In this document: positions 1-64,000 of the stretch, piece after piece
Position numbering within the stretch: the first letter of the stretch is position 1
Layout of the letters: every line of letters starts with the position of its first letter
NCBI GenBank assembly: GCA_043228905.1
Contig: JBHGNT010000021.1
Location: 7,068,001-7,132,000 of the forward strand
DNA: 64,000 nt
Direction: 5' to 3'
Origin: Azolla caroliniana
Lineage: Eukaryota; Plantae; Polypodiophyta
The notes under the pieces: generated by a model
Databases searched by the model: none
What the model was told of the DNA's origin: nothing
Seen by the model: the letters and a program-made list of their open reading frames with translations, nothing else
Program-made: the position numbers and the translations under genes

Positions 1-1
1 G

Positions 2-3000
2 TTGAAGCACCTTTGTCACATACTTCTCTTGTGACAGCCACAACTGCTTCTTGCTCCGGTCCCGGATGATGTGCATCCCTAGTATTTGCCTCGCCGGACC
101 CAAGTCCTTCATTGAGAAGGTTCGGTGAAGAGCCTTCTTCAGCATCCGTATCTTGACCTGGTCCCGTCCGACGATCAGCATGTCGTCCACGTACAGGAGG
201 AGTATTAGAAAGTCTCCTCCTTCGAACTTCTTCACAAACACGCAGTGGTCGGACTGCGTTTTGAGGTACCCTTCGTCGGTCATGAAGGAGTCGAACTTCC
301 GGTACCATTGCCGGGGAGCCTGCTTCAGTCCGTAAAGGCTCTTCTTCAACCGGCATACCAGGTGCTCCTTCCCTTTCTTCTCGAATCCTTCCGGTTGCTG
401 CATGTAGATCTCTTCATCGAGGTCACCGTGAAGGAATGCCGTCTTCACGTCTATCTGTTCTACCTCGAGGTCCATGCTTGCCGCTATGCTCAGCACCGTC
501 CGGATAGAGGTCATCTTCACTACCGGGGCAAATATCTCGTCGAAGTCGACGCCCTTCTTCTGCTGAAACCCCTTAACCACGATCCTGGCTTTGTATCTCG
601 GGGGGTTTCCGGCATCTCCCGGTTTCAGCTTGAACACCCACTTGTTTCGAAGTGCCCGCTTTCCTTTCGGCAACTCCACAAGTTCATATGTGTGGTTCTC
701 ATGCAGGGAATCCATCTCGTCCTGCATGGCACTCAACCACCTGCGGCTCTGGGTGTCATGCTTTGCTTCTTCAAAGCTCTCCGGCTCCCCCTCGTCGGTT
801 AGCAGCACGTGCTCTGGTTCCGGAAATCTCCGGGGGGCCCTTCTCTCTCTTAGAGGATATCTCCGTTCGGGAGCTTCGGTAACCGGTTCTTCCGATTCTT
901 CTTCTTCATCCGAATCCATTTCGGGATCGGGGCCGGTTCCGGTATCATTTTCATCTTCTTCGGCCGGTTCTGTTTCTTCACCGTCTTCGGCCGGATCCTC
1001 GAGTGCTAACCGGTCCCTTGCCGGTCGGGACTGCTCCTCGTAGAGTTTATCCTCACCGGTCGACTTGGAGCTCTTCATCTCCTTCTCCGACTCCCAGTCG
1101 GCGAGTGTCTTGTCCTCCATGAAGATGATATCTCGACTCCTGAATATCTTCTTGTCGACCGGGTCCCATACTCGGTAGCCGAACTCGTCGTCGCCGTAAC
1201 CGAGGAATATGCATGGCCGGGTCTTTGGATCTAACTTTCCTCTCCGGTCCTTTGCCACATGTACGTATACGAGACACCCGAACACCTTCAGATGCCGGTA
1301 GGACACTTCCTTACCGGTCCACACTTTCTGCGGCGTGTCTCCGTCCAAAGGTACTGAGGGTGATCTATTTATCACATACGTCGCCGTCGACATTGCCTCA
1401 GCCCAAAATCCCTTGGGTAATTTCGCATGCACCAGCATACTCCGGACCCTCTCCATTATGGTCCGGTTCATCCTCTCGGCCAGCCCGTTCAGTTCCGGCG
1501 TCTTCGGCACAGTAAACTCGAGCCGGATTCCCTTCGTGCGACAGTACTCCTGGAACTGCCCCCGGTATTCGCCTCCGTTATCCGCTCGAATCGCTTTCAG
1601 CTTCTTGCCGGATTCCCTTTCCACTCTTGCGTGGAGTTCTTTGAAGACGGACAACACTTGGTCCTTTGTCTTCAACGGCGCCGTCCACAGCTTCCGGCTG
1701 TGATCATCAATGAAAGTCACGAAGTACTGGGCTCCGCCATGTGACTTCGTTTCTACCTGACACACATCCGTGTGCACCAACTCCAATGGTGCGCTACGTC
1801 TCGTCGGTGGCCTTGAGTGGAAGGAGGTTCGGTTCTGCTTACCGGCCAGGCAATCGGTGCACTTCTCCAGATGCACATGCTTCACTGGAATGAGGTTGTC
1901 TTCTGCAAGCCTCTTCATCCCCTTCTCGCTCATGTGGCACAGTCTCTTGTGCCACAGCTCACCGGCAGTGTCGGCTGCCACGTTCAGCTCCTCCGGACAT
2001 AGCCGGGAATTCATCAGGTACAGTGTGTTGACCTTCCGGGCCCGAGCCACTATCAGGTTCCCTTTGCTGAACTTCATGACACCGTTCCGGATGCTACCCG
2101 TGTAGCCTTCATCGTCTAGCCTCCCGGCCGAAATCAGGTTTAGTCGGACCTCCGGAACGTGTCGGACATTCTTCAGCAGCATTTTGCATCCGGTCGGGGT
2201 TGTCAACCACACGTCTCCTATGCCGGCAATCCGGCACGTACCTTCGTTTCCCATCCGAACACAGCCATGCTCGCCGACTGTGTAGGATGAGAAGTATCTT
2301 CTCTCCGGGGTCAGGTGGAACGATGCTCCGGAATCGACCACCCAGGTCGTCTCATCGCCGGGAATGTTTAGTTCACCTTCTTCGGTGATGAGCATGATCT
2401 CCTCTTCACTTGCCGCGAGTGCCGTCGTTCCTTTCCGGTCCTGCCCTCGCCGATCCGAACCTCTCCGGTCCGTGGCTCCCCGGTATGCACCGTTTCTCTC
2501 CGGTGACTTCTTCGAATCGGTGTCGTCGGCTCCGTTGTCTTTTCGGTAATGCCGACAATTCTTTCGGAAGTGCCCAGGCTTCCCACAGTGGAAGCATGTG
2601 GGCCTTCCTCTTGACTGCGACCGGGTCCCCGACTTCTCCCGTCTTTGCGGACTCCGGTTCCATTGTCTTCCCCGATCCGATTCGGTAAGAAGCGCCTTCG
2701 GGTCGGAGGCCGGTTCTTTATCTCTCCGACGCGCTTCTTCGTTCAAAATACTTGTCTTTACCGTTTGTAGGGACAAGTTATCCTCGGTGCAGGAGGTGCT
2801 GAGAGTTACCACCAAGTTTTCCCAGCTTTCCGGCAATGTACACATCAGAATGATGGCTTGCATTGCATCCTCCAGTGGGAACTTGATCGCCGCAAGCTGG
2901 TTCACGAATCCCATGAACGTGCTTACGTGTTCCACCATACTCTCGCCGTCCCGGTACTTGAGATTTACTATCTTCCTCATCAGGGAGGTCCGGTTCAACG

Positions 3001-3292
3001 CATTCTTCCTCTCGTAGAGGCCCGACAGCTTCTTCCACATCTCATATGCGTTGGTGTCGTTCGCCACATGTTGTAGGACGCTTACATCGACATATTGTCG
3101 GATCGTCGCTACGGCTTTCCGGTTCAGAAGCCTCCATTCCGACTCAAGTACCCCCTTCGGTATTTCCGACCTGTCAATCGGTTCGTACAGGTCCCGAACA
3201 ATCAGAAGATCCTCCATCTTGATCTTCCAGTCGGCGTAATTTTGTGCATTCAGCACCATCATCCCCGGCTGCCCGCTGCCGCCGCCTTCCAT
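2..3292 (-). CDS. Copia gag-pol polyprotein, apparently open and running off the window edge
   Basis: ATG at 3292 (MEGGGSGQPGMMVLNAQNYADWKIKMEDLL). Contains CFHCGKPGHFRKNC knuckle, WVVDSGASFH protease, VHTDVC/ADNGGEY integrase and LYVDDML RT motifs. The frame at the window edge (LSQEKYVTKVLQ) matches the ATG frame. Absent from the ORF track, consistent with no stop inside the window. Confidence 0.85.
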   Translation of the reverse strand, partial: MEGGGSGQPGMMVLNAQNYADWKIKMEDLLIVRDLYEPIDRSEIPKGVLESEWRLLNRKAVATIRQYVDVSVLQHVANDTNAYEMWKKLSGLYERKNALNRTSLMRKIVNLKYRDGESMVEHVSTFMGFVNQLAAIKFPLEDAMQAIILMCTLPESWENLVVTLSTSCTEDNLSLQTVKTSILNEEARRRDKEPASDPKALLTESDRGRQWNRSPQRREKSGTRSQSRGRPTCFHCGKPGHFRKNCRHYRKDNGADDTDSKKSPERNGAYRGATDRRGSDRRGQDRKGTTALAASEEEIMLITEEGELNIPGDETTWVVDSGASFHLTPERRYFSSYTVGEHGCVRMGNEGTCRIAGIGDVWLTTPTGCKMLLKNVRHVPEVRLNLISAGRLDDEGYTGSIRNGVMKFSKGNLIVARARKVNTLYLMNSRLCPEELNVAADTAGELWHKRLCHMSEKGMKRLAEDNLIPVKHVHLEKCTDCLAGKQNRTSFHSRPPTRRSAPLELVHTDVCQVETKSHGGAQYFVTFIDDHSRKLWTAPLKTKDQVLSVFKELHARVERESGKKLKAIRADNGGEYRGQFQEYCRTKGIRLEFTVPKTPELNGLAERMNRTIMERVRSMLVHAKLPKGFWAEAMSTATYVINRSPSVPLDGDTPQKVWTGKEVSYRHLKVFGCLVYVHVAKDRRGKLDPKTRPCIFLGYGDDEFGYRVWDPVDKKIFRSRDIIFMEDKTLADWESEKEMKSSKSTGEDKLYEEQSRPARDRLALEDPAEDGEETEPAEEDENDTGTGPDPEMDSDEEEESEEPVTEAPERRYPLRERRAPRRFPEPEHVLLTDEGEPESFEEAKHDTQSRRWLSAMQDEMDSLHENHTYELVELPKGKRALRNKWVFKLKPGDAGNPPRYKARIVVKGFQQKKGVDFDEIFAPVVKMTSIRTVLSIAASMDLEVEQIDVKTAFLHGDLDEEIYMQQPEGFEKKGKEHLVCRLKKSLYGLKQAPRQWYRKFDSFMTDEGYLKTQSDHCVFVKKFEGGDFLILLLYVDDMLIVGRDQVKIRMLKKALHRTFSMKDLGPARQILGMHIIRDRSKKQLWLSQEKYVTKVLQ

Positions 3293-3322
3293 TTTCTGCA
3301 GCAGTTCGCTCTGATACCAGTT

Positions 3323-3929
3323 TGACGGGAATTAACCCTTCTAATCACCTTCTTCGCCCGGCCACAACCGAGTAAGCGCGAATCGATGGAGCAGAAAATA
3401 GGAACCACACGGAGAAACAAAACGCGAGTACACAGGGATTAACGTGGAAAACCCTAGGCGGGAAAAACCACGGGAGTACGAGACTCCAAACCAACACTAT
3501 ACAGAGAAGTATACAATGGGGAGCTGCAAGGCGACGACCTTGAGCTCGCTGTCCTCGCCACAGGCGGCGGAAATACACAGAGGCGTCTACCTCTTCCTCT
3601 CTCGCGCTCTATCTCTCTCACGGCTGCTCTCTCTTCACTCCTCTAAAGTGGAAAAACAGAAAAAAATAAGAAGCAACACTAAAACTGTTTGCCCTAAGTC
3701 ATATTTATACTTATATGACTTTGGGCTATTTACAACTGTAGCCACAGGGGCCCATAGCGAACATATTCACGGATATGTCCCTGCATCCGGATCGCTCTCC
3801 GGGTACATTCGTCATCCGGTACCGAAACCGGGGTCTTCGTCATCCGGTGCCGAAAAACCGATACCGGGCTTGTCGGCATTCATCTCCGATATCCGACCAT
3901 CCCATCCGAAAGGGACCGAAATCCCAACA
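3323..3929 (-). repeat. 5' LTR of first copia
   Basis: TG...CA bounded, 3 nt from the PBS; TATAAATA on the minus strand near 3702-3709. Confidence 0.8.
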
Positions 3930-5079
3930 TAATCCATGCGGCAGTCATCTCCACGAGTATATTTTTGCATTACAAAGTTCAGGAAGTTCTTTTCTTCTAC
4001 CATGTTTTAGAAAAACATGTATGTCAGCATGTACACTATATGGAAAAAGCCGCTTGTAAATGTTATTAGCTAGTGATGCAGTTCATTGGACACATTCAAC
4101 CTTCAAATTTCTTATAAAAAAAGCCTATATAGTGTTTCTAAATGTGGCACATGGGTATGTGGTTGTAATTTAATTTTTTATGAAGACCAACATAGAATCA
4201 TGACATCTTTAAAGATTAGCATGCGAGTTTCATCATTGCCATGATAAATTAACACCTTGTTTCGCCATAAAAGAATGTTTTGGGTGGCTCTTGATGATCG
4301 TTCGGGACCATGGTTATCTAAAAGAGAACTCCAATGGAGACTCTTAAATCTCGTGGAGTTACCAACATGTGTTTTGTTGCTTTTCGACAAATGTTTTGTA
4401 GGACTAACTTCCAATCATTGACAATCCGGTAGACGCCCTTTGATACAATCATAAAACTTGCAAAACACATTCTCAAAAAGTGTTTCCCTAGACACCAAAA
4501 GTAGGAGATTGAAGACGAACCAATTTATTAAGAAGCTTTTTTGTCCTCAAGAAAATTTGTTGTACTAACATAGATTGCAAAGAAGCACACACGCTTTTAA
4601 ATTATGTAAGTTAAATATACTAAACATCCTAAGCGTGCATAACTCCTCCTATAGTAAAAGCCATAAACCTCACTAAGCATGTCTAGATTACTAAAATTTA
4701 TCCAAAGTTTTAAAGTTTGAAGGACACACATGGGTATGAAGCTAAAGTTTGCCACACTCTTAGAGTCTCTATATCAAAACAACAAAGAAAAGAGATCCCC
4801 CCTTCATGAAGGTAGCTAGCCTTTATAAAGGCTAAAAGCCTAGGTCGTTGTATGTGTCACACATGATTGTCTTTCTTATAAAATGTAGGCATGGGATGAA
4901 ACACTATAAAGTTATCTCCCATCGTAGGATTGAGATAACTCAATCCTCACCCTTCATCCTTACGAATTAGTCTACAACTATGGTTAATCATTAGGCCATT
5001 GCCTTATTATTACTATATATAAATATACATTTTTCTTTAGATCATGTTTACAAATTTACATTGTTTTTAGACTGTCCAT

Positions 5080-5998
5080 TCCCCCCTTTGGACTTGCCAA
5101 GTCATGACATGTGAAAATGAGTAGCGAATATCCATATTCAAGAACTTAGCAATGAATATTGCAGTCAATAGTGCACATTGTCGTTGTGAGAGGAATTCAT
5201 GCACGGATTGGGTTTGCTTGCTGACGTGTGGAAAATATTGTCTGATGTCATCACCGTTAGAGCATCGTATCAACCTATGATATACTCAAATTCCCAAACG
5301 TTTTAGGGAAAAGTGCGCATAGTTGATTGCTCTCATCACTTGTGCTCCTATTCCCTATTTCACATCATAATGAGTGTGAGCTAAGTCACATAGAACTAAA
5401 GGGTCAGATGGTAGACAATGGAATGGACTCTATCATGTATTGATATTTAGCGGTTTTTTCGTTTGGCAAAGAACATGGTTTATTTAGTTAGGGGCAATAT
5501 ATGTAGCATGTGTGATTTGTAAGCCTCCACATTTTTCCCATGTCATGATACATTAGCGTTGCAAAAAAGGCCTCATTCACAAAGGAATTTATTGATGCAT
5601 CATAAAGAAAGTGTGTTACATCCCATCTTCGAAACAAATTTCCATATCTTGCATCCAATTGGAACACACAATTTTGCTTTTATGTGTCTTCTAGACTTTT
5701 TGCTTGCTTGCCATGCAAGTCTTTGAACTTGATGAGAGGAACTTTTTTGAACCTTGCATGTATTCAACTAGCTTTTTCATGCAAATGATCTAAATAGGAA
5801 GTGATCCCTTCTATAGAAGTAGGAGGGTAGGGTGTATGATGCATGTTCTTGACTTGGAGAAACTTTGTAAGAAAATGCTTTTTGAGGCCACCCCACACAA
5901 TCTAATGCATGATAACCAATGACATGTTTACTTCAATGTGAAGTGGAAATCATGCATGGATGCAAGGTAGCGAGCATGCATGGGTCCAACAATGGTAT
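5080..5998 (-). mobile_element. Degenerate LINE (non-LTR) 3' remnant
   Basis: Visibly similar to 51750-52250, which adjoins recognisable LINE RT motifs; no intact ORF. Boundaries approximate. Confidence 0.5.
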
Positions 5999-6003
5999 AT
6001 AAG

Positions 6004-9000
6004 TGTTGGGAACTGAGGTCGTCAGTGCGGAACATCAACATCACCTTGACATGAAGATCACTGAGTGTACAAGTGAAGACAAGTCTGATCAAAAGAACAG
6101 AAATGAGATGGAGAGAGAGACATAGAGGCACACAAGATGTAATAGTTATTCAAGATGAACAACAACAACAAACTAGGTTACAAAGCCCCTTATATACTAA
6201 TTGGGCTAGGGCAACTGTCCTTTGACCTATTTACAGAATTGTCCTAAATCTAGTTTGTCCATGAGATAATGTGAATACGGCCATTATAGATTAGTATTCG
6301 ACACTCCCCTGTAATGGGCGTATACAACGAAAATCTGTAATATAGAAAGTAAATGGACAATACAAATTTGTACAAGGTCGTTGAACAAATTAGATTTCAG
6401 TTCGAGTCGGTAAACTCCGAAAAACAAAAGACCGAATTGGCCAAGGTCGAAGAAACTAAGACTGAACCTCGAACTGTCGATGATGATTGTATGAAACCAT
6501 CTTGAGTGTTCGACTTAATCAGACTAATTCTTCATTACACCCATCTGGTGCTGAAGGGATCTAAATCGATCCGCTAAAAGAGACTTGGTCATCCCATCTG
6601 CGACATTATCAGTTGTAGGTATCTTCTCAAGGCTAACTTTTCCTGAAATGATGCAATCCCGAACAAAGTGATATCTCACGTCGATGTGCTTTGAGGTGTT
6701 GTGTTGAACCGGGTTTTTTGACAGAGCGATAACACCCTGACTGTTGCCGTAGACAACTGGAGCCAAGCCAGATTTGGCTTGTCGAAAAGTGCAAGCCAGC
6801 CGATCGAGCCATAAGGTGTCTTTCGCTGCGTCGGACGTGACTACGTATTCAGCCTCAGTCGTTGATGTGGCAGTGCACTCTTGAAGTCTCGATTTCCATG
6901 AAATTGCTCCATTGCCGAATTTGAAACAATATCCGTTTGTCGATTTTTGACTGTCGACACAACTGGCAAAGTCCGAGTCGGTGTATCCAACTACGCCTAA
7001 AGTGTCATTCGGGCCGAATAGGATGCCATAGTCTTTTGTGCCCACTAGATATCTGAACACATGCTTTACTGCGTTCCAATGCGATCGGCTAGGGTTGTGC
7101 ATGAATATGCTGACGACTCCGAAGGCATAAGCAATGTCAGGCTGTGTCGCGACCATCACGTACATCAAGGAGCCAACTATCGGTGCATACGGTACTGACT
7201 TCATAACTTCCCCCTCTGGACCGGATGTTGGGCAATCTCACTGAGATAGCTGAAGATTAATGGGGAGTGTGGTTGAAACAGATTTGGCCGATTGCATGTT
7301 GAAACGTTCTAGGACACGTTCGATATAGTCATATTGAGACAGAAACAATTGTCGTCGATTCTGATTCCAACTTATCTTCATTTCAAGAATGTGTCTTGCC
7401 GGACCAAGGTCCTTCATGGCAAACTTCAACTGCAATTGCCGAACAAGTTGGCGAGTTCTCTAGCATGTTGACCGGAGAGTAGCATGTTGTCCACGTAGAT
7501 GATGAGGAAGATGGGAGACCCATCTTGAGCTGTTTTTGTGAAGAGGCAGTGGTCCTCATCGCTCTTAGGAAGCTGATTGACATGATAAAGTCGTCGAACT
7601 TCTTATACCACTGCCGCAGTGCTTGTTTAAGGCCGTAAAGACTCTTTTGAGTTGATAGACTTGATGCTCTTGGTCGGTTGCAATGAAGCCTTGCGACAAC
7701 TCCATGTAAATTTCCTCCTCTAGGTTGCCATGGAGGAAGGCCGTCTTCACATCTAATTGAATAAGCTTCAAGTCCTCGGCTGCCACTATGCCGAGGAGAA
7801 AGCGATGGGTGGTCATTTTCACCACTGGTGAACAAATCTCATCGAAGTCGATGCCATATTGCTGTTGAAAACCCAACCCTTCACGACTAAATTGGCCTTA
7901 TACTTGGGGTTGGGTGAATCAGACATCTCTTATAATCTGTAGACCCATTTGCATTGAAGAACACGTCGATTTTTCGGTAATTCGACCAAGTCCCAAGTTT
8001 GGTTTGGCTGAATTGAGTTCATTTCCGACTTCATCACCAGATCAATGTGGCCGAATTGGCTGATGCCAATGCTTCTTCGTATGACGTCGATTTGCCGGCG
8101 TATGTGAAGAAGATTCCAGGAGAGTACCTCTTCGGGAGTTGCGCCAATCTCTCGGATCTTCGAGGTATGACTGGTCTAGTCGCATTGGGTGTCGGAGTCG
8201 AATGGTCCAAAGCCGAATTGTTCGGCTGTGCCGAGTCAGTCGATGCCGAGTCGGTGCTAGAGGATTCGGCTACCTGTGAAGCCGACCACATATTATGGGC
8301 TGGGTCTTCATGAAGGGCTGGCACATCTGAAAAGGTTACCCTTTGGACTTCAATAAGCCTTTCAGCCGTCTTGTGCATAACCGACTCATTGGACACTACA
8401 TCCGAACTTCAGACGATCTGTCTATGCTCAGGGTCCCAGAGTCGGTATCCGAATTCGCCATCTGTTCCATAGCCAAGGAAAATACATTTCTTGGACCTCT
8501 GTTTCTAATTTTCAGTAGTCGTCTTTTGGTATGAGGGCGTATGCCTCGCATCCGAAAATCCACAGCTTGTCATAATTCGGCTTGCTGCCGGTCAATAATT
8601 CCTGAGGTATTCAAAGTCCTAGAGGCATACTCTACGACATGTTGATTATGTGTATTGCCATAAGTAGGGCCTCTGCCTAGAAGCCATCCGACAGTCCAGA
8701 GTGTTGGAGGATGGACACTACGCATTCCTGAATTGTCCGATTCATTCATTTGGCAATTCTATTATGCTTCAGACTATAGGGTGATATATTCACATCGAAT
8801 GCCGCGCTGTCTGCAAAATTGGACGAATTCTTCATACGTGAACTCTCCCTTGTTGTCAGTTCGTAGGCATTTCAACTTTTGACCATATTGGTTTTCTACC
8901 ATAGCGAGCCATTCGGAAAAGATCGAGAACACCCGATCTTTGGTTTTGATCAGATAAGCGCACACCTTCCTTCCGAGTCGAGTCGTTGATGAAACTGACA

Positions 9001-11480
9001 AAGTACAAGGCACCACGGAGAGATTGATGTGGCATAGGGCCACGAACGTTCGAGTGAACCAAATTGAGTGGGCTCCATTATCTCGGTGCTGCAGTCAGGT
9101 GTGATGCGGCTATTTGTTTTCCATATTGGCAATGCTTGTAGAATTGATGATAGGAGAAGGACAGTTTGGGGATATATCTGGCTCTGGATAGATGTGTGAT
9201 GTCGGCCTTGTTGAGTTGTCCAAGTCTTCCATGCCACAGTGAAGCCACGGGAATATCAACCAAGAACAAGTCACCCTCTTTGAGTATGACATATAACAGG
9301 TATAGTGAATGTACTTTCGGTCCTCGAGCAAGCAGGAGGTTCCCCCTACGGAGTGTCCACCCTCCTGATGAGAAGCTGACACGAATGCCGTCATCGTCCA
9401 ATTGTCCGACTGAAATCAAAGGTCTTGAGAGCTCAAGTACATGTAAGACATTGTGTAGTATTAGTGTAGAACCACTTGATTTCTACAGTGCAAATTTTGA
9501 TAATAGCGTAGTGCTACGAATTTCCGATACTAGGATTTGTGAGGGGTCACATGGTAGGATGCACCCGAATCCAGGAGCCATGTGCTCGATTCCTCAGTGC
9601 TAAGCAGAACTTCTTATTCGACTAGGTTTTCAATGGATAATATGTTCAGGTCGTTTGACAATACTTCAGCTGAAGAGCCGACATAGTTGACCTCCTCATG
9701 TTGGCTACTCTTTTGATAAGCTAGCTGAGACTTATTATTCTTGGCTTTGAGTGCACGATAGTCGGCTTCGATGTGCTCGGGTTTCGTGCAGTAGTTGCAT
9801 ATTTGGTTGTCCTGGGACTTGCTCCGACTTCGTTGGTTGTTCGGTTGTCGGGAAGAACTTCTTCCTTGACTGTTTGATCGGTCGGTCGAACCTTGTATAC
9901 TACATAAGCTTCATCTATTGAATCTTTTGCAAATGATTTCCTCCAAGCTACTTCAATCAGTATTGCGCTTGTAACTTCGGAGTACTTCACACTAGTAGTA
10001 GAAGCATTGCACACAGTTGTGATGAAAATTTCCCACAAAGGAGGAGACTACTCATGAGCAATATTGCTCTTAGTTCATCCTCAATTGTTGTCCCCTAAGC
10101 CGAAATCTAGGAGATTAAGCTTTCGTACTCGTTCGAGTGTGTATGAACCGAGTCAGATTCTTTCACTCGAAGGTTGTAAAGGCACCGAATCAGATATATC
10201 TTCATGGCGGTGACCTTCTTGTCATAAGTGTCCGACAATGTCTTCCATAGTTGAAAGGCTGTCAAACACGATTGCACTATGAAGTACACTGACTCTGGCA
10301 AGTGCATCCAAATGGTGGCTCAAACAATTGTATCGAGTTTCGTCCACTCATTCGGCTTGATTCCTTCTGGAGGGTTTTCGCTCTCGATTGGATCTATTTG
10401 ACCCTTGACTATTAGATAGTCTTGCATCTGCTCCTTCCATAAGTTGAAGTTTGATCCGTCGGACTTCCTTAGACTCATCTCTAATGAGCCGGATGTTGAT
10501 GCCATCTGTGTCGACTTGTTAGACTCTATTTGGAGTTGACTACCGACGGTGGTGGGATGTAGTAGTCGGTTGGCTCACCCGATATCGTTCTAGTTGGATT
10601 CGAACACAAGTCAAATCGACTTCAATTATTGGTTAATTCTATCCAGAGTGACTACAGTTAGCCGACTTAACCGAGTTGGATATGAATCCGTCGATTTGAT
10701 TCCGATGCCGATTTCGAGATGTCGATCATAGATTTTGTGCCAATTATCCATGCCAATCTTGCATCGAATGACTACAATGATGAGAGGGACGGAGTCGACT
10801 GGTCCTCCCGAATGTCATCTAGCCAAGTGAAGCACTGATAGGAGTTGTTCCATGGAGCCCAATTTGCTACGAGTGATTACGACGAGTGAGTGAATGGTGT
10901 CGATCGACCTATTCGATTTTCGTCTAACCTGATGAAGCACGGTTGAGGCAGAACTTGCAGAACAAAGACTCACTCCGAGCGGCTACAATCACAAGAGTAA
11001 AGTACAACTGACTGACTTACTTCAAGAGTGATTTAAAACGGTGGAGTGCAAATCTTCTTTTTTCTTTCTCTTCTCAAGATGAGATCCTGAACTTAGGTTC
11101 TTCAAGGGAGGCAAAGCAATAATGCTATTGAAGACTGATGACGATTGGCAACGAGTTGAAGAACCTCTACTCTGATACTAGATGTTGGGAACTGAGGTCG
11201 TCAGTGTGGAACATCAACAACGCCTTGACATGAAGATCACTGAGTGTACAAGTGAAGACAAGATCAAAACAATAGAAATGAGATGGAGAGAGAGACACAG
11301 AGGCACACAAGATGTAACAGTATTATTCAAGATGAACAACAACAACAAACTAGGCTACAAAGCCCCTTATATACTAACTAGGCTAGGGCAACTGCTCTTT
11401 GACCTATTTATAGAATTGTCCTAAATCTAGTTTTTCCAAGAGATAATGTGAATATGGCCATTATAGACTAGTATTCGACA
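6004..11480 (-). mobile_element. Full-length degenerate Ty1/copia element
   Basis: LTRs 6004-6303 and 11183-11480; TSD ATAAG at 5999-6003 and 11481-11485; degenerate iMet PBS 11169-11180; PPT beside 6304. Same family as 44090-49609. Confidence 0.97.
6524..10505 (-). pseudogene. Disrupted copia gag-pol
   Basis: Fragmented ORFs (MASTSGSLEMSLRK..., QLDVKTAFLHG, GYTDSDFA, KHIDVRYHFVRD) colinear with the intact ORF at 44582-48613; many stops and frameshifts. Confidence 0.95.
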
Positions 11481-11639
11481 ATAAGTAGGACCTCCTTACC
11501 ATTGTAGTTCAATGATAAGACCATTGCCAAGAACAAGATAGAAGAGAATAAGGACACTAGAAGAGAGAAAATAAGAGGACAATGTAATATATATATTTTT
11601 AGGAGGGCTTGCTTTTGACCATCAAAAGAGGATCTTCAT

Positions 11640-12730
11640 GGGTCTTGATACTTTAGATTTAGTGGAAACTAACATCTTAAAGTGCCCTTAAATTCAACTA
11701 TTATTGATTCCATCCATAGTGATATCATTGTTGGTGAATTTGCATATGATGTGTTGGATCACATAATTCGAGATCATGCTTCTTTTTCAAGGTCCAAAGG
11801 TTCTCATAAAAATTATAACAAGTCAAGTTAGCATGATTTGTTTTTTTCGAAATAATCTACTATATGTCCCTATTGATGGTCATTCTCAACTATGAATATT
11901 ACAACACTATCATGACATGCCAATGTTTGGACATTTTGGAGTCTGCAAGACTTAGGAATCAATTTCTCAAAGCTATTGGTGGTTGCAACGTCGTAACTTG
12001 GTTGACTACATTTGTAGTTATGATGCATGTTGTCAGTCAAAGTGTCCTCAACATTGACCATATGGATTGCTCCAACCCTTACCAATCCTTGATGGTCAAT
12101 GGAAGTTTATACCTTTGGATTTCATTACGTATCTCCCATCCTCAAAATTCTTATTGCCATTACACATTAGTTCACTAAAAGGGTACATTTCCTTCCATGC
12201 ATAAAAACTAAATTAATAGTCAAGAGATAACAAACAAGTCTAGATATGCTTGAACTATTTAGACATAATGGTCTTTCCATGACATCATTAACAGTAGATA
12301 TCTATAATTTATTTCTAAACTTTAGAAACACTTGCTTGGGATCATTTGAATTGATTGTTTAAAATCTCTTTGGGCTATCATCTTGAGATGCAAGGTCAAA
12401 TTGGTTGTACCAATCAAACATTGGACCATTATCTTCTACTAAATATGCTCCCTTCTTTTCCAACACAAGATTTTGTCCCCATTGGATGATGCTTGAACAT
12501 TCAAAAATCTCAAAAATCCTATGACAAAAGCCACACATAAGAAATTTGGTGACTGTAAAAGTCTAGACTCATCAGTAGAAGGACTTAAGTTTCAAGTTGG
12601 GGATCATGTATGGCTCTTATGACATAAAAATCAATTCGCCTTGCAATTAGTCAAATTATTAATGTCTTAATCTATATGTTATCACTAACCAAATCAATGA
12701 AGTTGTGTTTTGTCTCAATCTCCCTCCTCA
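11640..12730 (+). mobile_element. Highly eroded Ty3/gypsy integrase remnant
   Basis: ggattgctccaacccttaccaatc...tggatttcattacg...ttcactaaaagggtacatttccttccatgc resembles GLLQPLP..DFIT..FTK..HFLPC, as at 38035-38180; caagttggggatcatgtatgg resembles VGD.VW. Boundaries approximate. Confidence 0.65.
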
Positions 12731-12774
12731 TTTGTCGCCCGTACGCGCGCGCGCACACACACACACACACAAGC

Positions 12775-13155
12775 ATCTCATAGATTTGAAAAATTGCAAA
12801 CATATAATCACTCAACACCTTGAGTTCTTCCATGCACCTCTAAAAATGTTCATGAGGTACCATATTGAAAGCTTTCTTGAAGTCTATAAAACACCAATTG
12901 ATATAATTCCTTACCTCTCAAACAATTTTCTTCTATTAATACTTGAAGGGTGACAAGGTGAACAATGGTGTTATCATGTTTTCAAATGCCACCTTGACCA
13001 TGAGCTCTGTTTCCATTTTTGTTTCACTCCATGCACTTCCCTTTGACTCCATTAAACATCTATTTAGTTTTGCCATAAGTGAGTTGACCATGATAGTCCA
13101 ATAATTATTTACATTTTTTTTGACATCTTGATATTTATGTAAAGCTTTGATCTAG
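12775..13155 (-). mobile_element. LINE RT fragment
   Basis: Colinear with 51255-51625 (KAF..VP motif region on the minus strand). Confidence 0.55.
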
Positions 13156-13252
13156 TTCAAAGTCCAAAGGAGGGGAGACAACGATAAGATATTCATAATG
13201 ATCATATCTAGTTTCTCAATTGTTGCGCGAACGCATGTGCATGCATTATGCG

Positions 13253-14581
13253 TGTGGTATTTGTGGGGGACCATGGGGGTCTTAGACCAAGGGGACGATA
13301 AGGTTAGGAGTACTAGAAAAGATGGGGTCAAAAAATATCTAGGAGTCGAAAAGACTTGGGTGTCAAAGCATGTCAAAAGGAGGTGTAAGTCAAAGACTCA
13401 CGCTTGTAAAAAGATTGTGCTTGTCAAAAGATCAAACTAGTTGAAGGCTCGTGCTAGTTAAAAAATCGAACTAGTCAAAGCTCGCACTTGTCGAAAAAAT
13501 GCATATGTTGAAGAAATGCATATATGTTGAAAGAAACGTGTACATGTTGAAAGAAGGGCTTAGTTTTAGAAACCCCTTAGTAGAAGGAAGCGCTTAGTTT
13601 CAAAGAAACCCCTTAGTCAAAGAAACGCGTATGTTGAAAGAAGCGCCTAGTTGAAACGTTCCTATGACATGAATGCTCGGGAGCGCCGATGTTAGCAGAT
13701 GCGAGCAAAGGATGACACAAATGCAAGGGAGAGATTAATACGCAATTAAAGATTTAACACGAGATTAAGACGAAAATGAAGTCATATTAAGACCTATGTT
13801 TTAGTTTATACAAGAAAATCCCTTTATGGAAGAGGGTTTACAAGTTGTAGTAAGAAATATAATAGTTAGCCATGAGCTCAAGCATGAGAAGAAAGTGAGA
13901 GGAATGAAGCTTCTGGTGTAGGCAAGTGTGGACTGCTGAGACTGTAAGTACTGCTGATGGCTACGATGCCTTGTATCAAGGTAGAGTTCTCATGCCTCTC
14001 TGTCCTCCCTACAAATGACCACTATTGTAGCTTACTGCCTCTTTATTTCCTCAATGGAACGAGCTTGAAGATATTGAGGGCCACGACGAACATTGAGTGT
14101 GGGGAGCTCCTCCCTTTGAACGTCGAAAACCTAAAAGGAAGAGTCAATGATGAAAAGAAACCTGAAGAAGACGAACGATGAGAGCGAAGAGTCCCTCCGT
14201 CAAAGTGCCAAAACCTAGACAAAGAGAAGTCAAAGAAGATTTTTTTTTGAAGAAGACAAAGATGAATACTCTTGAGCTCCCAAAATGCCGAAGAAGACCA
14301 CCCCAAAAACGAAGAATGAAGGACCCAAAATATGCCCTCCCTCCCTCATTCGGTGTCTCATTTGCATTAAATATAAATATCCCATTCCCTATATAAAAGT
14401 AAAACAAAGGAATATACTTTAATGTGGCCACTCTAGCAAAGAATCAAATGCTACACCTCCTACACACACTAAATGGCCCTAATCACTAGGCCATTCACCT
14501 TTATTTATTTATTAATAATTTTATATTTACATATTTACACTTCGTGGCTCCCCTTTCTTTGCCCTTTTCCCACGTGCTACA
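13253..14581. mobile_element. Possible solo LTR / LTR-like insertion
   Basis: Starts TGTGGTATTTGTGGG and ends CCCACGTGCTACA (imperfect inverted termini); internal short tandem subrepeats 13420-13660; TATA-like motif near 14390; no 5-bp TSD found. Confidence 0.35.

Positions 14582-14584
<3 letters not shown>

Positions 14585-14640
<56 letters not shown>
14585..14640. repeat. (CT)n microsatellite
   Basis: Direct reading. Confidence 0.95.
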
Positions 14641-14643
<3 letters not shown>

Positions 14644-17335
14644 CGCTTTCACTCCATTCCTTATCCTCTTTTTTAGCCACTTTCCCACCTTTGGGCCCAC
14701 CACATCACGACACCGTATTGATCTAATGTTGATGATGTTGATTGCCTTTATAACATCCAACTATTCCAAAACTAGTCTACCTTATTCCTAAAGGAGACAC
14801 GATGATGTCAAGCCTATTCCCTATTTTCCATGATGTTCCAAAGTTGGTGATGCTGACAAACTTTGCAACCTCTTCTAACTTGTCCCAAAACTCCAATTTG
14901 TTCTCCATAACAAGGTGATTAGTTCAGGAACATGGATGACATTCTCTATATTTTTTTATAATGTTTTTAAATTGATGATATTGGTTGACCTTTCTAACTT
15001 CATATACTTCGCCAAAACCCTTCTTGGGCCCTTCATGGTAGTGGAGCTAGGATCATTTACATGGATGAACATATTTGGATTTTCCCTTAGTGTATTAAAG
15101 TTTCTAATGTAAATAAATTTAATCTACTCTTAACTTCTCCATTCACTACCTTGACTTTTCTCTTTTAGTTATTGTCAAGTGAAAATTGTTCAAAATCAAT
15201 AACATATTACTGAAAATTTTCAATGACTTCTATCAAATTCTAAGTTTCTCTATGATAGACACAATTGACATCTATTGGAAACGGTGAAAAATAGGTTACA
15301 ACTTACAAGCTTGTGGAGGGATTTTGTGATTGTAAGAGATGGATGAACTATTTTAGGCACATGTTCTAGTCAAAATTGTTTCTCATTTGCATTATTCTCT
15401 TCATGACAATAAATATTGATGCAACAACGTCTGAACTTCAATTTTCACCAATGAATTCCATGAATCTTTTTCAATCACAAGAAAACCTATTCTTGATCTA
15501 AACCTCTAGTTTTTTCCTTTCTACCTCAATAAAATTGTTGCCAATTGGTCATTGTCCCTTTTACAAGAGAAGAAAATTAATGGCATCATTTTTACTAATT
15601 CCCCTTTGTTATTCTTCTATTTCTCTTTTATTTTTACTTTTTTCCATACATATAGTGATCAAAATGGGAGGGGTTGATTTGTTTATTATGAGTTGGCATA
15701 ACATCATTGTCGATGTCATTGATGCTATATGACACGAGAATATGGAGTAGATGACACCTACTTGGTCTTGTCATCACTATTTCATCAAAATCTTTCAAGG
15801 CTTTAGCATTGAGTCTTTAAAAGGCTTCTACTAAAATTTAGGGCTTTTATCAAATGAAAAAAATAGCTTTTGCCCTTATAAGTGGACTTCTTTATATCTT
15901 TCAATGTCTTTGCTCCTTAGCTTGAAATAACACTTGACTTTCTCAAGAAAAAACATTGAATCAATTTGTCAATTACCAATAACCTTGTAAGATCCTAGCA
16001 TTAATGTGCTTATGTTAAGCACAAATTGGGCTCTTGGGTTACAAGACCCTTAAACTTTGCTAACGTTGCTAGGTTTTTTTTTCTATTGAACTTCTCTGAA
16101 TTTGTCATGATATTAGACATTCTGCAAAATAGTCGCGCCTCTACTTTCTAAAAAAGGATGTTCAATTCCATGATTTTTTCAAAGTAACCTAACATCCATA
16201 GCCTCAACATTTTGTGCTCAATATTTATAACACTCTAGGGTTACAATGCCTATACTTAGCAATGCCAAATGTATTATTTTTTCTCTTAAGTTCCTAGTCT
16301 TGTCTTGCAATTGAACCAAATAGTCGTATATACCAATATTGTTTGGTGTGAAATGTCATTGTGTGAAGCTATTTATATCATGTATAAAAACATTGAGAAA
16401 TTATGCGTATGCTTGTACTTGTACATTGTACATAAGAAACTATTACTTGGCATTAATAATCCTTGTACATTATTTCTCAAGCTATTTGCATCCTTGTACT
16501 TGTACATTGAGAACACTCTTGCTTATGCATTATCAAAAACTCTAGGCTGAGTATATAATGGCTAGAACTTATGCGGTGAAGTGTTTTTTGTATTGTAGTT
16601 GTGTCATTTGTTTATAGATAGTCAACTCACATGATCATTAACCTACCACCACCTTTTTCCTTTCTCCATCGTATGCTTAGACATGCTTTTACATGAGATA
16701 CCTTTTTAAACGTGTTGAAACATCGTTGATAATTGAAGTTTTTCTAAGCAAGAACTTTGACGTATCATTTACAAACATGTATAAGAAATTCAAGTTGCAT
16801 GCATGTTTTTTTTACTAAGCATGATGCCAAACATAAATAGTTTGTGTTGTGATTCAAAATCAAATGTTTCTATCTTGTACCAAAAGGTTATTAGAGCTTC
16901 GCTCTAAATCAACCTTTGCATTAATGTACAACTTATATTACCAAATGGTATCCTAAGCTAGAAAAAGTGTGCACATATCATCTTACGTACATAACATTTA
17001 TCTTAATGACAACGTTCAAGCTTATCCTTTATCCCTTTAAATAAAGTTTCGCCCTCTATACCATACTTGAACTTTGTATTTCATGTGGTCTTTAAAGATT
17101 CTTACCCATGCTTGGTAGACTTTTACTAATTTGCAAAGTATGCTTGAATGTTTCTTAAGATTGACAATGACAAAAAGATCACTTCCAAGTGGACTCATGC
17201 GAGCCTCCTGTAAAATCTCTCATTATTCAAATAGAACTTCCAAAGGTAGTATTGTGGAATTTGTAAACATTGTCGATGCCATTTTTATATATTGGAATTC
17301 AAATGCATGTTGTGAAACCCTTAGTGTAAATTTTT

Positions 17336-20631
<3,296 letters not shown>

Positions 20632-20711
20632 CTAGAGATCTGTTCTGTCTGTGCAGAGGGGTGAAGATGGAATGATGGATCAGGTGTTGGAGAGGGAGAG
20701 AATGAGCCTTT

Positions 20712-20722
20712 CTTTATATATA
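20712..20722 (-). promoter_or_regulatory. Putative TATA box of GDH
   Basis: TATATATAAAG on the minus strand about 145 nt upstream of the ATG. Confidence 0.55.
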
Positions 20723-20870
20723 CATATGTAGGTATGACAGAGCACAGAGATTACAGGCTTGGGCTTCTCCTTCTCCTTCTCCTTCTTCTTCTTCTTCTTC
20801 TTCTTCTTCTTCTTCTTCAGTTATACTGTCATTCTGAGCGTTTCTCGCAGTCCTTGTCAGCACCTCTTTT

Positions 20871-20901
20871 CCACGTGTCGCCTCCTCCCCGCGTCCACGT
20901 A
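20871..20901. promoter_or_regulatory. G-box/ABRE cluster upstream of GDH
   Basis: CCACGTGTC (20871-20879), CCGCGT and CCACGTA within 30 bp in a GC-rich patch about 150 bp upstream of the TATA. Confidence 0.45.
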
Positions 20902-23240
20902 GGCCAAGCCTAAGTGCCAGGGTCTGAGAGCCTATTTTTTTATTATTATTTGATTATTTATTTGCTTATTTAATCGATTAATTTGATTACTATGTAAAAA
21001 TGATTTAAAAATTAGATTTCTTCCTTCTTTTTTATTGCCTTTTGTTTTTTTTTACATATTATTTCCATTCTTTTTAAAAAAGAAATACAAATTGGAAAAA
21101 TAAAATAAAAAATGAATGTTTGTCCCCCCCAAAAAACACTGTTTTTTTTTTGCCTTTTGTTTTTTCATAGAACACAAAATCAACTCTAATGTTTTTTGGG
21201 ACCTCATCCAAACACACACACACACACACACACACATTCACAATCACACAATCATGTCTCGTAACGTATCTGTGCTCATTCCTTTTACCCCTTTCATCGC
21301 CTATTTCATCCCCTATCCCCCTCGGACATCTACAAGTCTTTTTCGCACACGATCTGCTTCGATGATCGAGGCTCATGTTGCACCGAGTAAGTCTGGAGAT
21401 GCACATCATCGTCTTTTCGTCGCGCCAAACGAATTTATTCACCAAAATGGCAGTGGCATGCGAAATCATCATCACCACCACCACTATGGAATAAAAATGG
21501 CCCAATGCTATTTGGAATCATTGTCCTTCGGGCGCTTACTTCTTCTTCTTTTTGTGTCCCCTTTTTTATCAGTCATTAATATGATTAATGCATGTATTTG
21601 CTTTTGCTTTTTGGCATAGGATGATTGACAATGATATTTCGATTATTTGTACACATGGTATATATTTAACCAACGACAACGAAGTAGTCAATCATCTCTT
21701 TGAAAACAACTTCGATATAATGGTGTATCATCATTTCTTCTTTGGTTTGGTGATCTAACAATTGTACAACCTACGAAAGTATTTTACCCAAGCCCTTTGC
21801 TATATAACAACGTCCAAACTACATATTCTTAGTTCATATAAACTTTACTTTCATATATGTCATAAAATTATCTTTAGAGTAGGTAAAACAAAACAAAGAT
21901 TGAGACGTTTTGATTCAAGTTCACTAATGAAAGGAACCTATTGTTACATACCATCTACCCCACATATTCATCATGTAGTTTGATTATTCATATGTTGATA
22001 TTGGACGTAGTCATCGATATCTTCACATCAGTTGCACTTACATGCTGATTGTCTCTTGCCACAACATTCCAAGGATACGTCTATGTCTTGCGAATTGTTG
22101 TTAGTGTGAATCTATTGTGATAATAGTGACTATTTGACCAATACATTTGTAATTATTCTATTGTCATCAAAATTATCAATGAGCAAAAAATTCTTACAAC
22201 CTTAATTCATTAGAATGTTAACAAACCTAGCAGTAGTAGGGTGTGAAATGTGGTTAAATTTGCCCTGATCGACAAGAGATGAATGCCGAAGGCATGCTTG
22301 TGTTCATTAGATGTGTTTTCAGACAAGTAAACAAACAGACAAATGATGATGGTTCTTGTTACCATGCTATGTTATACATAACCAACACTTCTTTAAAAAT
22401 GAGAGGGATTATGATAACGTAATTCGATAAATCATAACACATTGTATAAATTACTCAAAGTCTTATGCTTATTAACAAACAATATCCTTAAAGAGGGTGT
22501 TCATTCAACATGCTCAAATAGTTGCATTAATGATGTCATTATGTTTCTATAATGATAGTCGTTCGAACATTTAATTAGTTTTCTTTGCTCATTAGTTTTT
22601 CTTTTACATGAGTAATTTAACCTCACGATTGTTACAATCTTTCCATGATTTAACATCACCACATATGATAAGTGAGTCCATTTTATTTTATCAGTAACCA
22701 TTACTATGTCTCACTGAAATCATCCACCAACATTTCACAATTAGATTTTGGGTTAGTGGTATGTGTATGTGATGGTGAACTATTTGTTTATACAAATGAT
22801 ATGAAGATTGACATATTTGATGAATCTTCCCAACATTCTCTTTAGGCACTCATTTCTTTTATAGGTGCTTGGATCATTTCCTACAATGTTATTGGTATCC
22901 ACTTCTTTGTCCTCCTCATTATTATGTGTTTTTTTCTCTTGTTATTCTTACTATCTAATGCGTGGGTCTTACATTATCACATTCGAGAATCTTCATCAGG
23001 ATGCATTGATATGTCACAAAATTATGTAATACATTTACAAAAGCAAACTAAGCAATACATTACCTCCCACACCAACTCTTCAAGCATAATAAACGATCAA
23101 GTCTACTCTCACACATTCACAGAAGACCGTTTATGACACCAATAATACACTTTCAACTCATGTATGTGCTATCCCTCTCTCTAAAAGATTTATCCATCTA
23201 ATCTTGTCTCCTATTGTCTCATGGGCCAAATTTGGTCTTC

Positions 23241-23300
<60 letters not shown>

Positions 23301-23304
<4 letters not shown>

Positions 23305-23607
23305 GTAATTGGCTTACCCTAGTGGTAAGTCGTTTACATTACTAACACTACATCTTGGGTTTGAAACCCAATTATCTCACACCTCTATTACTTCATAGAT
23401 ATCTCTGATTTCACTAGATGCCACTCTTAGATGTTATTTTTACAACCTTTTCCTTTCTAATTGTAATTAGCTTACCCTAGTGGTAAGTTGTTTACATTAG
23501 TAACACTACATCTTGGGTTTGAAACCCAATTATCTCACCTCTTTATTACTTTATAGATATCTTTGATTTCACTAAATGCCACTCTTAGATGTTACCTTTA
23601 CAACTTC
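23301..23607 (+). repeat. Two tandem copies (about 158 bp) of a tRNA/SINE-head-like repeat after a (CT)n tract
   Basis: Each copy has TAGTGGTAAG...GGGTTTGAAACCC (A/B-box-like); a related copy lies inverted at about 52330-52418. Confidence 0.55.
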
Positions 23608-26600
23608 TCCATTGTAGTGTCCCCTTGGTAGTATTTCACATTGTTAATGTATATTATGTTTATGAGTATTGTTAGGAGAATATAAAATTTATTATAATGC
23701 ATACTACATTTACAAATACCAAACATTTTTAATTGTGATATTCACATTGCTATATCAAAATTGAACTCATCTTCCCTCGACGGGAATTTCTCATTCCCAT
23801 AATAAGTAGATGCGTATATATTAACATTCAACAATATTCTTCACATGAATTACCTATCGTAAACCATGTACAGTAGTTTAGCATTTCTAGGTATAACAAA
23901 AACCTAAATAGATCAATGTTAAATGGTATGATAGACTCCAAAGTAACATCAAAAGTTCAATTTAAGAATCTATTCAGAGTCATTACATATTGCAACTAGT
24001 TTAACCTAGTCACATCATCAAGTACATGCAAAGGTTTGCATATGTGGGGACTATGGTAGTACCAACATGGCAAAAACGCATATCCACAAAGGCTTACATG
24101 TCAATATATGGGCACCATGAGTGAAATTTCAATATAAATGTAACTACTGTGAAGTGTAAACGTATTTCATTGAATTTAATTGTCAAAATGTTGACAAACT
24201 ACAACGATTGCGACTATGTATGGGTATAATTGATGGAGGGTAGGTAAATTTACTTGCAAAAAGTGTTGTTTTAGATCCTCAACATGGATTTGATATTGCG
24301 ACGTTGAGATATTCAACATGGTTGGGATTGATATTAAAAACAAATTGATGATAAACCTTAGAGTGTTACCTTTGTGTAAGGACAATGTATATCTCAAGGT
24401 TCCTAAGAATTTTACAAGTCTCAAGAATGACAATGTTGTTACGTAGTTTGAGCGGTTTCCGTTCTTAAAACAAAGTACAAGTCTGATTTAACTTTTAATA
24501 GTGAAGTTCATATTGTTTCTCAAGTTAGTCATTTGAAGAAGATTATTCTACAAGGTTTCCACAATTCCTATCCCTAAACTCTCTTGGTTAGGTAAATAAT
24601 ATGTTCTCACACTCCACACTAAGCAAAACATATTTTTGATTCACATGGAAATAAATATGTTAGAACAAAATGGGAATTATGTGCGGACTATGATAGTCCC
24701 AAGTTCCAACGTGACAATTATAGATAGATATAAAGTCTTAGGGATCAATAGATAGATTCTATTAGTCAAACCTATGGATAAAGTTAGGGGCATACGGGAA
24801 TGATTATATATTGGATGGTTGGGAGTAGATTTTGTGTCACGTCGTTCTAGCTCTAGTTTCAACATCATATGATGGAATACCTCCCAATTAATGTTTCTCC
24901 ATTCAATATTGTATTGGGAAAAGGACCTAAATAGGCTTTTATGTATGAGAAACTCAAAACATGATTGCATATTTGCCGAGTTTACCCATAAAGTTGATAT
25001 CGCTAATCACACGAAAGTTAAGATTAAACACATAAACATTGTTTAAGAAATTAATTTGAGGTCCTTGTTGATCTTTTTTATGCATTTCTAGAAGGCAACT
25101 ACAATTAGGGGATGTGATTTTTTCTTAATGAAATGTCAAAAGTTCTATCTTCCACATTTATCCTAGATGAAATAAGAATGTGCTCAATAAACAAATATGA
25201 GAATTGGTTTGTGACATGTCAATGCCCATAAGAATGAGTTTTGTAGATTCTCCACTTGTGGTTTATCGATAAAATGAAAGCCATTTTGACATACGTCACC
25301 AACACTCACAATGAGATATTTTACTTCAAGTGGAATGAGGGAATTATGAAAAAATATGCATTGTTCTTAACTGAATGAGGAATCATTCGAAAGAACCCAA
25401 TACCATAAAATGGTCGAGAGTATCCCTAAATTGGTCAGAATATTCTCATGGTGTGGACTTTACCTTTATGATTGAAATATTAGGCCATTCACATGTTCAG
25501 ATATGGGTCAATCTAGTGTTATTTAAAATATTGCTTTATTAGTTTAATAAGAATACCTAATCCATTTGTATTATGGGCAATATAAACAAACAATCTACTT
25601 CAAAATGAGTGTCGAATATGTATAGATAAGTTTATGGTACCTATAAGAGAACACACTCACAACTTCTCTTGTGTGCATTGCACTATATTACCTACTTTTC
25701 CTTGAATGTTGCAAATTTTTACAATGGCCCCACAAATACCATTCATTAGTGGCCAACTATCGATAACATGCGCATTTGTAACATCTTAATCAATATTATT
25801 TTCCTCACCCATTATTAGTCATTCAAAGATCTTTATTTATAAACTTTTCTATAGTCATCTCCTAGCCGAATCAAATTTTTTTGGCATAGAATATATTGGT
25901 TGCATTACAATGCAAAAGTAACACTTACAATGTCTTACAATGAGAATTGTTCATGTGTTTTGCCTAGACAATTAAGGTTAGTTTAGATTCTCCTAATTAC
26001 ACATATACAAAATTATTTTACAAACTTTTATGACAATAAGAAGTTTTAAACGAGCTCAATATAATTGCCCATAGTTATATTGTTAAAAACCTTTGAACGT
26101 GACCATTGAAAATGTAATGTCAAATCCTCAACCCTTTTGTTGTACTTTCTTGAAAGTGGTTGGCTTCTTTCCATCTTTTAGAATTGAGATTTTAGATAAT
26201 ATTGTGTCTTCCAAAAAGTAATACACTTGCATTACTTCAAGGATATGGGGCATAGGGTCTATATAGAATGTAGACACATTGTCTAATATCTTAATGGTTA
26301 AACTAAAGACGTCAATTCATAAACATGCTTAACAAGTGCCAAGGAACAAAAACAATATTGCCAAAAAAATTGGCTAGACACAACATGTAACTTTTACTTC
26401 ACATTTAGCCTAGTTTTTAATTGTAGTTGAGGCACTCCTTGGAAAATTTATACTCAACTCCATGTGAGCTAAAGGAACATGATTGACACTAGTTTGTCTC
26501 GTTCCTCATGCAAGCACTTTCTATATTTTTTGGGAAGTATATCAAAATACTTTACATGATCTCAATATGCCCTCCTCTCATAATCTCAATATGTCCTTGT

Positions 26601-27193
26601 GAATGCATTGTTTATTAGTAAATTCTTGAATATCTAGAGTTACTACTCAATTCTAGAAATACTATGCAAAAATGTAGCACTTTTAGCCCCATAGATCATA
26701 TTAGATCTTCACCAACAATTATAATCTGTCTCTGTCTCTCTCCAATTTGCTTCAACTTATATATATTTGCTTCACCAGCAAATTGGGGGGGGAGAGAGAG
26801 ATAGATTTTATTATCATCTTCAAAGATCGAATAGGACCTATGAGACACAAAATGTTTCCACACAATACATCTGAATGTAGTAACAACTCTTGATGTTCAA
26901 GAACTTTACTAATGAATGTTGATGTTGGGATGCACACTACGACAATGAGAGAAGTTTGTGTCATGATTGGGTTTGGTTGATATGTGAATGTTGTAGCAAC
27001 TCTTGATGTCCAAGAACTTTACTAATGAATGTTGCGATCGCGAATGCACACTATGACCATGAGAGAAGTTTGTGCCAGGATTGGGTTTGGTTGATGATGT
27101 GTAGAAAGCATAGTCAAAGGTAATAAAAAGGCAAAGCATTGTATTAGTGTGTGATACTTGATTGGACTCATGATCTTAATGAGAAGTGATCTC

Positions 27194-27651
27194 TGTCATG
27201 AATCCGTGAACATTATGCTTCACCTGGACTTGAACCCAAGACTTCGTATTACGAAATTCGAACCCTAACAATTAAGGTAACCTATTAGGACGTGAAATTA
27301 TAAAGGCTACTTTTCATAGTGATTATTGTATTAGAGAAACTTCTGGAACTTTCCAGAACATTCTAGAAATCTTTTGGAACATCCTAGAATATTCTAGGGC
27401 CAAAACATTCTAGAACATTCTAGAAATCTCTAAGCTATTCTATAGAAACCTATAAATAGAGACAAATAGATCATATCAAATCAGTTCGAATCAACACCAA
27501 TCTTCAGCTCCAAGCCTACCTTGTATCCAACTCATCCTTGTACTCATTCTATTGTAATAAACCCACTCTTCTCTTATCAATCCATTCTCCTCTCTTCTTC
27601 CATTCTCTTATACCTTCCTTCAATTATTCAATCTCTTGCTTTGTTCTGACT
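27194..27651 (+). repeat. 5' LTR of chromovirus
   Basis: TGTCATGAATCC...TTCTGAC(T); colinear with 50185-50667; TATAAATA at 27451. Confidence 0.95.
27335..27426 (+). promoter_or_regulatory. Heat-shock element array in LTR U3
   Basis: GAAacTTCtgGAActTTCcaGAAcaTTCtaGAA is seven alternating nGAAn units; a further TTCtaGAAcaTTCtaGAA ends about 25 bp before the TATA. Confidence 0.75.
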
Positions 27652-27706
27652 GTTTGATTCGAACTCCTTCTCCATTACCTTCTTCCACAAACACTAGTCA
27701 GTACCC

Positions 27707-28673
27707 ATGGCTACTAGCAACCCACAAGAATACCTCGCCCTTGTTGCAGAAATGGAGAATCTCAAAAGCAAGTTTGCATCACTAGAGCTAGAGAATCAAC
27801 GACTGCTTGAAGATCTACATAAGGTTTCTGTAGAGAAGCAACAAATACACGACGAGTTTACATGAAGGGTTCAACAATTAGAGTCAGCAATCGTAGCTTT
27901 ACAACAATTAAAAGTCGATGGTGAAGGAGTTCTTAAAGAGCCCAAAATCAACCTCCCAGCTAAATTCGATGGTTCGAGAGCACATTTTCGGGGTTTTATA
28001 AATCAAGTGCAGTTGGTGATCCAGATGCATCCCACGCGTTATCCGACGGATTCATCTTGAGTTGGGTTAGTGGCCACTTTATTGACTGGCACGTCATTTT
28101 CATGGTTGGCTCCATTGCTAGAAGCAAATTCTCCCCTACTTAACAACTTTGAAGAATTTATCAAAGAGTTTAAGGCTTGCTTTGGAGACACATATAGTGT
28201 AAGAACGACAATCAACATGATTCGCATATTGCGACAAGGGGATCAACCAACATCAACATATGTTGCCAATTTTTGTCTCATTCCAAGTGATATTCCTTGG
28301 GACGAACAAGCCCTAATGGAGAAGTTTTGTTTGGGCCTCTGTGGAGATCTAAAAGATTTACTTCTTACCTTCCTTGAGGATCCAAAATCCCTTACAGAAG
28401 CTATTAGCCGAGTAGTACGGTGTCATAATCGGTTTTTTGAGCTCCGGTCCGAGCGACAATAACAACAAACAAGATCAAGATTTATACCAACTTCTGCATC
28501 AGTGACGGCACAATCTCCAAGGCAACAATATAGCCTTGTCCCAACTCTACGGCAAGCACATAGCCCAACATCAATGGATAGCCCGACACCGATGGAGATT
28601 GATATGACCCGGCGACAAGGACTGTTATCGGATGAAGAGAAACAACGTCGTCGAGCAAATCGACTATGCTTAT
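27707..28673 (+). pseudogene. Chromovirus gag (disrupted)
   Basis: ATG 27707; EPKINLPAKFDGSR..FINQV, PMEID, RRRANRLCL. The zinc knuckle is split by a copia insertion and resumes at 35456. Confidence 0.85.
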
Positions 28674-28740
28674 TGTAAAGAATCGATGGTGATTCTTGTG
28701 CAACGGAATAGACTAGAGATATGTGTTGTGAGTGTGTGTG

Positions 28741-28801
<61 letters not shown>

Positions 28802-31800
28802 AGATAGATTTTGAACAACAATAGAATACTCAAGACGATGTATATTACAAAGGAGATTAACCGAATTAATTACAAAGTAGGAGGAGAGTGCTTTATATAG
28901 TCCCTCTCTCTCTTCATTAACTACTGAAGCTCATGGGTCATGGGGAATGTGAAAAAACTCATTAGTTATGTGTCATAGAATATGATTCTATGACACATAG
29001 TTAATGTGTAGATAAGAGTGGTAACTTTTGACCTTTGAGTGCACACTCTCAAGGGTGTGTTCACACACTAGACTAGGTTGAGCTTGATTCTCAACATGCC
29101 CCCTCAAGCTCAACTTTGGTCGGCTATTTCGGTTGATGTCCGCTTCGGCTCGTATCCGGTTTGGACGGTATCCGGTTTTCTCTTGTACTCCTCCTCAAGC
29201 TTGGCAAGTCAAGGACCGTCAATCCAAGGTCTGACAGGAATTGCCAAAGCTTGTCGACTCCTAGGGCTTTGGTGAAGATGTCGACTGTCTGAAGATTCGT
29301 AGTGATATGTTGAAGGTCGACATCACCAGTATGAACACGCTCTCAAATGAAGTGATAGTGCACTTCAATATGCTTTGTGTGTTCATGGAACACCGAGTTC
29401 TGAGCCAGATAAATATTGCTCATGTTGTCATAGTAAAGGAGAATCGGATCTTTGATGGGAACGCCCAGATCCTTTAATATCCTCTTGAGCCATACGGCTT
29501 CACATGTAGCCACCGCTGAGCCCCTGTATTCGGCCTCTGTACTCGAAAGAGCGACGGTTGGTTGCTTCTTGCTACTCTAGGAGATGGCTCCACTTCTGAG
29601 GGAGAAGACGAAACTAGAGGTTGATCATGGGTCAGCTTTGTAGCCTCCCCAATCAGCATCTGTGTACCCATCGAGTTGAATTGGCGTGGCTGACTTATAG
29701 AGAATGCCATAGTCCATCGTTCCGCTCACGTATCGTAGCACTCTCTTAGCACAATCCAAATGGATATCTCCTGGCGTCTGCATGAACTGGCTAAGAAGGC
29801 CGACCGGATAGCTCAGGTCTGGTCGAGTGATCGTGAGGTAGATAAGACTACCGATCAGTTGTCGATATTGAGTTGGCTCACACTCTGTGGTGCCAGAATT
29901 GGCATCTAGTTTGAGGTTTCGGTCGAGAGGTGTTGCCACAGACTTGCACTCAGTCATCCCGAACTTGTATAACAGGTTGAGAATGTAGTGTCATTGGGAG
30001 ATCATAATCCCGCATGGAGTCCAAATTACCTCGATGCCAAGGAAGTAGTGGAGCTCTTTCATGTCTGTCATCTCGAATTTGTTGGAAATGAGGGATTTGA
30101 CCTTGTTGATGTCGACTAGATGCTCACCTCCAATGACCAGATCATCCACGTACAGGATGATGATGATCAAACTTTCAGAATCGCTTCTTACATAGAGAGA
30201 ATTGTCGGATTTTGACATTCAGAAGTCGATTCGATGAAGATATTGTGTTATCTTCGAGTGCCAAGCACGTGGTGCTTGCTTAAGGCCGTAGAGAGGCTTC
30301 TTGAGTCGGCAGATGACTTTTGGATGAATGTTGGATTCGAAGCTGGGTGGTTGTACCATGTACACCTCCTCTTCTAATTTGCCTTGAAGAAAAGAGTTTG
30401 TGACATCCATCTAGTGGAGGTGCCCACCCTTTCATTGCTGCAAGCGCTATCATGGTTCGTACGGTTATCATCTTTGCCACCGGGGCAAAGGTCTCTTCGT
30501 AGTCGATGCCCTGTGTTTGTGCGTAGCCCTTTACTACGAGTCAAGATTTGTAGCGGTTGACGGAACCGTCACCATTATACTTCACTTTGTATATCCATCT
30601 GTAGCCGATTGCCTTCTTGTGCGGTGAGTGAGGGAAAAGATCCCATGTCTCATTCTTGCTGAGAGCTTGCATCTCCTCTTTCATCGCTTTGACCCATCGC
30701 GGATCTTTAGCGGCTTCAGCAAAGCTCTCCGGTTCTCGAATTGCTGCCACCTTCATCATAAAGGCATAGTGGTATGCCATATTGTCGTTGTAGCCAAATC
30801 GGCTAACCAGATTCTTCTCTCGGGTGGAGTGACGGAGTTTCTCATTTGCCGATGTGAGTGCTTTCTCAACTCTAGGTGACCTTATAAGAGGCACATCAAA
30901 GCCATTGAACTCACTATCGAGTGAATGAGTTGATTCGTTGTCGTCGAAGTGATCGTCTTCATATTCCAACATTTTGGCCTTCTCTTTGTCCATATTTGGA
31001 CTTGGCCGAGATGTGCTTTGGTTGCTTGTAGGCTCTTGTGGTTCGCTCAATTTGGTTGAGATCGGACTCTCTTCGAGTATTGACATTAGTTGATCATCGT
31101 CTTTTGTGTTGTCGAGGTTATTCGTAGATGGCTCAAGAGGAGTCGGCTCGGGTTTGTACCATGATGTCGATTAGTCAAAGACGACATCCCGACTTACACG
31201 AGTCTTCCGAGTAGAGGGGTTGAAGCACTTGTACCCCTTTTGCTCTAGTGAGTACCCCACGAGGATGCACTTCTCTGATTTTGGGTCAATCTTTTGCCGC
31301 TTCTCGTCGGGAATGTGCACATATGCAATGGAGCCTAATATCCTTACATGGGATAGATCTGACTTCTTCCCATAGTATTTCTCGTGTGGGGTGACCTCAT
31401 GCACTCCGGATGTTGTGCACTAGTTCATGAGGTAGACAACGGTATTTGCAGTTTTTGCCCAATTGAGTACCCCACGAGGATGCACTTTTCTGCTTTTGGG
31501 TCTAGCTTCTGCCGCTTCTCATCAGGAATGTGCACGTATGCAATGGAGCCGAATATCCTTACATGGGATAGATCCGGCTTCTTCCCATAGTATTTCTCGT
31601 GCGGGGTGACCTCGTGCACTCCGGATGTTGTGCACCGGTTCATGAGGTAGACAACGGTATTTATGGAAACACTTCGCTCTTCATCCTCATGGGAAAGATC
31701 CATGTGTATCTAGAGAAGTCATCGATGAAGGTAATATAGTACCGACATCCTCCGAACGTAGCCGTTTGTGCCAGTCCCCACACATCCAAGTGGACTACGT

Positions 31801-34717
31801 CCAATAGGCCTTTGCTCACGTTCCTCTACTTTGGGAACGAGTGCCGATGTTGCTTGCCGAATTGGCATGCTTCACATACTCCTTCAATATCTTTCTCTTT
31901 GAAGGTCGGGAGGCCGATGACGACTCCTTTCGATTGCATCACCTTGAGTTTGTTGAGATTGATATGGCCGATTCTTTTATGCCATAGCTCTATGTTGGTG
32001 TCGGGTTTGAGGCCCCTTGCAAACATGGACGATTTTACCTCGTTCGCTTCGAGGATAAACATTCGGCCTTCCCTTTGACCACGAGCAATTAGTCGGCCTT
32101 CCTTCTCGATGAAGCAACCTCCTTGGTTGAATCGAACTTGCATCCCTTGCTCCACAATTTGGCCGACTGAGACCAAATTCTTCGTTTTGGTGGGTACATG
32201 TAAGACATTTTTTATGCCAGTTTGTTCACCTTCTTTCCCGAATGGGACATTGCCGACATGCCGAATCGGATGAGTGGTGTCGTCTCCGGTCTCGACATAA
32301 GCGGATCGATCCGGCTCTCGAAGGTCTTTGAACCATTCTTGATGTGACGTCATATGGTTCGAAGCACCGGAGTCGACAAACCATACATCTTTCGGATTGG
32401 AGGTATTAGTCGAAGTAGAGGCCGACATAGAATTTGCTCTATGTCTCATTACAAACATTCCACCATGATCTTCATAGTCGGAGTTGGTGGCGTAATTGGT
32501 GAGTTGTTGGCTTGTGGAAGCCGACTCGCGTTGTCGTGAAGATTTTCGGCAATAGTGTGAAAATCCTATAAAACGTACGAAATCGAGTATGAATCACGTA
32601 GTACAATAATTGTGAAGATAACATTTTAAATAGATTTAATATCTAAGTACAAAATGATGGAGGTTTCGAATGCACTTTATTACACGAGAAACATACAACT
32701 AAATGTCAAGATATGAGGGTATAAAGTTTGTAAAAGGAAAGGAGAAAATTGTGAGATATCCCACATAGGCACGACAAATACAGCTCTCATCATATATAAG
32801 GTGGAGCAAAAGATATTATCTTTCTGTCTATGTGTGGAGCATAGAGAGTTCAAGGTAACTTGAACTAAGAGTGGAGGTGGGCTAGCTACTCGTAAAAGGG
32901 TTTTGGCCAACCAAAACCGGACCGACGATGGACCCGATGATCCGGCGGCATCCGACGGCATCCGGTGGCGGCACCGGTATCCGGCGAACCGGCGTCCGGC
33001 GACTAGATAAATAAATATATAAATATATATACATATTTACATATACAAGGAGGGCAAGTAAGGATTTGAACCTTGCACCTCCAAGTTAGGAGTCAATTGG
33101 CTTACCTTTAAGCCATGGTATTTAGTTAAAATTATATTTCTATCATTGTAGTTTTACATGTAAATTCTCATACATGAGAGCTAAAATGAGTGACATGGTT
33201 ATCATGCACCACATGTAATGCTTAAGCGCCAAATGGCAAACATGCAATTTATGCATGTCTTGTACCCTCACATGCATCATATGCATGAGAGCATCTATAA
33301 AAGAGGGGAGGGGGAGGAGAAAAAAAACACGGTTTTTTTTATGAAAATTAAGAGGAAGAAATTCGTTATCAAATCAATCGTGTAATCTCAACTTCTCTCT
33401 TTCCCAATCTATCTTAAGTACTTTCTCGCCAAAGCTTGTATCGACTCTAAATCCTTCTGGTCCAGAACCCCGGCGGTTCCGCCTCACGATCTGCGCGTAG
33501 TGACGGATCTTCACGACAACGCTTCTTCTTTCGGCACTCTTTTTCATGGTGGCCAATTTTTCCGCAATAACCGCATTTGATCGAGGTTTGTTGGCTCGGA
33601 CCAGAATGGAAGCTCCCCCTTCTTCCGAAGGTTCCTCGATGGCTTTCATTTTGTTGCCGAAATTGGGAGTTCTTGCCATAAGTCGGACCTTGTCCGCCTT
33701 GTCCTTGGCCGAATCGGCCTCTTGCTCGGCCGCGTCCTCTTCCTCCATTCGAATGTGTGTAGAGCATGTGGACTTCCGAGGTGTCGCTCCTTTTTCGAAC
33801 ATGGTTTTCTTCAACCAACAACATGGATTGAAGATAGAAGAAAGAGGGAGGATTCTCCCTTGCTAGGACGACGGTTCTCATCGTGCCGAACCATGGTGCA
33901 AGGCTTCCAAGGCATATTTGCACCATCTCATCATCATCCACATTGACGCTTATTGAGCCGAGCGAGTCACAAAGCTCCTTGATCCTCAAGGTGTAGCTTG
34001 TGATGGACATGTCCCGTTGTTGGATGTTGTTCAACTCTTGACGGAGTTGAAGCTTTCGTGCCGTTGTATTGGCGGCGAATATCTTCCTTAGATTCTCCCT
34101 TGCTTCCTTTGGCGTCTTGGCTTCTCGAATGTAGCCGAGCATGTGGTCATGAACACATGTCACCAAGCAATACATTACTTGACTCGCTGCTTGCTCTCTT
34201 GTTGCATAGTCGGCGTCTTCCGGATCGGGCCGGTTTTCTTGTGCTCCTTTGATGTAGCTCCAATAGCCTTGACCGACAAGGTATTGATGCATCTTGTACT
34301 CCCAAGATGCGAAGTTGTTTCGGTCCAACTTCTCGCTAGGGAGAGCACTCCCCATTTGAGTATTCATGGTGTTCGATGTAGATTTCTTCCTTCTTCTTCT
34401 CTCTTGAATACGTGCTATGTAGTTGCACTACAATAGCGATGAGCCGTTTCTTCTTGAACGTCGGCGTAGAGCTCAACACATGCGGATGGGCGAGATCAAG
34501 CTACCAATACCATGTAAAGAATCGATGGTGATTCTGGTGCAGTGGAAGAGAGAGAGAGAGAAACAAGATAGATAGATTTTGAAGAACAATAGAATACTCA
34601 AGACTATGCATATTACAAAGGAGATTAACCAAACTAATTACAAAGTAAGAGGAGAGTGATTGATGGTGATTCTTGTGCAGCCGAATAGACTAGAGATATG
34701 TGTTGTGAGTGTGTGTG

Positions 34718-34755
<38 letters not shown>

Positions 34756-34906
34756 GATAGATAGACTTTGAAGAACAATAGATTACTCAAGACTATGCAT
34801 ATTACAAAGGAGATTAACCAAACTAATTACAAAGTAAGAGGAGAGTGATTGATGGTGATTCTTGTGCAGCCGAATAGACTAGAGATATGTGTTGTGAGTG
34901 TGTGTG

Positions 34907-34944
<38 letters not shown>

Positions 34945-35095
34945 GATAGATAGACTTTGAAGAACAATAGATTACTCAAGACTATGCATATTACAAAGGA
35001 GATTAACCAAACTAATTACAAAGTAAGAGGAGAGTGATTGATGGTGATTCTTGTGCAGCCGAATAGACTAGAGATATGTGTTGTGAGTGTGTGTG

Positions 35096-35150
<55 letters not shown>

Positions 35151-35450
35151 ACAAGATAGATAGATTTTGAACAACAATAGAATACTCAAGACGATGTATA
35201 TTACAAAGGAGATTAACCGAACTAATTACAAAGTAGGAGGAGAGTGCTTTATATAGTCACTCTCTCTCTTCATTAACTACCGAAGCTCATGGGTCATGGG
35301 GAATGTGAAAACTCATTAGTTATGTGTCTTAGAATATGATTCTATGATACATAGTTAATGTTTAGATAAGAGTGGTGACTTTTGACCTTTGAGTGCACAC
35401 TCTCAAGGGTGTGTTCACACACTAGACTAGGTTGAGCTTGATTCTCAACA
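28674..35450 (-). mobile_element. Ty1/copia element nested in gypsy gag, degenerate
   Basis: TSD CTTAT (28669-28673; 35451-35455); 3' LTR 28674-29096; expanded 5' LTR 34513-35450; PPT 29097-29110; gag starts MNTQMGSALPSEKLD at 34367; fragmented pol. Confidence 0.96.
32531..33519 (+). mobile_element. 989-bp LTR-like insertion with 13-bp terminal inverted repeats, inside copia gag
   Basis: TTGTCGTGAAGAT...ATCTTCACGACAA; splits KKKR/ESAS of the host; CG on both sides; CTATAAAAG at 33295. Confidence 0.85.
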
Positions 35451-35455
35451 CTTAT

Positions 35456-38400
35456 ATTATGGAGGTCTACGACATATTGCCATTCACTGCCCGCACAGAC
35501 CGAGACGTCAGGTACATCACATTAACTATGATAATAGAAATGAGTCTAGCATCGTTGAAACTGTGCCAACTAGTGATTCTAGTAATCCAACTCTATCTAA
35601 TAAGTTTGAGGTCCTAAGACAATTAGAAGAGGAGTCAAACGAATAAGTCTGGCCAAAATCGGAGCCGTTTGGTTGGATAGTCCCATAGCTTCTGGAAAGA
35701 TATTCGAGGAGTCTGAGGCGATACACATATAGTCTTAGGTGATCTAGGATGTGTAGTTTCCTTTAATCCGTAGCCCTGAGCATCCAATAGTCCGTGGTTT
35801 GCCATGGTTCGAGCTACACAACCCAAGAATTGATTGGAGACGATGAGAAATTAGGTGCCCTTCAAAAGGAAACATAGTAGTCAAGGGTCGAACAGAAGAT
35901 CCTCTTGAAAAGCATAGTGTTACCAATTCACCCTCTACCAAACACGTTGTTCCTCTTCATCAGATTTCAACCATCATCCTACAACAATTATGCCAAGAAG
36001 GAGCAAAAGAAGATTTATTCTTATTTGCCATACCAGTTGCACCTTCTAGTGACACTCAAGGGAAGTCAGAGGTCTACATTCCTAAAAAGTACCAAGAATA
36101 TGTTGATTTCTTCGACAAAGTCAAAGCTAGTGTACTTCCAAAGCATCGGCCATACGATTGTCCCATTGATCTACAGCCAGGAAAAGAGCCACCATGGTGT
36201 CCGATCTATAATCTGTCACCAACAGAGCTTGAGGTTCTTCGAGCATACATCGATGAGAATCTTGCAAGTGGGTTTATTCGACATTCAAAGTCTCCAGCTG
36301 GTGCTCCTATCTTTTTCGTGAAGAAAAAGGACGGCTCACATCGTTTGGTAGTGGATTATCGGGGATTAAATAAAGTCACAATAAGAAATAGGTATGCTCT
36401 ACCTTTAATTTCCAGTCTTTTAGAGCGCATTGGTCGGGCAAAGCATTTTACCAAAATTGACCTAAGGGGTGCATATAATCTTGTCCGTATTCGACCGGGA
36501 GATGAATGGAAGACTACATTTCGCACTCGGTATAGCCATTTCGAGTATACAGTAATGCCTTATGGGCTCACAAATGCTGCCACCGTGTTTCAACATATGG
36601 CAGATGACATTTTCCGAGATTTTCTAGATATCTTTCTCATCATCTATTTAGATGATCTATTGATTTACTCTAGAACATAGGCGGAGCATGATATACATGT
36701 GCGAAAGGTACTCCAACGCTTAAGAGAGTATGGTCTTTATGCCAAACTGGAGAAGTGCAGTTTTGATTGCAAAGAAGTTGAGTTCTTGGGTTACCATTTC
36801 ATCCAAAGGTATCTTCATGGATCCAACGAAAATTCAAACAATATTGGAATGACATACTCCAAATTCCGTTCGCAATGTCCAGTGTTTCCTTGGATTTGCC
36901 AACTTCTACCGCAAATTCATATGAAATTATTCGAAGATTGTATTGATGCTCACTCAACTCACCAAGAAAAATCAAGCATTTGTTTGGACTCCTGAAGCAG
37001 ACAAAGTCTTTACTCAATTGAAAGAGGCATTCACATCAGCTCATGTCTTAGCTCATGTTGATCCAGAAAAGCCATATACCATTGAGGCAGATGCATTCGA
37101 CTTTGCATTGGGGAGCATCCTATCATAACCAAGTGAAGATGGGCAGTTGCATCCAGTCGCGTTTCACTCAAGAAAATTTAATGTTGCGGAGATCAACTAC
37201 GAGGTGCATGACAAAGAGTTACTAGCTGTGGTCGACTCTTTTGTGCAATGGCGACATTTCTTGGAAGGTTCGCCTCATCAAATCATCCTTTATAGTGACC
37301 ACAAAAATCTTTCACTCAAGAAAATTTAATGTTGTGGAGATCAACTATGAGGTGCATGACAAAGAGTTACTAGCTGTGGTCGACTCTTTTGTGCAATGGC
37401 GACATTTCGTGGAAGGTACGCCTCATCAAATCATCATTTATAGTGACCACAAAAATCTTACATATTTGCAACAAGCTCGGTGAGCGCAATTTTTAACTCG
37501 TTTTGATTTCAAGATCATTTTCCGCCCAGGGAACAACAAGGGCAAGAAAATGCTCTATCTCGACGCCCATATTTGGCACTTCGCCTTGGAGATCCAGCTT
37601 TCGACAATCAAAAGCAAGTTCTCCTTGGTCCAACAAAACTACAAGCTACCACGGTTTGTGCCACGCCACTGGATTCAAGTCTTCTTGATACTATTCGACA
37701 ACAACTTCACTTTGATGATTTTGCTAAGGATGTCTTCGCCCACCTTGGTCCAAATCATGGATTGCTAGGAACATCTCGACGCTATAAGGAGTTCAAGCGG
37801 CAAGATAACTTACTTTTCTACAAGAATCTCCTTTATGTCCCTGATGGATCACCATGCCTTCGAGTGTTGGAGCACTGTCATGATGCCCGTATGGCCAGAC
37901 ACTTTGGTATTGCCAAGACCATGGAGCTAGTGAAGTGATCATTTTGGTGGCCTCATTTACAACAATTTGTTGAAGATTACGTTCACACATGTGACACATG
38001 TTGTTGAGCCAAAATGCCTAAGCATCATCCTTATGGGTTGTTACAACCATTGCTGACTTCGAGGAAGCCATGGCAGTCAATTTCTATGGATTTCATTACA
38101 GATCTGCCACCTTCACAGGGTTTTGATGCTATTTTAACCGTAGTGGATTGATTTACCAAGATGGCACATTTTTTGCCCTGCATAAAGAGCATCAGTAGTC
38201 AAGAAAGAACAGATATCATTATGCGTGAAGTATTTTGCCATCATGGTCTTCCAAACGACATAATTAGTGATCGTGGCCCGCAATTTATCTCTCATTTTTG
38301 GAAGCACCTATGTAACAGGCTCCGAATCTCTTGCAAATTGTCTTCAGCATATCATCCTGAAACTGATGGCCAATTAGATCACACAAATCAAACACTTGAG

Positions 38401-38732
38401 GAGTATCTTCGATGTTTCATCAGTTATCAACAAGATGATTGGAGTAATATATTGCATCTTGCAGAGTTTGTGTACAATAACACCATACACTCTTCTACCA
38501 AGGTCACACCTTTCTATGCCTATACTGGAAACCATCCTCGATGGTGTCTCTTGGACATTCCAGTGATCTCACCAAACCCTAGTGCGGAGCAACACCTCCA
38601 CCGACTACAACAACTCCAGTCTGAGTTGTCTTCACATCTTCAGAAAGCTCAAGCCCAACATAAGGCCCACACATATCGACATCGTCTTCCGTCTCCATTC
38701 AAGATTGGTGATCGGGTATGGTTGTTACGCCG
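35456..38732 (+). pseudogene. Chromovirus pol (PR, RT, RNase H, integrase), disrupted
   Basis: [77 protein letters not shown]; a 150-bp tandem duplication at about 37160-37460. Confidence 0.95.
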
Positions 38733-39287
38733 TGTTGAGAATCAAGCTCAACTTGGTCTAGTGTGTGAACTCACCTTGAGAGTGAAGAGACACTCCAATG
38801 GTCAAGAGTCACCATTATGTCACCACTTTGTATTCTAGCATTTAGTATGAGTCATAGAATCATATTCTATGACACATAACTTATGAGCTTTCACATTCCC
38901 CATGCTCCATGAGTCTTGTAGTTAATGAAGAGAGAGGGTGACTACATAAAGCACCCTCCTCCCACCTTGTATGATGTTGAGTCTTTCTCCTTTGTCAATA
39001 TACCTTTTACCTTGCGTATTCTATGTGTTTCACTCACTCACTCACTCACTCTCTCTCTCTTACACACACACATAACTCACATCTCTTCCACTTCACAAGA
39101 ATCCATCTCTTGATTCTTTACATGATATCAGAGCGATTTGGTAGCTCGATCTAGCCCATTCTCCTCATCGTGATCGTGTGTTGTGCTCTATGCCGACGAC
39201 CAAGAACCGGCTCATAGCTATCGTAGCTTCGCTACATAGCTCGCATTCGAAGAGAGAAGAAGAAGAAGAAGAAGAAGAATTGACATA

Positions 39288-42200
39288 ATGAATACTCAAA
39301 TGGGGGAGCGCTCTCCCTACCGAGAAGTTGGATCGAAACAACTTCGCATCTTGGGAGTACAAGATGCACCAATACCTTGTCGGACAAGGCTATTGGAGCT
39401 ACATCAAAGGAGCGCATGAAGACCGACCCGCCGAAGCGGCTCCTGGATACGCAACATGGGAGCAAGCCGCAAGCCGCGTGATGTATTGTTTGGCGACATG
39501 TGTTCACAACCACATGCTCGGCTACATTCGAGAAGCCAATACGCCGAAGGAAGCGTGGGAAAATCTACGAAAGATTTTTGCCGCCAACACGACCGCGAGG
39601 AAGCTTCAACTCTGCCAAGAGTTGAACAACATTCAACAAAGGGACATGTCCATCACGACATACACCTTGAAGATCAAGGAGCTTTGCGACTCGCTTGGCT
39701 CAATAAGCGTAAGTATGGATGATGATGAGATGGTGCAAATATGCCTCGGCGGCCTCGCACCACGGTTTGGCGCGATGCGAACCGCCGTTCTAGCACGGGA
39801 GAAATCTCCCTCCTTCTTCGAGCTCCAATCAATGCTATTGGTCGAATAAAACCACGTGCGTACAAGGAGCAATGAGTCGGAAGGCCACATGCTCTACACA
39901 CACTCTAATGGAGGAAGAGGACGCGGACGAGTGAGAGGCCGATTCGGCCAAGGACAAGGCGGACGAGGTCCGACCTACGACAACAACTCCCAATTTCAGC
40001 CGCAAAACGGAAGCCAACGAGGAACCTTTGCAAGAAGGGGGAGGTTCCACTCTGGCCCGAGCCATCAAAACGCAACCGAATGCGGATATTGCGGAAAGCT
40101 CGGCCACCACGAAGAAGAGTGTTGAAAGAAGATGCATGAATCGGCCTCCACAAGCCGACAACTCACGAATTATGCGCACAACTCCGACTACGAAGATAGT
40201 GGCGGAATGTATGCACACAACTCCGACCGTGGTGGAATGTACGGGCACAACTCCGACTACGAAGATCGTAGCGGAATGCATGTACACAACTTCGACCGTG
40301 GCAGAATGTTCATGATGAACTTGCATCCCTTGTGTGCCTCTGGTCCGGAAGACGTATGGTTCGTCGATTCCGGTGCCTCGAACCATATGAAATCGCATCA
40401 AGAATGGTTCTGAGAACTTCGAGAGCCGGACCGACCCGGCTATGTCGAAACTGGAGACGACACTACGCACCCGATTCGGCACATTGGCAATGTTCCGTTC
40501 GGAAAAGAAGGTAGCAAAATTACATTAAAAATGTCTTGCATGTACCGACCATTACGAAGAATTTGGTCTCTGTCGGCCAAATTGTAGAGCAAGGGATGCA
40601 AGTTCGATTTAATCAAGGCGGTTGCTTCATCGAAAAAGAAGGCCGACTCATCGCACGCGGACGAAGAGAGGGCCGGATGTTCATTCTCGATTCACATGAG
40701 ATGAAATCCACCATGTTCGCGAAAAACACGAAAGACGACTCCGACATAGAGCTATGGCACAAACGAATCAGCCACATCAATCTCAACAAACTCAAAGCAA
40801 TGAAATCGAAAGGATTCGTCATCGGACTCCCGACATTCAAAGAGAAGGAGATTGAAGGTGTATGCGAAGCGTGCCAATTCGGCAAGCAACACCGACACCC
40901 ATTCCCGAAAGAGCAGAATGTGAGCAAAGGTCTACTCAATGTAGTCCATTCCGATGTATGGGGACCGGCGCAGACGGCTACATTCGGCGGATGCCGATAT
41001 TACGTGCTCTTCATCGACGACTTCTCTAGGAACACTTGGATCTGCCCGATGCAGGAAAGGAGCGAAGTGTTCAGACACTTCCAAAATTTCAAGAATGAAG
41101 TCGAGAAAGTCACGGGCCGACATGTACGTTGTCTTCGATCAGATGGCGGCAAAGAGTACTTCTCGGATGACTTCACGACATATCTCCGAAAGGAAGGAAT
41201 TCGGCAAGAATTCACTTGCCGACACAGTCCGCAACAAAATGGGGTAGCCGAGCGCAAAAATCGGCACATCCTCGAAGTAGCACGGGCCATGATGAATGAG
41301 AAGCATATGCCCAAGTCATATTGGGCCAAAGCTGCAAATATGGCCGTCTACCTAATGAACTGGTGCACAACATCCGGCGTGCATGAGGTCACTCCGCACG
41401 AAAAATACTTCGGAAAGAAGCCGGACTTATCGCACATCTGGATATTCGGCGCGATAGCGTACGTGCACATCCCCGATGAGAAGCGTCAAAAGCTTGACCC
41501 GAAGTCGGAGAAATGTATCCTCGTAGGATACTCATTAGAGCAAAAGGGGTACAAGTGCTACAACCCCTCAACTCGAAAATCTCGAGTAAGTCGAGACGTC
41601 GTTTTTGACGAGTCCGCATCCTGGTACGCACCAGAGACAACTCCGACTCCGACTCCGGTCAACCCGGAATTCGCCGAACAAGAGATCGAGCATGAAGATC
41701 GCCTTATGCGCATATTCGAAGAAAGTCCAATCACGACCCGATTGAGCGGACCACAAGAGCCTTTGAGCGATCAAAGCACATCACGGCCTAGCCCGAAGAT
41801 GGACAAAGGCAAGGCGAAAATGGCGGAATACGAAGACGATCGCTTTGACAATGATGAATCGACTCACTCACTCGATAGTGAGTTTGGCGGTTTCGATGTA
41901 CCAATCAGAGCTAAGAAAGCCCTCATCTCTGCAAATGAAAAGCTCCGCCGATCCACCCGTGAAAAGAACCTCGTAATTCGATTCGGCTACAACGATTATA
42001 TGGCGTACCATTACGCCTTTATGATGAAGGTAGCGACAGTACGGGAGCCGGAAACCTTTTCGGAAGCCGCGAAGGACCCACGATGGATCGAAGCAATGAA
42101 CGAGGAGATGCAGGCACTACGGAAGAATGAGACGTGGGATCTCGTTCCCACCTCACCACACAAAAAGGCGATCGGATGCAGATGGATCTACAAGGTGAAG

Positions 42201-43613
42201 TATAATGCCGATGGCTCCGTAAACCACTAAAAAGATTGACTCGTAGCGAAAGGATACGCTCAGACGCATGGCATCGACTACGAAGAGACCTTTGCCCCGG
42301 TGGCAAAGATGATGACGGTGCGGACCGTAATTGCGATTGCCGCGGCGAAAGGGTGGCACCTCCATCAAATGGACGTCAAGAACGCCTTTCTACAAGGCGA
42401 ATTAGAAGAGGAGGTGTACATGATCCAACCACCTGGCTTCAACTCGAGCACCCATCCGAAAGCTGTTTGCCAACTCAAGAAGCCTCTCTACGGCCTCAAG
42501 CAAGCACCGCGTGCTTGACATTCGAAGATAACGCAATATCTTCATCAAATCGGCTTCCGTATGTCAAAATCGGACAACTCCCTCTACATACGAAGCGATT
42601 CCGCAAGTCCGATCGTCATCATCTTATATGTGGATGACCTAGTCATTGGAGGTGAGCATCTCGTTGAAATCAATAAGGTCAAATCCCTCCTTTCCGACAA
42701 GTTCGAGATGACGGACATGAAGGAGCTCCACTACTTCCTCGGCATCGAGGTAATTCGGACTCTGGCCGGAATCATGATCTCTCAATGACACTACATCCTC
42801 AACTTGCTATAAAAGTTCGGGATGGCTGAGTGCAAAACCGCGGCAACCCCGCTCGATCGCAATCTCAAACTAGATGCGAACTCCGGCACCAAAGCGTGTG
42901 AGCTGACTCAGTATCGGCAACTCATCAGGAGTCTGATCTACCTCACGATCACACGACCCGATCTCAGTTATCCGGTCGGTCTCCGTAGCCAATTCATGCA
43001 AACACCGCGTGATACTCACTTGGATTGCGCTAAGCGAATTCTACGATACATGAGTGGCATAATGGATTGCGGCATCCTCTACAAGACCGCGATGCCAATA
43101 CGACTCGAGGGGTACACATACGCTAATTGGGCCGGCTACAAAGCTGATAGAAGATCAACCTCCGGATTTGTTTTCTCCCTGGGCATCGGAGCAATATCCT
43201 GGAGTAGCAAGAAGTAGCCCACCGTCGCTCTTTCGAGTACGGAGGCGGAATACAGGGGTGTAGCCGTAGCTGCGTGTGAAGCCGTATGGCTCAAGAGGAT
43301 TTTGAAGGATCTGGGCGTACCCATCAAGGATTCGACTTCCCTTTACTGCGACAACATGAGTAGTATCTATCTGGCTCGGAACCCGGTGTTCCACGCGCGG
43401 ACAAAGCACATCGAAGTGCACTATCACTTCATCCGAGAGTGCGTTCTGGCTGGCGATGTCGACCTACAACACATTAGCACCAATCTTCAAACGGCCGACA
43501 TCTTCACTAAAGCCTTAGGAGCCGACAAGCTATGGAAATTCATGACCGATCTCGAATTGACGATCCCTGACCTGCCAAGCTTGAGGGGGAGTACTGAAGA
43601 CACTACGCAATAA
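39288..43613 (+). pseudogene. Copia gag-pol with multiple premature stops
   Basis: MNTQMGGALPTEKLD..., [58 protein letters not shown]; in-frame stops at about 39847, 40123, 40411, 42228, 42516, 42786, 43215 and others. Confidence 0.95.
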
Positions 43614-44089
43614 CGTGTGGATTTCGCAACCATGCAACGAAGCAACGAAGAGCCGATCTACCGCGCAAAGCCGCGAAGAAAGACGCAAGCTGAAGCACAG
43701 ACTTCGCACAACGCAAGCTGGAGCACGGATTCCGCAACTCCGCATAAAGCGAGCCGACGCAAGTTGACGCGGACTCCGGAATGCGAGTTGAAGCGGATTT
43801 CGGATACCGTCTGAAACCGACCCGACTTGAGCTTGAGGGGGCGTGTTGAGAATCAAGCTCAACTTGGTCTAGTGTGTGAACTCACCTTGAGAGTGAAGAG
43901 ACACTCCAACGGTCAAGAGTCACCATTATGTCACCACTTTGTATTCTAGCATTTAGTATGAGTCATAGAATCATATTCTATGACACATAACTTATGAGCT
44001 TTCACATTCCCCATGCTCCATGAGTCTTGTAGTTAATGAAGAGAGAGGGTGACTACATAAAGCACCCTCCTCCCACCTTGTATGATGTT

Positions 44090-47000
44090 AGTTGAAGACA
44101 AGGCCGTGTCGATGCGGAAGATCAAATAACATTCGATTCGTGTTGAGAACCTGCGTATGACAGTTTGCAAGATCGTGCACAGAGACAGAGAGAGAGAGAG
44201 AGAGGCACCAAAGACTTTCTATTCAATAGAAACAATAATACAACCAACCTTACAAAAAGGTTACAAGGTCACTATATATAGTGACCGACTTAGGGCAACT
44301 ACCATTTATGCTAATTACACAAATGGTCCAAACTTGATCTATACAAAGGGATAGTGTGAATACGTCCATTATACACTTGTATTCGACACTCCCCCGTAAT
44401 GGGCGTATACATGGGTTATCTAAGATTACAGGTATCAACCTAGGTTCTCGGACATATCAGTTTTGTTCGAGTCGGCAGGGTCCGAAGGCAGAAGACCGGA
44501 CTGGTCGGGTCGGAAGAGTTGAAGCCGATCATTAAGGAACTGATGTCGGTTGTCTGAAACCATCCTGCGCTGTGTCCGGCTCTAACCGGACTGGTTTGTC
44601 GTTACGCCCATCTGATGCCGAAGGGACCGAAAGCGGTCTGCCGAAAGACACTTGGTCATTCCATCTGCGACATTGTCGGTTGTGGATATTTTCTCTAGAC
44701 CGATTTTCCCTGAAATGACGCAGTCCCGAACGAAGTGATATCGAACGTCGATATGTTTGGAGGCGTTGTGGTGAACCGGATTTTTCGACAAGGCAACAAC
44801 ACCTTGACTGTCGCTATAGACAATTGGGGCCGAGTCATGGTCGACTTGTCGAAACGTGTGCGCCAGCCGGCCGAGCCACAAAGCTTCTTTTGCAGCGTCG
44901 GACGCAGCTACATATTCTGCTTCGGTCGTTGAGGTCGCTGTGCACTCCTGAAGTTTCGACTTCCACGAAATTGCTCCATTGCCGAATTTGAAGCAGTATC
45001 CGGTTGTTGATTTCCGACTGTCTATACAGCCGGCGAAGTCCGAGTCGGTGTAACCGACTACGCCTGAGGTTGAGTTCGGACCGAAAAGAATGCCGTGATC
45101 TTTTGTGCCAGCCAGATATTTGAACACATGCTTGACTGCGTTCCAATGCGATCGGCCAGGATTGTGCATAAATCTGCTAACGACTCCTACGGCATGAGAG
45201 ATATCAGGCCGTGTCGCGACCATCAGGTACATAAGGGAGCCGACTGCCGGTGCATACGGTACCGACTTCATATCTTCCCCCTCCGGACCGGATGTCGGGC
45301 AGTCTCGCTGAGAGAGCCGAAGATTCATGGGGAGCGGGGTTGAAGCAGATTTGGCTGATTGCATGTTGAAGCGTTCCAAGACACGTCCGATATAGTCGGT
45401 CTGAGACAAAAAAAGATGTCGTTTGTCGCGATGCCGACTGATCTTCATGCCGAGTATGTGTCGTGCCGGACCGAGGTCCTTCATGGCAAACTTCAACCGC
45501 AGTTGCCGAATGAGATCGGCAAGTTCGCCCGCGTGGCGTCCAGAAATTAGCATGTCATCCACGTAGATGATGAGGAAGATGGGTGATCCATCTTGAGCTG
45601 TGTTGGTAAAAAGACAATGGTCCTCATCGCTTTTTGAGAAGCCGATCGATTGGATGAAGTCGTCGAACTTCTTGTACCATTGTCGCGGTGCCTGTTTGAG
45701 GCCGTATAGACTCTTCCTGAGTCGGCAGACTAGATGTTCTTGGCCAGTTGCCACGAAGCCTTTTGGCTGTTCCATATAAATTTCCTCTTCAAGATCACCA
45801 TGGAGGAAGACTGTTTTGACATCTAGCTGAATCAGCTCCAAGTTGTCGGCTGCCACTACGCCGAGTAGAAAACGAAGGGTTGTCATTTTCACCACTGGTG
45901 AAAAAATCTCGTCGAAGTCGACGCCATATTCTTGTCGGAAGCCCTTCGCAACTAATCTGGCCTTGTACTTTGGGGTGGTCGAATCAGACGTCTCTTTTAG
46001 TCGATAAACCCACTTGCAAGGAAGAGCACGTCGATTCTTAGGTAATTCGACCAGATCCCAAGTCTTGTTTGCCCGAATGGAGTGCATTTCCGACTCCATC
46101 GCCAGATGCCAGGTGGCTGAATCGACAGATGTCGATGCTTCTTCGTAAGACGTCGGTTCGCCGGCGTCGGTGAAGAAAATTCCAGGAGAATACCTCTCCG
46201 GAGGTTGCGACAGTCTCTCGGATCGTCGAGGTATGATTGGACTGGTCGCATCGGGTATCGAGGTCGGATGGTCCGAAAGCGAATTATTCTGCTGTGCCGA
46301 GTCAGAGTTGTCCGAGTCGGTGGTGTAAGGTTCAGCTACCCGTGAAGCTGACCGTGTGTTAAGAGCGGGGCCTTCTTGAAGGGTCGGCACATCGGAAAAT
46401 GTTACCCTTCGGACTTCGATCGGTTTTTCGACTGATGGATTCATAGCCGACTCGTTGAACACAACGTCCGAACTTCGAACGATTTGTCTGCGTTCGGGGT
46501 CCCAGAGTCGGTATCCCATTTCGCCGTCTGATCCATATCGAAGGAAAATGCATTTCCTGGACCGAGGTGCAAGTTTTCGGCGATCATCTTTCGGAATAAG
46601 GGCGTACGCCTCGCATCCGAAGATCCTCAGCTTGTCGTAATTCGGCTTACTGCCGATCCATAGTTCCTGAGGAATTTGAAGTCCTAGAGGTCTGCTTTGC
46701 GACATATTGATTATGTGTACTGCCGTGAGTAGAGCCTTTGCCCAGAAGCCATCCGACAGTCTGGAGTGTTGGAGCATGGAAACTATCCGTTCTTGGATTG
46801 TCCGATTCATGCGTTCTGCAATCCCGTTTTGCTCCGGACTGTGTGGTGCCGTAAATTCACGTCGGATGCCGCGTTGTCGGCAGAATTTGACGAATTCTTC
46901 TGATTTGAACTCTCCCCCATTGTCGGTCCGAAAGCATTTCAGTTTTCGGTCAGTTTGATTTTTTACCATAGCGAGCCAATCGGAGAAGATCGAGAAGACA

Positions 47001-49609
47001 CGATCTTTGGTGCGAATTGGATAAGCCCACACCTTTCGAGTCGAATCGTCAATAAAACTGACGAAGTAAGAGGCACCGCCAAGAGACTGATGCGGCATTG
47101 GGCCACAGACGTCCGAGTGGACTAAATCGAGAGGTCTCGTTTCTCTTGGTGCTGATGTCGGGTGTGATGCGGCTGCTTGTTTGCCATACTGGCAATGTTC
47201 GCAGAATTGATGGTCGGAGAAGGAGAGTTTAGGGATGTATCCGGCTCTAGATAGGTGCGTAATGCCGGCCTTGCTGAGGTGTCCTAATCTTCTGTGCCAT
47301 AGTGATGACACAGGAATATCCACCAAAAACAGGTTACCCTCTCTGAGCGTAACATGTAACGGATACAGTGAGTGTATCTTGGGTCCTCTTGCAAGCAGGA
47401 GGTTCCCCCTGTGGAGTGTCCACCCTCCCGAAGAAAAACCGGCACGAATGCCGTCTTCATCTAGTTGTCCGACTGAGATCAATGGCCTTGAGAGCTCGGG
47501 TACATGTCGGACATTGTGAAGTACAAGTGTAGAGCCACCTGCAAGGTTGAGCTCTACTGTGCCGATTCCAATGATGTCACAATGTTGCGAGTTGCCGACT
47601 CGAACTGAGTCGGAGTGACGGATCGTATATTGCCGAAATTGGGATCGATGAGGAGTCACGTGAAATGACTCGCCCGAATCTAAGAGCCATGTGCTCGATT
47701 CTTCAGTCGTGAGCAGAACTTCTGATCCGACTGGATCTTCGATTGATAGTATATTCGGGTCGTTTGGTAGCACATCAGCTAAGAAGCTGACGTAATTGAT
47801 CTCCTCATGCCGGCCACTCTTCTTGTCTGATTTCTGAGACTTGTCGTTCTTGTTCTTGAGTGCGCGGCAGTCGGCTTTGATGTGTCCGGGTTTCTTGCAA
47901 TAGTTGCAGATTCGATTATCCCGTGACTGGCTCCGTCTTCGCTGATTGTTCGGCTGCCGTGAGGAATCTCTTCCTCGTATGTTCGATCGGTCTGTCGAAC
48001 CTTGTACTACATAAGCGTCGTCTGTTGAGTCTTTGGCGAAAGACTTTCTCCGAGCTGCTTCGGTCAGGATTGCGCTCGTCACTTCGGAGTATTTAACAGC
48101 CGTGGTTGACGCGTTGCACACGGTTGTGACGAAAGTTTCCCATGATGAGGGAAGGCTGCTCATGAGTATCATTGCTCTGAGTTCATCCTCGATTGCCGTC
48201 CCCTGAGATGAGATTTGGGAGCTTATGCTTTCGTACTCATTGAGATGTGCTTGAACCGAATCTGATTCTTTCATCCGCAAGTTGTAGAGGCGCCGGATCA
48301 GAAACATCTTTGTTGCAGCGACCTTCTTTTCGTAAGTGTCCGACAGTGTTTTCCACAGTTCGAATGTTGTCGTACACGATTGCACCGTAAAGTATACCGA
48401 TTCCGATAGGTGCATCCGAATCGTGGCGCGGACGATTCTGTCCAGCTTCTGCCACTCAATTGGTTTGTATCCTTCTGGAGGTTCTTCATTTTCGATGGGA
48501 TCGATTTGCCCCTTGACTATGAGATAGTCCTGCATTTGCTCCTTCCAGAAGTTGAAGTTCGATCCATCGAACTTTCGTAGACTCATTTCTGACGAGCCGG
48601 ATGTTGATGCCATCAAATTTGGTTTCGGTTGACGAAGCTCGGTTCGGAGTTGACTACGAACCTTGTTGGAGTGCAGCCGGTTGGCTCACCCGATATCGTT
48701 CTAGTCGAATTTGAACCCGAGTCGGTTCGGCTTCGGATATATGTATTGTTGAACTTGCTCGAATTGACTCCGGTAACTTGAGGGACAGAACCGACTGGTC
48801 TTCCCGAATGTTGCCGAGTCGGAGTGAGCCCGGTTCGCTTCCGAATATATATGCCAAATACCGATTATTGAAACCGATTGTCTGGACCGATTCTGCTTCG
48901 GGTGACTGCAGCGATGAGAGAGACGGATCCAACTGATCCTCCCGAATGTCGATCAGCCGGATGAAGCACGAATTGGGGTTGTTGTCTTGAGACCGATCTG
49001 CACCGAGTGGTTACAATGAGCGGCGAGCAGCGTTTGATGACCTCTTCGGATGCCGTTTAACCGAGTGGAGCACGATCGTGTCAATGTTGCACAAGGGGAT
49101 TTCACCTCGAGCGGTTACGATCACAAGGAACAGAGTACAACCTGCTGGCTTACTCCAAGCGAAGATGATCTAACGCGATGAGATGCAAGCCTCGTTTTTC
49201 TTCTTCTTCTCTCTTCTTCGAATGACGCAAGAAACCGAATGCTGTGCAGGCTGAGACGACGGCCGACAGCGGGATGAAGGACCGAATACTGTGCAGGCTC
49301 TGATGCCAGATGTTGAAGACAAGGCCGTGTCGATGCGGAAGATCAAATAGCATTCGATTCGTGTTGAGAACCTGCGTATGACAGTTTGCAAGATCGTGCA
49401 CAGAGACAGAGAGAGAGAGAGAGAGGCACCAAAGACTTTCTATTCAATAGAAACAATAATACAACCAACCTTACAAAAAGGTTACAAGGTCACTATATAT
49501 AGTGACCGACTTAGGGCAACTACCATTTATGCTAATTACACAAATGGCCCAAACTTGATCTATACAAAGGGATAGTGTGAATACGTCCATTATACACTTG
49601 TATTCGACA
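44090..49609 (-). mobile_element. Young intact Ty1/copia element inserted in the 3' LTR of the previous copia
   Basis: 299-bp LTRs 44090-44388 and 49311-49609 with three differences by eye; TSD ATGTT (44085-44089; 49610-49614); PBS TGGCATCAGAGC 49308-49297; PPT beside 44389. Confidence 0.98.
44582..48613 (-). CDS. Copia gag-pol polyprotein (1343 aa from the ATG)
   Basis: Uninterrupted ORF: CNYCKKPGHIKADC, WLLDSGESFH, VHSDVCGP/RTDNGGEF/GIAERMN, QLDVKTVFLHG, IYVDDML, GYTDSDFAG, KHIDVRYHFVRD. The ORF track starts one TTG codon earlier (48616). Confidence 0.95.
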   Translation of the reverse strand: MASTSGSSEMSLRKFDGSNFNFWKEQMQDYLIVKGQIDPIENEEPPEGYKPIEWQKLDRIVRATIRMHLSESVYFTVQSCTTTFELWKTLSDTYEKKVAATKMFLIRRLYNLRMKESDSVQAHLNEYESISSQISSQGTAIEDELRAMILMSSLPSSWETFVTTVCNASTTAVKYSEVTSAILTEAARRKSFAKDSTDDAYVVQGSTDRSNIRGRDSSRQPNNQRRRSQSRDNRICNYCKKPGHIKADCRALKNKNDKSQKSDKKSGRHEEINYVSFLADVLPNDPNILSIEDPVGSEVLLTTEESSTWLLDSGESFHVTPHRSQFRQYTIRHSDSVRVGNSQHCDIIGIGTVELNLAGGSTLVLHNVRHVPELSRPLISVGQLDEDGIRAGFSSGGWTLHRGNLLLARGPKIHSLYPLHVTLREGNLFLVDIPVSSLWHRRLGHLSKAGITHLSRAGYIPKLSFSDHQFCEHCQYGKQAAASHPTSAPRETRPLDLVHSDVCGPMPHQSLGGASYFVSFIDDSTRKVWAYPIRTKDRVFSIFSDWLAMVKNQTDRKLKCFRTDNGGEFKSEEFVKFCRQRGIRREFTAPHSPEQNGIAERMNRTIQERIVSMLQHSRLSDGFWAKALLTAVHIINMSQSRPLGLQIPQELWIGSKPNYDKLRIFGCEAYALIPKDDRRKLAPRSRKCIFLRYGSDGEMGYRLWDPERRQIVRSSDVVFNESAMNPSVEKPIEVRRVTFSDVPTLQEGPALNTRSASRVAEPYTTDSDNSDSAQQNNSLSDHPTSIPDATSPIIPRRSERLSQPPERYSPGIFFTDAGEPTSYEEASTSVDSATWHLAMESEMHSIRANKTWDLVELPKNRRALPCKWVYRLKETSDSTTPKYKARLVAKGFRQEYGVDFDEIFSPVVKMTTLRFLLGVVAADNLELIQLDVKTVFLHGDLEEEIYMEQPKGFVATGQEHLVCRLRKSLYGLKQAPRQWYKKFDDFIQSIGFSKSDEDHCLFTNTAQDGSPIFLIIYVDDMLISGRHAGELADLIRQLRLKFAMKDLGPARHILGMKISRHRDKRHLFLSQTDYIGRVLERFNMQSAKSASTPLPMNLRLSQRDCPTSGPEGEDMKSVPYAPAVGSLMYLMVATRPDISHAVGVVSRFMHNPGRSHWNAVKHVFKYLAGTKDHGILFGPNSTSGVVGYTDSDFAGCIDSRKSTTGYCFKFGNGAISWKSKLQECTATSTTEAEYVAASDAAKEALWLGRLAHTFRQVDHDSAPIVYSDSQGVVALSKNPVHHNASKHIDVRYHFVRDCVISGKIGLEKISTTDNVADGMTKCLSADRFRSLRHQMGVTTNQSG

Positions 49610-49882
49610 ATGTTGAGTCTTTCTCCTTTGTCAATATACCTTTTGCCTTGCGTATTCTATGTGTTTCACTCTCTCTCTCTCTCTCTTACACACACACATA
49701 ACTCACATCTCTTCCGCTTCACAAGAATCCATCTCTTGATTCTTTACACGCCGTCACATAAAGACTACTCGACCATGTGATAAGCTAGATTATAAATGCT
49801 TGGGTCCTTTTGTCAGCACGAAGCGGATTAATGATGCAACATTCTGTCTTGATCTTCCTGCAAAGTCTTTCATAGCTTTGTT

Positions 49883-50146
49883 TTGGAACCTTACCACACC
49901 ATCTCGATTCCCAATCGTGTTGTGCCGCCACCGCCTCCTCTCCAACTTGCTGATGGCCTAGAGTACGAGGTAGCCTCCATTTTCGATTCTAAGATTGTGC
50001 GCAATACGTTGTATTATCTAGTTGATTGGCTAGGGTATACCCCGAGTGATTGCACATGGGAACCCGTCGATAATGTTTGTAATGCTCAAGCTCTTATCGA
50101 TGACTTCCATTGTCACTATCCCAACAAACCCGGCCCTGCATTGTAA
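49883..50146 (+). pseudogene. Chromodomain at the C-terminus of the gypsy integrase
   Basis: PPPPLQLADGLEYEVASIFDSKIVRNTLYYLVDWLGYTPSDCTWEP: group I chromodomain with aromatic cage residues. Confidence 0.9.
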
Positions 50147-50184
50147 ACAATTCCTTCCACGCGTCGTTTTAAAAGGAGGGATAG

Positions 50185-50667
50185 TGTCATGAATCCGTGA
50201 ACATTATGCTTCACCTAGACTTGAACCCAGGACTCCGTATTACGAAATTCGAAGCCTAACCATTAAGGTAACCTATCAGGACGTGAAATGATAAAGGATA
50301 CTTTTCATAGTGATTATTGTATTAGAGAAACTTTTGGAACTTTCTAGAACATTCTAGAACATCCTAGAATATTCCAGGTCCAGAACATTCTAGAACATCC
50401 TAGAATATTCTAGGTCCAGAACATTCTAGAACATTCTAGAAATCTCTAAGCTATTCTATAGAAACCTATAAATAGAGACAAATAGATCATATCAAAATAG
50501 TTCAAATCAACAACAGTCTTTAACTCCAAACCTACCTTGTATCCAACTCATCCTTGTACTCATTCTATTCTAATAAACCCACTCTTCTCTTATCAATCCA
50601 TTTTCCTCTCTTCTTCTATTCTCTTATACCTTCCTTCAATCGTTCAATCTCTTGCTTTGTTCTGACA
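50185..50667 (+). repeat. 3' LTR of chromovirus
   Basis: TGTCATGAATCC...TTCTGACA; longer TTCTAGAACA array (about 50326-50441) than the 5' LTR. Confidence 0.95.
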
Positions 50668-50672
50668 ATCTC

Positions 50673-52250
50673 CCCTGAAGTAGGAGAGTTTATCGTGTTT
50701 GTTTTTTGACTTGGAGAAACTTTGTAAGAAAATGTTTTTGAACATTTTCAAACTCTATCGAAGTGGATAGTTTTGTGATCTCTCTATACTTCCACCCCAT
50801 AGAGAAGCACTAGTGTCACCAAACTGTGGAAAAGGTATTTCTTGAGGTTCCAACATTTAACTTCTCTATCATAATTTGCATGTGTCTCAAATTCACGATA
50901 TGCTCTCTTTGTTGCCTTTAAGTGAAGGGTAATATGTTTATTCCATCTATAATTTGAGGACATGTCAAGGCCAAAGGTATTTTAAAGATTTACATAGTTT
51001 CAACTAGCTCATTATTGTACATAATGCATGCTTTATCATTATTTTGGCTCCTCACAAGAATAATCTTTGTTTTAAAGATATTGACACTCAACTTATTATG
51101 CATGAAATTGTCTTCCAATGCCCTCATAAGGTTTTGTGCATCTTCTAAAGTATTTGCAAAATGCAAAGAGAGTTGGTGAGAATGGGCAACATTATTTGAA
51201 CATCAATAGTGCTATTGGAAAATTTGAAATTTTATCGCCCATACACATACAACATTCTCATAGATTTGAGAAATTCCACGCATGTATTCACTTGGTACTC
51301 CAAGTTTCTCCATATACCTCTAAAGATGCTCATGAGGTACCATATCAAAAACATTCTTGTAGTCTAGGAAGCAACAATATTAACCCTTACCTCTCAGGTG
51401 ACCTTCTTACATTAATACTCAAAGAGTGACAAGGTGAGCAATGGTGCTATAGTGTTTTCAAAAGCCACATTGTCCCTAAGCCCCCTTATCGTTGTTTTGA
51501 ACCCATGCACTTATCTTTGATTCCATTATACAACAAAATAGTTCGCCAAAAGTTAGCTAACCATGATTGTCTAATAATGGTCTACATTATTGAGAAATGT
51601 ACCTTTTGTCAAGGTTTGATCTAATTTGTACTCCATGTTGTAATGCATGATTAAACATAGCCCTCGATGTTATTGTCCTATACTCCCCCTCCCCTCCCCC
51701 CCCATAAAGAAGCATTGATATCACGAAAGTGCCAAAAATGTATCTCTTGATGATTAACATTTAATTTCTCCATCATCATGTATGTTTTGAATATTGTCTT
51801 TTTTCAAGAGTGCACATTGTGATTGAAAGAGAAATTCGTGCAAGGATTGTGCTTGGTTTGTGTGGTTTCCCTGTACTGCGAAGAATATGGTTGTGTAGTT
51901 AGGTGCAACATGTGTAGTATAATATGTGAAGCGTGAGCCTCCACATTTGTCCCATGTCATGATACATTGGAGTTGCAAAAAGGTATCTTTTACAGAGGAA
52001 TCTAGTGATGAATCATGAGCTAAGTGTGTTGCATCCCATCTACAAAACCATTTTTCCATATCTTGCATCCAACTAGAACACAATTTTGCTTTTATTTGTC
52101 TTTCGAATCTTTTTGTTTGCTTCCCATGCAATTCTAGGAAGTCAATGTGAGGAACTTTTTTGAACCTTAAGCATATATTCAACAACCCTTTCCATGGCCA
52201 TGATCTCAATGGGAAGTGATCCCATCTCAAAGAGGAGAGTGTATGACGTT
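50673..52250 (-). mobile_element. Degenerate LINE RT remnants
   Basis: Minus-strand remnants of FDMVPHEHL, CP.SPTLF and LVT.VLLYGVEV motifs. The two flanks of the gypsy join into a sequence matching 52197-52245, so the gypsy inserted into a LINE. Confidence 0.7.
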
Positions 52251-52498
52251 TGTTAGAGAGAGGGAGAGATAGAGTGCCCAAATGGATGTAGCTCAGTTGG
52301 TAAGTTTGCCCAATGGAGACCAACATGTAATAGAGAAGTGAAAAAATTGGGTTTCGAACCCAAAACATAAGTACTTATAGTGTAACAACATACCACTAAG
52401 GTAAGCTAATTACAATTAAAAATATAGAGAGGTAGAGATTTATTATGATCCTTGGATGTTATGACCTCTAGGACAAAAATGTTTTTTCTTTTCTTTTC

Positions 52499-53047
52499 AA
52501 GTAGGTCCCAATCTCATGGACCACAATCTCACCACCCTTTTCATCAACAAATAAATGCCATTATTGTTCACAATCATACTAGGCACTTCCCTTTGTTCGA
52601 AGATCTGTCCATTATAGTCAACCCATTCTAGATATAAGTAGGTCCCAATCTCATGGACCAAAATCTCACCACCCTTTTCATCAACAAATAAATGCCATTA
52701 TTGTTCACAATCATACTAGGAGCTTCCCTTTGTTCGAAGATCTGTCCATTATAGTCAACTCATTCTAGATATATTTCAAAAAACAATAATCACAACATGT
52801 TTGACTTGAGACTTGAATTCTTTATTCATTTTTCTTTTTATTTTCTTTTCATGAAGTTTACATTTATTTCGCCCTCTTATTCTCAAACAAGAGACGAGAT
52901 TTTAAGATGTAATGTCTTATTGGTTGTATAGTCCATTTTGGCCTCTTTTCATGAAGTTTACATTTATTTTGCCCTCTTATTCTCAAACAAGAGACGAGAT
53001 TTTACGATGTAATGTCTTATTGGTTGTATAGTCCATTTTGGCCTCTT
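52499..53047. repeat. Two adjacent tandem duplications (137-bp period 52499-52774; 100-bp period 52845-53047)
   Basis: Direct near-identical repeats. Confidence 0.85.
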
Positions 53048-53838
53048 ACGTGGGGGTTACTACTTTATGTTAAAAACTCTAGATGTGGAAATAAAGCATG
53101 CACATATGTCCTCACCCTTCTCGGTGGAAATTTGAGTATGACACTCACATTATCATGCATGTTTAACAAGTCATCATATTTCTCATGAATTACCTTATTA
53201 GTTGTTGTGATGTGGCATGCTCGAAGGTAGAAAATAGGGAAAAGGGCAAAAATGTAAATATTATATCTACTACTTCTCCACCTCTTGTTCTTGTTTGTGG
53301 ATTTTCTATCTTCTTCTTCACGAGGGAGAGCTCATACATTAGTTGTTGAAGGGAGCATGAAGTGAGTCATGAACACTACTCCGACATCAAAGGGCCATTG
53401 CTGACAGTAACAGTTGTGATCTTGTTGGTTCACTTGATTCACCTTCATCGAAAGCTCAAAACCTCCTGTCATTCTTTGTTTCTTAAGCTCATTAACAATT
53501 GTAAAAGCCACCCAGATCATGGCATTATTTGGTGAACCCAATTCATTGTAAGAAGGAATATTATTCTTTATCTAATTCATATATTGGCTCTCATTCTTCT
53601 GTTTGTATTGTTAATCAAATGTAGTTCATGTTAATCTCGTGTGCTTAACAATAATGATGTGTTAATTACTCCTACGCCATTATGTGTGAGAGAGAATGAG
53701 AATGATAAATGGCAACTAGCAAGCGAGCCTTCGCCTGTCCTACGTTCATCTCGAACGTTCAACCTGTGCATTTATCTTTGATTCCATTAACATCCAAATA
53801 GTTTTGGCATAAGTGAACTGACCATATTTAAAATTTAA

Positions 53839-55000
53839 TATTGAATACAGTCATATAATGGACGTATTCACATTACCCCATTGGAAAAACTAAGTTAGGC
53901 TATCCTTGTAAATAGCATAAAAGGCAGTTGCCCTAGTTTGGTTAGTACATAGTTACCAACTTTGTAAGCACTTTGTAAGATAATGTCGTTGTTGCCATTC
54001 TTGAATAATACAAGTTTGTATTGATATATGTCTATTTTGCTTCATCAAGTACATAGTGTGTACTATTTTCCTAGACAAGATCATCATACTATTCTGGAAC
54101 CTAGGTCGACCAACTCCAACATTTGGTATCAGAGCCAGAGGTTAATCCACGACAGGCCGTCATTTGTTCCTAACGATGACATCAAGATTGCTTGATTGTA
54201 AACTCACTGTTTAAGAGAGAAAGAGGCACTTCTCTGTTAAGTTCATGCTCACTTTAGCTAGATCCTGACTTAGGTAGACTAGATACGGTTGTACCTTCCC
54301 TTCGTTGTAGCCACTCCGAGCAAAGCTTCGAATCAACCAACCACCATTGATATGGCTTCCACATCTGGCTCATCAGATATGAGTCTTCGGAAGTTCAACG
54401 ACACGAACTTCAATTTCTGGAAGGGTCAAATGTAGGATTACCTAATTGTGAAGGGTGAGCTTGACCCAATCGAGAATGAGTCTGCTCCAAATGAATACAA
54501 GCTGAATGGGTGGATGAAGCTCAACCGTACAACTCGTGCCACCATTTGGATGCACCTACGTGAATTAGTTTACTATACGATGCAATCATGTTTGACAACA
54601 TAACAACTATGGAAGACGACGTCAGACACATATGAAAAGAAGGTGGCCGCCACAAAGATTTATTTGATTCGACATCTCTACAATCTTCGGATGAAGGAAT
54701 CCGATTTGGTCCCATCATACTTGAACGAATATGGGAGCATTAATTCCCAAATTTCGACCCAAGGGATGACAATTGACAACAAGCTAAGAGCTCTTTTATT
54801 GATGAGCAGTCTTCCTTCTTCATGGGAAACATTCGTCACGACTGTGTGTAACATGCCGGCTACGGCCATCGAGTACTCTGAGATCATGAGCTCGATCTTA
54901 TCTGAAGACGCTCGGAGGAAAACATTCGTACATGATTCAACAAGTGATGCCTACGTAATACAAAGTTCGGGTGACTGGCCAAACAATCGGGAAAGAAGTT
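53839..55000 (+). mobile_element. Truncated copia (LTR + PBS + gag), family of 44090-49609
   Basis: LTR 53839-54121, PBS TGGTATCAGAGCCA 54124-54137, gag ATG 54352 (MASTSGSSDMSLRKF) with stops; homology ends at about 55000. Confidence 0.9.
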
Positions 55001-57018
55001 TGTGGGGTCAACAATTCGGTTCGACCCCTCATTCGTTTAATGGTTTCGGTTTAAATGGTTTGAAAATAACAGTTTAAATGGCTTAACGGTTTGGGTCACA
55101 ATTTTACAAACATTTTCTTTTAACCCATTTTTTAAAGGTCAGTTCTATGAATTTTAGAAAATTTGAAAATAAAATTTGACCTAACTTCTAAAAAACACAT
55201 CTCTTCTTCTTGTTCTACTTCTTCGTCTTCTTCGAAAACAAACTCTCAAGTCTGTTCTCATTCTCGTTCTCATTCTCGTTCTTCTTGTGCAACCCAACCT
55301 GTGAGTCTAAATAGAGGTATTTTCAATAAATTTTCATCTAAATAGTTATATTATCATTTTTCATTTTGAATTCACTTCGTAATGGATATGTCTCTACTTG
55401 CTGTAACTTAAACCATGACACGTGATGTGAATACTGATTCTAAAATTGTGCTCAAACTTTACAATATTCATAAGTATCTGCTACAATTTTCTCATTCTCT
55501 CTGTTTTTGTTAGTCTTTTTATTTCCAAGTTTGTCAATGTGTTTCTAACATTTATCCATATGTTTGAGTTTAGCACCTTTAATTTAACCCATTTTAAAAT
55601 TGAAGTCCTATGAGCGTTCTGTCAGAAATATGTAAGTATGCATGTATGTCTGTATGTGCATATATCCTTAAAATGGTTAGTGTATCCATTATGTTTCCAA
55701 AATTTGGGAATGTCTTTCTCTTATTTAAATTCCATAATGTCACATCATGATCACACAAGTTAGCATAAAATATAGTCACACCAAATGCAATGATAATGGA
55801 AGATAGAATAACCTAAAAAGAAAGCAATAAGATGCACAATCAATCAATCTTCAGTCATCACACCCATACTCTTGCCTCAAAAGGTCAAAACTATTTAAGG
55901 TAAAAACCTCCTTGGGCTAAAACAAATTTGAATTGTAAAAGTTCATCCCTTTCCCAAAATATTTTGAAAGATATTCTGATTTACCTTCTAGATCCGTAAA
56001 GTGTGATCCCTACCTGTAGATACCACGCGCTCTTGCCGCAGACAATCAATCGATAAAACTTCGCTTTGATGATCATAGAGTGTATCTATGTAAGACCCAT
56101 CCTCTACACTCCATAACTTAATTGTCCTATCAAATGAGGCAGACATAAGTTGTTGAGTTCCTTGTCTGAAGATGAGGGATGAAACACAACTCCTCTATGT
56201 CCAGGAAATGCTTGTATGAAAGAAAATCGATTCAATAAAATTTACCTTACTAGGCACATATCATTGGCTCCTGTCTCAATATCCCAATGTACAATCAACC
56301 CACCCTTCGATGCTGAAAAGCCTTTAGAATCATCCTCAGATAAGGAGCTGTAATGACTGGTTGCCTATGCCTCCTTCCCACTTTCTTGCCTTCTGATGGT
56401 GCAGTTGGTTTAACTACTCTGTTGTGACACCAAAATAAATAAATACAAATCCTTAGGAAACATAGCTTGATAATTCTGAAATTGAATTCATGAAAGAAAT
56501 TTACAGAATTGGAAGAATGATTTTCTGTATGTTTTGGCTACAATAATGGCTATAGTAGAATTAGACCTAATCTCCTGGTTTTGGATGACTCCTTAAACAT
56601 TTAGATTTATATAGTTCTTTTGAATCTCCTTCAATATCTTGAGTAATCTATGCCCTTGATTTTATACATATCATCTTATTATACAACTAATTATGACTTC
56701 CTTTGGTCCAATACAATTTTCTAATTCCTCATAGAGCATGGAATCAAGTGTGGACTCCCATTTATTGAACACTATATCATCCCCAAATTCAATGGCCTCA
56801 GCTTCTACAAGTAACACATCTAAAGGAAAATTAAAGAGAAATGAACTTCATGGACAGACCAACACACTATAAATATCATAGATAATTGTGTGCCCCATCG
56901 TTGATGCCGTCATTGCTCTATTACTTGGTCAAATAATACATCCACGGGTACTCTTACAAAACATTTATTAGAAAAACATCACATTACTAGCACATCTCAA
57001 CCACATAGTTCCTCAAGT

Positions 57019-57507
57019 ATGAATACAATGTCTGTGATCCAACATCCTATAGATATGTCTAAACTTCTAATATCTCGTACATTCGAGAAGAAAATTTATA
57101 GCTCTATAACAAAATATATAATCACAGAAATGTTGCCTCATGTGCATGTTGAGTCCTTAGGTTTTAAACAATTCATGCATGATGTCTTACCAAGTTATGG
57201 GCTTAAGTCAACACGTACTTTAAAACGATCAATATGGCAAATGTATGTTGTCATTCGTCAAATCGTTATAAGTTTTTGGTCTAAACTCGATTCATGTTTT
57301 GCAATTACGTTTGATGGGTGGTCAAATAATAACTTGAAAGGATTTTATCCAATAACATTACATTGGGTATGTAGAGAATCTGCTAAGCCAATGTCTATGC
57401 TCATTGATTTCTTCCCTGTATTTGCTAGTGATGGTGTAGGTAAGCGTTGTGGTCAAGCATTATTTATGCGTGTAAAATCCTTCGGTATTTCTTCTCATAA
57501 CATCTGA
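57019..57507 (+). pseudogene. hAT transposase catalytic-domain fragment
   Basis: LPHVHVESLGFKQFM...FAITFDGWSN...ITLHW; frameshift just before the second catalytic Asp. Confidence 0.8.
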
Positions 57508-57617
57508 TAGTGCTAGTGATGACATTATTATGGCCTCGAATTAGTTGGGTAGATTGTTACATGATATTCATGGAAATGATATTTTGCCTTTGTCAAATAT
57601 GTTGAGATGTATGGTTC

Positions 57618-58530
57618 AAGAAAAAGCTAGTGAGAAATGTTTACAATATTTGATAAGATACCCTAACCTAACCGGAGAAACACACACACACACATAGATA
57701 TATACATGATGGCCGTGGTGACGCCGGTGTTGCTTGGCAAGCGCGAAGGGGGGGTCTGCATCCCAGGATCGATCGGGAAGCACTCGCGCGTGTTCGCGCG
57801 ACAGGATCCTCGTGCAAGGCACCTCTTTGCTAGAACCGCCTCCTATCGCCAAATGACCTATCGGGAGCACTCGGGCTAGCCGGCTCGAATGGGTCTTGCA
57901 CGCCAAGGAGTGAAACCTCTTTGCTAGAACCGCCTCCTATCGCCAAATGACCTATCGGGAGCACTCGGGCTAGCCGGCTCGAATGGGTCTTGCACGCCAA
58001 GGAGTGAAACCTGCCACCGAACTTCTGAGCGCACGAGCTCACCACCACGATAGAAACTGACACCCACACATGCACACAAACACACTGGGATGCGGCGTAC
58101 TGAGAACCCGCAGAAGGTGAAGACAGCCCACACGCTGCCTATTGCGACCGAACACACCCAACTACGCATGCACACAAACAAAACCCTAATAGAGATAAAG
58201 TGTTCAAGAACAGAGATAGAGACAAAACCCGAACTTATACACAGAAGTTTATTAACAAAATGGAACCTCGAAAAGAGGAACAAAACCCAAATACAAAGAA
58301 AATGGGAACCCCTTTACAAGGGACGCTCCCTTCCTTTTATAGAACAAGGAGAGGGATGCGTAACAATGTGGGATAAATATGGGATTCTCTGTCCCAACTT
58401 AACTCCTACTCAGCGCCATAGAGGCGCTCCTACCTCCAGTATTTGTACAAGGGTGAGTGCACATGCTCCACCCCGCCGATTCTTCCGATATTCCCCGGTT
58501 TCTCACCATGGCCTGGAATCTTCACGACAA
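57618..58530 (-). mobile_element. Truncated LTR-like element beginning TTGTCGTGAAGAT
   Basis: Same 13-bp terminus as 32531-33519, flanked by CG (58531-58532); CTATAAAAGGAAGGGAG on the minus strand near 58342; 94-bp internal tandem duplication 57821-58012. Confidence 0.7.
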
Positions 58531-58928
58531 CGGTATGTTACTATATTAATGGTTTTTCTCATACATAATAAATTTATTCCTACTTTTTTTTTCTCATACA
58601 TAATGTCATTCATCATCATATGTGTTTTCAGAGTTCCAATACCCAATAACACAATTGAGAGGAATTTGGATATTGATTTGGTTCACAAAGGATTGGAAGA
58701 AAAGTATGTCGTTGATGTTGTGAACTCTATTGATGCAACATGTGCCAGATATCATACAAACCAGGAGGACATTTGGGAAATCTTAGGTGTCAATAAGCCT
58801 TCTCAAGAATCAATGTCTTCTTCACAATTAGAAATGGAACAATTTATGAGATTTCCTCGAGCAAAAACAGATACAGATCCACTTCAATGGTGGTTCAACA
58901 ATAGGTTTGCTTCGCATTTCTTAATTAT

Positions 58929-61813
58929 TGTTGAGAATCAAGCTCAACCTAGTCTAGTGTGTGAACACACCCTTGAGAGTGTGCACTCAAAGGTCAAAAG
59001 TCACCACTCTTATCTACACATTAACTATGTGTCATAGAATCATATTCTATGACACATAACTAATGAGTTTTCACATTCCCCATGACCCATGAGCTTCGGT
59101 AGTTAATGAAGAAAAAGCTAGTGAGAAATGTTTACAATATTTGATAAGATACCAAGAATCATTGTAGTCCATACATTCTCGAATTGTGACCTTTCTTGAT
59201 CCACGGTGTCGCAGAAATCTGCGCATGCATGTCGGATCCGGGCGGGACCAGCGGGGTCATGGACCAGGAGGGGAGGAGTTTCCAGAAACCCGAATCCTCT
59301 AGAGCTTGCCACATTGCCGTCCAGTTCGGTCCCGGAAGGTCTCTGGGTCGGACCTTGCCAGCCGGTTCCGGAAACTCTCCGGACGCGACCGGTAATCGCA
59401 TGGGAAGTGAGAGAGCGTGCCCTCATCCTTGCCGCCCTTCACGTTGGTATGTACAAGGGCCTCAAAAGAGGCGTGGTTCACAACCCGGTTAGTTGTGCCC
59501 ACGCACATGCACACACACATATACACCCTAACCTAACCGAAGAAACACACACACACACATAGATATATACATGATGGCCGTGGTGACGCCGGTGTTGCTT
59601 GGCAAGCGCGAAGGGGGGTCTGCATCCCAGGATCAATCGGGAAGCACTCGCGCGTGTTCGCGCGACGAGATCCTCGTGCAAGGCACCTCTTTGCTAGAGA
59701 GAGTGACTATATAAAGCACTCTCCTCCTACTTTGTAATTAAGTCAATTAATCTCCTTTGTAATATACATCTTCTTGAGTATTCTATTGTCTCTCTGATCT
59801 AGCATGTGTTTCTCTCTCACTCACTCTCTGTCTCTCTCATACACACACACACACACACTCACAACACATATCTCTAGTCTATTCCGCTGCACAAGAATCA
59901 CCATTAATTCTTTACATGGTATCAGAGCGGTTTGGTAGCTCGATCTAGCTCGTCCGCGTGTGTTGTGCTCCACGCCGACGTTCAAGAAGAACCGACTCAT
60001 CGATATCGTAGTGGAGCTACATAGAACGTATTCAAGAGAGAAGAAGAAGAAGAAAATATACATCGAACACCATGAATACTCAAATGGGGAGCGCTCTCCC
60101 TAGCGAGAAGTTGGATCAAAACAATTTCGCATCTTGGGAGTACAAGATGCACCAATACCTTGTCGGCCAAGGCAATTGGGGTTACATCAAGGGAGCACAA
60201 GAAAACCGACCCGACCCGGAAGACACCGACTATGCAACATGGGAGCAAGCGGCGAATTGAGTAATGTATTGATTGGCGACATGTGTTCACGACCACATGC
60301 TCGGTTACATTCGAGAAGCCGAGAAGCCGAAGGAAGCGTGGGAAAATCTACGAAAGATTTTCGCCGCCAACACGACCGCGAGAAAGCTTCAACTCCACCA
60401 AGAGTTGAACAACATCCAACAAAGGGATATGTCCATCACAAGCTATACATTGAAGATCAAGGAGCTTTGTGATGCACTCGGCTCAATAAGCGTCAATGTG
60501 GAGGATGACGAAATGGTGCAAATATGCCTCAGCGGCCTTGCATCACGATTCGGCACGATGCAGACCGCCATACTAGCATGGGAGAATCCACCCTCCTTCA
60601 ATCTTCAATCTATGTTATTGGTCGAAGAGAATCATGTTCGAACAAGGAGCAATGCCTCTAAAGGCCACATGCTCTACACGCATTCGAATGGAGGAAGAGG
60701 ACGCGGCCGAGCAAGAGGCCGAATCAGCCAAGGACGAGGCGAAGGACGAGGTTCGATTTACGACAACAACTCCAAATTTTGGCAACAAGATGAAGCCATT
60801 GAGGAACCTTCAGAAGAAGGGGGAGTTTCCATTGCGGTTCGAGTTGACAAAACTCGATCGAATGCGGAAATTGCGGAAAAATCGGCCATCATGAAGAAGA
60901 AGCGTGACTCGGTTTCCACAAGCCGACAACTCACTAATTACGCCACCAACTCCGATTATGAAGATCATGGCGGAATGTTTGTAATGAGACATAGAGAAAA
61001 TTCTATGTCGGCCTCTACTTCGACTAATGCCTCCAATGTGGAAGATGTATGGTTCGTCGACTCCGGTGCTTCGAACCATATGACGTCCCATCAAGAATGG
61101 TTCAAAGACCTTCGAGAGTTGGATCGACCCGCTTATGTCGAGACCGGAGACGACACCACTCATCTGATTCGGCATGTCGGCAATGTCCCATTCAAGAAAG
61201 AAGGTGAACAAACTTGCATAAAAAATGTCTTACATGTACCCACCATAACGAAGAATTTGGTCTTGGTCGGCCAAATTGTGGAGCAAGGGATGCAAGTTCG
61301 ATTCAACCAAGGAGGTTGCTTCATCGAGAAGGAAGGCCGACTAATTGCTCGTGGTCAAAGGGAAGGCCGAATGTTTATCCTTGAAGCGAACGAGGTAAAA
61401 TCGGCCATGTTTGCAAAGGGCCTCAAACCCGACACTGACATAGAGCTATGGCATAAAAGAATCCGCCATATCAATCTCAACAAACTCAAGGCGATGCAAT
61501 CGAAAGGAGTCATTATCGGGCTCCCAACCTTCAAAGAGAAAGAGATTGAAGGAGTATGTGAAGCATGCCAATTCGGCAAGCAACATCGGCACCCGTTCCC
61601 AAAGAAGAGGAACGTGAGCAAAGGCCTATTGGACGTAGTCCACTTGGATGTGTGGGGACCGGCACAAATGGCTACGTTCGGAGGATGTCAGTACTATGTT
61701 ACCTTCATCAACGACTTCTCTAGATACACATGGATCTTTCCCATGAGGATAAAGAGCAAGGTGTTTCCACACTTCCAGAAATTCAAAAGCGAAGTCGAAA
61801 AGACAACTGGGTG
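58929..61813 (+). mobile_element. Ty1/copia element (family of 28674-35450), 5' part, interrupted
   Basis: LTR 58929-59916 (with a foreign insert at about 59112-59695), PBS TGGTATCAGAGC 59917-59928, gag ATG 60072, PR and IN start; homology stops at 61813. Confidence 0.93.
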
Positions 61814-64000
61814 TTGTCACGGTTTTCCGCGAGTACGTGTAGGATCTTAGGCGGGACCGCGGGGGTCTTGGACTAGGGAGATAGATGGTGGAGTCCTTAA
61901 GCTTTGTGGGCTTCGGTGCGGAATCGGCTTCCAGCTCCAACGAATGTAGGGTTTCAGGGTGGAAGCAGGCTATAGTGTACCAGAAAAGTATTGTTTTTGG
62001 CCACAAAAAATGTCAGTCCTTTCAATACTGTTAGTACTAAATAACTGAGAAAAAAAATCTGAGAAAAAAAATTGATTTTGGGGAGTGGGGTGAGTGTAGT
62101 ACAAGTGTCATTTAAGACAAGGAGTGGGGGGACCACTTGAGGAGATGTTCTTTCCATTTTGGGGGCTATTTTCCCCTCACGTCGTTTTTGGCGCTTCTCC
62201 TCAAACCATCTCCTCTTACTCCTCTTCCTCTATCCCTCTAAGCTCTTCATCTTAGACATCCATGTTAGGTTTCTGGTTTTCGTCCAATGTATAACATTCG
62301 TTAGGGTTTAGGGAGCATATCTCAAACATCCATGTTAGGTTTCTGGTTTTGAGTTGCAGATTTCTTGTTTTGTTAGGGTTTCTGTTTTAGGGTTTGAGTT
62401 GAGGATTAGAGACTATTCTGAGGCCTCTTATAACAGCCAATAGTGACTTCTTTGAGAACGATTTTCTTGCTTCTTCCATCGATTGCAATTTATCTCGTGG
62501 TGATTTGAGACTTTTTCCACCGAGGCAAGGATCCTTCCACCGAATCGAGGCGGCATATCACAAAGATTCAAGGCTCCCTCCACCATTGGAGGTTCCTTCC
62601 ACCAAATCGAGGCGGCATATCACACAGATTCAAGGCTCCCTCCACCATTGGAGGTTCATTCCACCAAATTGAGGCGGCATATCACACAGATTTAACGCTC
62701 CCTCCACCATTGGAGGTTCCTTCCACCAAATCGAGGCAACATATCACACAGATTCAACGCTCCCTCCACCATTGGAGGTTCCTTTCCAGTACTAAATTTC
62801 AGAACTATTTTTTCATTTTCAGTACTAAATTTTTTCATTTTTAGAAATTTGTGAATAAAGAAATGATAATTTTCATCTTTGATCTACAATTCTAATGTCC
62901 GAAACAAATTATTTCTCACTTTGCAGGCCGCATTTAAAAACATTTGATTGTGATTTCTTAGTGTAGTCTATATAACATTAATTACTCTCACAAGACACTT
63001 AATTTTTTTAGATAAATCTAGTGACCAAATGGGGATCCCCAACGAGAGTGAGTTCTCAAGTAACATGTATATCTAAAAGGACCAAGAGACGAGTGGTTCT
63101 TCACATAGTCCGTTATTTGGTTGAAATAACGAAGAGATTTGGTGAAGAGGATCGTAGGGATATTATATGTAGTGTTACACCATCAACGTTTGAATGAAGA
63201 CATGGGGAGAATAAAATTTAGGGACCAATGTGTTTCAGAAGAGATTGTAGAGTCCATGAAGTCATCCCTAGACTTAGTGAAAGGTGTAGAAAGCATAGAC
63301 AAACTTGCTGCAAAGAGGGCAACCTTACACATGGTTGTGAACGGTGTTGTGAAGATTTTCGTCCATAAGCGGAAACCGGGGTGGAAAGGGCAAGTCGGTG
63401 GTGTGCAACATGTGCACACGATTACTAGGAAATGGTGTATAGAAATAAAAGGGGAAATTTCATCCCACATTGTAAGGTCCCTCCCTCCTTGGGCTATAAA
63501 AGGAAGGGAGGGGTCACTTATGAAGGGTTGCCCATTTTTGAGTCGTAAGGGTATACCATTTTGTACTTCGTTTCTAGGGTTAGTTACATTCTTTCCTTCT
63601 TCTTTTTCCCTCTGCTCCTTCTCCTTCTCGAGAACTCGAGCAGCAGCTATGGCAGGAAAGCTATTAGATTAACTCTTCTTCTTCTGTGCGTAGCCGGCTC
63701 GTGGCCGGGGTTGGATCTCTCCCTGTTGTAGGTTGCTTCTGCTCGGCCTCCTGTGCAAGGCCCCGCTCGGCGTGATGAGCCCGAGAGCTCCCTGACGGCG
63801 GCTTGGCAGCAGACTATCGTTGTAGCCTAGCCTACCTCAGTCCGGCTCGGAGTCGGAGTTGTAACTCACTCTTGTTATCATATATATATACAGGGTTGTG
63901 CATATTTGTGTCTCTGTCGGTGTCTGGTGCTTTCCCGTCCTTGTGTTTCCTGTACATAAGAGGTGTGCGTTGTGTCGGTGTTGCGCGTGTGTTCTCTCCC
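61814..64000. mobile_element. Unresolved insertion(s) starting TTGTCACGG, including an LTR-like region from about 63140
   Basis: Abrupt break in copia integrase. CTATAAAAGGAAGGGAG at about 63494 matches the motif in 57618-58530. Internal boundaries are not resolved. Confidence 0.5.
62533..62788. repeat. About 62-bp tandem repeat, 4 copies
   Basis: Unit CCTTCCACCAAATCGAGGCGGCATATCACACAGATTCAAGGCTCCCTCCACCATTGGAGGTT. Confidence 0.9.

What the first reader, a model, noticed from the sequence alone, without database searches (positions are those of the whole stretch)
27451..27665. Tf1-type self-priming signature instead of a tRNA PBS
Seen: no TGG-type PBS follows the 5' LTR. Instead TTGATTCGAACT (27654-27665) is the exact reverse complement of AGTTCGAATCAA (27483-27494), which begins 25 nt after TATAAATA, where transcription should start. 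The 3' LTR version continues ..AACAGTC, which could extend pairing to GACTGTT at the LTR end. Known: fission-yeast Tf1 primes reverse transcription with the first 11 nt of its own RNA, and self-priming has been proposed for related chromoviruses. Inference: this plant element self-primes. Together with the HSE array and tRNA-like module it forms a compact stress-inducible, tRNA-independent design, and is the best candidate system in this window.
Basis: partly seen in the sequence, partly recalled or inferred. Interest (0 to 1): 0.8.

Follow-up and report, generated by a model that had tools for sequence, protein, structure and literature searches.

The report
Self-priming plant retrotransposon, known kind
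A dead jumping gene (LTR retrotransposon), probably of a moss-like plant, has no tRNA primer site; the 12 bases after its left repeat pair with the predicted start of its own RNA and change in step with it across related families, so it likely primes its own copying, as shown for yeast Tf1 and already predicted in print for this plant group.

Summary
27654-27665 is the exact reverse complement of 27483-27494, 2 nt past the 5' LTR end of a decayed Ty3/gypsy chromovirus (1 of 20,000 shuffles). Relatives keep the pairing. Of 33 elements whose RNA start could be placed without using the primer site, 24 pair 12/12 and 4 pair 11/12. Six of the 12 pairs change on both sides, and none of 53 has TGG. 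Self-priming is likely (0.9), but no transcript start or cDNA was seen. Heat-shock arrays are absent from one self-priming clade, so the combined 'design' is unsupported. This is not a new system: Neumann et al. 2019 predicted self-priming for 83% of 1,500 plant Tcn1 elements, and this scan noted the same twice on other genomes. What it adds: covariation evidence, a 12-nt primer with a GT spacer, and a possible hairpin masking the 3' primer copy.

The parts
27189..27193 (+). 5' target-site duplication ATCTC
   Evidence: same 5-mer at 50668-50672
27194..27651 (+). 5' LTR (458 bp), TGTCA...TGACT; the last base is T in this copy and A in the 3' LTR and the family
   Evidence: 93.4% identical to the 3' LTR over 458 columns
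27218..27283 (-). antisense tRNA-like stretch in U3 carrying a B-box-like motif; not called as a tRNA; no shown role in priming; ends approximate
   Evidence: ARAGORN and Rfam negative
27340..27448 (+). array of nTTCnnGAAn heat-shock-element-like units in U3 (motif recalled)
   Evidence: 7 overlapping three-unit matches
27451..27458 (+). TATA box
   Evidence: 32-33 nt before the primer in 29 of 30 well-paired elements
27483..27494 (+). predicted first 12 nt of the RNA = predicted self-primer
   Evidence: the start itself is not measured
27495..27502 (+). conserved CRCYAGTC after the primer: unpaired C13, then a short interrupted helix predicted with GT and the LTR end; G18 reads A in this copy
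   Evidence: conserved but without two-sided changes
27652..27653 (+). 2-nt spacer GT between LTR end and primer-binding site
   Evidence: TGACA-GT in 38 of 53 anchored elements (the anchor itself was this motif with up to 2 mismatches)
27654..27665 (+). primer-binding site, complement of 27483-27494, no TGG
27707..28673 (+). gag, broken by three stop codons and by a nested insertion; its end lies at 35456-35646
   Evidence: (PF03732, PF16297, PF19259)
28674..35450 (-). nested copia element A (duplication CTTAT); not part of the priming device
35616..38732 (+). pol: protease with about 220 bp missing, including the catalytic motif; RT; RNase H with a short tandem duplication; integrase; stops and frameshifts
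38733..49748 (+). nested copia element B (duplication CGCCG) carrying copia element C (44091-49609, minus strand) in its 3' LTR
49964..50110 (+). chromodomain at the end of integrase, with aromatic residues at the cage positions (read by eye)
   Evidence: (PF00385, E 9e-14)
50171..50184 (+). polypurine tract
50185..50667 (+). 3' LTR (483 bp), ends TGACA; its copy of the primer (50499-50510) has one mismatch to the primer-binding site
50668..50672 (+). 3' target-site duplication ATCTC

Best explanation
This is a decayed Ty3/gypsy chromovirus, likely of the Tf1/sushi group, whose primer-binding site pairs with a 12-base stretch that is predicted to be the 5' end of its own RNA, so its family likely primes reverse transcription with its own RNA rather than a tRNA. 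SHOWN in sequence: a 12-bp complement with sharp ends, 32-33 nt after a TATA box and 2 nt after the LTR end, kept with mirrored changes across related families. INFERRED, by analogy with Tf1: (1) RNA polymerase II starts at A27483. (2) Nucleotides 1-12 fold back onto the primer site. (3) The element's RNase H cuts at the unpaired C13, freeing a 12-nt primer. (4) RT extends it across the GT spacer and U5-R, so the cDNA would end CA-GT and integrase would trim 2 nt. (5) The retained primer is copied back into the primer site on the plus strand, which would keep the two sequences in mirror step. This copy can no longer do so itself (stops, protease deletion, three nested copia elements).
For: Chance 1 of 20,000. 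With R placed by TATA plus a downstream motif and without the primer site: 24 of 33 pair 12/12 and 4 pair 11/12, 3 of these 4 with G-U. The 14 distinct primer/site pairs average 10.8 Watson-Crick pairs against 8.1 when partners are permuted (0 of 100,000). In 23 chosen elements, 6 of 12 pairs have two-sided changes; 39 cells against 12.9 +/- 2.8 (0 of 500); sliding the register by 1-3 leaves 15-52% paired. RNAalifold finds the helix unaided. About ten mirrored changes fall on separate branches of the gag tree (by eye). Position -1 and position 13 pair in 0 of 22 and 0 of 23 elements, so the helix stops exactly at the predicted start. +1 is A in 30 of 33 and -1 a pyrimidine in 32 of 33. TGG in 0 of 53. 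The RT groups with a fungal and seven frog elements apart from seed-plant and algal ones (SH-aLRT 99, quick tree). Self-priming is demonstrated for Tf1 (PMC7175516) and predicted for 83% of 1,500 Tcn1 elements (PMC6317226 supplement).
Against: No transcript start, cleavage or primed cDNA was observed. The host tRNA set could not be searched. Five of the 33 pair poorly: L056 10/12, L031 5/12 (probably a false anchor), and L077-L079 7/12 (a distant family, 41-42% gag identity, with only an interrupted duplex). Twenty of 53 had no upstream R anchor. Two of the five measures do not beat shuffles (pairs with two-sided change 38 of 500; further pair types 280 of 500), and those shuffles ignore relatedness. 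In L005 a downstream R copy pairs only 10/12 with the site, so some contigs may be chimeric. The third duplex of the Tf1 'pretzel' was not found (4 of 23 at or under 13 of 200 shuffles; this copy 50 of 200), and the inner helix is no stronger than shuffles in most elements.
Confidence: 0.9

Rival explanations
1. A host tRNA fragment primes the cDNA. The primer-site complement resembles a tRNA T-loop (GTTCGAATC; motif recalled), and the match to R is incidental.
For: AGTTCGAATC and, in other families, GGTTCAA resemble T-loop/B-box sequence. Half-tRNA priming exists in plant copia lineages (PMC6317226). The host tRNAs were not searched.
Against: The T-loop-like motif sits at positions 2-7 in this family and 6-12 in others, and variants such as GGATCAA and GAGTCAA break it. 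Nearly every change in the site is mirrored in R, which a tRNA primer would not cause. No TGG in 53.
Confidence: 0.03
2. The duplex is real and conserved but serves another purpose (RNA packaging, dimerisation, translation control), or R starts elsewhere, and priming uses an unidentified RNA.
For: Covariation shows that pairing, or templated copying, is kept; it does not show cleavage and priming. The full three-duplex Tf1 structure was not found.
Against: The helix sits 2 nt from the LTR end, where a primer must bind, ends exactly at the predicted +1 and has a fixed length of 12. No other primer site is present. The closest named RTs are fungal and vertebrate, the hosts of the group in which self-priming was shown.
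Confidence: 0.06
3. The complement is a chance match in one decayed copy, helped by the palindromic TTCGAA core.
For: The core is palindromic, and 25 of about 63,400 mock positions in the window also reach 12 nt.
Against: 1 of 20,000 shuffles; kept with different letters, mostly without the palindrome, in other families.
Confidence: 0.01

Closest known systems
Plant Tcn1-clade chromoviruses (REXdb; Neumann et al. 2019, PMC6317226: passages, supplement MOESM5 read whole; Novikova et al. 2010, PMC2864245: passages)
   Same: Gypsy order with a chromodomain; 5-bp duplication; 5,671 bp without nested inserts (clade range 5,466-9,444); gag and pol in overlapping frames (L009); no tRNA site; at least 10 nt complementary to the LTR starting 0-5 nt after its end, which is Neumann's own criterion.
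   Different: In the passages read, Neumann's prediction rests on complementarity alone; covariation, TATA spacing and the flanking bulge are added here. No named Tcn1 sequence was available for the tree. The per-element supplements (MOESM1, MOESM3) were too large to read and may list this family or its primer. Novikova found no self-priming signal in Selaginella SM-Tcn1.
Tf1/Tf2 of Schizosaccharomyces pombe and the Tf1/sushi group (PMC7175516, PMC10085805, PMC11042837, PMC4600332: passages; the original Levin papers recalled, not read)
   Same: RNA 5' end complementary to the primer-binding site; chromodomain integrase; RNase H in pol.
   Different: Tf1 uses 11 nt and cuts between 11 and 12; here the helix is 12 bp. 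The Tf1 site appears to follow the LTR directly (my reading); here 2 nt (GT) intervene. Tf1 needs three duplexes; here only the central one and a short, weakly supported inner one were found. Tf1 has one ORF (recalled); this family has two overlapping frames.
TAR lineage of plant copia elements (Houba, Osr-1), predicted self-priming (PMC6317226)
   Same: Self-priming predicted in plants (89% of 203 elements).
   Different: Different superfamily: integrase precedes RT and there is no chromodomain.

Membership tests
Ty3/gypsy chromovirus | LTRs with TG...CA ends and a target-site duplication; gag-PR-RT-RH-IN order; C-terminal chromodomain | tested here: met
   the 5' LTR's last base is T in this copy only
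Tf1/sushi group | RT groups with fungal and vertebrate chromoviruses, apart from seed-plant chromoviruses | tested here: met
   quick tree of 52 rows, split SH-aLRT 99, midpoint root, long branches flagged; the named rows are labelled by host, not by element family. Gag's best solved relative is PEG10 (its sushi origin is recalled).
Tf1/sushi group | primer site complementary to the RNA 5' end, no tRNA site | tested here: met
   (the 5' end is predicted from the TATA box)
Tf1/sushi group | three-duplex 'pretzel' around the primer site | tested here: inconclusive
   central duplex yes; inner duplex conserved but without covariation; leader duplex not found with a 14-nt duplex test
Tf1/sushi group | RNase H cleavage of the RNA 5' end and priming from it | not testable with these tools
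   needs cDNA or in vitro data
plant Tcn1 clade | RT/RH/IN monophyly with reference Tcn1 elements | not tested
   no named Tcn1 sequence was returned, and the paper's FASTA supplement was too large to read
plant Tcn1 clade | group I chromodomain with aromatic cage | tested here: met
   Y in EYEV, W and Y in DWLGY, read by eye; PF00385 E 9e-14; also found in Chlamyvir and Galadriel
plant Tcn1 clade | 5-bp duplication, 5.5-9.4 kb, gag and pol in overlapping frames | tested here: met
   L009 ORFs 111-1418 and 1382-5038 in different frames; ranges
plant Tcn1 clade | host is a moss or club-moss | tested here: inconclusive
   host not identified; the neighbouring gene is a glutamate dehydrogenase, without a useful taxon
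tRNA-primed plant chromoviruses (Galadriel, Reina, Tekay, CRM, Chlamyvir) | primer site starting TGG, complementary to a tRNA 3' end | tested here: not met
   0 of 53 anchored elements have TGG within 8 nt of the LTR end

The most novel reading that the evidence does not exclude
These plant elements run a distinct version of self-priming: a 12-nt primer released at a fixed bulged C, a retrovirus-like CA-GT cDNA end and no Tf1-type pretzel. In many families a hairpin across the U3-R border can form only in the 3' LTR part of the RNA, and it would hide the second copy of the primer so that only the true 5' end can prime. An unrelated hairpin in the distant L077 family suggests that this arose twice.
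Probability: 0.2. Interest if true: 0.5.

Novelty: new member of a known kind. Interest (0 to 1): 0.22.

Why it matters
It adds no new kind of system. It turns a printed prediction, made from complementarity alone, into one with comparative support: in these plant chromoviruses the RNA start and the primer site change together. I found no paper showing this in plants (searches; open-access full text only). It also gives exact predictions (start at +1, cut after nucleotide 12, CA-GT cDNA end) that 5' RACE or cDNA-end sequencing could test. Those would bear on whether the clade brought its priming mode from fungi.

Tried and rejected
Whole-genome search for family copies and host tRNAs: no genome is held for this window, so tRNA matching was not done. 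Viral contigs: no relative of the RT. Sequencing runs: no RNA holder listed. All 8 runs laid were contigs, which cannot show a start; two guessed-RNA runs laid nothing. No conclusion on expression. tRNA calls in U3: ARAGORN 0 in the window and 0 of 21 U3 stretches at default score; relaxed scores gave 4 and then 38 scattered calls that I treat as noise; Rfam gave no tRNA match in the window LTR or in L077; the stretch folds no better than shuffles (z -0.8). Third pretzel duplex: no support. U3-R masking hairpin: at best 10-37 of 300 shuffles reach it per element, and it is absent from this copy, so it is kept only as a lead. Atlas look-ups gave only generic RT and dehydrogenase clusters. The careful RT tree did not finish, so the quick tree is reported. 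The Tf1 review PMC6388632 is not held. Searches on heat-shock elements in moss gypsy LTRs (0 papers) and tRNA-like LTR modules (1 unrelated listing) found nothing relevant.

Full report
Observation. Aligning the two repeats gives LTRs at 27194-27651 and 50185-50667, flanked by ATCTC on both sides and 93.4% identical over 458 columns. TTGATTCGAACT starts 2 nt after the 5' LTR and is the exact complement of 27483-27494, 32 nt after the first T of TATAAATA. One of 20,000 dinucleotide shuffles of the LTR matched as well, anywhere in the LTR; 25 of about 63,400 mock LTR ends in the window reached 12 nt, this one included. The 3' LTR copy of the 12-mer has one mismatch.

The element. Pfam finds gag, RT, RNase H, integrase and a chromodomain in gypsy order, split by nested copia elements at 28674-35450 and 38733-49748, the second carrying a third. 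Without them the element is 5,671 bp. It is dead: gag has three stops, about 220 bp of protease including the catalytic motif are missing relative to L001 and L009, and pol has stops and frameshifts. The signature therefore describes the family, not this copy's present activity.

Relatives. A gag search and an alignment of 40 gags retrieved 79 loci, the best of 185 confirmed matches. Of the 79, 12 had no upstream sequence, 9 no LTR-end anchor and 6 were cut before R; 52 plus the window were analysed. Searching for the best complement without using the TATA box, 30 of 53 paired 11 or 12 of 12; 29 of those 30 had a TATA box 32 or 33 nt upstream, and the other was cut off. To avoid circularity I then placed R by TATA plus the downstream CRCYARTC motif, without the primer site. 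This placed 33 of 53: 24 pair 12/12, 4 pair 11/12, 1 pairs 10/12, 3 pair 7/12 (L077-L079, a distant family) and 1 pairs 5/12 (L031, probably a false anchor). Of the 20 not placed, three have an R copy downstream that pairs 12, 12 and 11 plus G-U; L004 pairs 12/12 but is cut; five show a decayed R; eleven show no R in the stretch printed. The 14 distinct primer/site pairs, poor ones included, average 10.8 pairs against 8.1 when permuted (0 of 100,000).

Covariation. I aligned 23 elements chosen for having R, leaving out seven close duplicates, L031, L077-L079 and all unplaced ones except L004. RNAalifold finds the 12-bp helix unaided. Six of its 12 pairs change on both sides; 39 such cells against 12.9 +/- 2.8 in shuffles (0 of 500); sliding the register by 1-3 leaves 15-52% paired. 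Two of five measures do not beat shuffles (38 and 280 of 500), and the shuffles ignore kinship. On a quick gag tree about ten mirrored changes fall on separate branches, counted by eye. The helix has sharp ends: position -1 does not pair with the base after the site in any of 22, and C13 faces T in 23 of 23. None of 53 has TGG. These loci are short-read contigs of repeats and may be collapsed or chimeric; L005 has a downstream R that differs from its own.

The extension. The T at 27651 reads A in 274 of 286, 552 of 552, 168 of 179 and 6,498 of 6,874 depth units in four runs, and R15 is C in 23 of 23 5' LTRs. In the family the predicted inner structure is a bulged C13, two pairs with GT, an internal loop and three pairs with GAC. 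It is conserved, has no two-sided change, and is no stronger than shuffles in most elements. The leader duplex of the Tf1 three-duplex structure (described in PMC10085805, passages) was not found.

Mechanism. In Tf1 the first 11 nt pair with the site and RNase H cuts between 11 and 12 (PMC7175516, passage), and the site is copied into the cDNA 3' end (PMC11042837, passages). By analogy I infer a start at A27483, fold-back, a cut at C13, extension over GT and U5-R, and re-templating of the site from the retained primer. That last step would produce mirrored changes without needing double mutations. Steps after the pairing are untested. A tRNA-fragment primer is unlikely because the T-loop-like motif shifts register between families and breaks in several, while R follows the site's changes; host tRNAs could not be searched.

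Comparison. The RT of L009 (91% identical to the window's over 135 residues) is 60-66% identical to a fungal and six of seven frog elements (the seventh 55%) and 50-59% to named seed-plant ones. A quick tree of 52 rows puts it with the fungal and frog elements (SH-aLRT 99). Gag's best solved relative is PEG10. Neumann et al. 2019 (PMC6317226; passages and supplement MOESM5 read; MOESM1 and MOESM3 too large to read) state that most Tcn1 elements of mosses and club-mosses lack a tRNA site and are predicted to self-prime, 83% of 1,500, with 5-bp duplications, overlapping gag and pol and cage-bearing chromodomains. This element meets each of those features. Monophyly with named Tcn1 references was not tested and the host was not identified. 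Passages of PMC2864245 and PMC3350952 place group I chromodomains and Tcn1 in non-seed plants and report no priming signal for SM-Tcn1. Two earlier notes of this scan reached the same reading on other genomes; I saw them after forming mine and count them as no evidence.

The combined design. Three-unit heat-shock elements occur in the window's clade and in four of the five L010-clade elements with enough U3, but in 0 of 9 elements of the clade that holds L017 (two cut short). An antisense B-box-like motif near the U3 start is common (15 of 21) but no tRNA was called there. Self-priming is thus not tied to stress induction, and neither module was shown to function.

Verdict. Real and well supported, but a new member of a kind already predicted in print. 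Interest 0.22. The features worth a bench test are the 12-nt primer with a GT spacer and the possible U3-R masking hairpin, which is a lead only.

Noticed in passing
L018, L028, L050, L010, L045 (U3-R border, -12 to +16); L077 (-16 to +6): A hairpin of 9-11 bp spans the predicted start and would hide part of the 3' LTR copy of the primer; L077 has one of unrelated sequence. Absent in the window copy, L005, L022 and L058; weak against per-element shuffles.
   Followed up: partly
window 27218-27283 (minus) and U3 of relatives: An antisense B-box-like motif near the start of U3 in 15 of 21 LTRs, including distant L077, which also has an A-box-like motif; no tRNA called at default scores. No null model was run.
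   Followed up: partly
L077-L079: A distant family (41-42% gag identity), three near-identical copies, with TATA, CACCAGT and TGACA in the same places but only an interrupted primer duplex.
   Followed up: partly
R positions +6 to +16 in most relatives; window 27483-27492: The RNA start itself resembles a B-box (motif recalled), in two different registers in different families; possibly coincidence.
   Followed up: no
window 28674-35450, 38733-49748, 44091-49609: Three copia elements nested in the chromovirus; element A has a triplicated 189-bp unit at its LTR (34547-35252); C has 99% identical LTRs and an open 1,367-aa frame, so it is young.
   Followed up: no
window 17978-20700 (minus): Intron-containing glutamate dehydrogenase gene with a 48-bp tandem repeat in an intron (19775-20165).
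   Followed up: no
window 11602-12734: A second, much more decayed gypsy pol remnant (26-37% identical to L009 pol).
   Followed up: no
L009 111-6725: gag, an open pol, one LTR and a second gag head to tail: a tandem pair sharing an LTR or a collapsed assembly.
   Followed up: no
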